Of a DNA stretch of 64,000 bases, positions 1-64,000 are shown piece after piece; position 1 is the stretch's first letter; every line of letters begins with the position of its first letter. The stretch is from Mobula birostris (lineage: Eukaryota): positions 62,402,569-62,466,568 of the forward strand of contig NC_092377.1 of assembly GCF_030028105.1 (NCBI RefSeq), given 5' to 3'. Both the position numbers and the translations under genes were made by a program. The notes below the pieces were generated by a model. That model saw only the letters and a list, made by a program, of their open reading frames with translations, did not search any database and had not been told where the DNA came from.

Positions 1-2142
1 ATTTACGAATGTGTATTTTTATCAATCTGATAGTACTAGATTATCTCCAATACTTGTGATCAATTTAGGAAATGGAGCTCCCTTTAAACACCATTGTTTA
101 TGCAAATATTTCTAAATAGCACTGTCAATAGACCAAAATCAGGCTTCAAATCATTGAGTCACCATGATAAAATAATAAATAAAATACATTTAAGAATTTA
201 GATTCCAGAAGAGTATTTGCCCAGTTGATTTTCTTTAGATAAGTATCTGGAGTTTTTTTTTTTAATTGCTATATGCTGTGTTACAGAGAAACCAACTCCT
301 AGGACTCTTAGGCGCTTGAATTTCCAGCATCTGCAGAATTCCTGTTGTTTCTTAGGACTGAGGTTGGATGGGAATATTGCAGTGCTGGAAGTGTGTCACG
401 TTTGTAATGGAAAAGATTTTAAGTCTGAAACCAAATTCAAGGTAAAAGGTTATTAGGAAGAAACAGCATTTGGTTGAGACAGAAAATGTGGGCTAGGGAA
501 GTAGACAGAGATGTTGCAAGGCAGAGAGAGTTGTGTGAGCTGTTTGCAGGGGGCAATTGGGTCTTTCCAATCTTGAGTTTAAGAATATAATGGCTTATCC
601 AAGATCATAATGAGGGCATGGTTCAGATACACAGCTTGAAAGCACAGGACTGATCATGACAGATAACTTTGAAATATTTATTCATTTTCCAGAATGTGGT
701 CATATGAGCAAGAGCAGCATTTATTGTCCTTGTGGAATGGAACTCAAGAGGTTGGTGTTGAGTTACTTTCCTCTCTGCTGTTAGCTCATCTCCACCAGTA
801 CAGAACAAGGATAGAGTACCCCTGGTCCACAGCTTCCTCATTCAACTCATCATTCTCCATAACTTCAAAGAGATTAATTCCACCACCAAAGGCATCTTCC
901 CTTCCTTGGCGTGATAAGATGTACTCTTGACCTCACAGTCTACCTCGTTATGATCTTGCACCTTATTGTTTACATGCACTGCACTTCATCTCTAACTGCA
1001 TTCACTAATTTCTCTCAGATTTCAAAAAAGTTAATTAAAAATTGCATCCTGGTTTCTCATCAGTGAGAATTTCTTAATTCTATTGACTACTCAGCCAACT
1101 CAATGAATACACACATCTACTAGGAACCAGAATGTTACTAAATTAACATCTGACAACAGAAGACACAATCAATTTTAAATCCTTGTTGGGAGCCCTTTCC
1201 AAAATCACTTGAGAGCTGAATTCTTTGCAGATTCCAATTCTGTGCTACTATAGTTTGTGCAGAATTATTTCACTCAACCATACTTGAGATTGCGAGTGCA
1301 GAATTTCCTAAAGATTTTGATTGAGGAGCACAAAGTTTGACAGAGTGATGGAGGCCAGTTATTTTCCACTTCTGGGTAACCAGGGCCCATCAGTATGAAT
1401 ATGCCACTTATCACACCAGTTGTCCTTACAAATTTACCTGTTTAGCTAAGGTTGGTACTAATGCAGGCTACAGGAAGGGAACTGCACTGAATTATATACT
1501 TCAGCTTGAACCAGATAACCTTTCATAACTTACCCATGTAAAACAGTCTTTTAAACCCTGATAAATTTACTCATTCCGTGTTGTTAATACTGAGAACGTG
1601 GGAATGCCATGTTACCTACTAAAACCATTATGGCACTAAATGGTTATTACAATTTTTTTCAGCCTGCAATTAACATCCTTGCTATCAAATCAAACTCAAG
1701 CAGAGTTTGGGACCTTTATTTTTAGCTATAATTATTCAGGAAGGAGTAAAACTTCATGAATAATTAATCATTATAAAATCTGCAAAAGAAACCACTAAGA
1801 TCTGCTGAAATGATCAATCAAATCTAAAAAACATCTATAATCCAAATCTACAGTAACATTTAACTAAGTAATCAGGGCATAATATTAATTGGTATATTTT
1901 AATGTAGAAAACCAATAGTCATCCATCATCTAATACTCTGAAAATTATAATAAGCCCACTAATGACAGAAAATTAGACAAAAGCAAATCAGACACTGAAT
2001 TAATGCATGAACTTGATGTTATGAAAATTTTAAATTGCTTGCTAATTGGGATAATTTATGACTTAATTAATAATGTAAAACCTGAAATATAATTATCAGC
2101 ATCTTACATTTATACAGTTCATGCCTTAATCCTTCAACAATT

Positions 2143-3685
2143 TCTCTTTCAGCTTCTCCCATTTTCTCCAAACCCAAGGGCATCTGCATGGGCCCCAGCT
2201 AAGCCTGCCTTTTTGCCGGCTATGTGAACAGTCTATGTTCCAAGCCTACATTGGGAGTGCCCCCCAACCCTTTTTGTACTACATCGACTACTGCATTGGT
2301 GCTGCTTCCTGCATCCATGCTGCACTCGTGAATTTCATCCTTTGCTTCCAACTTCCAAATTGCCCTCAAATTTACTTGATTTATCTTGGACACCTCTCGC
2401 TCCTTTCTCAATCTCTGGAGACAGGTAGTCTACTGCTATTTTTATGTACCTATTGACTCTCACAGCTATCTTGACTATCCTGTACCTCTGTCACTTGTAA
2501 AAATGCTATTCCCTTTTATCAGTTCCTCTGTCTCCACTGCATCTGCTCTCAGGATGCGGTGTTCTGTTCAAGAACAGCTGAGATGTCCTCCTTCCTCAAA
2601 CAGCAGGGTTTCCCTTCCTCTACAATTGATGCTGCCCTCACCCCATCTGCTCAATTACCCTAACACTTGCCCTCACCCTATCTTCCTGCCACCATAAAGG
2701 GGTAGAGTTGCCCTTGTCCTCACCTACCACCCACGGGCTTCCACACCCAGCACATCACTCTCCGTAATTTCTGCCATCTACAACAGGATTCTACCACGCA
2801 TTGGGGTTTCCCTCATCCCTCTCTCTGCTTTCATAGGGATTGCCCTCTATGTAGCTCCCTGTCGACTCTCTCTCCCCACTGAACTCCCTCCTGGCCCTTC
2901 CACATGTAATTGAGACAAGCGCTACAACCATCCCTACACCTCCTCCCTCACCATCATTCAGGCTCTCAAACAGACACTTCAGCTGTGTCTTCTACTGTAT
3001 CTGATGTTCCTGCTACGGCCTCCTCTACATCGGTGAGACCAATATAGATTGGGGGACTGCTTCATTGAGCACCTTTGCTCTGTACACCACAAAAGGTGTG
3101 TTTTCTTGGTGGTCATCCATTTTAATTTTACTTCCCACTGATCCTCTACCGTCACGATGAGGCCGCTCTCAGTTTGAAGGAACAACACTTCATATTCCAT
3201 CTGGGTAGCCACCCGACGCCATGAACATAATTTTTTTTCTAACCTGATAGTTTCTCCCCCTCTCCTTTCTCTTTTTCCTTCCCCATTCTGCTCCCCTCTT
3301 ACCCCTGTCCTTTTCCTCATTTGCCCATCACCTCCCTCTGGTGACCTCCTCCTCCTCTTTCTCCCACGGTCTACTTTCCTCTCCTATCAGCTTCCTTTTT
3401 CTTCAGTGCTTTACCTCTTCCACCTATCACCTCCCAGCTTCTCACTCCATCGCCCCTCCTCCACCCCAACCACCTTCTCTCTCACCTATCACTCGCCACT
3501 TTCCCTCCCTCCACTTTCTTACTCTGGCTTCTTCCCCCCTTCCTTTCCAGTACTGATGAAGGGTCTCAGCCTGAAGCATCAAATATACATTCCTTTCCAT
3601 AGCTGCTGCCTGATTTGCTGAGTTCCTCCAGCATTTTGTGTGCTTTGCGATGCACTTCCAGCATCTGCAGAATCTCTTGTGTTCA
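2143..3685 (+). mobile_element. Degenerate Penelope-like element (RT, GIY-YIG and pLTR tail)
   Basis: MGPS.ACLF, FLYYIDYCIG RT motifs; GLLYIGET...EHL GIY-YIG remnant; CT-rich region; CTGATGAAGGGTCTC tail. Confidence 0.9.
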
Positions 3686-3733
3686 TGCATTAATTTGTGT
3701 AAGAAAGTTGGTAAAAAAAAAGTAAATATTTAC

Positions 3734-3985
3734 CTTTTTCACAAAATCTTTTTCACAAAGGTCCTGTAGAACACCCAGACATACCGTGCAGGTTCGAACA
3801 CCAACATCAGGATCCAAAAGTTCATTTGATGACAGTTTTGTAGCTCCATTTTTGTCAGAATCCATATCATTATTTTCACAATCCTCCAATCTGATTTTCT
3901 TACAAAGTGGTTGATCATTTTCTATTCGTTCAGACTTGCATTCATCATCATCATTCAAGAATTTGCGGAGTTCAGTGAACAATTC
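3734..3985 (-). CDS. PUS10: PUS10 coding exon 2 (tRNA pseudouridine synthase 10); the gene continues beyond the left window edge
   Basis: AG/GT-flanked 252-nt phase-0 exon ELFTELRKFL...KKIRL...CTVCLGVLQDLCEKDFVKK; matches recalled human PUS10 ELLNELQKFL...CNVCLGILQEFCEKDFIKK. Confidence 0.95.
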
Positions 3986-4169
3986 CTGAAACACAATCAT
4001 GTGTTTAAGAAGTTATTGTCCATTGCTGACTACATGTGGAATTTGGCAAAAAGACACCATTTATCTCTATTTTTACACTGTTATAATATGATTTTCACCA
4101 CTGGAGATGTTTACAATAGTAAAGATCAAATACGTTCAAAGGCACAATAGTGTTTTATTTTTGAGTCAA

Positions 4170-4322
4170 TGACACTTTGGACTGTGGTGGAGAAGGCAGG
4201 AGCCCACAGAGAAAACACACATATTCGTGGGGAGGGCGTAGAGATTTCTTACCGATCACATCGGAATTGAACTCCCCTGAGCTGCAACAGCATTGCACGA
4301 ACTGCTGCACTGCCAGGGCGCC
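4170..4322 (-). mobile_element. tRNA-derived HE1/V-SINE-like fragment
   Basis: Similar to the 50280-50544 SINE (ggactgtgg..gga..gaaaac..cac...ggaattgaac). Confidence 0.55.
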
Positions 4323-5566
4323 CCATTATCTGAAGGTGGGGTTAGAAAATCCTGGGGAGGCTTGAGCTTAAGTATAACAAGCAAGAACATTGTACGGATT
4401 AGGAATCCTCTCAACCCAGAACATGGTTGTACAAATCCCATAAGATAAATACTGAACAAGATCAAGGATTTATGAGTTGGGCTGAAGGTAATTAACTAGA
4501 TTACTAATGAACTTGCTTCCACATGTGCAAGCCAAGTCTTTATGTATATTTAAGGCAGAGGTTGATAGATTCTTGACTGGTCCTGTCATGAAGGGATACG
4601 GGGGAAGGCAAGAAATATCGAGGCTGAGAGGAAAAATGGATCAGCCATGACGAAATGGAGCACACTCGATGGGTGGAAAGGCCTAATTCTGCTCCATATC
4701 TTATGATCTTATTACAGAGTTGCACACAAGCCTGATTTGTTTTCTATTGAGCCCTGTTCCACACAATCGTGAGACGTTGAGCCAATGCAACTGTTGTGTG
4801 AATGGAGGATGAAGAGGAAATATAAAAAATATAATTTCCACTGGATACTTCTGCTTGCCTTATTCCAAGGTCAACAGCAACAAATCTACCAAAAGGCTAA
4901 ATAGGCTTTCCATTTGTTCAGAGGAACAGTGAAACCGTAGTAAGGGAGGAAGGGATGATATCAGCAACGACCTGAATATCATGTGTACGAAGATGAATCC
5001 AATATTGTGAAGGAAGACAGGAGTCAACAATTAATATATCTCTTTTGAAATGTCCACACCTCAGCCAGCACATGCACTGCCACAAAGACACAGCTCTGAC
5101 TGTCTAGGTGGCTATCTCCAAATTGCCATGAGAAAGTTTCTGCCGATGAACATTTCTAGTCCAAGTTACTGCAGTTATTACTACAGCTCAAACTGTACAA
5201 TAAAATGAACGATCAATAAAGACACAAACTATATTTGAATAAACCAAGGTTATGCCACTAATCCACTTAAATTTTTAATCCAAGGTCAATTTTAACATGC
5301 AAGTAAATCAACCCAGGCAGCTATATAACTGGCCAATTCATATGATGAGTAACAATGAATAATGAGGTCTGATACAACGCTTTACCACTTTTAAAGAATA
5401 AAAATCTTAGAATTATAATGGCAACTCTACAACAGAACATCAAAAGCACTTTAAGTCCAGTGAGGCACCTCTGAAGTGTTATTGCTGCTGTGATGTAATC
5501 ACTTTTGCACATAAACTCTCAGTAAGAACCAGATAATCTGTGCCATGAGTGTTGCTGGAGGGATAT

Positions 5567-6085
5567 GCATTCTGGCCACTTTATTAGGTACAGGATGTAC
5601 AGGACCTCATATGCTTCTGGTCTTTTGCTGCTGCAGTCTGTCCACTTCTAGGTTCGATGTGTTGTGTGTTCAGAGACTTGTGGTTATTTGAGTCACTGTC
5701 AGCTTCCTTTCAGCTTGAACCAGTCTGGCCAATATCCTCTGACCTCTCTCATTTATGAGGCGTTTTCTCCCACAGCACTGCAGCTCACTGGATTTTTTTT
5801 TTTGTTTCTCACACCATTCACTAAAACTGCTGTGCGTTAAAATCCCCAGAGATCAGCAGTTTCTGAGATACTCAAACCACTTCATCTGACACCAACAATC
5901 ATTCCATGTTCAAAGTCACTTTGATCACATTTCTTCCCGATTCTGATACATTGTCTGCACAACTGAACCTCTTGACCTTGTCTGCATGCTTTTATGCATT
6001 GAGTTGCTCCCACATGACTGGCTGATTAAATGTTTGCATTAACGAACAGGTGCACAGGTGTACCTAATAAAGTGGCCACTGAGTG
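5567..6085. mobile_element. Non-autonomous Tc1/mariner-type DNA transposon (MITE)
   Basis: 20-bp perfect inverted repeats TGGCCACTTTATTAGGTACA at 5573-5592 and 6059-6078. Confidence 0.85.
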
Positions 6086-6111
6086 CATTTTGGCTAGAAC
6101 ATCAGCAATAG

Positions 6112-6229
6112 ACAATCAACACTGGTGCACCTCAAGGATTTGTGTTCAGTCCACTGCACTATTCGATCTACACCCACGATTGTGTAGCCAGCCACTAACG
6201 CCATCTATAAATTTGCTGATGAAACAACC
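6112..6229 (+). mobile_element. Rex1/Babar-like LINE RT, 5' piece
   Basis: NTGAPQG.V.SPL.YSIYTHDCVA...IYKFADETT. Confidence 0.8.
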
Positions 6230-6339
6230 GAGGAGGCCCTCCATTGGTTCAGGTCGACCACGGATGTTGTGTCCTAGCTGTCTACGTGATACCCAGCCAG
6301 AGCAGCATGATCTGAAGAGCAGCTGTTGCCCATGCAGCA

Positions 6340-9300
6340 AGCTTCTCCTGTCCTCTGCTCTTACACTCTCCCACCATAGAAAACATCCTCTCTACATCCA
6401 CTCTATCAAAGCCTTTCACCATTCCATCGGTTTCAATGAGGTCACCCCTCATTCTTCTGAATTCTAGTGAATACAGGCCCAGAGCCAATAAATGTTCTTC
6501 ACATGACAAGCCATTCAATCCTGGAGTCAATTTGGTAAACCTTCTTCAAACCCTCTCCAGTTTCAGCACATCCTTTCTTAGATAAAGTGCACAAACCTGC
6601 TCACAATACACCAATGCTTTATAAAGTTTCAATATTACTTTCTCTTACATTCTAGTCTTCTTGAAAAGAATACTAACACTGCATTTGCCTTCCTCACCAC
6701 AGACTCAACCTGCAAATTAATCTTTAGGGAATCCTGCACAAGGACTCCCAAGTCCCTTTCCATTTTAGTTTTTAGAAAATAGTTAACCCTTTCAATTCTT
6801 CTACCAAAACGCATAATCATACACTTCCCATTTCTGTATTCCATCCGCCATTTCTCTGCCCAATTCTCCTAATCTGTCTAAGTCCTTCTGTAGCCTCTCT
6901 ACTTTTTCAAAGCTACCTGCCCCTCCACCTGTCTTCATATCATCTGCAAACTTTGCAACAAGGCCCTCAATTCCATCATCCAAACCATTGACATATAACG
7001 TAAAACAAATCGGTCTCAACACAGATCCCTGTGGAACACCACTAGTCACTGGCAGCCAGTCAAAAAAGGCTCCCCTTATTCTCGCTCTTTGCCTGCTGCC
7101 AATCAGCCACAGTTTATCCATGTTAGAATCTTTCCTGTAATACCATGGGCTCATAGCTTGTTAAGTAACCTCATGTGTGGCACCTTCTCAAAGGTTTTCT
7201 GAAAAGTTCATTGTCCCCCATTACTACCTCTCCAGCAAATTTTCCTGCGGTCCGATATCCACTCTTGCCTCTCCTTTACACTTTATGTATCAGAAGAAAC
7301 TTTTGGTATCCTCTTTAATATTATTGGCTAGCTAGCTTACTTTCATATTCCATCTTTACGTTCTTAATGACTTTTTTAGTTGCTTTCTGTTGGTTTCTAA
7401 AAGCTTCCCAATCCTCTAACTTCCCATGAATCTTTACTCTACTATATGCCCTCTTTTTGGCTTTCATGTTGGCTTTGACTTCTCTTGTTAGCCATGGTTG
7501 TGTCACCTTTCTTTTTGAATAATTCTTCTTTGGGATGTATATATCCTGTGCCTTCTGAATTGCTTCCAGAAATTCCAGCAATTGCTGCTCTGCCACCATC
7601 CCAGCCAGTGTTCCTTTTCCAGTCAATTCTGGCCAACTCCTCTCTCATGCCTCTGTAATTCTCTTTACTCCACTGTAATACTGATACATCTGACTTTAGC
7701 TTTTCCTTCTCAAATTTCAGGGTGAATTCGATCATATTGTGATTACTTACCCTTAGGGTTCTTTTACCTTAAGCTCTCTGATCAATTCTGGTTCACTGCA
7801 CAACACCCAATCCAGAACAGCTGATCCTCCAGTGGGCTCAACCACAAGCTGCTCTAAAACAGCCATCTCGTAGGCACTCCAGAACATCCCCCTCCTATAA
7901 TCCAGCACCAACCTGATTTTCCCGATCAACCTGCATATTGAAGTCCCCCATGACTATTGTAACATTGCCCTCTTGGCATACAGTTTCTTTCACCCATTGT
8001 AATTTGTAGGCCACATCCTTACGACTGTTTGGGGGTCTGTATACAACTCCCATCAGGGTTTTTTTACCCTTGCAGTTCCTTAGCTCTCTCCGTAATGATT
8101 CAACACCTTCCAACTCCATGTCACTTCTTTCTAATGATTTGATTTCAGTTTTTACCAACAGAGCAACGCCGCCCACTCTGCCTTCCTGCCTATCCTTTCG
8201 ATACGACGTATATCCATGGACCTTAAGCTCCCAGCATTAATCTTTCAGCCATGATTCTGTGATGGCTGCAACATCATACCTACCAATCTGCAATTGTACT
8301 GCAAGTTCGTCTACCTTATTCCGTATACTGTGCGCATTCAGCTACAACACCTTCAGTCCTGTATTCACCTTTTTCGATTTTGTTGCACCATGCTCAACCT
8401 TTTGATTCCTAACTTTGAGGTCTTACCAATTTCTGCATCCACAACCTGTCCACCAACTTTTCTGGCACTCTGGTTCCCATGCCCCTGCAACTCTAGTTTA
8501 GACCCCACCGTACAGCATTAACAAACCTTCCTGCTAGGATATTTGTCCCTCTCCAGTTCAGGTGCAAACCATCCCTTCTGTACAGGTCCCTGTACTACCT
8601 TCACTGGAAGAGAGCCCAATGATCGAAAAATCTTATGTCCTCCCTCCTACACCAACTCCTTAGCTGCCTATTAAACTGTATAATCTTCCTCGTTCTGGCC
8701 TCACTAGCACGTGGCACGGTCAGCAAACCTGAGATCAAAACCCTGGAGGTCCAGCCCTTTAACTTAGCACCGAACGCCCTGAACTCCCCATGCAGAACCT
8801 CATCACTCATCTTACCCGTGTCATTGGTACCCATATGGACCACAACTTCTGGCTGTTCACCCTCCCACTTAAGAATGCTGAGGGCTCGATCTGAGATACC
8901 CCAGATCCTGGTACCCGGGAGGCAACATACCATCCAGGATTCTCATCCTTGCCAACAGAACCTCCTGTCTGTTCCCCTAACTAACACCATGTGCCTTTTC
9001 TTCCCACTTCCCAACTGAATCACAGAGCCAGACTCGGACTTTCCTCTGGCAGGTCACTCCCCCTGACAGTATTCAAAGTGATATACCTGTTGCTGAGGGG
9101 GATGCACGGTCTCCTTAACCCCTTTCCCCTTCTTGACTGTCACCCTGCCTCCTGTGTCTTGCATCTTGGGTGTAACTACCTACTCTATATCACCTGCCTC
9201 ATCCTCCTGAATGACCCAGAGTTCATCCATTTCCAGCTCCAACTGCTTAACACGGTTTGTTAGAAGCTGCAGCTGGATGCACTTCTCACAGTTGTAATCG

Positions 9301-9590
9301 TCAGGGATACTGGAGGTCTCCCTGCCTTCCCACAACCATGACAGGCATTGCGCTATCCTGCCTGTCAGCTCTACCTAGCTTTAATTGCTCTACCTGCCTT
9401 CCTTTAATTTGGTTTTACTAAATAATCCCAAATGCTGACTGGCTACTGGTCAAAGCTCTATTATGCTGCCCTTTATCTTTGGGCAGTGGACTTAATTGAA
9501 GTCACCTCCTCTCCAAACTTCCAATGTCTGGATTGGCTGCTAGTCGAAGCTCTATGCCCAATACCTCCACAGCTTTGACAACCTAAAGGA
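6340..9590 (-). mobile_element. CR1 LINE with ORF1 (Zn finger and SGNH esterase) and internally deleted ORF2 (APE and RT)
   Basis: VCCLPGTRI...VVVHMGTND esterase; GVVYRPPNS, MGDFN endonuclease; SGVPQGSVL, KFADD RT; frameshifted. Confidence 0.92.
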
Positions 9591-9593
9591 AAA

Positions 9594-10425
9594 TGACAAA
9601 ACTATTGTTGGTAGATTTTCAGATGGTGATGAGGAGGCATACAGGAGTGAAACAGATGAGCTGTTTGAGTGCTGTCATAACAATCTTGCACTCAAAGTCA
9701 GTTTGACTAAGGAATTGATTGCAGACGTGAGGAAGGGGAAGTTGAGGAAACACACACCAGTCCTCACCGAGAGATCAGCAGCGGAAAGGGTGAGCAGTTT
9801 CAAGTTCCTGAGTGTCGACATCTCTGAGGATCGACACTGGGCTCAACGTACTGATGCAACTACAAAGGACTGATATCAGCAGTTACATTTCATCATTTGA
9901 GGAGACTCGGCATGGCACCAAATACTCTCACAAATTTCGACATGTACTGTAGAGAGCATTCTAACGGATTGCATCACTGTCTGGAATGGAGGGGTGACTG
10001 CACAGGATTAGAAAAAACTGCAGGAAGTTGTAAACTCAACCAGCTCCATCGTGGGCACCAGCCTCCCCAGCACCGAGGACACCTTCAAAAGAGGACCATC
10101 CATAATGAAGGGCCCCCATCACCAAGGACATGCCCTTTTACTGCTACCCTCAAGGAGCAGGTACAGGAGCCTGAAGGCACACACTCAATGCTTTAGGAAC
10201 AGCTTCTTCCCATCTGCCATCAGATTTCTGAATGGACAATGAACCCATGTACACTACCTCTCTCTCTCTATATATATTTTTTGCTCTTTTTTTGCACTAC
10301 TTATTAATTTTGTTTGAATATATTTCTTATTGTAATTTATAGTTTTTTATTATGTAGTGCAGTGCACTGCTACCACATAACAACAAATTTCATGACATAT
10401 GCCAGTGATATTAAACCTGATTCTG
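9594..10425 (+). mobile_element. Rex1/Babar-like LINE, 3' piece (continues 6112-6229)
   Basis: TIVGRFSDGDEEAYRSE...KELI; LLPSRSRYRSL...FRNSFFPSAIRFLN; tail aaacctgattctga. Confidence 0.85.
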
Positions 10426-11798
10426 AGATCCCGTGTTCTGCTTTAAAGCAGTGGCTCAGATCCCTTATGTCCACACTTGCAATTAAAAATGGAAGCAAGG
10501 ACAAGAACTGGCAAGATAATGGGAGGGTATAGCATCATCTCAAGGATTAAGTTTACTTATCATGTGTACATTGAAATTTACAGTGAAATGCTTTATTTGC
10601 ATGCTGGGGGGCGGGGGCAGCCCACAACTGTTGCTACATATTCCGGAACCAACATAGCACACTCACAATACTCAGCACACTAAAAATCTCTGATGGCCTA
10701 CTGATCAGTCTGACCTCGCCACCTTCTACTTTTATACATCCAGTCACATCCAAAGATTCCCTTCCTTTTCCAGAACTTATTCCACACTTGGCTCTCTGTT
10801 CTCCATGGAGTCCTTTGATGCCATTGATGGAAAATATGCCAAGTTTCACGCGCACTGACAAAATACAGCTTCAGTTTACCACCACTTCTCCTTGTTCCCC
10901 GACTGCCTCAGACTTTCCATGCTGCTTCTCTGGCATCCAGTATCAGACAAGCTGACACTTCCTCTAATTATACACGAGGTCGTGTTCTTCAGTTCCTGAC
11001 CAAAACTTGTACTGGTACAGTCTCCGGTTCATGTGTCTGTTTACCAACCTTGGTGTTGAATCTAACTCTGTACTGTACTTCCAATCTCATAAGCACTTCA
11101 CCGTGTTGACCCTCCATTTCCACCTTTGTGATATTTGCCTTTATCCACCCTACGACAGTTTCTCTGATGTCGCACATTCAACTATGCCTTTAGGAGTCCA
11201 AATCCTCCATTAACTCAAACTCATCCTAAGCACCAATGCCTTGAACACAAATCACATTGCCCACTCATTCATCCTCACTGACTTGCATTGTGTCCTGCTC
11301 CAGCAAGGGCTTAGTTTTAAATTCCTTATCCTCGTGTTCCAATCACATTCCATAGCCCATCACTTCATACTCATTCCTCACTCCAATTCCATAACACCAT
11401 GAGTGACACCAATTTCTGATCTGCAGCATGCATCCTATTTAATAAAATAATTGTTTCACCATGGCCACCACCATTAGAGTGCTCTCGATTTCCTCTTCTA
11501 AACTTCCAACATTGCCATCTCTCTCTTCTTTTATGAAGTGTCTTCAAACTGCCTCTCTCCATGGTCCAAATTTTGAGAGAGAGCATTTGAATCAGGACAC
11601 AATAAAGACAGCACACTGAGAAGCAACAATTGACTTTGGACTCGAGCTGCCGACATTGTATTTCAATAATAAGTGATGTCGGCCCTGAGGCTACAGTGCG
11701 GCACTGGTACAACAGAAGCATCAAAGTACCAAACAGCCTCCTGTAGCTGTGAATATTACACAAGTTACCAAAGAAGTGAACAAGAAAATGGTATCATA

Positions 11799-12428
11799 CT
11801 TGCGGGAGGAGAAGATGGCAGTGCGCCGCGTGTGCGCAGCCCTCCGGTGAAAAATAATATTGTATCTGTTAAATAGGGGCCGTGGACAATTCTGATTTGA
11901 TGGAGAATGGACGTGAAAGCACAGAGGAACATCTGGAGAAATTTCTGAAACACCCGTTCGCTGCTGTCGTTACTGCGCAGTCGGGAATCTTTCGGAGGGA
12001 AGGCCTCAAAATCCCCGGCCTTGCCTGCTTTTGGCAACCGAGAAGGAGGTCGACTCGTTCGGACAGAGATGGCACTCAGTACTTGGTGTCGGAGAGCTGA
12101 TCAGAGCTCGAAGTTTTCGGATGACTCAGAGTTGGATTGTGGTCGGCATGGCAGGGACAGTTCTTCTTCCTTCTCCCGTCTGCATGAGATGTGGCACATT
12201 TGAGAGACTTTGAACTTTACTGTGCTCACGGACTTCTTCATCAAGTTATGGTATTGTTGCACTGTTGTAACTATATGTTATAATTATGTGGTTTTGTCAG
12301 TTTTTTCAGTCTTGGTGTGTCCTGTGTTTTGTGATATCACACCGGAGGAAATATTGTATCATTTCTTAATGCATGCATTACTAAATGACAATAAAAGAGG
12401 ACTACGTGTCTTCATAATCTAATCTAAT
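11799..12428 (+). mobile_element. Young non-autonomous retroposon with (AATCT)n tail
   Basis: CpG-rich 5' end with AAGATGGC, AATAAA near 12390, tandem aatct tail; no coding potential. Confidence 0.6.
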
Positions 12429-13150
12429 AATGCAAAGTCTGCTAAGTGGGGCAGAGAGGACGGTGAAGGCAGAAGTTGGAAAGTGATTAGTGGAGACACA
12501 AGGCTGCAGATGCAGAAATCCGGAAAGCAAGGAAAGTGGAGCCAGATAAGGAAAGGATGATAGGTTGATGGAAGCAGGAGGAGAGGGGAACAAAACTATC
12601 TAATGTGGTGGTGGTGGTGATAGTGGGGAGGGGGGACAGTGATGTGGTGTGGTGTGGTGTGGTGTGGGATTAAAGGCTGGTGAGAAAACCTGGGTGGATC
12701 AGGAGGGAGAAAGGAATACAGGTGAACTGGGTTGTCTGAAATTGCTAAACTACATGTTCATACCATTGGCCACGGACTACCAAATGGACCATGAGGCATT
12801 GTTCTAGCATTTTGTGTTTTGCTTTATCCCGGCTGTGAAGAAGGCCAAGGACAGACAGTTCAGTGTGGAAATGGGAAGGGGAAGTTTAATGGACATTGAA
12901 CCATGTACATGTATACAGATAAACGAAACAGCACTCCTCCAGGACCACGGTGCAAAACACAGTACATACAGTAACACACAGCACACAACACATATAGCTA
13001 AGACAGCATTGTCACACAAAAAAAATCAGCACGAGTGGCATAGCCTGAAGATTGGTGATGCATGGGATGTTGTCCTAGGGCCACGTTTCTGCAAGAATAA
13101 GCATGCAGTAGTTCCTGGGTCAGCAGCAGATGAAGATAATCCCACGTCTT

Positions 13151-13713
13151 TATTGGAAAGTGCAAACACATGCATCGTATTTTCTATGTATTACAGTATT
13201 TACTCAACAGCACACATTGTATTTTCTATATTTACTATGTAACCACTGCTAGCTGAATAGAGGGTATTCACTATGTAGCCATGACTTTTGACCTGATCAC
13301 TATTAATTCATGAAGAGAACTAGAATGAAACCAAGTAGAAAGATAACGGTGGTGAGTAAGGTGATGAAATATGTGGCAGTATGTCAACACAAGACTAATT
13401 AAGAAGTAACTGTGGTTAGGGATGAGAGGACACCTGGTCTAAAATGTAAACTAGGGCATAATTAAGTCAGGGAGTAAAACAATAGTGGAAAGTCGAGAGC
13501 GGATATATTGATGATATGTAATCACAGGCCGACTGGATATGATAATGTAGCTAAGATAGGAAATTGCTATAAAAATGCTGTATACAAGTCTCGATGGGCA
13601 GTCAGCTACTAGCTTTCTGATTGTCTCAGCTTTGATTTGCAAATTAAAGTTTAAAACATCTTGATGAGTTTCTGCGTCTCCTTGTCGTTTGTGAGAAACG
13701 AGAAACCACAACA
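13151..13713 (+). mobile_element. Solo LTR (4-bp TSD, Gypsy- or ERV1-like)
   Basis: TATTG...CAACA termini; TCTT duplicated at 13147-13150 and 13714-13717; TATAAAA 13568; ATTAAA 13643. Confidence 0.7.
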
Positions 13714-14691
13714 TCTTCCAGGAAGTGAACCCTGGACAGCAGCTCCGACAGGTGAGCCAGCCCCAAACCCAGCACACCCACCCATGCCACCTCTGGCGTC
13801 TCCTCCCTGGGGTGGCTTTAACAGGCAATGCCGTGGTACAAGTGCCTGGTCCGCGCATTAACCCAAGGTCACGCAGCTCCACAGCCTTCAGTCTCACCAA
13901 TGAATCAATGAACCAAGTTTTTTATATTACCAATATAACTGTCCAACAGGATCTTGCAATCACAAGAAAATCTTTTAAGACACACATTAGCACTACTTGA
14001 TGTACTGGGAGAGGCCACTGCGACCCGGTGCACTACCATCTTACCAGAAATGGCATGCAACTGGCAGATCAAGGTGACTACAGCAGCCAAGACTTTGTCT
14101 GACTTTCATGAAGTAAAGGAGATAAAGTCATAAGGTATTATGATACCCTGACAAGAGACACAGGTAAAGTTACATGGTGCCCTGTATAAAAATGACTCAA
14201 AATTCGAATAAAAATCAAGTCAGGTTCTCCTCTGTTCAGAAAACTATTCCTACATTATCCTTAAAAATTCCAAAGCATGGAAAACAAAGGGACACAGCTC
14301 CTGAAAGAGGAACATCATGAAGGTATTAAACTGGTTTATCAAAAACACATTCATCTCTGAGTTAGAAATCTTCTCAAAGGTTTCATAGGTACATTTAATG
14401 TTAGAGAACTGTATACAATATACATCCTGAAATTCTTTTTCCTCTACAGTAAATCTGAGCACATTGAGAAGACCTTATAATATAAAAAAATGTTTGCAAT
14501 ACTGCTTAACAGATACAAAACCATTGGTGAATATGAAAGGAAGAGTTTTCAAGTATAATGCCGTGGATCTATAATGGGTTCTAAGGAGAGGGTGGGCTTT
14601 GAGGGGAAATAGTGAGCAAGGTAGAATGAGAAAAAAAGAGGATTTTACAACACATAAAAAATTTCCAAGTGTAAGAAAAACATGCAGAAAC

Positions 14692-14817
14692 CTTGGAAGA
14701 AAGTCTGTATGTAGCTTGGTTCCCCAGGCAACAGAATCGCAGCACACATCGAGGGCAGGATCCAGCCCTGAGCAGTGCTTGGACCACGGTCTTGTTCTTT
14801 TTAGTTAATGGAAGCAT
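14692..14817 (-). CDS. PUS10: PUS10 first coding exon (exon starts 14828, ATG at 14817)
   Basis: MLPLTKKNKTVVQALLRAGSCPRCVLRFC...LSSK|gt; matches PUS10 N-terminus MFPLTEENKHVAQLLLNTGTCPRCIFRFC; phase 0 joins the 3985 exon. Confidence 0.95.
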
Positions 14818-16104
14818 GACTTTGACTCCTGTTCAACGGAAGGCAAAAGCATTATTAAATATCAAAGAAATTCTCTAAATTAGCTACATTCTTTAATACT
14901 TTCTAAAAGCAATCCAGTTACATCAATAACATTAGAAGTAAGTAATGTGAAGTGTTTTCATTTTACCTCTATGTGCTCTTCAGTTACAATTTTTTTCTGT
15001 TACAGTTTTGATCAACAGATACTAATGCAATTCGCAAAACTAAATCATCCATCCTGGAAGCTGGTCAAGTCCTTGTCAACATACTGTTTTATACTGTACT
15101 GAGCTCACATACGTGCTATGAAACCCCTTGCATTTATTTGCATTTTTCTGATCAGTAGGGGAAATCATTTTGTACATGGAATTCTTTCTAACTAAAAGGA
15201 CATTCCATTTTAACCGAACTTGATTCATTTGTTTACGGTTCATACCTTCACTGACAGGGCCAGCAACTGTTAAGCATCTGTGTTTTGCTGCAATTCATGT
15301 GATGAAGGCACCCTCTCTGTGCTTTTAGCTAGCGGATGTAAATGCCCCATTGAAAAGTGAACAATACACATTGTGCAGGAAAATCCATCACTTGGCAATG
15401 GATCTGCAAGTGGTGCACCTGCCACTGGCCTTCCAGGTTTTCCAGAAGAAACTACTGCAGCAAGCGGAAGGGACATAACATTGTCAGAGGTGACAGTCAC
15501 AAAAGAAGTCAATATTTATGGTGGAAAACTGATTGCTGGTCAAGCAGTTTCTTTGGTGTTAACATTCTTGAACATTATTTGGGCTGCATGGTACGGCTTT
15601 AAGAGCTGGAAGGTGGGTCACTGGTCATAGCCTTTTTCTGCTCTTTCAGTTAGTATTTATATGGTTGATTTTCTGTCCAGCTGTGACTCAAGACATTAAC
15701 AGTGCTTATTACCATTGATGGTTACTGCCTGGCAAATATGGCACAAATATAATTTGCCACTTATTAGCTCATGTTTTAATACCTGCCATCCAGGTTTTGT
15801 TGCATGCAAAATTTTTCATACCTTTCTGCTGTAGATTCTCTATTCCTTTTTCCCCTCTAAATATATTACCTTTTCACTTTCATAAGCTGTTCTTTATACT
15901 GCTTTCAACATGCTATCTGGTGGTGTATTACACAGCCTGGCAACCCAATGCATTCAAAACCAAAAGTGAATTTATCCTGATTCCGAACTGGATTTAAAAT
16001 CATATCCTACTGTACCAACTAAACTCCGAACTTTCCACTAATTTTAAGACTGCACTCTCATTGTGAAAACTTGGGTGAAATCACCTAAAATAAAAGTTTG
16101 AAGA

Positions 16105-17560
16105 TCAATATAAATTTTTTGTTGTCAAAGTACATATATGTTACCATTTACTACCTTGAGATTTATTTTCTTTCAGGCATTTACAGGAAAATAAAGAAAA
16201 AATGAATTTATGAAAACTATAAATAAAGACTGACAAACAATATGCAAAAGACAAACTGTGCAAATAAAAACCAATACTGCGAACATGAGTTGTAAGGAGT
16301 CCTTGAAAGTGAGTCTGTAAGTTGTAGAATCATTTTCGAGTGTGGTGAGTGAAGTTATCCACAACTGATCAGGAACTCGATGGCTGTAGGATAATAACTG
16401 TTCCTGAACCTGATGGTGTGGGATCTAAGTCTTCTGCACTTCCTGCTTGATGGTAATAACAAGAAGAGAGCATGGCCTGGATAGTGGGGGTCTTTGATGA
16501 TGGAAGCTGCTTTCTTATGGCAGCACTCCATGCAAATATGTTCAATGGTGGGGAGGATTTTGCCTATGATGGACTGGGCTGTATCCATCACTTTTTGTAG
16601 TCTATACCAAACCACGATGCAATCAGTTAGGATACTTTCCACCTTGCATCAATAGAAGTTTGTCAACATTTTTGGTGACATGCTGAATCAATGCAAACTT
16701 CTAAGAAAGTAGAGGTGCTGGCCTGCCTTCTTTATAATGACATTTATGTGCTGGTCCTGGGACAGATCCTTTGAAATGATAATGCCAAGGAGTTTTAAAC
16801 TACTGATCCTCTCTACTTCCATCCTTGATGAGGACGGACTTATGGGCATCTGGCTTCTTCCTCTTGTAGCTGATAATCAGCTCTTTAGTTTTGCTGACAT
16901 TAAGGTTGTTGCTGTGGCACCACTGAACCAGATTTTCAATCAGCCACCCCCCCCCCCCCACCATCTGCTGATTCATCACCTGCTCTAACAACAGAGGTGT
17001 CGTCCAAAAACTTAAAATATGGTATTGGAGCTGTACTTACTCACACAACCATAGGTATAAAGTGAGTAAATCAGAGGACTACGCACACAGCATTGTGGAG
17101 GTGATATTGCTAATCGCCAGTACTAACCAAGGTCTGCCTGTGAGGAAATCGAGGGTGCAGCTGCACGGAGAGGCATTGAGGCCCAGGTCTTCCAGCTTAG
17201 TGATGAGTTTGGAGGGGATGATAGTGTTGAGTGCTGAGCTGTCATCAATGAGGAGCATGAGGCCCAGGTCTTCCAGCTTAGTGATGAGTTTGGAGGGGAT
17301 GATAGTGTTGAGTGCTGAGCTGTCATCAATGAGGAGCATCCTGAACCCTGTGGTGTGGGATCTTCACTGTCCAGATGTTCCAGAGCTGAGTGAAGGCCCA
17401 ATGAAAAGGCATCTGCTGTTGACCTGTAGTGACGGTAGGTAAGCTGGACCGAATCCAGGCCAAACCTAAGGCAGGAGTTCACATGCTTCATGACCAACCT
17501 CTCGAAGCACTTCATCACAGTGGGTGTAATTGCTACCGGTCATTGAGGCAGGCTAAAACG
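16105..17560 (-). mobile_element. Degenerate Rex1/Babar-like LINE
   Basis: MKCFERLV; [12 protein letters not shown]; NLNVSKTKELII; LLPSSRKCR...FRNSYYPTAI. Confidence 0.88.
17177..17339. repeat. Exact 81-bp tandem duplication within the LINE
   Basis: tgaggcccaggtc...gaggagca occurs at 17177 and 17258. Confidence 0.95.
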
Positions 17561-17856
17561 TGTAATAGGTTGCGAGTTTAGGTATCAGCTATACGATCGT
17601 TATCATCTTCAATGGTATTGTTGCAGTTTTCAGGCATAAATACTATTGCAGCTGGTAAACCTCTCAGGTACTTATTTACTTAATAACGTTATACGCTCAG
17701 AATTTATTGAAGTTCTTCACTTGTGGATATCACACCGTTATTTACATATTTTTATATTAGGTAGCAAACCAACTCACACGGTGAAATGCATAAATAATTA
17801 TCCACGAGACAAATACATTTTCTTTTAAAGAAAGGCATCACTAAAACACACATTAC

Positions 17857-18178
17857 CTCATTACTTCCTACCTGGAACATCGGAGTAACCCCGTACCCGG
17901 AAGTGATGATCCCAGTGAGTCACTGGATCCGCGTTTCGATGTATCGCCAAGTTCTATTGGGCTCCGACTCGACCAGCGCGGATGCGTCTCAATCCTCTAT
18001 TGGACACTGTTCGGGCTCGGCCGTGTCTTCACGTATCATTGGAGGTTGGTCTCCGTTCGGATGTGTCCTTGCTTTCCATTGGATAATGTTTCTGGGTTCC
18101 ATTAGCTGTACGGGAGAGTTCATTGCAGCTGAAAGTGCGGAGAGGTCGTATTGCCCGAATGTTTTTAGAGCAAAGATA
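17857..18178. promoter_or_regulatory. Bidirectional PUS10/PEX13 CpG-rich promoter, including the probable non-coding PUS10 exon 1
   Basis: CpG-rich patch in an AT-rich background; ETS/GABP CCGGAAGTG 17897-17905; ATTGG (NF-Y) at 17956, 17999, 18038, 18078; minus-strand donor candidates at 17856 and 17871. Confidence 0.8.
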
Positions 18179-18249
18179 ATGGGATCACAGCCACCACCAA
18201 AACCCTGGGAAAGACGGATCCCGGGAAATATAAGTGCCCCGTCCTTCCA
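18179..18249 (+). CDS. PEX13: PEX13 exon 1
   Basis: MGSQPPPKPWERRIPGNISAPSFQ, donor CA|gtaagt; matches PEX13 MASQPPPPPKPWETRRIPG. Confidence 0.96.
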
Positions 18250-20021
18250 GTAAGTGCGTTTCGCTACGTGCTGTATTATTGACTAGGGAGAATTTTTATC
18301 CGTGCTTTGCATTGGTGCAGTTGCAGGCTCCATGTTGGCACGGTTAACTGGAACAGCAAAAACTTACATTTATATCGCACGTTTAAATGTAGTACACGAT
18401 TCCAAAGGCTTCACATGTGTCAGAAAACTAGACGAACTCAGCGGGTCGGGTGACATCTCGCTGCGGAGGGAAATGGACAGACGACCTTCACGCACACAAG
18501 TATTAGACCGGGAGTCCAAAATCTTTGTCAACTGGGTAAACATTACGGGATTTTTGAAAAGGCAAAGCAGGCCATGTAGATCTGTTAGAGGAATTCAAAA
18601 GGTCAGGGCCATGTATTTGGAAGCGTAACAGCCCGCCGAAGAACTGTTAAAATTACGGCCTAACTCCTATTTGGACGGACTGGGCAATAGGAAAGATTTT
18701 AAAGCGGAAACAGGTTTAACAACAATCTACCGATTAATCAGGCAGATTTGTGAATAGGACGATTTAGATTAGGACACATTTGAGCATTGGATACCTTTCA
18801 GTTACTGGGATGGAATTTGAACAAGCAAGCTGGGAGGTTCTGTGCCTAGAAGTGCTTTCCATGGCTTTTTGCTATAAATGAGAGAACTGGATATTTGTGG
18901 GAAAGCACTATACTATCATTCCAAAAATCAAAGCAACCTTTCAAAATAGTATAGTGGCCTTTTCCAACTTTCATGTGAGCTGTTGATCAAAGCTGGTAAC
19001 AGTTGCTTGGGGTATATTTTCAGAATTATTCAAAATACTGATCTTACACTACTGTTCTATGTAAATCAGTTTTTTTGCCTGAAATGGCGTGTACTGTGGG
19101 ATCCTCTGAAATGTAAGTAATAGCCATTGGGGAAGTGCATTCTCGGAATGGGAAAACAGCTAACAGCCTGAAGCAAAATGCAATCTTTGCCATATGTGGT
19201 TTTCCAGTAGGAAGCACATTCGTTCAGTAACTGTAGTTCTAGGGACTGTCTCTTTGTGGAGATCCTCAACAAATGATAATCATGACGGAGCTTGCTCACC
19301 CTTTTTTATAAGAGTGTAATTTTTGACCTGCAAAAGATTTTACTGTTGAATTAATTAAATATTGATGGTAATCATTTGCATCCTGAATTGATTTTTATTT
19401 AAGAAATGTACTGAATTGTGAAATATATTTTTGAAAGCTACATGAACAAAAATAAATGCTGTAAAATTATGTTATTAGCACTTTAAACATGCATATATAC
19501 TTCTCATTAGAAAGCTATGCAGCACTGATTAAGATTTTTTAAATAACAAAGATTGTAAGAACGAGGAGTTTTACTGAATTTTGGAGAGTGGCTACAATAT
19601 TTTGGATTGCAACCGTGGTTATATTTGTACAATATGCCAGTGGTGGAGGAGTAAGAGTCCAGTGAGAACAGATTAATATGAATGATCATGATTAACAGGA
19701 GCGTCGTTGTGGATTCGCTCATCCAGGTATGGTGTGGGAATTGCAAAATCTCCTGACGAGTTTTGTAGACGGAGGTGTTGAGTCGAGGAGATAAGAAAGA
19801 CACACTAGTTTAGTTATTATCTTAAAATACAATATTGATATGGCTGGTCCACTTCAGACTTTGGGTTAATATGACTGCCTACTTTCACACATTTTAAAAA
19901 AAAAATCACAAGCATCCTTGTGTTTATCTCTTGATACTCCAGCCTCTGGAGTACCATTGACTTCATCTTTACACTCAATGGCATCTTGCTCAGATTCTTT
20001 ATTGTGCCAAGACAAGACTCT

Positions 20022-21905
20022 CAGAACATAGAAAACCTACAGCACAATACAGGCCCTTCAGCCCACAATGCTATGCTGAACACGTACTTACTTTAGAAAT
20101 TACATGGAGCTTTTTCTAAGCTCTATGTACCTATCCAGGAGTCTCTTAAAAGACCCTATCATATCCGCCTCCACCACCATTGCCGGCAGCCCATTCCACG
20201 CACTCACCACTCTCTGCATAAAAAAACTTACCCTACATCTCTGTACCTACTTCAAAGCACCTTAAAACTATGCCCTCTCGTGCTAGCCATTTCAGCCCTG
20301 GGCAAAAGCCTCTGACTATCCACATGACCAATGCCTCTCATCATCTTGTACACCTCCATCAGGTCATCTCTCATCCTCCGTCGCTCCAACGAGAAAAGGC
20401 CAAGTTCACTCAACCTATTCTCATAAGGAATGCTCCCCAATCCAGGCAACATCCTTGTAAATCTCCTCTGTACCCTTTCCACATCCTTCCTGTAGTGAGG
20501 TGACCAGAACAGCACAGTACTCCAAATGGGGTCTGACCAGGGTCCTATATAACTGTTACGTTACCTCTCAGCTCTTGAACTCAATCCCACGGTTGATGAA
20601 GGCCAATGCACCGTATGTCTCCTTATCCACATAGTCAACCTGCACAGCAGCTTTGAGTGTCCTATGGACTCGGACCCCAAGATCTCTCTGATCCTCCACA
20701 CTACCAAGACTCTTATCATTAATACTATGTTGTGCAATCATATTTGACCGACCGAAATGAGCTACCTGACACTTATCTGGGTTGAACGCCATCTGCCACC
20801 TCTCAGCCCAGTTTTGCATCCTATCGATGTCCTGCTCTAACCTCTGACAGCCCTCCACACTGTCCACAATACCCCCAATCTTTGCGTCATCAGCAAATGT
20901 ACTAACCCATCCCTCCACTTCCTCATCCAGGTCATTTATGAAAATTACAAAGAGAAGGGGTCCCAGAACAGATCTTTGAGGCACACTACTGGTCACCAAC
21001 CCCTATGCAGAATATGACCCGTCTACAACCACTCTTTGCCTTCTGTAGGCAAACCAATTCTGGATCCACAAAGGAAGATCCCCTTGGATCCCATGCCTCA
21101 TTATTTTCTCAATAAGCCTTGCATGGGGTACCTTATCAAACGCCTTGTTGAAATCCATATATACTACATCTACTGCTCTACCTTCATCGATGAATTTTTT
21201 GAGGATGTGATTAAATACAATAGGGCTCGTAAGGCATAACCTGCCTTTGACAAAGCCATGCTAACTATTCCTAATCATATTATGCCTCTCCAAATGTTCA
21301 CAAATCCTGCCTCTCAGGATCTTCTCCATTAACTTACCAACCACTGGTCTATAATTTCCTGGGCTATCTCTACTCCCTTTCTTGAATAAAGGAACAACAT
21401 CTGCAACCCTCCAATCCTGCAGAACCTCTCCTGTCCCCATTGATGATGCAAAGATCATCGCCAGAGGCTCAGCAATCTCCTCCCTTGTCTCCCACAGTAG
21501 CCTGGGGTACATCTCATCCGGTCCTGGTGACTTAAACAGCTTGATGCTTTCCAAAAGCTCCAGTACATCCTCTTTCTTAATGTCTGTATGCTCAAGCTTT
21601 TCAGTCCACTGTAAGTCATCCCTACAATCGCCAAGTTCCTTTTCCGTAGTGAATACTAAAGCAAGGTATTCATTAATTACCTCTGCTATCTCCTCCGGTT
21701 CCGTACACACTTTTCCACCGTCACACTTGATTGGTCCTATTCTCTCACATCTTCTCATACCTGTAGATTGCCTTGGGGTTTTCCTTAATCTTGCTCGCCA
21801 AGGCCTTCTCATGGCCCCTTCCTAATTTCATTCTTAAACTCCTTCCTGCTAGCCTTATAATTTTCTAGATCTCTATCATTACCTAGTTTTTTTGAGCCTT
21901 TCATA
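20022..21905 (-). mobile_element. 5'-truncated CR1 LINE (RT)
   Basis: KSPGPDEMYPRLL; PLFKKG...NYRP; VPQRSVLGPLLF; FADD; CR1 3' tail near 20022. Confidence 0.93.
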
Positions 21906-23258
21906 ACTCATCTCTAACTCTCAGCACTTGCTTAGACAAAGATTGCTATCCCATAAAGAACAGGACCAAAAATGTGTTGAAACTTCAGTATTACTAATTC
22001 GACCTTTAATTTTAATTATCCTGTCACGAGATATGTAAGTTGTTGCGTTAACTGGCTCAATAATATTTAATAAAGAACTAGCAGTCCAATCTAAGTTTCT
22101 TGTAATCTTCTTCTTCAAATTGTATATCCATCTACCCCTTTGGGAAGTAACTCATGAAAATTTGTTTTATTTGTAATGACATATTCTTAGTGGGTGTTAT
22201 TCTATCATTCAATTTCTAAGCACAAAGTTAATTTTAGTGTTTATAGTTACTAAGTGACCAAGTGCATAAAACAAAATACAAAAGACAGTCATTAGGATGG
22301 TCAACTTCTTGGACAATGCAGCATGAGAAAAGGCCCTTCAGTCCAACTTTTCCATGCTGATGCATAATGCTCTCCAAACTAGTCCACTAGGCCATATCTC
22401 TCTAAGCACCCCCTCCCACCTCCATCCATATACTTAAACAAATCTCCTTTGAGTGCTGTTATTATATCTCCCTTAACTACTTTCGCTGGCAGCTCATTAT
22501 ATATACAGACAGCACCCTCTGCATGAAGAAATTGCCCCTCAGGTCCCCATTAAATCTTAACTTATCAACTTAACCCTACAGACTTTGGTATTTAATTCCC
22601 CTAACCTGGGGAAAAAGAACAACAAAGGTCCCAAAGTAATTACGCTTTTTTTTTTGGCTATGTCTACACTTCCTTTGCTGCATCAATTCTTACTTCGGTG
22701 TCAGGAACCAAATAAAAATTCCCCATCACAAAATATTAATAACTATTAATATATTACAGTTCATAATAAATATTATACCATGAAGCAGCATTAGGTCCGA
22801 TCTGATCCATATCATCGTTGGTAATAATGGATTTGAATAGGTTCAAAGGTTCATTTCTTATCAAAGTATACAACTTTGAAACTCTTCTCCAGATGTTCAG
22901 TTTAAATTTAGCCAGTATGAAATGTCCCAGCTCTCAGAATGTGCTGTCTGTTGATGGTATTCTCCAGATTCTCCTGTTGCCTGTAAACACTGTCTCCACA
23001 AAGGACAAAGATGGACAAATCATTGTATCTTTGCAATGTTTCTCATTCAGATTTATTCCTAAAGACAATGTCATTTGGTAAATTGAAGTCATTGATATTA
23101 ATTAATCTTATTTGTAAACAAGAGGTGATTAGATTTTTAAGTGAATCACGGCACTCTTTAAGCAAACATTTGATGAGCAGTTATTTTCCTGAATGTAGTT
23201 ATTTTCTGATTCTTTGTTTTCTGTTGTTGAAACTATATTAGTATTTCCTGAATTTCAG

Positions 23259-23950
23259 ATCTGCTGATTTGGTATCTGGCCTGCCTGCAAGACAAGGACA
23301 GCCTGTTGTTGCACGAATTCCACCTCCTGTTCCTCCAAGAGCATCGCAACAGACTGGCGTTGGCAACCTCAGCACTTATAGATCAGCCTATAACACCTTC
23401 TCTCCAGCATACACACCATACGGAAGCTCTTTATATGGAGGCTATACCCCTTATAATTATGGATATGGAGGACTTGGCTATAACAGATTTCGAACAGATG
23501 ATATACCTCCCAGTAGATTTGTACGCCAGGCAGAAGAAAGCAGCAGAGGAGCATTTCAGTCTATTGAAAGTATTGTCCACGCATTTGCTTCTGTTAGTAT
23601 GATGCTTGATGCTACTTTCTCAGCCGTTTACAACAGTTTCAGAGCAGTCTTGGATGTTGCTAATCACTTTTCCAGACTCCGGGTGCATTTTACTAAAGTT
23701 CTGTCAGCATTTGCATTGATCCGAACTTTGAAGTATTTGTACAGGAAGCTACAAAGATTGCTTGGCCTACGGAACAACTCCGAGGTTGAGGAATTATGGG
23801 CAGAGAGTGCTGGTTCCGTGCTTCCAGCTGGAGCTGAAGACAGGTTACCTGGGTCAGGCAAATCTTGGCCCATTTTTATGTTTTTTGCAGTTGTTCTCGG
23901 AGGTCCTTATCTCATATGGAAATTACTAAGCTCTGCTACTTCTGAACCAG
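23259..23950 (+). CDS. PEX13: PEX13 exon 2 (YG-rich region, Peroxin-13_N region, TM segment)
   Basis: SADL...YG-rich...PPSRFVRQAEESSRGAFQSIESIVHAFASVSMMLDATFSAVYNSFRAV...KSWPIFMFFAVVLGGPYLIWKLL; ttcag acceptor, G|gtgaga donor, phases consistent. Confidence 0.98.
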
Positions 23951-26759
23951 GTGAGAAAGTCTCCAACAAATAAATATGTTGTAATTATTTTATTTATTAT
24001 AGGTACAGGGCCTAAATTGAAAGGCTTACATGTAAAGGTAATTCATTGGTAAGGTCTTTGAGAATGATGCACAGCAAAAGCTGTAATGCTGGGAGCCTCA
24101 GCAGGTCGAGCAGCATTAGTAGGAGTGAAACAGTTGACCTTTTGAGTCAACAACCAATCGTCAGAACTAAGAAAACGAGTGTGGTGAGCTGCAGAGAGCA
24201 GAGGGTATGTTAGGCTCAGACCTCCAACTTCATTTACGAGTACATCACAGATATCCTGTTGTCTCTACCCGTACCCCTGTTGGCAATGTATCTGTTTGTC
24301 TTCTCACTCTTCCTGTTGTGAGGAAGGATCCTGGGCCTGCAATGTTGATGGGCTTCATAAAGATCAGTCAAAGAATCAAAGGCTGAGGGAAGATATCATG
24401 GAGGTTTAAAACTTCAAAGTAATTGTATTTACACAAGATATTTGAAGGGGAAATTGGTAATAATACCTAAAATTTAGGTCTGCTGACTCCGCTTCTCTTG
24501 GCGTGGATAATGCCTCACCTGCTGAGCACTTCCAACATTCATTTATGAGATGGCCATTTCAGGCTTTTTGAGATGGTGAACATTCTCTGCATAACTGAAC
24601 TATACTGTTTGGAAATTAATGAATTTCAATCAACTGAAATGTGTCACGTGCAGTAAAATTCCACTAATCCAACACCCTTGCGACTTTTAGTGCCAGACTA
24701 ACAGATTTTCCAGGCTGTTCAGTGTAATGCCTCCCCAAACATGTTGTCTCACAGCTTTTATATATTGTACAATAAATTCTCTAGTGAATGCACTGAGTGT
24801 CTGGTTGAAAACTGACTGCTCAGGACCTCATCCCTGACTCTGTCCACACTTTAGACACTGACCCCAAACCAGTCTCCACCCCTGTTCTGGCCATATGAAC
24901 CACTTGCGCTCTAGATCCCCCATTTTCATTCCAGACATGAGCAGAATCCAAATTTATAGGTTTTCCAAACTGTCAGATGCTGTGTTATGGGAGTTTCATT
25001 TTGGCTTCCATGCATTTCAATTTGCTCTCTTCCAGAGGGTCTCTTGGTGATTTAGCTATAAACTCGATTGGGGAAGTTTGAATTCAGACTCTGCTTGCAG
25101 GGAGGCAGTTTAGTCCCATTGATTCTGGTATTTTCTGGATAGGAGGTGGAGATGATTTTAAAGTACACAAGGTGGAGACTATAGACTAAAGCAAAATGAT
25201 AATTGTGTAATCTCAAATATTTTAATCAAATTCAGTAACTGTTTTAAATTAGTGACTGCACTTTCCTATTTTCCTATCTGCTTTGATGATGGATTTTGAT
25301 TCTTTACTTAGAGAGAAGGGAAACATTAATAATACCTAAAATTTAGGTCTGTTGATTCAATGATGGACTTCATAAAGATCAGTGGAAGAATCAAAGGCCG
25401 AGAAAGGTTCATAAAACTATGAAGTAATCGTATTTACCCAAGATATTTGAAGTGGGTAGTAATAAAAGCAAAAGTATGCTTCTAGCTGTCAGAAAAGATT
25501 GCAGGAGGTATTTTTCCTCTGTTACATTATCAAAACACATCATTTGTAAATTTGATCAGAATAATTAAGCTTAACAGGTGAGATGAGGTGGCAGCTAGTG
25601 AAATAGGCCAGGGCCCTATTCAGTATTAATAATAAAATACAACATTTTAAAATAGTTAAATAATTACATATAAGTTTTTATGAAATAAACTGTACTTTTT
25701 CCATCCTTTGAAACTGCTTTATGGATTTGGTATTATGAAAGTTTCAAAAACTGGAACATAACATTAGGTAATAGAACAAATATTAAGTAGGGTAATAGCC
25801 TTTGACAATCTCATTTTTGTAGGCAACAGCACAAAAACTGTCTCTTTTAAAGCCTTTTTTTTAACTAAATGTGTAGCTATTGTTTAAATGTGTCACTGCC
25901 TTAAAACTAAACCAGAGCCACATTTGTTTTATTTTAAATTGTGTTTGTTAGCAGGTCACGATTCCATCTTGGTGTTCTGTTCAGGAGTCTGAATCGTGAT
26001 CTGAGGCTAATCACGTAATACAGATTGCAATCCGTTCACATCAGGCAGCTTCTCACTGTAGAGAGGGGAGTCTATTCATTGCAGAAACAAACTCTGTGCT
26101 CCAAATGACTGCATTGATATAATTTGAAAAAAATTAACAGTATGCGGTCTTCGAGAGCTTTGCACTTAATTATGTTGTTTTCATGTAGACTGTCCTGATA
26201 TGTTCTGTTTATATTTTAAAGTGAACAGATCTTCACGCTGAATTTATTATGATTCCACATAGAAGTTGTGGATTGTTTCCAATCTTTCTCCCTTTCATCT
26301 GGAGGTTTCTTAAAAACCTGCCATTTCATTTGTTTCCAACTTTGTGGACCATTAGCTCAGCTGAGAGTATGATGGACAAAGGTGATTGGTAGAACTTGAG
26401 CATGTATCAAAAGTTTCATGAGAAATTCTGCTCTAAGCTATATGGGCAATTATCAGCTCCATCCTAACAATTTGCTTGGCAATCTGGATGCAATCCCAGA
26501 ATAAGAACACCAGCGGAATTGGTAATAAGAGGGGTTGTTATTGCGTTATACAGTGAGGGATGCATTACTGACAGCTTGTCTCCACTGGGAATCTGACAGG
26601 AACCCTTGCCGTTCCTGATCCTATGCACAGCACAATCATTGTCAGCATTCTCATAGCGGTGAAATGTTTAAAAGAATTTCATTGCTGCCTGCCTTGGTGT
26701 AGGTTGAGCCACTGATAAGATACGTTGTGTAGTAACTGCATGTGAGGACTGGTGATAGA

Positions 26760-28340
26760 TGACACATCAAAGTTGCTGGTGAACGCAGCAGGCCAGGCAG
26801 CATCTCTAGGAAGAGGTACAGTTGACGCTTCGGGCCGAGACCCTTCGTCAGGACTAACTGAAGGAAGAGCTAGTAAGAGATTTGAAAGTGGGAGAGGGAG
26901 GGGGAGATCCAAAATGATAGGAGAAGACAGGAGGGGGAGGGATGGAGCCAAGAGCTGGACAGGTGATTGGCAAAGGGGTATGAGAGGATCATGGGACAGG
27001 AGGCCCAGGGAGAAGGAAAAGGGGGAGGGGGGGAAACCCAGAGGATGGGCAAGAGGTATAGTCAGAGGGACAGAGGGAGAAAAAGGAGAGAGAGAGAAAG
27101 AATGTGTGTATATAAATAAATAACGGAGGGGTACGAGGGGGAGGTGGGGCATTAGCAGAAGTTAGAGAAGTCAATGTTCATGCCATCAGGTTGGAGGCTA
27201 CCCAGACGGAATATAGGTGTTGTTCCTCCAACCTGAGTGTGGCTTCATCTTTACAGTAGAGGATGCCGTGGATAGACATGTCAGAATGGGAATGGGATGT
27301 GGAATTAAAATGTGTGGCCACTGGGAGATCTTGTTTTCTCTGGCGGACAGAGCATAGGTGTTCAGCAAAACGATCTCCCAGTCTGCATTGGGTCTCGCCA
27401 GTATATAGAAGGCCACATCGGGAGCACCAGATGCAGTGTATCACCCCAGCCGACTCACAGGTGAAGTGTCGCCTCGCCTGGAAGGACTGCCTGGGGCCCT
27501 GAATGGTGGTAAGGGAGGAAGTGTAAGGGCATGTGTAGCACTTGTTCCGCTTACAAGGATAAGTGCCGGAGGGAGATCAGTGGGGAAGGATGGGGGGGAC
27601 GAATGGACAAGGGAGTCGCATGGGGAGCGATCCCTGCGGAAAGCGGGGGGGTGGGGGGAGGGAAAGGTGTGCTTAGTGGTGGGATCCCGTTGGAGGTGGC
27701 GGAAGTCACGGAGAATAATATTTTGGACCTGGAAGCTGGTGGGGTGGTAGGTGAGGACCAGGGGAACTCTATTCCTAGTGGGGTGGCAGGAGGATGGAGT
27801 GAGAGCAGATGTACGTGAAATGGGGGAGATGCGTTTGACAGCAGAGTTGATGGTGGAGGAAGAGAAGCCCCTTTCTTTCAAAAAGGAGGACATCTCCCTC
27901 ATCCTGGAATGAAAAGCATCCTGAGAGCAGATGCGGTGGAGACGGAGGAATTGCGAGAAGGGAATGGCGTTTTTGCAAGAGGAATAGTCCAGATAGCTGT
28001 GAGAGTCAGTAGGCTTATAGTAGACATCAGTAGATAAGCTGTCTCCAGAGACAGAGACAGAAAGATCTAGAAAGGGGAGGGAGGTGTCGGAAATGGACCA
28101 GGTAAACTTGAGGGCAGGGTGAAAGTTAGAGGCAAAGTTAATGAAGTCAACGAGCTCAGCATGCGTGCAGGAAGCAGTGCCAATGCAGTCGTCAATGTAG
28201 CGAAGGAAAAGTGGGGGGCAGATACCAGAAGAGGTTTGGAACATAGATTGTTCCACAAAGCCAACAAAAAGGCAGGCATAGCTAGGACCCATACGGGTGC
28301 CCATAGCTACACATTTAGTTTAGAGGAAATGGGAGGAGCA
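26760..28340 (-). mobile_element. Relatively young 5'-truncated Penelope-like element
   Basis: ORF 27441-28304 GTRMGPSYACLF...RYIDDCIG...YYKPTDSHSYL; GIY-YIG IHCIWCSRCGLLYTGET; pLTR tail with hammerhead motif. Confidence 0.95.
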
Positions 28341-28486
28341 ACTGTTTCCTGTCTCCAGCAGTGATCTGTACTCAACACACAGGCCGGGATATACCCCTGA
28401 ACTGAGCATCACCGCACCCAACACCAGCCTACAGGGATTTCACGTTTTGGTTCCCACCACACTGAGCCATGTTTTAAAAAATTTGA

Positions 28487-28622
28487 TACTGATGAAGGGT
28501 CTCGACCTGAAATGTCGACTATTCACTCTTTTCCATTGGTGCTGCATGGCCTGTTGAGTTCCTCCAGCATGCTGTGTGTGTTGCTTTGGATTTCCAGTTA
28601 CTTCAGATTTTCTCACGCTTTT
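28487..28622 (+). mobile_element. Penelope-like pLTR tail, inverted relative to the 26760-28340 element
   Basis: ctgatgaagggtctcgacctgaaatgtcgact...gagttcctccagca. Confidence 0.8.
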
Positions 28623-29589
28623 GGTATTATTATGTCCAGATTGATGGACAAGTCTTGCATGAATTGTGCTTTTTTGTTTTCGTGGTCTTTGCATATTGTC
28701 TGTTAAATGCCATTCCGATGGATACACTAAAATGGCTTGGTTCGAGGCTCAGCTGGCTCTGAAGCACAAGCCTTCAAAATTACACTTGGGACGTCCTGAG
28801 GTCCCATGGTCATGCTGTATCCAATACTCTCAGTTTTCTGCTGTTGCGTAGGGTGAACTGAACTGGCGAAGGACTGACTTCGATTGTAGTGAGATGTCAG
28901 GAGTTTTATGGTTTGTAAGGACACAATATATTGGCTAAAATGTTTGCAAATGCTTGAGGTATGTTGATCGTAATTGCCTTCTAGGTTCCCTTCTTGTTCC
29001 GGTAAGTTGGCACGCTCAGATGCAATGGCCACTCCAGGTCCAATCAGAGGTGTATTTGTTTGCCTGTTACATTTTTTTGTGATCACAAGTCGCTGCTGGA
29101 TATTAAGAACATCAAGTACTACAGGACTGTCCTATCAGCGAGTTGTTTGATAGCAATGGAGCTGGACTTATTGTGAACCATTGTTGTGCTGTCGTCTGGA
29201 CTTGTGTACTGTTGGGCATTGGTCATGTAGAATACTGCAAGTCCGGTTTACTGGCGAGACTGACAGCAGGAGAGCTGTGGTGTCTCAGTTATGCCAAGAA
29301 CTAGGCCCTCCTGCCGTGGTGTCACCTGCCACACAGCATGATGGATGAGGAGGTGGTATGGGAGAGAGCAGAGGCCTTTGTGGGCTGCACTAGAATCCAT
29401 ACTGGGCTGGGGGTTGGCCCCTTCCATTGGTGCTGCCTTCTGGTGTTCACGTGGTAGAAGAACAAATTGGACCAGGACAACTTACCATCAGTCTACAGTC
29501 ATGCTACTTAGGAACTTGGGTTATCTTATTTTTTTCATGTGAGTGTTTTCTGAAATTGTAACCTTATGTGCAGTGTGCTGTTGATAAAG

Positions 29590-31108
29590 TGGAGAATGAT
29601 TTGTTTGAATTTAGAGGTTGGTGGAATGGGAGAAGAGGATCTGTTGAAATCTGTTCTTGTTTTGTTCCAGAGTAGAGGGGTTGAGAGCAGAGGTGCAGAA
29701 AAAGAATCAGCTGTTAGTCAAGGGTTTTGGTAACAAAGGCAGGGGAAGCCTTAATTCAGGAGGGAGGAAGCTATTTCATGGGCACCTCATGGAAAGTCTC
29801 ATTGGAACAATGAAGATGGAGGAACTGGGACTATGAAATAGTTACAGGAGGCAAGGTGGGACATGAGTAAACAAAATATCTGTGGGAGTTGGCGGGTCTA
29901 GAAAGGATATTAGGCAGCCTATTTTCTGAGATGTTGACACAGATTCAAATATTGACTCTGTGATGGTGAGAGCAGGATAGAGATTAGCACCAGAGATAAT
30001 GAAATTATTGAATTCTGTATGAGTACTGGAAGCAGTACCAATGCACTCAATATGCCAGAACAGGAATTAATGAAACCAAAGACTGTACCACATCTTCCAC
30101 AAACAGGTAGGCATAGCTTGGGGCTTGTGATAATGCAATTCATTTCTGATTGTGTTTGAACCAGATCATTTAAATTCCAGCACCTGAGATGATGATGTCC
30201 AAGCTCGGTCAAAGATCCAAACTTTTCTCCGTAACTTCCTCCATCTAGAATGGGATCCCACCACAAAGCACAACCCCCCCCCCCCCCACAACTTTCTACT
30301 TTCCACAGGGCTCACTCCCTATACAACTCGCTTGTCCATGCATCTCTCCTCAGTGATCTCTCTCCTGGCACTCATCCTTGCAAGTGAACAAGTGCTACAC
30401 CTGCCCCTACACCTCCGCCCTCAGGGCCAGCTGAGGCGACACTTCACCTGTGAGTCTGCTGGGGTCATATACTGTGTCTGATGCTCCCGGTGTGTCCTCC
30501 TGTATATCATTGAGACCCGATGTAAATTGGGAGACCGTTTCACTGAGCTCTGTCCACCAGAAGAAGCGGGTTCTCCCAGTGGCTATCCATTTTAATTCCA
30601 CTCCCATTCCTATATGTCAATCCATGGCCTTCTCTACTGTCGTGATGAGGCCACACTCAGGTTGGAGGAACAACACCTTGTAGTCTGTCTGGGTAGCCTC
30701 CAAACTGATGGCATGAATATAGGTTTCTTGAACTTCTGGTAATGGGGCCCCCCTCCCCCCACCTTCACCATTCCCCATCCTCTTTTCCCCTTCTCACCTT
30801 ATCTCCTTGCCTGCCATTGCCTACCCCGGTGCTTCTCTCTCACTTTTCTTTCTTCCCAGCCTTCTGTCCACTCCTATTCGACTCCCCCTTCTCCAGTCCT
30901 GTATCTTTTTCACCAATCAACTTCCCAGCTCTTAAGTAAATCTACTCCTCATCTTTTCTTCTCTAGTGCTGCTGAAGGGTCCCGGCCCAAAATGTTGACT
31001 GTACTCTTCTCCATCAATGCTGCCTGGCCTGCTGAGTTCCTCCAGCATTTTGTGTGTTTGCATGTGTGTTGCTTGGATTTCCAGTATCTGCAGATTTTCT
31101 CTTGTTTG
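29590..31108. mobile_element. Penelope-like remnants: minus-strand RT piece (29590-30190) and plus-strand GIY-YIG and tail (30220-31108)
   Basis: Similarity to the 26760-28340 element (HFTCES.GVIYC, PVAIHFNS, tail). Confidence 0.75.
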
Positions 31109-31328
31109 ATATCCAAACTTTTAGGGGATTTTATGTGGATTCACTAATCCAAATTAACTCTCTGGAAGATTTTTTTTTTAAACAGATTGCTGTTTTTGTG
31201 ACAGTGCAGTTATTAGTTGGTGACATGAACTCCATGATAGTGCAGACGTGAATTTTTGTCTGTAACTTGGTAACAGATGGTGATGATCACAATCTGAATA
31301 TGAATAACCTTCTTCCATTTTCAAAAAG

Positions 31329-31454
31329 AATCAACAAGTTGGGCAAATGGAGATGATGATCATATTGTTGCAAGAGCAGAGTATGATTTCACTGCTGGGA
31401 CAGAAGAAGAGCTCTCATTTCGTTCAGGTGATCTGCTCAACCTGGCACCTAAAG
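31329..31454 (+). CDS. PEX13: PEX13 exon 3 (SH3 domain, N-terminal half)
   Basis: ESTSWANGDDDHIVARAEYDFTAGTEEELSFRSGDLLNLAPK; 126 nt; donor G|gtgagt; not in the ORF track. Confidence 0.95.
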
Positions 31455-31974
31455 GTGAGTCATTTGACCATTTAACCAAAGTACCATAACAAAGTAAAAT
31501 GTATAATTTTTTTGGTATATTAACATTGGTGTTACCTACTAAAATTTATAAACTAAACTTGAAAAATAAAAGTTGCCATAATATAAAGTTTGAAAGTACT
31601 TGATGAATCTTTAGGAATTTATTTCCTAAGAAGTAAAATGCTGTTTAGTAGTTTAATGTTTTTAATTTCTTCATCTCTTCATAAAACTGAGAAAGAAAGC
31701 TAAATGTAAAAGTTTGAAGATTATTACAGACTAATTTTTAGAATTGTTTTCTTCCTTCCCAAAAACCAACCACTCACTTTGGGCAGGGAGCTGGATATTC
31801 ATACAGTACTTTAGAGCTGTCAAAATGCTGAGAAGGCTGAAAGTTATTTTCTATTTGACATTTGAAGAACACATCCATCAAGTTCTTTGTTACTGTATGA
31901 CCCAATCTAAATTGTTGTTTTACCTGAATTTGATACTGAGCCAAACATAATTCTTTTGCTTTCTTTCTTTTCAG

Positions 31975-32270
31975 AACAACAGCCAAAAGTGCGTGGGTGG
32001 TTGCTGGCCTGTTTGGATGGCCAAACAACTGGATTAGTGCCGGCTAATTATGTCAAAATTTTAGGTAAAAGGCGGGGCAGAAAGCAAGTGGAGCTGGAAA
32101 GCATTGCAAAGCAACAACCACAGAGACATGGTGATTCAACAGCTGCAGGAACCTCATTCAAGGAACAGCAGGCAGTCTTTGAATCTGCTTTTTCTGAAAC
32201 ATCAAAACAAAATATGGATTCTGGCACCATAGAATCTGTAAATACTGGGAAAGATATAATGAATGCCTGA
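31975..32270 (+). CDS. PEX13: PEX13 exon 4 (SH3 C-terminal half and C-terminus); total CDS 1185 nt = 394 aa
   Basis: EQQPKVRGWLLACLDGQTTGLVPANYVKILGKRRGRK...AVFESAF...stop; strong polypyrimidine acceptor. Confidence 0.97.
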
Positions 32271-35125
32271 AAATATAAATTTTAATATGGTTGATCTTTC
32301 CCTACCTGCCTTCTGCTGTATTAAATTCCATCCATAGGTTTTAAGCTTCTGGTGTACCATGCCTTTCATTCTCAATCTAGTAACATATTCTTTGATTAAA
32401 GAATTTGGAAAATTAATTTAAGTGTCACCACTATGTATCCTTTTCCTGATCTACGTGCACCAGATAAATAATGTACATGAGGACAAATACTTATTGGTTA
32501 GTAAAATTTTAATTTTGGCTTAAGATTTCCACAGCTCTGGGTTGACTGTCTAAATATGTTGTTTCTTTAGGGAGATATGGAATTGATTCAATTGGCAGTG
32601 GATTGTTACATTGGTATAAATCAAAGCTTACTGCTTGTGTAATATTTGAACACTCAGGGTTTATTGGTGTTTGTGTAATTAGTAATATTCCTGTAATTTT
32701 TGTAATACAGGTTGTGATGCACAGTCTATTGATTAAATTAACCAGATCATTAAACCACAATATCCATAAACTCAGAAGTTAAAATGGACATGGCGAACAT
32801 GCATTTTTAAGCTGTTGACAAAATGCAGAAGAGAAAATATTGTCTGAATTAATTAAATAACCATGAAATTTGTACTAAAATTTGGCAGAATATTGTGATT
32901 TATAGCAATGTTCCAACAAGAAGAAATTGTTGGTTAAGAAAACTTGTAGAATCTTCTTGTTTTCAAGGCTCATGATAAAGGCTGAAAGGTAGTGTAATGG
33001 AATGGATGTGACTAGATGTAAGTAGTAAATGATTAAATATAATTGTAAAATAATTAAAAATAATAGGGAAGTGCTTCTGAAAAATAATCAAGTTCTGCAA
33101 CTGGAGATCATTACATTGGAAGAGCAGAGGATGATTTCCCAGCTGGGTCACAAGAGATTTCATTCCTTTTGGTGATGTACTCATTCCATTAAAAACTGGT
33201 CTTTTCATGTCTACATGCAACTTGGGATTCATAACACAAACATTATTACTATATAATTAGTCAATAAAACTTGCAGAGTCTTGTTTACATTGTGGAAGTT
33301 TATACATATTTAATGTCTTGCCCTCCCATTTTATCATGTGTCAGAGCTCCATGCATTTTCAAAGGGATGATGAAAGTGCATTGCACAAAAGATGTGCAGC
33401 AGAGATAACATGGTCTTGTTAAATTAGGTCTGTGAGATGTTTAAATATGTATACATTTCATCTATATAACGTTATTCCCATCTTATTATCCCCATAATAC
33501 TAAACAAATATACCTGAACCCAATATGATGTGCATGTAGATTAGGAGGATCAGTGTTCTGATGTTACTGCAGCTGGGAATCTGTGATGGGATTGACCTCC
33601 AAGCTCTTGTGTTACTGTACAGGTGAACAATAGACGAAGATTCTGAGGCTTGGGTATGAAACTAAGAGGTAATTCTGATTACTGTTAAGATATTTGCCCA
33701 AAATTTTCACAAAAATAGACAGCTACTACACATGGAATTGGCAGAGTTAATTTCAAAACGTGAAAACTCTGGATCACCCTCAAACCTGTTAAGTCCGCTG
33801 CACTCCTAAACTTTTCATGAGTTTAGCACTGGAGTGTCAACTTGTTACAGTTTCTCATCAGTAATGCTTAGAAATATGCCAGCTGAATTTGTGGAATGTT
33901 GCAACCTCAATGATTATTGATTTCAATAGAGATGAACAGCTGCAAGGGTGTTGGTAACTGTTTTTGTGAATTGGGATCATTTAAATTATTATTGTGGCTT
34001 TTCTAGTGTCAAGTTTTTATCATAATTTTAAAGCTTGAAGGTCAGACATTCATGAAAGATGTTTTGTGGTTTTGACGGCTAATGGGAGTGTGGCATCTCC
34101 AGCTATAGGAACTTTTCTGTAGGATTTTTGATTTTGCAGTGGATGGTTGGTGAACTTCTGCAGGGAAATGTAATAGCCCTTGCTTAGTAAACAAAGTTGT
34201 GAAACAGTTGAAGACTTAGTAATTACTTGACCTGTTTTATCACATCATTTACTATTGCAGTTTTCAATTTGTCTTTTAATTGTGTAGTAGATGATCAAAG
34301 CATTTGATGTGAATACTTTTAACATTATTTCTCAGATACAAAGGTAACACAAAGTATAATTTTAACAAATTACTGGTTTTAAAAATAATACTTTTTCAAA
34401 AGATTTTCTTTGCTATCGTACAAGGCATACTACAGAAATGTTGAGGTATCTTTAGTTAAATTCCAGACAAATTCTGAACTTCATGAAAAATCTGTTAATG
34501 TACAAAATTATGGGTATTCTAAAAGTAAGTTTCATTAAAATGATCACCAAAGTATAAATGGAGTATGTTGTACAGTTTTTTGCCTGTATTTCAAATCCCT
34601 TAAATATCTTAATGATACGTCAACAGCTGCGTGCATTCGCTATTGTTGTGCTTTGAACTGATGTATTTGAGTGTTCAGTAATGCATGAGGGCAATTTATG
34701 CAGATTATCTAGAACCCATTTTGAGAACACATGCAATTATTTGTGTAATAAAAGTAATTTGCCACAAAAATAAGGGTCTTGTGAGTTACAAACTTTTAAA
34801 ATACACAGCTTCAATTTCATTTGCAGTCATTTCATTTTCTTTGACAATAAAAGTTTTTAAATTAGTGAAAAAGTCTATCATCTGCAAAGATGACAATATT
34901 GGGAATAATTTACAGTGCAAATTAGCTTCAGAACAATCAAACTCAAGTGGACAGTTAGATCATTTGAAGAATATGCATTTTCTTTGAAACTAAAATGTGT
35001 TTACTACAGTAATGTGAAATTTATAGAAGTAGAAATAACATGCATTTTGCATTCACAGGAAAGATCAATTTGAGTACTTGGTCATATTTAAAGTTATTGT
35101 ACAATGTACTAACATCAATAAAACT
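32271..35125 (+). other. PEX13: Probable long PEX13 3' UTR with alternative polyA signals
   Basis: AT-rich and largely free of recognisable TEs; AATAAA near 33263, 34746, 34846, 35117. Confidence 0.4.
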
Positions 35126-35759
35126 ATTTTCTCAGAAATATTATTGAAGATTATTTCAATAATGCTGTCACATGGTCATAATCACACAAAGGAGAATGTT
35201 CCAAAAACTTGTAATAATGGCAAGAGATTAAAATTTATTGTTAATACATGTTTTTGTTCTGTTTGAACTATTTTTGATATGGTAACGAACAATTAACCAC
35301 AACGATATTACCAATTTTTTTTGAGAAATGCAGAGATGTTACTCAAATCATTCTTCCTCATGCCAGAGGGAATTCAGAGATGACATTATAGTACACGTTA
35401 GTTCCTTCAGCCCTTCCTGTTAAATTTCTGACCATGTACCTTCCCTTCCTGATGTCTGTGTTGGCACTTCACTCCACCAATGCCTTATTTATTATTCGTC
35501 AATGTTTCTGCTGCCCCTCAGTTTGATTATTCTAATTCATTCCTCATCAGCCTTTCTCATTCACGTATGCAAGGGCAGACAGAACTCTAGAGCCCATATC
35601 CTAACTTGCAAGTCTTAATCACTCTGCTTCTTTACTTTGATTTGCATTTACCCTAATTCAGCAAGCCTCCACTTTGTAGTTTTCAATCTTTTATTCAGAT
35701 CCCTCAATGGCAGCTACTAATCTATAGTTAACTCATTGTGGTGCACAGATGTGGTTGTT

Positions 35760-36620
35760 CTGTCCCAGTCCTGTTCACCTGACCAGGAACATCTGGCATT
35801 AATTGTTATCTATTCTATCTGCCAAGGGAATTTTGGAGTTTTCCCACCGTCATTCTGGTCGTAGTTTACATTCCGCCCTGGCTAATGTCAGGCTGGCTCT
35901 GGTGGAACTGAGCACTGATCAGCGGTCATGAGACAGCACACCCTGTGCCATCCTGATTACTATGTGGGACTTCAACCAGGCCAGCTTTAAATCTTTGACC
36001 AACTAATATAATAAATGGTTGTGATGCTTCACTCCCTGATGAGTTGAACATCTATAATGCAAACTTTGAAACAAATAATAAAACTATCTCTGAAGAATCT
36101 GAAGACCCTGTGGTGTTTGTCTCAGAGGTATCAGCACATGGAAGAGGTTGACTCTCCCAAGGTGTCAGCCCCTCAATGGTGTACCTGACAGGGGTTTGAA
36201 AACTTGCACCGACCAACTGGCTGGAGTGTTCAGCAACATTTTCAGTCTCTCTCTGTTGCTTTTGGAGGTTATCACCTGCTTCAAAAGGGCATCAATCATA
36301 CCATTGTTCAAGAGCAGGGTGAGTTGCCTCAACAAATAATGCTCAGTTGCATTCACATCTGCTGTGATTTGAGAGGTTGTTCAAGAGAATTAATGTCTGC
36401 CTAAGCAAGGACATAGACCCGCTGAAATTTGCCTAGCACCACCATAATAGGTCTACAGCAGATGCAACCTCTCTGGCTCTCCACTCAGTCTTGAACCATC
36501 TGGGCAACAGCAATATTTACTACAGGGAGCTCATTCTAATCAACAAGATTCAAAACCTGCCTTAAAACAACAAATTTCACGACATAGGTTAGTGATATCA
36601 AACATGTTTCTGATTCTGTT
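35760..36620 (+). mobile_element. Degenerate Rex1/Babar-like LINE
   Basis: GDFNQA; LKTCTDQLAGVFSNIFSLSL...CFKRASIIP; ctgattctg tail. Confidence 0.75.
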
Positions 36621-37622
36621 ATCAAACGATGCTAAAAATGAATATTTTTAATCAACATCATCATGGCTCTTGCACTTGTCTATCTGCACTGCATTCTCGC
36701 TGTAACTGTAGTACTATATTCTGTACTTCCTTTCTATTTCCTTTTCTCCTATGGCCCATTCTCCTCTACTATCAGATTCTTTCTTCTCCTACCCTCTAGG
36801 CTTCTCATATCACCTTCCAGCTAGCCTTCTTTCCTTCTCCCCACTTTTTTATTCTGGTGTCTTCCTCCTTCTACAAATGGTATTTCAGTCCTGGAGAAGT
36901 GCCTCGGTCTGAATCGTCGACTGTTTATTCATTTCCATAGATGCTGCCTGACCACCTGAATTTCTCCAGTATTTTGTGTGTGTGTTACTTTATTCTGAAC
37001 TGTCTTTTTCACTGTCTTGATGAATTGTGTATGAATAATCTATCTGGTTAGTATGCAAAACAAAAAATGTTCTCTTTATCATTGTCACATTTACTGAGGT
37101 AAACCAATACCAGCAGTATTTGTAAACTTTGTCCAGTTCTACAATCATTCAAGATCTTTCTACTCTAATCCTGTCTTTTTAATCATTGATAAGTATCTCC
37201 ACCATAAGTGTCCATGCCTTCAGCTGCCAAATCTCTGATCTTTAGACCCTTCTGCCTCTTCATTTTAGAATGGTCCTTCAAGAATTAAATTTAAATTTGA
37301 ATCCTTTTTGGAGATATATATATGTATTTCTACAACACGCGTTCTAATAATGTTGATTATGGTGGAGTTGGGAGCTGTTCTCTTCCTTGTCTCTAACCTT
37401 GTCCACACTGCTGATTAGTCTTTAATCTTTTTTGGAGGCCTAGATTTGGGTTTTCTAAGTAACTGCCCTCAACAGCAAAACAAAAATTTGTGGTTTGAAC
37501 ATACCACTTGAATTTATAATTATAGAAGCTGCGTAAGATAATTTATGCATGTGATGTTTCAATGTATTTGCTGCAAACTGTTCAAAGCATTGGAAGGTTC
37601 AGTGTGGTTCATCATCTCTTCT

Positions 37623-37685
37623 TTAAAAGTTACTGGTAAGATTGTCTTCAAGGTTCAATGTCAAGCATCTGCAGCTTTTACAGTC
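37623..37685 (-). CDS. Uncharacterised coiled-coil protein, probable terminal coding exon
   Basis: ttttctttag|DCKSCRCLTLNLEDNLTSNF-stop; phase 0; CxxC motif. Confidence 0.55.
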   Translation of the reverse strand, partial: DCKSCRCLTLNLEDNLTSNF

Positions 37686-37729
37686 CTAAAGAAAACCAAC
37701 AAACTGAATAATTATTTGCAAATTGATTA

Positions 37730-39216
37730 AGTACATAGAAAGACAATACAGCATAGGAACAAGACACGAGTGATTGCAGATGCTGGAAATCTATATCAAC
37801 ACAAATGCTGGAGGAATTCAGCATATTAGGCGGCATCTATGTAGGAAAACAAACAGTTGACATTTCTGGCCAAGACCCTTCATCAGTTAGAAATGTTGAC
37901 ACTTCATTTTCCTCCTAGATGTTGCTCGCTCTGGTGAGTTCCAGCTGGAATTTTGTGACAGCACTGAAAAGGCACTACAGCACTCTATCTGTTCCAACAA
38001 TGATGAAGATATAGATTTCACATCTTCCTACACATGGTTTATAATCCCTCCGGTCTTGTATGTTCATGTCTCTCTGAATTGCTACTGTATCTGCTTCCTC
38101 CACCTCCCCTGGTGGCATGTACTATATTTATCTTACAAATATTCCCTCAAATCTCCTTTAAACTTTCTCTCTCGCACCTTAAATCAGGGACTCCCAATCT
38201 TTTTTATGCCACGGACTCCTACTATTAACCGAGGGGTCCATGGACCCCAGGTTGGCACCTCTGCCTTAAATCTATGCCTTCTCGAGTTTGACTTTCCACC
38301 CTGTGGTAAATCTACCCTGTCTACACTTCTCATATACTTCTACCAGGTCGCCCTCTGCCTCAGGCACTCCAGAAAGAACCGTACAACCTCTCCTTAGATT
38401 TCATACTCTCTAATCCAGCAATATTCTTGGTGAGTCTTTACTGCACCCTCATCAGCCTCCATGTCCTTCTGCAATACATGTCACCAAAACTAAACATAAT
38501 ACTCCAAATATGGTCAGACTAAAGTTTTATACAACTGTAACATGACTTCCCAACTTTTATGCTCGATGCCCTGACCAATGAAGCAAATATGCTGCATGCC
38601 TTCTTTGCCACTCACTCCACTTATTTTGCTATTTTGGGAGCTACGTATCTCAAGATCCCTCTGTCAATCAGTGTTCCCAAGTGCCCTAGCATTTACTGTA
38701 TATTTTCCTCCTGCAATTGACCTCCCAAAGTGTAACACTTTACACTTGATGAGACTAAACTTCATTTTCCATTTTTCTGCCCACAGTTCCAACTGGTCTG
38801 TATCCCCCTGTATCCTTTCGCAGAGTTGTGGATAATGAGGAAGATTGTCAATGTTTGTGTCATATGAAAACTTATTAAACAGCCGACCTACATTTTATGC
38901 AAATCGTTTATATGGAATCCTATGGAACACCACCGTTTAAAGACCTCCAAACAGAATTAAACCCATCCACCACTATCTCTATCTTCTATGACCAAGCCAA
39001 TTTTGAATCCAGGTATTAGCCTACCATAAGGAACCTTGTCAAATGCTTAACTAATGTACACACGTACAACTTCCACTGCCCTACTCTCACCAGTCATCTT
39101 TTTCACCTCCTTAGAAAAACTCAATCAGATTTGAAATACATGACATCTCCCTACACAAACCATGCTGACTAACCTTAATAACTCCATGCTATTCCAGAAG
39201 TGAATATATTCCATCT
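37730..39216 (-). mobile_element. Old CR1 fragment hosting nested insertions
   Basis: Degenerate CR1 RT and 3' UTR; resumes at 41878-41905 (revcomp GKLLEKIL). Confidence 0.7.
38185..38263. mobile_element. 79-bp hAT-type MITE
   Basis: CAGGG...CTCTG termini; 8-bp TSD CCTTAAAT at 38177-38184 and 38264-38271. Confidence 0.85.
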
Positions 39217-41869
39217 AGAAAATGAACTGTCAACGTTTCTAACAGCTACAGAAAGGGTGGGTAATGTAGCAGGATCCTCTTTTGAGTCAGTATGGTTGGA
39301 AGTCAGGAACAGGAAGGGAGCAGTTACTCTATTGGGGGTATTCTATAGGCCCCCTGGTAGCAGCAGAGATACAGAGCAGCAGATTGGGAGGCAGATTTTG
39401 GAAAGGTGCAAAAATAACAAGGTTGTTGTCATGGGTGACTTTAACTTCCCTAATATTAATTGGCACCTGATTAGTTCCAAGGGTTTAGATGGGGCAGAGT
39501 TTGTTAAGTGTGTCAAGGACGAATTTCTGTCACAGTATGTGGACAGACCGACTAGGGGGAATGCCATACTAGATCTAGTACTAGGTAATGAACCAGGTCA
39601 GGTCACAGATCTCTCAATGGGTGAGCATCTGGGGGACAGTGACCACCGCTCCCTGGCCTTTAGCATTATCATGGAAAAGGATAGAATCAGAGAGGACAGG
39701 AAAATAATTGGGGAAGGCAAATTACGAGGCTATAAGGCTAGAACTTGTGGGTGTGAATTGGGATGATGTTTTTGCAGGGGAATGTACTATGGACATGTGG
39801 TTGATGTTTCGAGATCTCTTGCAGGATGTTAGGGATAAATTTGTCCCGGTGAGGGAGACAAAGAATGGTAGGGTGAAGGAACCATGGGTGACAAGTGAGG
39901 TGGAAAATCTAGTCAGGTGGAAGAAGGTAGCATACATGAGGTTTGGGAAGCAGGGATCAGATGAATCTATTGAGGAATATAGGGAAGCAAGAAAGGAGCT
40001 TAAGAAGGGGCTGAGAAGAGCAAGAAGGGGGCATGAGAAGGCCTTGGCGAGTAGGGTAAAAGAAAACCCCAAGGCATTCTTCATTTATGTGAAGAAAAAA
40101 AGGATGACAGGAGTGAAGGTAGGGCCAATTAGAGATAAAGGTGGGACGATGTGCCTGGAGCTGTGGAAGTGAGCGAGGTCCTCAGTGAATACTTCTCTTC
40201 GGTATTGACCAATGAGAGGGAACTTGATGATGGTAAGGACAATATGAGTGAGGTTGATGTTCTGGAGCATGTTGATATTAAGGGAGAGCAGGTGTTGGAG
40301 TTATTAAAATACATTAGGACGGATAGGTCCCCAGGGCCTGACCGAATATTCCCCAGGCTGCTCCACGAGGCGAGGGAAGAGATTGCTGAGCCTCTGGCTA
40401 GGATCTTTATGTCCTCGTTGTCCACGGGAATGGTACCGGAGGATTGGAGGGAGGCGAATATTGTCCCCTTGTTCAAAAAAGTTAGTAGGGATAGTCCCGG
40501 TAATTATAGACCAGTGAGCCTTATGTCTGTGGTGGGGAAGCTGTTGGAAAAGATTCTTAGAGATAGGATCTCTGGGCATTTAGAGAATCATGGTCTGATC
40601 AGGGACAGTCAGCATGGCTTTGTGAAGGGCAGATCATGCCTAACAAGCCTGATAGAGTTCTTTGAGGAGGTGACCAAGCATATTGATGAGCGTAGTGCAG
40701 TGGATGTGATCTATATGGATTTTAGTAAGGCATTTGACAAAGTTCCACACAGTAGGCTTATTCAGAAAGTCAGAAGGCATGGGATCCAGGGAAGTTTGGC
40801 CAGGTGGATTCAGAATTGGCTTGCCTGCAGAAGGCAGAGGGTCATGGTGGAGGGAGTACATTCAGATTGGAGGATTGTGACTAGTGGTGTCCCACAAAGA
40901 TCTGTTCTGGGACCTCTACTTTTCGTGATTTTTATTAACAACCTGGATGTGGGGGTAGAAGGGTGGGTTGGCAAGTTTGCAGACGGCTCAATGGTTGGTG
41001 GTGTTGTACATAGTGTAGAGGATTGTCAAAGGTTGCAGAGAGACATTGATAGGATGCAGAAGTGGACTGAGAAGTGGCAGATGGAGTTCAACCCGGAGAA
41101 GTGTGAGGTGGTGCACTTTGGAAGGACAAACTCCAAGGCAGAGTACAAAGTAAATGGCAGGATACTTGGTAGTGTGGAGGAGCAGAGGGATCTCGGGGTA
41201 CATGTCCACAGATCCCTGAAAGTTGCCTCACAACTAGATAGGGTAGTTAAGAAAGCTTATGGGGTGTTCGCTTTCATAAGTCGAGGGATAGAGTTTAAGA
41301 TTCGCCATGTAATGATGCAGCTCTATAAAAATCTGGTTAGGCCACACTTGGAATACTGTGTCCAGTTCTGGTCGCCTCATTATAGGAAGGATGTGGAAGC
41401 ATTGGAGAGGGTACAGAGGAGATTTACCAGGATGCTGCCTTGTTTAGAGAGTATGCATTATGATCAGAGATTAAGGGAGCTAGGGCTTTACTATTTGGAG
41501 AGAAGGAGGATGAGAGGAGACATGATAGAGGTATACAAGATAATAAGAGGAATAGATAGAGTGGATAGCCGGCGCCTCTTCCCCAGGGCACCGCTGCTCA
41601 ATACAAGAGGACATGGCTTTAAGGTAAGGGGTGGGAAGTTCAAGGGGGATATTAGAGGAAGGTTTTTTTACTCAGAGAGTGGTTAGTGTGTGGAATGCAC
41701 TGTCTGAGTCAGTGGTGGAGGCAGATACACTAGTGAAGTTTAAGAGACTACTAGACAGGTATATGGAGGAATTTAAGGTGGGGGCTTATATGGGAGGCAG
41801 GGTTTGAGGGTCGGCACAACATTGTGGACCGAAGGGCCTGTACTGTGCTGTACTATTCTATGTTCTATG
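39217..41869 (+). mobile_element. Young 5'-truncated CR1 LINE (partial APE and RT, ORF 40151-41686), inactivated
   Basis: GVFYRPPG, MGDFN, SDH; long RT ORF; catalytic FADD changed to FADG; frameshifts; (TTCTATG)n tail; TSD TTCCATCT at 39209-39216 and 41870-41877. Confidence 0.96.
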
Positions 41870-42089
41870 TTCCATCTCCAAGAATCTTCTCCAATAACTT
41901 CCCTAAAATTATTGCAGGAAGGATCTTAAACACAAAGTAGTTGTTTAATTGAAATAGTGGGACTTCTGTTGTGAGGGTTAAGTTGAAAAGCTTAAGGAGG
42001 ATCTTGGCAAAGCTATTCAAAATTCATTAATTTTTCCTATTTCATCAAAACCTGTTTCAGTGGTAAGAGTGTTGGTACACTCATTTGTA

Positions 42090-42495
42090 GACCCCAATCA
42101 GTTCAGGTCAGCAACAACATCTCCATGATCTCCATCAGCACAGGTGCACCACAAGCTATGTACTTAGCCCCCTGCTCTACTTGCTTTACACCTATGACTG
42201 TGTGGCTAAGCACAGCTCCAATGCCATATTCAAGTTTGCTGATTCATGAGTCAAATCAAAGATGGTGATGAATCAGCATATATGAGGGAGATTGAAAATC
42301 TGGCTGAGTAGTGTTATAACAACAATCTCTCACTCAATGTCAGCAAGACCAAGGATCTCATTATAGACTTCAGGAGAAGGAAACCAGAGGTCCATGAGCC
42401 ATAATTTTTGCGTATGCCCACAAGAAAATTAATCTCAGGGATGTATATGGTGCCATATATGTACTTTGATAATAAAATTTACTTCAAACTTTGAA
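42090..42495 (+). mobile_element. Rex1/Babar-like RT fragment and tail
   Basis: STGAPQA.VLSPLLYLLYTYDCVA...FKFAD; NNLSLNVSKTK. Confidence 0.8.
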
Positions 42496-42755
42496 AATAC
42501 ATTTAAGATAATTAACAAAAGAAATTGAGGCAAGAAATGGAGATTAGATCTTCTAATTCATCCTTCTAATATTGGTGTTACCAGTAAAGTCAACATTTAA
42601 TACCCATTTCTTCCTCGACCAGTTGTAAATAGCAGGTGCAGGGAGACAGAGGAAAATTCCAGAAGATCCTAGATTCTAAAAGGCAAAACTCGAGTAATTC
42701 TACTGTACTAAGAAACCTACAGTAAAAGAGCTGATAATATCTTGCAAAAATATAC

Positions 42756-42861
42756 CTTTTTGAAAGATTGTTGGAATTGAAGTTTTTTTTGAAGTGTACT
42801 TGCTTCCTCTGTTAAACGTATTATTTCTTTTTTTAGTTCATGCAACTGTTGCTGACGTTCC
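42756..42861 (-). CDS. Uncharacterised coiled-coil protein, coding exon 5
   Basis: ag|G completes Arg, then ERQQQLHELKKEIIRLTEEASTLQKKLQFQQSFKK|gtatat; phase matches exon 4. Confidence 0.8.
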
Positions 42862-43239
42862 CTTTTAAGATCGGGAAAGCATATGAATAACGTACATTTT
42901 AAAGTGAAGAATCAAAGTTTTCTGAATTAGGCTGTCAATGCATTCAAAACATCTTTCCAACCAAAAGAAATAAAGCCCAAAGCTATGGAAGCAGACTGTA
43001 TTTGATTGGTTCAATATCTCTCAAACATCCATTTACAATATTCATATAATATCTCCATTATGTTATCAACTTTTCATGTGCAGAACTTCCTTTTTCCATC
43101 TTCCTGGTTTTTTCTTATACAAAAACACAGCAATATATTAAATATTGCTTCAAAGTATTATTAGTGTTAGATTTTCCTGAGGTATTTATCAACGTGAAGT
43201 TTAGAGCAAGCTATATGTTGTACTGTATGAATCATAAAT

Positions 43240-43850
43240 AGTTAGCAGGCAGGCCCAACATGTAGTTAAGGCAAATGGCACTGTATTTGCAAAGGGGTTA
43301 GAGTTTAAAGACAGGAAGCTATTGTTACAGTTATACAGCATGCTGGCAAGGCCTCATCTGGAATACTGTGCGCAACTTTGGTTTTCTTACCTAAAAAAAG
43401 TGTCACTGAGTGCAGTCCAAAGCAGAGTCACCAGGTTAATTCCTGGTAATGAAAGGGTTGTCCTACTAAGAGAGATTGGACAGTTTGGGTCTATATATTT
43501 CAGACTTAGAAGAATGAGGGGTGACCTTCACATATATGATCCTCGGAAGGCATGACGGGGTAGACATTGTGGTCTTTACATTGGAGGAAAAATCACAAAC
43601 GAGGCATTTCTGCAAAATAAGGGCTGTTTATTTGAAACAGATGAATTGAAATTTCTTCTCAGAGGATACTGAATCTCTGGATTTCTCTGCCCCAGAGCAT
43701 GTTGGAAATGGATAAATATTTGAAAGATGAAGAGATTACAGATTATGGGGAACTGGCCCAAAAGAGAAGCTGTCAGAGCAAAGATCTGCACAAATCATAT
43801 TGAATGCTAGGGCAGGTCTGAGGGGCCTGGACAGCCTGCTGCTATTCTCT
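43240..43850 (+). mobile_element. Old CR1 3' fragment
   Basis: LQLYSMLARPHLEYCAQLW; RRMRGDL. Confidence 0.8.
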
Positions 43851-43997
43851 TGGGTTAATTTGCATAAAGCAAAATATCTGACACAATTCCATTGAAGTGT
43901 TCTTTATTTTTGCTAATCATTTCATTCTTGCTTTCTGTATTGTTCTTTAAGTATACATTTTACTTTTCTCTTGTCCACTTTCTTTGCCTTGCTGTTC

Positions 43998-44445
43998 ATT
44001 TTACTTTACTTTATTGTCGCCAAACAATTGATACTAGAGCGTACAATCATCACGCGATATTTGATTCTGGGCTTCATGCTCCCTGGAGTACAAATCGATA
44101 GTAAATATTAAAAAATTAAATTATTTATCATAAATAGAAAATAGAAAAGGGTAAGTAAGGTAGTGCAAAAAAACCGAGAGGCAGGTCCAGATATTTCGAG
44201 GGAATGGCCCAGATCCGGGTCAGGATCTGTTCAGCAATCTTATCACGGTTGGAAGGAAGCTGTTCCCAAATCTGGCCGTATGAGTCTTCAAGCTCCTGAG
44301 CCTTCTCCCGGAGGGAAGAGGGATGAAAAGTGTGTTGGCTGGGTGGGTCGTGTCCTTGATTATCCTGGCAGCACTGCCCCGACAGCGTGTGGTGTGAAGT
44401 AAATCCAAGGACGGAAGATTGGTTTGTGTGATGTGCTGGGCTCCC
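43998..44445 (-). mobile_element. Rex1/Babar-like 3' end fragment
   Basis: LPSGRRLRSLKTHTARFGNSFLPTVIRLLN; (AAAGT)n tail. Confidence 0.85.
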
Positions 44446-45510
44446 CGAATTTCATAATAAATCCATACACACCCTTGCAAATTTCTTTTGTAATTAATTG
44501 TTTATAGTTATGGACAGCCTTGGATTCTCCCCTCCATCAACATACTCATTCTCCCAAGTAAATGTATTCCTACATTGAATAACTTCTCTTTAAATTCCAC
44601 TCATATTTTCAGATCAAAAATGCAATTAAAGGAATACAATGGGCCCAATCTATGCCCATCTTTATGTGAGATTGTGGATCGTAGAAATCATTTCAGGTCC
44701 CTTCTCTTAACTTTTAGTATTACATTGATGACTATTTTATGTTTATCCCTATATTCTTAAAGAATTCAAACTTTTCCTCACATTTGCCTCCATTTCTACC
44801 TTACTCTTATCAAAGTCAACAATTTTGTATAGTTCTTTTTCACTACTTGTACTAGAACAGGTAATTTCTACCATTACATTGCCCATCTACAAAATTAACC
44901 TAGTTTTTCCTGCTATTGTTTTCCAACATTCTCCTTTTCACTACAGTTCTCTGACATGCACCTCTTAGATTCTGCACATGCTGTGTATCACCTCAACAAC
45001 CCGGAAGCAGCCATTACTGTCCAATGATCATAAAGTGAACTAATCAGATTTTTTATTCAAAACAAAACATTGCAAGCATTAACTTGTGTAACACTGGGGA
45101 ATATAATAACAAATCAGGTTCACTATGAAATACTTTTCAATTTACCGATTTTTGACTACTACCTGAAGAAAGATGAAACAAAAAAATCCAAACTCCTTAA
45201 GTATACCATGTAATATAAATAACACAAACTTGGGAGAGTCTTAATCAAATTTTGTTCTCCGTTGTTACCATTGGGGAGATGTCACAATTGTTTTGGTGTT
45301 TCTATATGACAGTCTACAAACCATGAGCAAATGTAGCATTAGGTTTAATAGCATTATCTCCAACTTAGCAATATCTCTGTTCTAAGTTATTGCCCATGCT
45401 TACATATTTAGGGGAAACACCCAAAGATTGTTAGCACTAATGCAGACATACCCCAGCAGGACTTACTACCTCTAAAAGAATAAGGGAAAAACTTGCACAA
45501 GAAAAAATAC

Positions 45511-45626
45511 CGAGATTTTCCTTGTAGGATTTCTGAAACCTGTTGCTTCAGTTTTCTTATCTTCTCATCTCTACATGTGATTTCTGATGTATTTTCTCTT
45601 GTCATTGTAGCTATTTTTTCTTCATG
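45511..45626 (-). CDS. Uncharacterised coiled-coil protein, coding exon 4
   Basis: Follows an 88-nt intron: HEEKIATMTRENTSEITCRDEKIRKLKQQVSEILQGKS+CG|gtattt (phase 2). Confidence 0.85.
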
Positions 45627-45714
45627 CTATATTAAGCAAACCAAAAGCTTAGTAATTTTGGGATGAAGTGGATTTTGCATAGTCTTCTAAATAGCTGCAG
45701 TGAAATTAACTAAC

Positions 45715-45873
45715 CAACTTCTTGAGATGCTCAGTTTTTTCTTCAAATTCCCTTCTACACTCATGAAGACACTGCAACTTTCCTGCTGCCAATGCTTCAG
45801 CTTGTTTTAATCTTTCTTTTAACTGTTCATGGGATTGTTGTTCAAGTTTAACTAAATCATCGTATTCAGAAAT
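45715..45873 (-). CDS. Uncharacterised coiled-coil protein, coding exon 3
   Basis: ttttttcag|ISEYDDLVKLEQQSHEQLKERLKQAEALAAGKLQCLHECRREFEEKTEHLKKL|gttagt; 159 nt. Confidence 0.85.
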
Positions 45874-47114
45874 CTGAAAAAAAGGTCAACAGACTTATTT
45901 ATTTATTTCTAAAGAAAAACTCCAGTAAACGTTGCAGCCACTACTATTGGTACATTATGTCTGTATCGTGTAAATTGTACTCATACCTTCTGCCCAGTGA
46001 AATATATTTTACAATAGACTTCTTTCATTTTATCTTTTTATTTTCACTGCTCACCATCCTTCCACATAAGAAAAATGATTCACAATGGGTACTATTTGTG
46101 TGAAAACTTTTCCTAATAACCTCTAGTGTGTATAAGAATACAGGCAGTTTGTAGATTAGAACTATCACAGTTGAGTCTGACTTGCTTCACGAATCTTATT
46201 TACCAACAGGGATAACTGGTAATAATGAACACAGGAAACTCTAGCCCTTTTAACCCATTCTGACTAGCATATGATCCTAGCGTCAATCGTTCTGTGCAGC
46301 ATGGAAACAGTTCAACTTGTCCATGTTAACCAAGGTACTTAGCTGAACTAGTTCTATTTGCCTGCATTGGGCCCATAATCAAACCTTTCCAATCCATGTA
46401 TCTGTTTAAATATTGTAATTTTACCAGCCTCTACCTCTTTCCCTGACAGCTCATTCCATATACCCATAACCCTGTACAAACAAGAGCATTGATTTATTAA
46501 ACACAAACATAAAAATCAAAGAAAACTGAAACCATGGTTCTTCAGAGTCTAATTCAATTTGAACTACAGCACACAATGCATTTATCCATCAAACCGTCGG
46601 GAAAAAAAACTCATGCTATTTTTATCTGTCTAATTAAAACAAAGACAAAACAGTCTAGCAGAAGGAGATTTCTTTTTTTAAGTTAACCTTTTTTTCTCCA
46701 TGATAATAATAGCATATGTAATACCCAGGCTGAATCATGTTACATTGAGGTGGGGACAGCGTTCATCATTATACATTATTATCACAATAGTCTTTCCTAG
46801 AGTCTTTTTCTGTAGATTCTTCACACCTTTATACAATCTCTGAAGTTTAGGAGGATGAGAGTTAGCATATCTAGCAGATTTGACTGGATAGAAGCAAGAA
46901 GGGTGCTTACCCTAGGTAAGGAATCTAGAACTGGAGCATCAGTCTCAAAACAAGGGGTACACCAAAGTGGAAATATTTCTTAACTCAGAGTGGTGAAACA
47001 TTGCAATTCTCTGTCCTGGAAGGGTGTAAAAGCTTAAACTTCCATTGCATTCAAATCAGAGACCAATAGATTTCTGGATTTCAAAGAAATCAAGTAATTT
47101 AAGGTACTGCAAAA

Positions 47115-47139
47115 GTGTGTGTGTGTGTGTGTGTGTGTG
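47115..47139. repeat. (GT)n microsatellite
   Basis: About 12 GT units. Confidence 0.95.
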
Positions 47140-47928
47140 CACGCGCACATGACACACGCATGCTCAGGTCAGAGGGGTTTTGTTCATATTCAGAGGGTAG
47201 TGAACCTTTGAAATTCTCTGTTTAAATGGACCGTGTAGACTTGTTTCCTAAGCAGGTTCAAGACAATGATTAATCAACATCAGCAAGAAGGAAAATGCTA
47301 GAATGCTTGGTGATATGATTGAGGCAATAAAGAAATGAGGGGATTAAATAGAGTAGTTTGCAAGAAGCTTTTTCGTTTACCAGAGATCTTAAAAAAAATA
47401 GAGGATATAGATTTAGGGTAAGGGGTGAGCGATTTAGAGGGAATCTGAGGGGTTCCCTTTCAAACAAACAGTGGTGAATTCTGAAATACACTGCCGGAGA
47501 GAATGGTGGAAATCAAGTTATTGACAATATTTATGAATTGTCAAGACAAATACTTCAATCACTTAGGCATAGAAGCTTGGCAATGTATTTTGAAGATGGG
47601 CTTAAAATAGATGGGTGCTCACTAGTCATAGTAATGGGCTGAATAGCCTGTTTCCATGCTGTATGACTCAATGACTCCATATAGATAGAAGTATCAGATT
47701 CTTAATGAATATTTTGGTATTTCTTCCCAAAAGAGAGGTAAGCAATAGTTAAAGCAAACACATGTAAAATATTGGGTGGCATCTTTTCATCTTTGAAGGT
47801 GGATACATTGCTAAATCCAGATGAAGCGTGCCCTTGTCTATTAAAGGAAATTAGAGAGGAAACTGAAGGCCTTTATTACAGTATTTAATTTCTTGCAGTA
47901 TTGACAAATGTTATTATTTAGCACTTAC

Positions 47929-48060
47929 CTTCTGTTGCATTTGTTTACTGATATTGTTTATGGTTACTTCTTTTTCTTTTAGTTGTGATTTTAGCTGTGC
48001 ATTTTCTTTTTCTAGCATACTAATTCTTTCCATCAGTTGTTTTTGATCGTACGTGGGATC
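47929..48060 (-). CDS. Uncharacterised coiled-coil protein, coding exon 2
   Basis: ctgcag|DPTYDQKQLMERISMLEKENAQLKSQLKEKEVTINNISKQMQQK|gtaagt; 132 nt; heptad pattern. Confidence 0.85.
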
Positions 48061-48849
48061 CTGCAGATACATCCATGATTAGTTAATAAATTATTCTGAT
48101 AATCAGGATTTCTGAATGAACTCCCTGAAATGAATAAACCCCTGTAAGATTTATCCATGTAATTTCCAGGCTACTAATTAAGAGTGACTGAAGTTTTCTC
48201 AAATAGTAATAGTTGCTACCATTCACAGAATAATTAGCTCTGAATCAGTTAACTCCACTGACCTTCATACTATTCCATATTTTCAAATATTTACCCAATT
48301 AACATCAAATTATGATTGTGTTCCATCAGCCATGTAAATAAACCATTCATGTTCCTTTTTATAGAGGTACTTCCAAATATTTTCCCTTGAAATTGATTTA
48401 CCAACAATTTTTCAGAGGCCTTTCAAAACTTGTAACCTGAAGATATTGAAATTAACAATATACTTTTATTTTGTAGGCACAAGAGATGTAGATGTGGAAT
48501 CGCGAGCAAAATATAAGCTGCTAGGAACTGAGAGTAAATTTAGGGCCTTGAACCACAGTAATGACTATCTCTTTAGCTCCACAGATGCTGCCTGAAAGGC
48601 TGAGTTCCTCCAGCAGCTTTCTTTTGCTTTAATAAAGATTTCATGATAAAAAAAAAATCAGAGGAATACAACATACAACAAATTCATTTGAGGAAATGAC
48701 ATACATGTTGAAAACCTAAATCATTATTATGTTAATTATGTTAGCACTACAGTAACTGTATCAAAAGCATGAGCAGAAAATAGGTTCCAGTGTAACTAGT
48801 GCCCTAGTGTTGGTTCAAACTTTCAGATACCTGTATGTTTGTCCCACTG

Positions 48850-50985
48850 AAGCAGGGAAAGGATCTTAGGGTGAAGTTGACAAAAGTAGTGGAATATCTA
48901 GTCAAGAGGAAGAAAGAGGCTTAATTAAGGTTAAGGAAGCAAAAATCAGACAGGGCTGTAGGGTTAAAAGGTAGGCAGAAGGAGCTTAAGAATGGCTTTG
49001 GAGAGCTAGAAGGCATTGGCGAGTAGGATTGAGGAAAATCCCAAGGCATTCTACACGTATATGAAGAACAGGAGGGTGATTAGAGTACCAATCAGGGATA
49101 GAAGAGGAAAAATGTGCCCAGAGCTGGAGGAGGTTGGGGAGGTCCTTAATGAATATTTTGCTTCAGTATTCACCAGTGAGAGGGACCTTGACATTTGTAT
49201 GGACAGCATAGGCTGGAACATGTTGACATTAAGTAAGAGAATGTGCTGGAATTTTAAAAGGATATTAGGATAGATAATTCTCCAGGGCCAGATGGAATAT
49301 ATCCAAGGTTCCAATGGGAAGAAATTGCTGTTCCTTTGCTGAGGAACCTTGCATCCTCGCTGACCACAGGAGTAATAACAGATGATTAGAGGGTGGCAAA
49401 TGTTATTCCTTTGTTCAGCAAAGGGACTACGGGTAACCTTGTAAATAATAGGCAAATAAGTCTTACTTCAGTGGTGGGTAAATTATTGCAGAAGATTCTT
49501 AGAGGCATGATTTATATGGATTTGGAAAAGGATAGTCTGAATAGGGATAGAAAGCATGGCTTTTTGAAAGGCATGTTCTGCCTCACAAATCTGACTGTAT
49601 TATTTGAGGATGTGCAAAGTACATTGATGAAGGTAGAGCAGTGGATGTGGTGTATGTGGATTTTATTAAGGCATTTGATAAGCTTCCCCATGATAGGCTC
49701 ATTTAGAAATTTAGGGAGAATGGAAGTCAGGAAAACTTGGCTGTGTGGATTCAGAATTGGCTTGCCCATAGAAGACAGAAGGTGGTTGTAGTTGAAACAT
49801 ATTCTGCCTGGAGTTCAGTAATCAGAGCTGTTCCACAGGCATCTGTTCTGGGTACTCCTGCTTCTGAGATGACTTCCATAACTTGGATGGGGAAGTGGGA
49901 GGGTGGATTAGTAAGTTTTCAGATGACATGAAGGTTGGTGGCATTGTGGATAGTGTAGAAGTTTCATCGAGGCTTATCGGTGGGATGCAGAGCTGGGCTC
50001 AAAGGTGGTAGATGGAGTTCAAACCAGGAAAGTATGAAGTGATTCACTTTGGAAAGATGTATTTGAAGACAGAATATAGGGTTAATGGCAGGATTCTTAG
50101 CAGTGTGGAGGAATAGGGGGATTTAGATCCATAAATCCCTTTAAGTTGTTGTGAACGTTGATAGGTTTATTAAGTAGGCATTTGTATGTCTTCATTAGTC
50201 GGGGGACTGAGTTCAAAAGCTGTGAGGTAATGTTACAGCTTTACAAAACCCAGTTGGAATATCACTTCAGTTCCGGTTATTTATTTATTTAGAGATACAG
50301 TCTAGTAACAGGCCCTTGCATCCCAATGAGTCTGTGCCGCACAATTACACCCATATGACCAATTAACAGACTAACCCATACACCTTTGGGATTTGGGAGG
50401 AAACTGGAGCAGCTGGAGAAAAACCCACACAGTCACGTGGAGAATGTACAAACTCCCCACAGACAACAGCGGGAAATTAAACTGGGTCGCTGACGCTGTA
50501 ATAATGTTATGTTAACCACTACACTACCATGCTGCGTGCCCAAGGTTGCCTCATTATAGAGAATTTGCAAGTTTTACAGAGGGTGCTGAGATTTACGAGG
50601 ATGCTGCCTGGATTGAACAGCATGAATTATGAAGATAGGTTGAGCAAGCTAGGGCTTTTCTCTTGAGAGCTTTTTCCCTGGGTGGAAATGACTAATACGA
50701 AGGGGCATAATTTTATGGTGAGTAAGAGGAAAATATAGCAATGATGTCAGTGGTAAGTTTTTACACAGAAAGTGGTGGGTGGGTGGAATTCAATGCCAGG
50801 GTGGTAGTAGAAGCAGATACGTTAGGGGCATTTAAGAGACTTTTAGATAGACACATAGATGATAGGAAAATAAAGGGCTGTGTGGGAGGAAAGAGTTAGA
50901 TTGAACTTAAAGGAGGTTAAAAAGTAGGTACAGCTTTGTGAGCTGAAGGGCATATACTGTACTGTAATGTTTTATGTTTCAGATG
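48850..50985 (+). mobile_element. Degenerate CR1 LINE (RT to 3' end) with a nested SINE
   Basis: ASRIEENPKAFY; ISLTSVVGKLL; WIQNWL; VPQASVLG. Confidence 0.88.
50280..50544 (-). mobile_element. HE1/V-SINE-like tRNA-derived SINE inserted in CR1
   Basis: A-box-like tagtgtagtgg, degenerate B-box, (TAAA)n tail, GGTT duplicated at both junctions. Confidence 0.75.
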
Positions 50986-51254
50986 TGTTCTTTCTTGTAC
51001 AAATTGTGTACACATTGTTTTTATTGTGAATACTGAGTACATGATGCTATGTATGCATGATGCTGCTGCTGGTAAGTTTTTCATTGCATCTGGGCACATA
51101 TGTACTTGAGCCTATTACAATAAACTCAACTTTGAAGTCAGGTCAGGTGATTGCAAAACATCCTATGAAGTTACATTGAAGAATAGCAAGGTAGTTATTC
51201 TAGGTTCCTGGTTTATTCCTCAAATGGCATCATAATAGACAGCATTTGGGTTAT

Positions 51255-51712
51255 GGGGTCATAGTCCCATCAACCCACACCTGGACCATAGCCCTCCATA
51301 CCCATCCCATCCATGTACATATCCAAGTTTCTCTAAAATGTTGAAATTGTACCTGCATCCACCACTTCCGCTGGAACCTAGCTCCACACTCTCACCGTAC
51401 ACTGAGTAAAAAAGTTCCCTTTCAGGTTTCCTTAAGTATTTTATCTTTCACCCTTAACCTATAACCTCAAGATCTACAGTAGTCTCACCCAACCTCAGTG
51501 GAAAAAACTATCTATATCTCACATAATTTTGTATCCCTCTATCAAATTTCCACTCATTCTCCAATGCTCCAGGGAATAAAGTCTTAACCTATTTAACCCT
51601 TCCCAATAACTCAAATCCTCAAATTTATATCCTTGTTATTTTCTCTGTACTCTTTCAATTTTATTGATATCTTTCTGTAGGTAGGTGAAGAGAACTGCAT
51701 ACAATACTCCAT
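51255..51712 (-). mobile_element. CR1 3' fragment
   Basis: Similar to the 3' end of the 20022-21905 element. Confidence 0.7.
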
Positions 51713-51782
51713 TGAATTACTGTTAACATGTCATTGTCATGTGTAAATTGGATGTAACAAAATTACCACACTATGTGGATCA

Positions 51783-52378
51783 ATGGTGACCCAAGTGCAG
51801 CGCACAGACTTAGTGTCCGGTGAGACGAAGGAGAATTCCAGCCAGGAAGCACCCCACAGAGCTGAAGATCTCTCCGCACTTGAGTCGCCTCAGCACCGAA
51901 CAAAAAACCTAGTGAGTTCCTCTTCGGCTACCCCAATCCATTCGTCAAGGAAAGACAGGATCAGATGGCCTAGATCGTCAGACAACGTCGCCTGGATGCA
52001 GTTTGATGATGATCTAGCCCTGTGGAGATCAGCTGCAGAGGTTTCCCAGCCAAACCAGCATGGCGGTTGTTGTCAGATCTGGGCCTGGACGAAAGGAGCA
52101 AAAAACAAGCAGCTCGTAGGATGGGGGAAGAGGCAGAACGAGCTCCTTGTTGGATTTAGAGTAGGCGAGAGGAGGGGAGCTGGAAGCCAGGAGCAGACGG
52201 GCAGTGATTTGGCCACCACTGCCGGCCCACCAACTGGAGAGTGTCGTGGTTAAGGGTCGAAACACTCAGTGAAAGTTGGGAACCACCTGACGACATCTGC
52301 TCCTGACTGAAGGCTAAGGTTACCTTATAAGGTAACTGGAGAATGCACCCTAACAGGTGTATGTAACAAGTAACAAGT
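51783..52378 (+). mobile_element. Internally deleted Hero/R2-like (RLE-clade) non-LTR retrotransposon
   Basis: N-terminal piece GETKENSSQEAPHRA...RIRWPRSSDNVAWMQFDDDL fused to C-terminal piece PVEISCRGFPA..AWRLLSDLG...EEAERAPCWI*SRR...W; structured 3' UTR; (TAACAAG)n tail. Confidence 0.75.
52188..52305 (+). ncRNA. Hammerhead-ribozyme-like motif in permuted, pseudoknotted order
   Basis: GUC 52243-52245, GAAA 52259-52262, CUGACGA 52287-52293; perfect 6-bp stems I and III plus four more helices. Confidence 0.55.
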
Positions 52379-52687
52379 GACGTACATTAGAAGTTTGCAT
52401 ATTAAAAAGCTTTGTTTGAAACAAAAACCTTTCTTTATGGCACAATTTTCAGAATTACAAATAATCTGAGTTAATCACTTTTCATAACTTTAGGAAACAC
52501 CAGTGTAACAACAATGACATAATTGTCAGGTAAAAATAGATGGCTCAAGATCAAATATTCAAGTAGACGTACTGGCAGACACTAATGAATCAGCATTTCA
52601 CAGAAAGAAATTTGGATTCAAATATTTTGAAGATATTTGAAGGCAATTTTGTTGACAAGTCATGATATAAAGATAATTTTATCTTAC

Positions 52688-52939
52688 TTTAATTGTAGCA
52701 TCTTTAGCAGAAGTTTCATGTTTTTCACTTCCAAAGGTAATTTTCTTTGTATGCCCTTTATGTACTTTAATGGCATCAAAATGTGCAGTCAATGATTTTG
52801 TTTCTGGAATGGGCATGCTTACACCTGATATTCCTGTAAAATCTGGAGGCTCCCTGGTTGATGTATCAGGCTCTGCAGATGTATTTTTGTGTTTCACATT
52901 ACCAGTTGATCTTGTTGCTCCTAATTTCACTTTGGACAT
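52688..52939 (-). CDS. Uncharacterised coiled-coil protein, coding exon 1 (ATG 52939; exon probably starts 53018)
   Basis: aacATG MSKVKLGATRS...SAKDATIK|gtaaga; 84 codons, phase 0. Confidence 0.75.
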
Positions 52940-54439
52940 GTTCAATTTAATGTTAGATATTTATTCACAAATTGCAAAATTAATACCATCAGTCAAGGTC
53001 CTTCTTTGTTGCTTCTTCCTAGTTTGCAAAAGATTCAACACAATAGACAATAAAAATAATGCATTATTCCCTGATTTTAACTTGATTTCTCATGATTAAT
53101 AAATTATGAAGCATGATCAAAATACACATGGGCTGTTTTGAGACCACGCAAACAAAATTAACTTCTAAACTTGGGAAATAGTGTAGACAAAGCTTCTGTA
53201 ATACTTTAATTTCATTCAATGAACATATTATCCCAATATTCAGTTCAGATGAGAGGTCATGGCAGTAAGTGACCTTTTTTTAAAAACAATTAGCAAAGCT
53301 GCCATAATTATCAAGTCACTTATAAGAAATAAGTATGCTCATCTAATTTCCAAGGGATAACAGGGAAAAATATTATTTCATTTTGCAGATGCCATCATTC
53401 AAATCATCAAAGCAAGTGGTGAAGAGCAATGATTTGAGATTAGGGTGGAGTCAACGTAAAACATCTATTAATTGGTGCTGAGAACTAAACGTAGGAAAAT
53501 AAGAGCAGAAGTAGGCCTCTTTCAAGCCTGTCCCATCATTCAATATGACCATGGCTGATCTCTCTTGGGTTTAACTCTTCTGTGCTACTTCCCCATAACC
53601 CTCAATTCTTCAATAGATGTGGGTGATGAATCTACAAGCTATTTGAGGGGTATAGTCTAACATTAGAGGCTATCATTGCCTGTGGCATGATTGCTAAGAA
53701 TATCTTTTTTTTAAATTCTGCATAATTTAAATAAAAAGCTTTGTTTGTTTAGGAACCTAAAAGTTTGGTTGTGAAAAGTTAATTATGTCAATAAAACACA
53801 AGGAGGAGTAGGCTTCTAGAGGCTGCAATGCCATTCAACATTATCATGATTAATCATTGGAGTCAGTGGTGCTTTCTTGTACTCTTCATACCCCTTGATT
53901 CTGAAGGCCTCATAAGTGCAAGTGTCCACAGACCAACAGAGTGAGAGTGTGATGGCGAATTCAAGTGACAGGTAGCATTAAGTTCAGGGTTACCAGGACA
54001 AATGTTGCGTCACTTGAGGGAAAGCACCTGAAGATGGATGGAGGTTTGAATTGGAATGGAAGTGTGGGAATATCCTTTCATCTTTTTTCCTTCCCACTAT
54101 CCAGGAATCCGAACAGACTCCCCAGATGAAGCAATTCACTTGCACTTCCTTCTATTTTGTGTATTGTATTCAGTATGCATAATATAGTTTCCTTTACAAT
54201 GGAGAGCACAGATTGGGTGATCAGCTTTTAGAGCACTTGTGTTCTGATAATCTGATTACTTTGTCTGTATCAGTTGACCATCCGTGATTTTGGCCCAGTC
54301 TGTGACGACACCCGCCCAGCCTAACACTTTTTTTTCTGGAGGAAGAGCAAATAACTGGCCTGACCTGCCAATTATGTCTTCCTGCTATGCAACTCACAAC
54401 TCCTACATTCTTCATTCCAGATTATCATTCTCTAACTGC

Positions 54440-54900
54440 TACCAAAGACTGGATAGTCCAGGGCTGTTTTCCCTGGAGCAGAGACTTGATGCGCTGCTTT
54501 CCTTGGGAAGAGGGAAGCTGAGGGATAACCTTATAAGAGGTTTATAAAGTCATAATGGACATAGATAAATTGGGTGACTAAAGTTCCCCCCCCCCCCCAG
54601 GAGTTTTAAAACAGGAAGACGTAGGTTTAAGCTGAGAAGGGAAAGATTTAAAGGGGAACAGAAGGATTTTCCCCTCACAATGGGGGTCACAGGTATGTGG
54701 AACGAACAAAGGAAGTGGTTGGTCGTGGTAGGTAAAATTACAACATGTAAAACACACTGAGAAGAACGTGGATAGGAAATCTTAGATGGATACAGGCCAA
54801 ATATAGGCTAATGGGACTGGTCGGAAAGCTCTTCAGTCGGCATTGATGAAATGGCCCGGAGGTTTGTTTCCATGTTGTGTAACTCTGTGGCTCTATTCTC
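54440..54900 (+). mobile_element. Old CR1 3' fragment
   Basis: GLFSLEQR...LRDNLI; CR1-type 3' UTR. Confidence 0.7.
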
Positions 54901-55435
54901 TCATTGACAAATTAATCCTGTTTACAGCACATCTCCATGTTCCCTTGGGCTTTTACCTCATTAGAGATATTTTCCTCCCCTTCTCCATCCTGTTTAACGA
55001 TTTCCTTCCCACTATTGACGAAGTATCTTCGCCTTGAAAGGGAGACTATGTTTCTCTTCCCACGAATGCGACCTGACCTACTATTTCCAACATTTTCTGC
55101 TTTTATTCTGAGATTTCTAGTATTTACAGTCTTTTCTGCTTTTCATTCAGTGATGCCCTTCACTTCCGCATCGCTGCCAAGTTCATGCGCACGCGCAGTC
55201 TTAGCACCCGTTACTACCACCGCAACATGTGAAGCACATCAAGTTTTAAAAGACACAGGGGAAAGAAAAAGCAACACCGTTTTATGTTGAAAAATTACCA
55301 TTTCTTAGCGTGGACTAATGTCGTTAGTAAAAATCTGAATACATAAAACCAGAAAATCTTAATGTTAATAAGGGAATACCAAAAGACAAAATGCTGGAGA
55401 TGTTTGTAAGAAGGTGGCGATTAACAACTGACTGG

Positions 55436-55777
55436 GTAACGGGGTGGAGTACCAAAGGCGGTGTAAGGCGCCCCTTCCCTCCGCTCGCCTGCAGGCCACC
55501 CTTGGGCAAGGCGCAGCACCTGCTTAGCCCCCCAGTCAGGGTCATATGAAGTATTGGGGGCAGGTGGTGTATGGTCCTGGTTATGTGACCACTGGCGCCA
55601 GACAATTTCTGACCGCTGGTGGGGGGGGGGGGGTCACCCGTCTATTAAAGAAACTGCCCAAAAGAAAGCATTGGTAAATCACTTCTGCAGAAAAATCTGC
55701 CAAGAACAACCATGATTAAAGACAAATGATCACCCACGGTTATACGACGCGGCAAATAACGATGATGATGATGATGA
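55436..55777 (+). mobile_element. RTE-associated SINE-like element
   Basis: RTE/Bov-B-like gaaagcattggtaaatcacttc motif and (GAT)n tail. Confidence 0.6.
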
Positions 55778-55873
55778 CAAGTTAATTACAACTCTAAAAG
55801 GGTCCTTGCATAGTTCGCTTTAGAGATTCCCCAAAGCCTGGAGTCGCATTGAAGGGCTTTTGAGATCATTTAC

Positions 55874-56600
55874 CTGTTTACTCCTTAAAATACTGGCAGC
55901 TCAGTACACCTTGAGAACTTTCTGAGAGACAGACCCCCCCAATCAGAACAACTGACTGAAACCTCCTTTTATAACCACGGCCTTCTTTTCCGCATTGAGC
56001 TCCTCTCACAGTGCGGTTGCCTAGTTACCCGAACGCCGACCTTGCTGCACTGCGGCTCCGGTCCGCAGAGCCAAGGGGAAGCTGAATACTGCGACGCGTA
56101 AAACCAGACGCCTTCGCTGCCAATCAACCGCCGGCCCAAAAGCCCCGCCCGCAAACTGGCGCGCCAATTGGACCAATGTCGGCCCCCGTTCGTAGAGCTT
56201 CCGGCCCCTTCCCGTTGCCAGGGTGAATCTTGCCTTTGATTGGTTGCTCGGTATGCCAATCAGAAGGGCAAGTTTGGCCCTCCTGCGCTTGTTCGTCCGG
56301 GCGGTTGATCTGATCCATGTTTGGTGCAGGCATTGTGGAGTAATGGCTGGAACTGGGTAGCAATACAAGGAAGATACGCTTTTTAAAAAAAACATTAAAG
56401 AAACAGCACTGCGAATTTAGAGGATGTAGTTTTGCGGTGGTATGTAGTTGGCGTATTTGCTGCAGTTCGAGCAGAAGGAACAGGGAGAAACCACCGATTG
56501 GCTTCACAGCCGCCGCTGTGAGTTGGTGCTGTTGAGGTGGAGGAGAGAACACGATGTCGTTTGGCTATACTAGACAAGTAGTTTTGAGTGAAGTGGATTG
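55874..56600. promoter_or_regulatory. Bidirectional CpG-rich promoter of the coiled-coil gene (minus) and SANBR (plus), with probable non-coding first exons
   Basis: CpG-rich; CCAAT/ATTGG at 56120, 56164-56171, 56173, 56239, 56256; GC box 56142-56150; ETS CTTCCGG 56198; X-box-like 56016 and 56214; minus-strand donor cag|gtaaat at 55873. Confidence 0.75.
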
Positions 56601-58794
56601 TACCGTTCAAGTTTAAATTCTGTGTTATCACTCGTCTGTCGACGTCTGTAAGGAGTCTCAATGGAACCACGGCAATTCAGTCTTCTAGTTTAAATCGTAT
56701 TGAGAGTGTCAGCCCCTCTGACAGTGCAGTCCTTCAGTCTACCGGCGGTAGCTCGGGTTAGTGTAAATATGGCAATGCTTTATTATTTATGGCCCAGTGG
56801 CCCATATGATTGTGGAGCACCCGAATATATGGATATATAATTATTCATGTATTTTAAGCGTGACAGAAAGCACATTTATTGTTAAAGGCACGAGTTTAAA
56901 ATAGGATTTAGTGTACATATAATCCTTGAGCATAGGTTTCTGAGAACAGGACATTTCTCCTAATCCAATTTGTACTGTTCTTTGGCCCCTATTTAAGTAA
57001 ATTTACAACTAAGGATGTATTCGATCTCAGTTTGTATTTTAACGGGAAAGCATAGTGAAAATCGTATTTTGTTACTTATTCTGGGACGTACTCATAATGT
57101 ATCATTTTTCCTAGATTATTGATATAATGGAATGACTTGCAGATTGCGTCACAGGATAGTTCTGTGCTAATTACATTGAAGTGGGACTGAAGTCACATTC
57201 AGACGGTCCTAATAAGGAATTGTAGATTTCCACCTCTGAAGGATGTTATAATTTTTATTTATAGAGCACCTACAATCTGGTAGAATGTCAAGGTGTTTTG
57301 CAAGAACATGTTATTTATCAAAATTTGGCACAAGCAATTAGACAGTATTAAGACAAATGACCAAAGCTTAGACACAAAGGCATGTTTCAAAGGAAGGGAA
57401 GTGTAGACGATTTGGAAGAGTTTAGCGTCTTGCAGCTGAAAGCAAAACTCAATCATAGAGAGATTTAAAATCAGGCGTAACAGAAAGGCCAGAATATGAA
57501 GAGTACAGCTTTCATTCAGGGTTGTAGTCCAGTGATCACATGAAACAACATGCATTAATACAAAATTTAGAACGTTTAAACAATATTTGCTCTATAATTT
57601 CCCCATTTTCTATTGATAGTGTAGCATATTGCAGCACTTTTGTATGTTGCAAATTGATGTTTACTTAAGATAATATGTAGACAAAGCATTTGTGATTTAA
57701 AAATCTATTAGAAGAACAGTTAAAGCCATAGAAAGTTTAGATAACTTGCCAAGGAAGGATAACAGGAAAGTCTTGAGAGAGAACTGTGTAATTCCACACC
57801 ACAGTTATGGCTGTGCCAAGGTTTTCTGTTTACTCCCACAGCCTAATCCTGCAAGTTAGTTCTAATCATGGAGTGTCCAATTGCCTTTTCAAATTTCCTA
57901 CAATATCTGATTTGGTACATTGCCAAACATAACTACCCTTCATTGTGAATAATCTCTCATTTTCTTTTTGAGTTCTTTTATATTTAAAATATAGCATATT
58001 CAAGTTTAATGAATTTAAATAACAAACTTTTAAAATATTTAAAATCATTTGACTTTCTTTATCATCTCACTGCCAAAGAAAAAAAAGTCCCTACTTTTCT
58101 GTGTCAAAACATAATTTTGGTGTTCCCACTAATCTTTTACAAATCATTGAGGTAGTCACTAGGTGACTGGGTTCTGTCTGCTTTAAAAGCAGAGGAACAG
58201 AAATGCTCTTAGAGTCTTGACCCAGTTTTACTTTTCGGTGAGTTCATGTCCAATCTGTAACTTGCTCTTCCCTCCATATTCTGTCATTACTTCTGACTAG
58301 CAAGAATTTGATTATAATTTTAAAAAACTGCCTTTTTTTGAAAACTGTAGCACCTTCTGCATGTAAAATTGCTTCTCATCTTTGTTCTTCAAAGGCCTGA
58401 CTAATTTTTAGGTAATGGCCTCAAATTGTAGCCTACACAATTAGCAGAAGTAGCTACTTTTCCTAAAATTCACCTGCATTTTGGAACCTTTCAAATTCCA
58501 AAGAATGCAACCCTGTTTTTTTTATATATAGACTGTGCTTGTACTTTGACTTTTGAGGTCCATGAATCACTTTGATAATTTATGCTGCACTCCATCCCAG
58601 ATTATATCACTAAGTTTTAGCATGACTTGTATTTATTTTCTATGCTTCTTCCCTGTAACACCAAATGTTTCATGTGTATGGTTTCTTTAAAACTTCTAAC
58701 AAACTTTTCTCAGCATGTTCAAAAATTTGTATTTGCTTTTTCAGGCCCCTTTGCTATTGCATCAGAATTCCCTCAAAATAATGTTAGATTATTC

Positions 58795-58868
58795 TGCCTA
58801 TCCACATTGTTTCTCCCTAATTATTTCACTGGATTGAAGTAATTTGGAAGAAACAATGTGGATAGGCA
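58795..58868. repeat. Near-perfect inverted repeat (34-bp arms, 6-nt loop)
   Basis: 31/34 arm identity; outer 20 bp perfect. Confidence 0.92.
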
Positions 58869-60882
58869 ATGGTCCTTCCCATCTCAACTGTCTAAATCAT
58901 TGTTATTATTGCTACTAAGATTTGAATCATTTGCAAACTTCAGAAATGGCTGTCCAGTGTCCCAACTCCAGATCTTTAGTATGAAGCTAGAAAAACAATA
59001 GTGACTTTACCAATTTTGGGACACTGTACTTGTTTCCAATAAGAAATTCAGTGTCCGGTCCTGTCCCTTGCCTAATCAATATATTCATGTTACTAGTCCC
59101 TTTGATACCATGCACTCATATTTTCTCTATAGATCTATTATCGGATTACTTATCAAATGCCTTTTGAAACATTTGCTCATAAGCTTCCATTGATGTGCAG
59201 GTTTCTTCCATAGCAGCAAAGGCCAAAGAGGAATTAAAATAACTTGCTGAGGGAGTTAATAGAAAATAACTCTTTCATTTGGAAATTACTTTATGAAAGA
59301 ATGAGGAGATTAGCTAGAAAAGCTATGTTGTTAGGAAATGAAATACATGGCATAGGGATGGATGAGGTATGGGGGAAAGTGGGCAGATCTTGAATGCAAG
59401 AAAGATACATGGCCTTCAGAAGAGAATTTATAGTGGGATTAGTTATTAATTTCTTATCCAGAAATCTCATTCCTAAGTTTGTCATCCAGAACTGCTGGCA
59501 GTGTCATAACTTGCACCAAGTTGTGTTCATGCAACATCTCCTGGATACTGACCTTGATGGACTCTGGCTTAAAGATTCCCTTTTAAATTTGCACCTTTGT
59601 TTTCAGATCCTCTTTTGCCTTCTTTCACTCTACCTCTTTAATTACCCATGGCCCTATATCCCTTTGAAATCTCTGTTTTTGTTCAGGTACTGCTGCCACA
59701 ATCATGTAACAGTGCATTTTGGTTAAAGAGGTTAGTAATTTCAAGTTTGTTTTATAATTGATTATAAGTATGTATTGGCAGCAAAATTGTTAAATACTGA
59801 TCTGCTCATTTGCCTGCAATGTCAATATAGACGTTTTGCTGTATTATATATCATGAATGAGTGAGCCAATAACACTCAAAGCAGCCAAGGGATCACACTT
59901 GAGAAACAAGAATTATGGACACTGATAAAATAAATTAAGGTTATAGTAATTATAGAGGGTAAAAGTGTGTTGCACCATGGCAATTCCGCATCTAGGCTGC
60001 CTTTTGAGAAGTGTAGCCATCATCAAATTAATTACAAAGGAACTTTTATTTCCTTGTTATACTAGTTTGTGTAGGGAGTTTTACTCTAGGAAGTAATGGT
60101 GTTGCTTATTAATAGGAATTCTTACCATTTTACATCTCTTTATTTAATTTCTTTTACAATTGGGATAGGATAGGAAATAAATATGTGCTAAATGAGGGCA
60201 AATGTGACTAGCTTAGGTAGGCATCTTGATCAAGATGAACCAGCTGGGCCAAGGGGCCTGTGCCCATGCTAAATGATATTAAAAATCCTTTTACTAGGAA
60301 TTTAATTTTTTTTAATCTGCTGTCAAAGGCCAGTACTTATTATCTATCCCCAAGTGTCCCTTGAACCAATTGCCATGCTGGACCATTTCAAAAAGGTGGT
60401 TTACGTAACTCTGGGTCTGAAAAAGCATTATAGGTGAACCTGAGTGTGGATATCAGATTTCATTTCCAGAAGGTTGTCCCATTATTAATACTAACTTTCT
60501 TAATTTAATTAATATTCCCCAGCTTTCTTCAATGATGGAGTTTGAATATCTTCCTAGATCAATTGCTGTTTTGCTGTGTGTCCAGTATACCGGTGATATG
60601 TTTTCAAACAACAGTGGTTTACTTTGTTTCTCTCATGTATGTTTAGAATATTATTAGCACTCTATAAATTACAAATATACTTGAATCTAGCAACATAAAT
60701 TTTAATTTTGTGCAGTACCTAATTGTCTAGCAACCACCTCTGTGCACATATAACTGGCTATGCTAAATTAACTAAAAATACAAATCCAGCTGGGTCTACC
60801 TACAATAACTCATAATGCTACTTTTAGTATATAATTATTTTTAACTAAGTTGCTACTTTTTCTCAGTTTAGTAGAAAACAGG

Positions 60883-61034
60883 ATGAGTCATGCGAGTTCA
60901 GTAAATACCCCATTTCTTTATGAGAAGCAAGGATTGGTGCTGGACATGATTCTCCGCTCTATGTTAGGAGTAGCCCAGCCTATCACCTGGGAAGGAGTAG
61001 CTAAACTCTCATACCAGGAGTCACAGCCAAACAG
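60883..61034 (+). CDS. SANBR: SANBR (KIAA1841) first coding exon, with an apparent 2-bp insertion at ~61006-61010
   Basis: MSHASSVNTPFLYEKQGLVLDMILRSMLGVAQPITWEGVAKL/IPGVTAKQ matches recalled human [33 protein letters not shown]; acceptor ends 60866, donor at 61035. Confidence 0.9.
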
Positions 61035-62862
61035 GTATTGTAAGTTACCATTTTGCCTTTTGAGGTATAAGAACAATTTTTACCTCTTCCAGGGATAAAA
61101 ATTCTCATTTTTACTTCTGCAGTCAAGAGTAATGTTACATTATCAGCCAGCCATTTTATTGTTAGGACATTGACTGTTGAGCTCAAAGTCTAGTAGTCTG
61201 ATAGACTGGTATCTCAAAAATACCAGACCAAAAATATCCTTAATGTAATGAAATTTAAATTAATTTGATTTAGATTGACTTTTCCATAAGTATTTCTGAT
61301 TTATAAAATATTTTAACACCCAACTAACAAAGTAGGTTATTACATGTTATTTTATTAATAATTTCCTATTAGCCAAAAATTGTTTGTTAGAGACCTAGTC
61401 AATTCCTGAAAGGTTTTCTTACTTTTTTTTAAACTATGCCTATAACATCTATAAAACTTGTATAGAAGGATATTCTAGTTGTTCATTATAAACTTAATAT
61501 CACTGTTATAAAATACAGGAGATTTGTACTGCGAAGTTTTGGTAACTTATTGCACTGAGCAATGATTTTTTTTTTAACCAAAAAGGCACCGCAGTTAAAC
61601 TTTAAATAACAAATAAATCTGGTGGAATGGTTTTGAAAAGTTCTTAGTTCACAATTGCAGGAATATTAATGTTAATATTTAAGAAATAGTGTAACATGAG
61701 ACTATCTTACTAAATTAACAATGGGAATTGAAAATGTGAACTGGTTTGTAGAAAGCATTGGAAAGTAATCAAGACCAGCTATAATTCAGATACATTTTGC
61801 TTAGACTTCTATATTGATTTTATAGTGTCATTTAGAAGAATGAAATTTATGTCATTTATCTTGGCTTGTGTCAGCAGTGTAACTTCTATGGTATATTTCT
61901 TGTATATTGATTAGATTTTCTTGTATTTCTGTTAAATATTTCGGTGTTTAATGAAGAACAACCTGATTGTCTCATCGTAGGAATTTCCAGCTGTTAACTC
62001 TTCCAGGGATAAGAAGATCATATTGGTGAAAAATAATTGATCTATTCTTTAAAGGGTAATAGTTTACATGAGAGGTTCCGAGTCACTTTTGTTATAGATC
62101 CAAGATGAATTGTATTATCTTAAGGAGTAAAATAATAGAACTAATTTCTATTATAATAAAGAACTGACCAGAGAATTAAATATTAATAAATGTGCAGAAA
62201 TAACCAAATATTTGAAGATTCAGCTTAAATCTATGTAATTAGGTCAATACTGTGTGCCTAATATGAGGCAGTACTTCTCATGCAAAGTTAATGTGTAGGA
62301 AAAGTAAATGGAAATTGGTTGGGTATCCAACACAGAAAGTCTTTTGTATTAGGGAAATGAGTATCTCATTAATTAAAAAAAACAAAGTGAACTATTATAA
62401 TAAAGTGGGAAGAATGAGATTTGAAATATGCTAAAATTATTAAGGGTTGGTATTAATGATAACAGTTTACTAGAATTGAAAGATTTAAAATGTGACAACA
62501 CTTTTATAATATTAAGAAAGGGATATTGAAGACAGAACAGGATAAATTATCTCTTGACTGATTTGTGATGTTGTGCAATACACTGTTGAAGTTAGTGATT
62601 TAAGCAAAGATATACCAGTTGTTAAGATTGGCTTAGGTGATTGAAGGAGAGGGTTATAAAGGAAAATATGGCAAGAATGGACATGTAAAACTGCATTTGT
62701 GTTAATGTGAGGGATGATCCTTTATTCAAAATCATTGGGCAAATGAGCTACTTTATACTCATCGAACAAATTTAATTTCTGAGGGCAGAATCTGAGTTGC
62801 TATAGGGGCACACTGAAATAGCTATGACTTATTTTTGAAGCCAAGGTTTAAATTATTTGCAG

Positions 62863-63043
62863 TGTGCCAAGAGATTTGAAGAGCTGAGAGGCAATGGAAT
62901 CATGCCCCATATTTGTGATGAAAACAAATGTGAAGAGAAGCCATCTAAATCATTGACCACATATATTAAATCATCGCTTTTGGACAATGAAGATGATGAA
63001 AAAACTCGGTTATCTGTAGTGCAGAACAGCACTTCCATATCAG
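62863..63043 (+). CDS. SANBR: SANBR second coding exon; the gene continues beyond the window
   Basis: ttgcag|CAKRFEELRG...LTTYIKSSLLD...|gttagt; matches recalled human CAKRFDELK...LATYIKSSLLD. Confidence 0.92.
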
Positions 63044-64000
63044 GTTAGTTATGTCTGCAAGGAGTTTTTCTTTTATATTTCAAGGTTTTTTTTCATTAAC
63101 TGATTCTTTATATATACTATTTAAATAAACTAAGCTTGTTGAACAGGATAAAATATTTAGAATATTTATTTGGATATCAAAGGTATGGATTCATTTTCAT
63201 TAATTATTTTGTTGAAAACATGAACCTTTATTTTTATAGTTTGTGGCTTGCTGAATAGTGCCTGAAAACCACATAGCATCGTAGAGCACAGAAAGAAGCT
63301 ATTCAACCATTTCTGTCTCATTTGATACTTTGAAATAATTTTCAATCCAGCTCTGCAAATTTCCCCTTTTTAATTATACATAGAATTTCTCTTATACCTT
63401 TTATGTTTTATTCTAAAACTCCATCAGATGTTGCAAAACCAGACCATAACAACTTGCTATATTTAGAAATATTCTAATTTCTCCTTTGGATTATTGCCAA
63501 TTATTTCAAATTTGTATTGTTTGGTTACAGACCCACTTACCAGTTTTTCCCTTTACTGTTATCATTACTTCCATATAATTTCAGGGTGTAGTAGCACTTG
63601 AGGTTTGGACTAATGGTCCAAAAATATTAACTTTTAATACTGCCAGAGTAACCATGAAATTTTGAATTTCACTAATTAAATAATGTGGAGTAAAATCTAT
63701 AGTGATTGTTGGAAAGATGCTGTTGTTTCATTGAGTTCTTTCAGAGTAATAACGGTCAAATTTATCCAGTCTCATCTACCTAGCTTCAGACCCACAACAA
63801 TGTAGTTGGATCTTAACTACCCTCATAACTGTCCTTGGAATGGATAGTAAGTGCTGGCTTTGCTAGCAACATCCATACCCCATGATAGAATTTGTTTTAA
63901 AACTCCATTAAATTTCCTGTAAACTTTGCTAACACTTATCCTCAAAGAACTTCCTCCAAGGTCAAATGCACGAGTAAGTGAATGTACAGGTGCATTGAAA

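Follow-up and report, generated by a model that had tools for sequence, protein, structure and literature searches.

Does the interval between PEX13 and SANBR in the ray Mobula birostris harbor a genuine gene and, if so, what might its product do? In the 64,000-nucleotide stretch analyzed here (the window), a first-pass annotation had proposed a minus-strand gene of six coding exons in this interval, and this overall observation is confirmed. All six proposed exons were recovered unchanged, the five coding introns have GT..AG ends (phases 0, 0, 0, 2, 0), and the joined 828 nt encode 275 aa followed by TAA, with no internal stop. As had been remarked, most exons escape the open-reading-frame track: stop-to-stop frames of at least 70 aa contain exons 1 and 4 only. 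Both neighbors were rightly named, PEX13 by Pfam and SANBR by agreement with the mouse protein printed in a published supplement. The locus comprises the following features.

23242..32270, plus strand: PEX13 coding exons, convergent neighbor (Pfam Peroxin-13_N, E 7e-48, and SH3_9)
54957..55184, minus strand: non-coding first exon, GT donor at 54956 (X5 contig 22, X2 contig 7)
53019..54956, minus strand: 5′-UTR intron, 1938 nt, GT..AG (crossed by X5 contig 22)
52688..53018, minus strand: exon with 79 nt of 5′ UTR and residues 1-84, ATG at 52939 (contigs and translation)
47929..48060, minus strand: coding exon 2, residues 85-128, where the long coiled coil begins (translation, tblastn)
45715..45873, minus strand: coding exon 3, residues 129-181, coiled coil (translation, tblastn)
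45511..45626, minus strand: coding exon 4, residues 182-220, first half of the signature (translation, tblastn, family columns)
42756..42861, minus strand: coding exon 5, residues 220-255, second half of the signature (translation, family columns)
37623..37685, minus strand: coding exon 6, residues 256-275, CxxC and stop TAA (translation, tblastn)
37172..37622, minus strand: likely 3′ UTR, ATTAAA at 37426 and 37183 (X5 contig 17)
56254..63043, plus strand: SANBR (KIAA1841), divergent neighbor (contigs X3-16, X2-8, X5-23, X6-31)

The non-coding first exon (55184-54957), which joins the acceptor at 53019, had been overlooked, leaving the first-pass exon set incomplete. Contigs from four RNA runs (the run type being the tool's guess) place it: X5 contig 22 (592 nt, 0 mismatches) aligns to 54956-55184 and then to 53017-52687, and X2 contig 7 covers 55003-55167; the 5′ end of this exon is a contig end and not a mapped start site. 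The splicing implied by the proposed exon chain was thus seen in an RNA-run contig at the 5′-UTR junction, while the five coding junctions rest on homologous gene models. X5 contig 17 matches 37172-37588 without a mismatch and with a single gap, but is unjoined to the gene and may be DNA. Contig X2-5 runs from exon 1 into the intron, coding exons 3-5 have almost no cover in the four runs, which says nothing either way, and contig depth, a poor measure, is 3-8 at the gene vs 20-65 for the SANBR-side contigs. Logan records resembling skate proteins (232 and 261 aa) lie on contigs of 1.0-1.8 kb, too short for the introns, and were therefore counted as evidence of splicing. All six exons were matched in order by the sawfish protein, whose model was independently annotated (tblastn; E 1e-45 to 5e-5), and the product aligns without gaps to this RefSeq model (LOC127568712, Pristis pectinata, XP_051868730.1), which has the same length, with 233 of 275 residues identical (85%). 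The splice frame, the ordered matches and the gapless identity rule out an artefact or a chance chain of exons.

Given this sawfish model, the gene is annotated but uncharacterized, and its description as unrecognized holds only in part: RefSeq models exist in rays, sharks, fishes and amphibians, and their names are meaningless. The family models include LOC132402916 (Hypanus sabinus), LOC117402248 (Acipenser ruthenus), LOC106705830 (Latimeria), XP_001200412.3 (sea urchin) and XP_032239119.1 (Nematostella). The RefSeq and GenBank models belong to the same family as the ray gene, but are automatic, carry no function and bear conflicting names, at least a dozen of them unrelated and mutually inconsistent (golgin A6-like, CAGE1-like, trichohyalin-like, myosin-7-like, CEP83-like, MNS1-like, CLIP1, KIF3A-like, ELKS/ERC1, CCDC136-like and GCC2 among them). 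Because pipelines scatter the members under a dozen false names and a Pfam model is absent, the family is invisible as a family. A full-text literature search on six family identifiers found no paper, and among the papers listed on the synteny of the locus, gene loss, Xenopus genes without a mammalian ortholog and ciliated epidermis, none concerned the gene.

How far does the family extend? A profile search of 1.84 billion representatives returned 158 hits at E<=0.001 and 83 at E<=1e-10; with so short a list, and full-length hits almost all near 300 aa, generic coiled coils do not flood it. Named members come from a cnidarian, an acoel, a rotifer, a mollusc, an echinoderm, a tunicate, sharks, rays, early-branching ray-finned fishes, the coelacanth, lungfish, amphibians and squamates. 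The ray product matches the family over its full length, including the signature block of exons 4-5. Its pairwise blastp E values range from 6e-175 (sawfish), 2e-56 (paddlefish) and 2e-38 (axolotl) in vertebrates to 2e-19 (abalone), 3e-16 (Nematostella) and 2e-14 (sea urchin) in invertebrates. Among 47 short database fragments, whose taxa are inferred from best hits only, the limits of exon 5 were matched in 19 (18 nearest to invertebrates) and those of exon 4 in 5, all nearest to abalone, so that 23 of the 24 matching fragments that share intron positions are nearest to invertebrate members. The idea of an old gene is therefore supported, and was even understated, since homologs reach Nematostella and intron positions are common with invertebrate-like fragments. 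Pfam membership was rejected: 21 families were hit at E<=0.001, and the best, generic coils, was matched by at most 5 of 56 members. DUF2205/SCOC (2 of 56 rows) was likewise discarded; in the rotifer protein P0090 the match falls in an extra N-terminal piece missing from its close relative P0087, and this model is probably fused. The most divergent clade, the P0133 group, may be of non-animal origin; none of 593 pattern matches in a metagenome scan proved to be a relative.

The product itself falls into distinct parts. Residues 88-255 show a periodicity of L/I/V/M (period 3.58) equalled by 0 of 1000 shuffles, bearing out the proposed heptad coiled coil of about 170 aa. By contrast, residues 1-84 lack heptad periodicity (900 of 1000 shuffles reach the score); they are basic (pI 9.7) and predicted disordered, and the low complexity ascribed to them does not hold, with 1 twelve-residue window below 2.5 bits. 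The C-terminal CxxC is indeed present, as Cys257/Cys260 (codons at 37682 and 37673). The ray protein would hence consist of a disordered basic head (~85 aa), a ~170-aa rod, a short break and a CxxC capping a second helix. The signature spans E-I-x-x-R-D-x-K-I-x-x-L-K-x-Q in exon 4 and S-x-E-R-Q-x-Q-L-E-E-L-x-K-E-L in exon 5, the latter being the most conserved block. Lying just ahead of the hinge, the stretch encoded by exons 4-5 is a likely partner-binding surface, which suggests a non-enzymatic tether or adaptor role for a protein about 25 nm long.

AlphaFold2 modeling of the paddlefish member (mean pLDDT 82.9) gave no secondary structure for residues 1-70, a helix at 71-240, a break at 241-247 and a helix at 248-306. 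A homodimer model of paddlefish residues 170-307 with zinc scored 0.51 vs 0.13 for the best of 3 controls, with at least 90% of contacts common between runs and pLDDT 74-75; coiled coils may pass this score through likeness to solved structures. On calibration, the dimer mark was given to 21 of 30 solved pairs vs 0 of 23 single chains in microbes, and to 17 of 29 solved pairs (7 of 16 in animals) vs 0 of 30 single chains in eukaryotes. Contacts are in register at 183-208 and 247-296, including Cys247 and Cys250, the Cys250-Cys250 contact having an expected error of 1.5 A (zinc present, unscored by the tool); residues 209-246, the most conserved block, lie outside the confident contacts. A parallel dimeric coiled coil is thus predicted on both sides of the CxxC for the paddlefish member, the ray protein retaining only 15 residues past the second Cys, and the rod would dimerize in register. 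A solved relative was sought by sequence and by fold, and none was found: the best PDB sequence matches, among which axonemal doublet chains were sought, are generic coils at profile positions 23-223, none of the PDB matches listed covers the signature block, and the fold searches suggested at first pass returned long-helix matches only (Z up to 9.0, rmsd 38 A over 239 residues). Judging by these models, the protein is probably a two-stranded rod with a zinc-clasped hinge, zinc binding and the adaptor role being inferred. Taken together, a real, functional, weakly expressed and spliced gene from an unnamed animal-wide coiled-coil family, encoding a zinc-hinged rod with an adaptor role, is an explanation that we consider fairly probable, a grade that applies to all these parts jointly.

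The CxxC, which caps the second helix after the break, is nearly invariant. It lies about 40 residues past an invariant Ser, as do Cys257/Cys260 in the ray, and a regex found it in 68 of the 73 proteins in which no fewer than 48 residues follow the core motif; of the 5 that were missed, 2 carry it just beyond the scanned range. It is missing from the Hypanus models and from 3 models of the squamate clade, which stop ahead of the motif. The second helix, of ~50-59 residues in the family, is not complete in the ray, since 15 residues follow the second Cys there and in the sawfish. Indeed, post-CxxC tails span 1-29 residues in each of the 8 measured chondrichthyan-clade models that have a CxxC vs 40-59 in 18 of 20 other members, the exceptions being bowfin (24) and tailed frog (30). 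This shortening in cartilaginous fishes suggests that the ray protein may lack part of an ancestral function. Could the gene then be decaying in rays, still transcribed and in frame but heading for loss like the squamate copies? Besides the short tails and the Hypanus stop before the CxxC, the window has ATA at the position of the shark start codon, 21 nt upstream, and the spliced 5′ UTR holds six upstream ATGs, all terminating before the main ATG. However, the frame is open over six exons, the signature block is intact, and identity is 85-89% among batoids and 68% to the sevengill shark. A remnant of the tail, frameshifted within the 3′ UTR, can be made out by eye but is not significant: equal scores were reached in 26 of 300 shuffles and in 21 of 300 stretches of non-coding sequence. 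We regard such decay as very improbable, and return to a functional gene.

Where would this rod act? A role in cilia or the germline had been suggested from several X-boxes at the promoter. The RNA-run contig carrying the 5′ exon places the gene head-to-head with SANBR, whose leader is transcribed from ~56254, with coding exons at 60883-61034 and ~62863-63043 and a translation that matches the mouse SANBR N-terminus printed in the PMC8141524 supplement. The standard NRF1, ETS and RFX X-box motif definitions identified two promoter features.

55162..55197, no strand assigned: CpG-rich patch at the gene's 5′ end with an NRF1-type site (55186-55197) and an ETS-type site (55162-55169)
56016..56028, minus strand: single full RFX X-box match, in a CpG island common to SANBR (P ~0.09)

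The NRF1 hit is the sole one in the window and was reached by 0 of 1000 resamples. The promoter thus holds one full X-box rather than several, with 4 matches in the whole window and 7 half-sites vs 3.9 expected (P 0.09), and this match lies 838 bp from the contig-mapped 5′ end of the coiled-coil gene and 232 bp from the SANBR-side transcript. By itself the motif does not support the role: it is not significant and is nearer to, and better explained by, SANBR. Overall, the first-pass interpretation survives in part, as regards the age of the gene and its flanks, and by half as regards its being unrecognized.

A basal-body or motile-cilium/sperm-tail system remains the best single guess for the site of action, which we hold tentatively, at somewhat less than even chances. 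To our knowledge, all named carriers of the family are animals with motile cilia. The head-to-head neighbor also speaks for it, SANBR being a tubulin poly-glutamylase complex subunit (PMC13376646) and a core gene of multiciliated cells (raised 14.6-fold in Xenopus, padj 2.6e-10; PMC5245798 supplement). Against it stand the X-box result, the housekeeping-type NRF1/ETS sites at the gene's own 5′ end, a signature block matched by no solved chain among those listed, and mammals, which have motile cilia yet seem to be without the gene. The nearest Atlas clusters by features (0.92-0.94), CEP162, ODF2, CCDC77, CCDC89, ninein and CEP128, share the long helical rod; however, these centrosomal and ciliary proteins have at most 147 of 256 features in common with the family (170 being typical of true family hits) and no Pfam match, indicating a generic likeness.

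The housekeeping-type promoter elements, the ~170-aa rod and the many automatic names suggesting a golgin/CLIP/ELKS-like composition would also suit a tether or motor adaptor of general use in the cytoplasm (golgin-, Hook- or BICD-like), with no link to cilia and only incidentally adjacent to SANBR. Yet these names contradict one another and mirror a generic coiled-coil likeness, the GRIP, CAP-Gly and CC1-box families are unmatched in Pfam, and mammals would be expected to have kept a housekeeping adaptor; we find this distinctly unlikely.

Is the family lost from mammals? No named mammal or bird occurs among the family hits of the profile search. The human order is PUS10, PEX13, KIAA1841, C2orf74 (PMC6011332). 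In X. laevis tables PEX13 and KIAA1841 lie 19.8 kb apart with no gene between them among the listed rows, which all carry human Ensembl ids and none of which was recognizable as the family gene. PEX13, KIAA1841 and SANBR are absent from the supplements of two lost-gene screens (PMC10416458, 8 files; PMC6871517, 1 file), which may list the family under an unrecognizable identifier. Loss in mammals is consistent with every search and stays putative. The family is thus a candidate for an old animal gene that disappeared on the line to mammals, with apparent stepwise C-terminal erosion in two other lineages, and one that human-gene-anchored screens skip. A bolder reading, which we rate as unlikely in its entirety, would make the protein a zinc-hinged component of motile cilia of cnidarian-bilaterian age, co-regulated with SANBR through a shared RFX promoter, kept whole in animals whose larval or embryonic skin would be ciliated (invertebrates, amphibians, lungfish and sturgeons) and independently eroded or lost in cartilaginous fishes, squamates, most teleosts, birds and mammals. 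If the motile-cilia reading were true, human-anchored cilia screens could not have detected the family, and a component dispensable to mammals would be added; otherwise the locus is still a useful case of gene loss and annotation.

Fast sequence change and patchy loss, which are typical of meiotic structural proteins, raise the question of whether the protein instead serves germline chromosome structure (meiotic axis, synaptonemal complex or break-repair accessory) as a zinc-hinged dimeric coil built like the CtIP N-terminus, whose basic disordered head could touch DNA. The pI of the head and, weakly, the contig depths, which would fit tissue-restricted expression, agree with this. According to Morton et al. 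2021 (PMC8205527), the N-terminal coiled coil of CtIP (RBBP8) is a parallel dimer with a C89xxC92 zinc hinge, and this coil-CxxC-coil architecture is matched by the model of the paddlefish member: a predicted parallel dimeric coil interrupted by a CxxC, with two Cys per chain and two flanking coils. By contrast with CtIP, a sequence match is absent, the tetramerization motif and the Sae2/CtIP C-terminal domain were not detected, the hinge is close to the C-terminal end of a protein of 300 aa, and zinc binding is inferred. Membership in CtIP/RBBP8 was rejected, as no such family is among the 21 Pfam families hit by the 56 members at E<=0.001; across Pfam, CtIP_N and meiotic families included, no model reaches above 5 of 56 members and those matched are generic coils, and no CtIP chain appears in the top 60 of 172 PDB sequence hits. 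We therefore consider the germline reading unlikely, and keep to a rod with an adaptor role.

The zinc hook of Rad50, an ABC-ATPase whose antiparallel intramolecular coil bears a CxxC at its apex, offers a second comparison. Both have a CxxC at a coiled-coil break that a second chain completes, but the family model is parallel, intermolecular and without an ATPase head. The modeled hinge of the family would thus work like that of CtIP in a protein that is not CtIP, and the architecture itself, a coiled coil hinged at a CxxC, belongs to a known kind.

The first-pass annotation proposed a six-exon minus-strand gene between PEX13 and SANBR, and its exon coordinates proved exact. Five GT..AG introns with consistent phases join the exons into a stop-free frame of 828 nt, which codes for 275 residues and a stop:

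52688-52939, minus strand, coding exon 1, then an intron of 4627 nt
47929-48060, minus strand, coding exon 2, then an intron of 2055 nt
45715-45873, minus strand, coding exon 3, then an intron of 88 nt
45511-45626, minus strand, coding exon 4, then an intron of 2649 nt
42756-42861, minus strand, coding exon 5, then an intron of 5070 nt
37623-37685, minus strand, coding exon 6

The sawfish model LOC127568712 has equal length and is identical, without gaps, at 233 of 275 residues; tblastn aligned a segment of it to each of the six exons, in the same order, and a 53-residue exon used as query retrieved six batoid proteins. Since homologues were found, the exon chain is not a chance product. The nearest named homologues are those of Hypanus sabinus (89% identity) and Pristis pectinata (85%), which points to a batoid as the source of the window.

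Splicing was assessed with contigs of four of the six listed sequencing runs (none of the six recorded as RNA). All six share 0.03-0.04 of sampled words with 42500-52499, about the share of that stretch taken up by its four exons. A 592-nt contig of run X5 joined 54956-55184 to 52687-53017 with 0 mismatches, its final 31 nt unaligned, and skipped a 1938-nt GT..AG intron, indicating a spliced RNA whose first exon is non-coding. The first-pass annotation had overlooked that exon. Run X2 yielded a contig with a comparable unaligned 5' portion at 53017, and one X2 contig runs into intron 1, indicating that unspliced RNA or DNA is present too. Cover on coding exons 3-5 was scant in the four runs, confining direct junction evidence to the 5'-UTR intron. 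That the coding exons are spliced is supported, for a relative, by skate-like Logan records: their contigs measure 1.0-1.8 kb and encode 232 and 261 residues. In the spliced 5' UTR (52940-53018 plus 54957-55184, minus strand; 307 nt), six ATGs precede the main one; each opens a frame of 3-29 codons that closes ahead of it, and they possibly damp translation.

To place the gene in a family, a profile of 8 homologues was searched against 1.84 billion representatives, giving 158 matches at E<=0.001 and 83 at E<=1e-10, the long ones concentrated near 300 residues. Word-index searches and 27 exact look-ups named members in rays, skates, sharks, sturgeons, paddlefish, gar, bowfin, bonefish, coelacanth and lungfish; in a caecilian, salamanders, frogs and two squamates; and in sea urchin, Phallusia, abalones, a bdelloid rotifer, an acoel and Nematostella. 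A Pfam search fitted them to no descriptive family. In a quick-search tree of 90 rows, all named vertebrates fell in one clade of 30 rows (support 98), 22 of them named and the other 8 grouped, on tree position and best match, with sharks, ray-finned fishes, frogs or squamates. None of these 30 rows was mammal- or bird-like, in a representative set that hides turtle, crocodile or bird proteins >50% identical to a representative and a profile search to which unannotated or decayed copies are invisible; most invertebrate-side rows carry no species name. Exon 5 limits were matched by 19 of 47 short fragments and exon 4 limits by 5 of 47, 23 of these 24 being nearest to abalone or Nematostella. 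Matching intron positions back animal-wide orthology, and the earlier suggestion of an old gene is borne out down to Nematostella.

The human order PUS10, PEX13, KIAA1841 (SANBR), C2orf74, given in PMC6011332, is consistent with loss of the gene there. The X. laevis PEX13-KIAA1841 gap (scaffold JGIv7b.000012020, 5178991-5198821) spans 19.8 kb with no gene between among the rows listed, in tables keyed to human genes. A literature search that covered few subscription journals found no paper on the gene, and sea-urchin or anemone cilia proteomes could list it. Some family records show other arrangements. A divergent clade (P0133, P0147, P0153, P0164, P0169; hhalign probability 97.4, E 9e-12) has different apparent exon limits, retains the C-terminal CxxC in P0133, and may be non-animal. 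Internal duplications occur in P0121 (557 aa, two signature blocks), P0057 and the frog model P0074 (two CxxC units). The rotifer model P0090, with a SCOC (DUF2205, short coiled-coil protein) domain ahead of the family sequence, is probably two gene models fused.

The predicted coiled coil is supported by heptad periodicity in residues 88-255 (0 of 1000 shuffles as high), absent in residues 1-84. That head is basic and predicted disordered; its complexity is not low, contrary to the first description. In 56 rows picked for full length, and hence biased to intact ends, the best-conserved parts were the exon 4-5 block, the CxxC (cysteines kept in 55 and 56 rows) and a C-terminal block, E-L-x-x-x-C-x-K-x-E-x-Q-L-x-Q-Q-D. 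An unbiased regex also found the CxxC in 68 of 73 members. AlphaFold2 modelled the paddlefish member with its head disordered, followed by a helix of 170 residues, a 7-residue break and, from the CxxC onwards, another helix. Two copies of paddlefish residues 170-307 with zinc scored 0.51 (best control 0.13), with pLDDT 74-75 and at least 90% of contacts in common between runs. Among microbial structures, 21 of 30 solved pairs and none of 23 single chains attained the score mark; the eukaryotic figures are 17 of 29 and 0 of 30. The pass seen here may reflect likeness to solved coils. The modelled chains touch in register, both cysteines taking part, and residues 209-246 lie outside the confident contacts. 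Solved structures searched by sequence and fold matched only as generic helices; Atlas neighbours were centrosomal coiled coils, sharing too few features to count.

Some isoforms omit these parts. Skate records P0005 and P0006 end a few residues past exon 4 (window 45492-45510, minus strand), an apparent read-through into intron 4, and lack both the CxxC and the best-conserved block; among the records listed for the skate cluster, 11 of 15 have 232 aa. Between axolotl P0014 and P0020, an in-frame skip of exactly 43 residues removes the CxxC together with most of the second helix.

Both protein ends vary. In gene models, some of whose ends may be annotation errors, the stretch beyond the second cysteine differs in length. 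The window and sawfish proteins have 15 residues there, Heptranchias has 29, three sharks have 11 each, two skates a single residue and Hypanus none; another row of the cartilaginous-fish clade has 21. Of the 20 remaining members measured, 18 have 40-59, the exceptions being bowfin with 24 and tailed frog with 30. Three squamate-clade models stop ahead of the CxxC. Past the stop, the eye can pick out what looks like a frameshifted remnant of the lost helix; it was discounted, since shuffled sequences did as well in 26 of 300 cases and non-coding stretches in 21 of 300. The shark start codon is ATA in the window, 21 nt 5' of the ATG used, and batoids start at the second methionine. Those 21 nt (52940-52960, minus strand) still resemble the N-terminal extension of shark homologues.

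PEX13 is the left neighbour (Pfam E 7e-48), with PUS10 further left. On the right, the first coding exon of SANBR and the next match the mouse N-terminus printed in the PMC8141524 supplement. Contigs running to the right from about 56254 trace the SANBR leader, so the two genes stand head-to-head, ~1.1 kb apart over two CpG-rich patches. By motif match, the coiled-coil gene's own 5' end has one NRF1-type and one ETS-type site. Instead of several X-box-like motifs, the promoter region holds one full X-box, at 56016-56028; 1000 first-order resamples give it P about 0.09, and the whole window has 4 matches. The distance is 838 bp to the mapped end of the coiled-coil gene and 232 bp to the contig on the SANBR side, so the motif is better explained by SANBR; it allows co-regulation of the pair without demonstrating it. 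A CpG island at 17500-18750, at the likely common promoter of PUS10 (minus) and PEX13 (plus), makes two consecutive head-to-head pairs.

The window also holds reverse-transcriptase retroelement fragments, about 68-69% alike and, judged by appearance, presumably CR1/L2-like and Penelope-like:

20023-21847, retroelement fragment
27441-28319, minus strand, retroelement fragment
40139-41686, plus strand, retroelement fragment in intron 5
48838-50250, retroelement fragment

The intron 5 copy has a 515-codon open frame and very deep contig cover. An exact 81-nt tandem duplication within a retroelement fragment (17177-17339) is either recent or an assembly artefact.

Taken together, these data favour a functional gene, whose product is probably a dimeric, zinc-clasped rod with a conserved binding surface that would serve as tether or adaptor. 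A motile-cilium or sperm role is our leading guess, a tentative one, ranked above a meiotic or general trafficking role; a ciliary, lineage-tracking reading is unlikely. In CtIP, as described in PMC8205527, each chain contributes two cysteines to one shared zinc, bending the parallel coiled coil; the predicted paddlefish dimer matches this arrangement. By prediction, the family protein would thus work like the CtIP zinc hinge; it is itself neither CtIP nor Rad50, and belongs to an unnamed family.

Follow-up and report, generated by a model that had tools for sequence, protein, structure and literature searches.

HERO-type retrotransposons of this animal genome, and distant relatives from marine samples, carry at their 3' end a hammerhead-type RNA fold in which one of the core blocks, block C, is split by a four-way helical junction, and their genomic copies are arranged head to tail. 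The order of the core blocks in this fold is already known from another hammerhead class; for the split of block C, and for a hammerhead in a HERO element, we found no description. Taken together, the sequence analyses lead us to favour, with a probability of roughly 60%, a model in which the fold cuts tandem transcripts of the element and the resulting RNA circles template reverse transcription.

Layout of the motif

The window, which is the whole 64 kb stretch of DNA analysed, contains the motif once. All six helices and the core (CUGACGA, GAAA, and GUC) were re-read in the sequence and lie where an earlier note on this DNA had placed them. That note had also put the motif at the 3' end of a Hero-type element, and we find there an internally deleted copy of a HERO-clade retrotransposon. 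The features of the motif and of the sequence downstream are as follows.

52188..52199, + strand: closing stem P0, 5' strand, overlapping the last ORF codons
52200..52223, + strand: hairpin between P0 and stem II (strands 52200-06/52217-23), holding the stop codon and forming the fourth arm of the junction
52224..52228, + strand: stem II, 5' strand, with G10.1 at 52224; the detached half of block C
52230..52235, + strand: stem I-II interaction helix, 5' strand, CCAACT
52239..52251, + strand: block S, with a strand of stem III, GUC at 52243-45, and a strand of stem I at 52246-51
52254..52267, + strand: block G, with the 3' strand of stem II, GAAA at 52259-62, and a strand of stem III
52274..52279, + strand: interaction helix, 3' strand, AGTTGG
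52281..52293, + strand: first half of block C, with a strand of stem I and CUGACGA
52294..52305, + strand: closing stem P0, 3' strand, beginning immediately past A9
52318..52337, + strand: downstream hairpin 1, folded in five of five close relatives with changed sequence
52343..52362, + strand: downstream hairpin 2, adjoining the fixed 3' end
52363..52377, + strand: fixed 3' end common to all copies, GTAACAAG, which ends at 52370, plus one slipped repeat

Stem III pairs GAGTG with CACTC and is extended by a U16.1-A15.1 pair, stem I pairs GTGGTT with AACCAC, and stem II pairs GGCCC with GGGTC, including one G-U pair. P0 (52188-99/52294-305) contains a single C.A mismatch, and C and T are about equally frequent at this position among genomic copies (21 and 24, respectively). 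The hammerhead core CUGANGA, GAAA, and NUH is present in the window and its relatives. The window reads CTGACGA at 52287-93, most copies of the family read CTGATGA instead, and the cleavage triplets are GUC, GUU, and GUA. Single departures from GAAA occur in decayed copies of the L072 type and in loci L075, L080, and L082. The predicted cut site, from the GUC triplet, is 3' of C52245.

In the family of the window and its closest relatives, the P0 strand and the hairpin overlap the last six ORF codons and the stop codon (52187-52207), so the passage of a ribosome during translation would unfold the junction. The motif sits entirely within the UTR in L077, L081, and L087-L091.

A hammerhead core with an interrupted block C

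The core blocks run in the order S, G, C (52239-51, 52254-67, and 52281-93), which is, as the earlier note had recognized, not a circular permutation of hammerhead types I-III. The same note knew of no description of the topology. The S-G-C order with two pseudoknots is, however, known as the active type SGC (Eckert et al. 2023, PMC10085705), and what is new is the splitting of block C by a four-way junction. The pairing of CCAACT with AGTTGG, read before as an extension of stem III, can equally be the stem I-II interaction helix of type SGC (PMC10085705); in the window, this helix (52230-35/52274-79) ties the far sides of stems I and II together. Type-SGC ribozymes cleave in vitro at 0.007-0.19 per min, and the examples in the consulted part of that paper come from metatranscriptomes, with none from the genome of a known organism (PMC10085705).

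The HERO fold shares with type SGC the block order, the short linker between the stem I and stem II strands, the helix at the far ends, and the full core. The two differ in the position of one strand: in HERO, the stem II strand precedes block S and is connected to A9 only via the closing stem and the hairpin. A9 is thus not joined directly to position 10.1 of stem II, and the strand that follows A9 forms P0. The available text of PMC10085705 works on the assumption that CUGANGA runs straight into the following stem II strand, and gives six permutations as possible; the HERO topology falls outside these six. Since block C is interrupted, we describe the fold as working like type SGC and do not file it under that type.

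In 13 of 15 lineages, stem II cannot begin with the strand after A9; L072 allows it, and L080 is mis-anchored. An unsplit SGC reading was rejected, except for L072, which can also form an unsplit stem II. The A9/10.1 step is a four-way helical junction, and we infer that the junction preserves the stacking of stem II on the core. The gaps between P0, hairpin, and stem II are 0/0/0 in the window, L073, L077, L081, and L091, and 1/0/1 in L087-L090.

It is very improbable that the core forms between two RNA molecules instead of as an intramolecular double pseudoknot. The topology is complex, and small Penelope-associated hammerheads reportedly cleave as dimers, but the gap-free abutment of P0, hairpin, and stem II suits a junction within one molecule, and the same block order works in single SGC constructs (PMC10085705).

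In the literature searched, which lies outside subscription journals and Repbase Reports, we found no tested precedent for a helix inserted after A9, and no HERO hammerhead, split block C, or circular HERO RNA. The last three are likewise unmentioned in the consulted parts of PMC3088659, PMC4640811, and PMC7650587, and in those of bioRxiv 2026.07.22.740005 and 2022.07.19.500677.

Conservation, covariation, and detection of the fold

A metagenome scan yielded 33 loci, and the motif follows the ORF in 17 of them (10 recognized by a first descriptor, 9 by a second with one mis-parsed, and the rest by eye). These 17 loci represent 13 distinct lineages with 37-78% protein identity over the longer matches, and one more relative, L155, was found later. 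The relatives build the same helices and core from different sequence. Among the 16 loci without the motif, L078 is cut inside it, and most others are cut short or rearranged. L083-L086, L093, and L094 retain downstream sequence with the motif absent, so part of the clade does without it. Members of this motif-less sub-clade (L084 and L093 behind the ORF, L086, and L094) have a structured 3' region that contains several hairpins and matches nothing in Rfam, and L094 contains tandem repeats of ~110 nt at 1060-1384.

The earlier note had proposed covariation of all six helices as a check, and an alignment of 11 sequences shows the fold to be conserved and covarying. Over 39 pairs, 93.6% of the cells are paired, and two-sided changes occur in 26 pairs spread over all six helices. 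None of 500 shuffles reaches the observed pairing or covariation, with a shuffle that ignores relatedness and a structure derived from one of the aligned sequences, and slid controls pair at 33-42%. Stems I, II, and III, all of which abut the core, show two-sided changes in 3/5, 2/5, and 3/5 pairs, respectively. The interaction helix is 88.7% paired, with two-sided change in two pairs, and has new sequence in L087-L091 and L155. CUGANGA, GAAA, and GUH stay fixed while every helix changes. The most distant lineages (L077 and L087-L091) lie outside the alignment and were tested by descriptor, which they pass. L155 keeps stems II, III, and I, the interaction helix, the hairpin, and the core in new sequence, and its P0 has only ~3 bp, judged by eye. 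We are highly confident that this is a real, conserved, hammerhead-type fold, and it is likely to be self-cleaving.

A custom descriptor of the whole topology, another check proposed before, has a single match in the two strands of the 64 kb window taken together, exactly at the motif, and none in 60 Mb of first-order Markov sequence. The stricter first descriptor has no match in 8 Mb; it also misses the window copy because of the P0 mismatch. The second descriptor mis-parsed L072 and missed L071, L074/L076, and L096. Standard descriptors were expected to miss the motif, and Rfam indeed finds no hammerhead, or any other ribozyme, in the window region and 15 loci, because the connectivity is outside the known hammerhead permutations. 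The nested minimum free energy fold of the motif is unremarkable (z -1.69), since nested folding cannot show pseudoknots.

The host element

The window copy fuses positions 381-625 of a 3.7 kb natural copy to positions 3382-3734 through an internal deletion, and no target-site duplication is evident at it by eye. It consists of two pieces.

51773..52017, + strand: HERO copy, 5' piece; N-terminal ORF fragment, corresponding to positions 381-625 of the natural copy
52018..52370, + strand: HERO copy, 3' piece; end of the RLE domain, stop codon TGA at 52205-52207, 3' UTR, and fixed 3' end

The motif terminates a genomic repeat in the 4.0 Gb genome, as seen in the best 40 of 1413 candidate matches, which were scored. 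Longer copies contain a single ORF with an N-terminal zinc finger, a reverse transcriptase (RT), a CCHC knuckle, and a C-terminal restriction-like endonuclease (RLE). The RT was assigned by Pfam PF00078 on homologues, and the PD..D/E..K endonuclease motif was found by eye. Compared by eye with the consulted rows of the supplementary alignment of PMC5678591, the RT of L040 has motifs in common with five HERO-group rows, and its motifs are not those of the R2, NeSL, Utopia, CRE, and Dong rows. These matches support the Hero-type identity proposed earlier. A Penelope-like element was rejected, as the C-terminal domain is of the RLE type and the RT is HERO-like, not a telomerase-like RT with GIY-YIG. 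A retrozyme, which is small and non-coding, was rejected as well, as the unit is 3.7 kb with a long ORF.

Across lineages, the elements are 3.7-4.4 kb in size and protein-coding, and named protein relatives come from bony fish, lancelets, and bivalves. Searches of viral contigs with a single protein or an alignment found no HERO relatives. In 6 of 8 ORFs (L073, L077, L087, L090, L091, and L036), the first methionine lies past the start of the N-terminal zinc finger, which suggests a non-AUG translation start.

Head-to-tail copies

The head-to-tail architecture of the genomic copies is a new finding that the earlier note had missed, and it points to function. When 10 copies were fetched by the N-terminal piece, three had their own 3' end directly before the 5' start. 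Selection by nothing but the first 123 nt then gave 30 loci (of 40 scored), and 27 of them run upstream into their own 3' end (26 of 29 without the locus of the query). The junctions, 26 found by BLAST and one 13-nt case by eye, comprise 16 that are letter-identical save one T/C allele and 11 with substitutions, and none contains an indel. The upstream repeats range from ~13 to 2251 nt in length. The same junction is found in the relatives L071, L077, L082, and L089/L090, with 6 nt of it in L091 and a suggestive junction in L073. Assembled contigs from four sequencing runs gave no information on the cleavage site, and one such contig spans a head-to-tail junction by at least 31 bases on each side. 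These junctions indicate that the 5' start is not the end of the template.

The predicted cleavage site is crossed in 17 of the 27 upstream repeats (16 of 26 without the locus of the query), and none begins there. All 30 copies picked by sequence 3' of the cleavage site cross it with no insertion or deletion. Since copies are scarless across this site, the template is continuous there. The simplest account of such a template would be a circle closed at the cleavage site.

A different explanation of the junctions is that new copies insert site-specifically before the 5' starts of older ones, with a ribozyme whose sole task, as in R2, is to release the 5' end of the RNA. Utopia elements occasionally occur in tandem, and targeted arrays are known in other non-LTR elements (PMC4640811, consulted in part). 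Repeated self-targeting under a Poisson model would give stacked fragments in ~74% of cases, yet none is found in 26 occupied sites, and 29 of the 30 3' ends of copies picked 3' of the site lie in non-element DNA. At non-CpG sites, the two 3' ends of one locus have minor alleles in common in 14 of 39 informative cases (36%; permuted mean 0.12, p ~0.0005), and sharing at CpG sites is not significant (12/79, p 0.086). This comparison covers 16 of 23 loci; the others are four loci that have no second 3' end, L114, which is rearranged, and L032 and L035, which are unpaired. The upstream fragments also have a smaller median length, 276 nt, than ordinary truncated copies, with 638 nt (p 0.023, for 17 fragments of at least 109 nt vs 28 copies), as a second, strand-displacing round would give. 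No copy begins at the cut site. We rejected self-targeting on the missing stacks, the allele sharing, and the fragment lengths, and consider it hardly credible.

Two loci have longer arrangements: in L118 (8942-9040), the 3' end continues for 99 nt past the junction, and in L114 (1276-2032), a 3' end is followed by 439 nt of 5' end and then by a 3' end again.

Cut and uncut templates

A cleavage site that is scarless and free of piled-up ends fits an RNA that is never cut equally well, and uncut RNA with very efficient and precise template jumps would leave the same genomic record. In such a scheme, the template is either a linear RNA that spans the element between its 5' start and its fixed 3' end, copied with end-to-end jumps, or a read-through from a tandem donor, and the role of the fold is to signal protein binding or to act as a slow off-switch by which some of the RNA is destroyed. 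Several observations agree with it. Short slipped repeats are found at the 3' ends, as is typical when priming occurs at an RNA end; the stop codon lies within the fold in the closest lineages; and SGC ribozymes are slow (0.007-0.19 per min, PMC10085705). Against it, jumps would be needed in ~90% of full-length events, yet the 27 junctions contain no indels, and the hammerhead core (CUGANGA, GAAA, and GUH) is fixed while all helices change. With tandem-donor read-through alone, the upstream repeat would lose length from one generation to the next, yet lineages at 37-78% protein identity retain it. We consider an uncut template unlikely.

Slightly less likely still is that the RNA is cut and the monomer persists as a nicked circle held by the fold, with reverse transcription starting internally and jumping the nick. 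Four helices bridge the cut, all of the genomic patterns would be explained, and R2 reverse transcriptase reportedly copies across non-continuous templates. Every copy longer than 125 nt must then cross the nick, yet 30 of 30 have no insertion or deletion there. Template jumps usually add untemplated bases.

Proposed replication cycle

The closed circle remains our preferred reading, and we consider a circular-RNA life cycle of HERO elements more likely than not. A partial tandem with at least ~185 nt of upstream repeat would give a transcript that contains two ribozymes and is cleaved at the GUC site of each. In ~13 of 30 loci, the upstream repeat is long enough for two whole ribozymes, and these loci could therefore yield a unit-length monomer. 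In the folded RNA, P0 would stack on the hairpin, so that stem II could still stack on the A9/G12 side of the core. P0, stem II, the interaction helix, and stem III would hold the two cut ends together and thereby promote their ligation, either by the ribozyme itself or by an RtcB-type ligase of the host; animal retrozyme hammerheads self-ligate weakly, at 1-3% (PMC7229834, consulted in part).

Genomic copies share one fixed 3' end point, and we infer that 52363..52377 is the start site of reverse transcription. The HERO protein would prime internally at this point, ~125 nt past the cut site. Reverse transcription would then circle the 3.7 kb RNA and tail off in a second round, by which the partial tandem would be regenerated in every generation. 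The uncapped RNA would be translated from the non-AUG start. Precedents for the steps are found in the consulted parts of the literature on retrozymes (PMC7229834), Penelope elements (PMC11167929), and the VS system (PMC6765202).

The full picture, in which HERO is an autonomous LINE clade with a coding circle of ~4 kb, a seventh hammerhead topology that clamps the cut ends for ligation, and an RLE-type RT that primes internally, has in our judgement about an even chance of being correct.

Comparison with known systems

The following comparisons are limited to the consulted parts of the cited papers. Penelope-like elements with hammerheads in their pLTRs (Frangieh et al. 2024, PMC11167929; PMC6765202) are likewise autonomous and form tandem or partial-tandem copies with a hammerhead in the repeated end, and partial-tandem copies of this kind are what we find for HERO. 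An internal start of reverse transcription was shown in vitro for one Penelope element and is proposed here for HERO (PMC11167929). Penelope elements have a telomerase-like RT, GIY-YIG, and type I or minimal hammerheads (PMC11167929), whereas HERO elements have a HERO RT, a restriction-like endonuclease, and the split SGC fold.

Animal non-LTR retrozymes (Cervera and de la Pena 2020, PMC7229834) have tandem-transcript cleavage, circular RNA, and tandem cDNA copies, whereas the putative HERO circle is deduced from genomic junctions. Retrozymes are non-coding, 170-400 nt in length, and carry type I hammerheads (PMC7229834), in contrast to the protein-coding HERO elements of 3.7-4.4 kb. R2, L1Tc, and other LINEs with 5' HDV-like ribozymes resemble HERO as RLE or LINE elements with a self-cleaving RNA and cap-independent translation (PMC6765202), properties that in HERO are predicted. 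Their ribozyme is HDV-like, lies in the 5' UTR, and frees the 5' end (PMC6765202), whereas that of HERO is hammerhead-type, lies in the 3' UTR, and would yield a circle. In the Neurospora VS system, cleavage and ligation produce a circular RNA that is thought to template a reverse transcriptase; VS is a mitochondrial satellite with an unrelated ribozyme and does not integrate into chromosomes by target priming (PMC6765202).

The HERO motif adds a hammerhead connectivity beyond the six thought possible and shows that eukaryotic genomes contain a non-circularly permuted hammerhead. Provided that the protein relatives have the motif too, it would be common in fish, lancelets, and bivalves. If the circle model is true, an R2-related LINE clade has a Penelope-like life cycle, and the rule that target-primed reverse transcription needs a free RNA 3' end is challenged. 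For RNA-based gene insertion, a natural RLE protein able to write circular RNA into a genome would be of interest, as would a possibly self-ligating ribozyme for the production of circular RNA.

Additional features of HERO elements

The two hairpins at 52318-52362, both preserved in close relatives despite changes in sequence, may be the signal that determines where reverse transcription begins. Many protein relatives lie on contigs of 3.6-4.1 kb, about one unit, as expected from a collapsed tandem or a circle. HERO-like sequence is also present on short contigs in three prokaryote genome records (L154-L156), one of which (L155) is informative; it is likely host contamination. A purine-rich motif that recurs within the 5' UTR is conserved between lineages (L035 1220-1330; the 5' ends of L071, L073, and L082; L077 2500-2580) and is possibly a translation or promoter signal.
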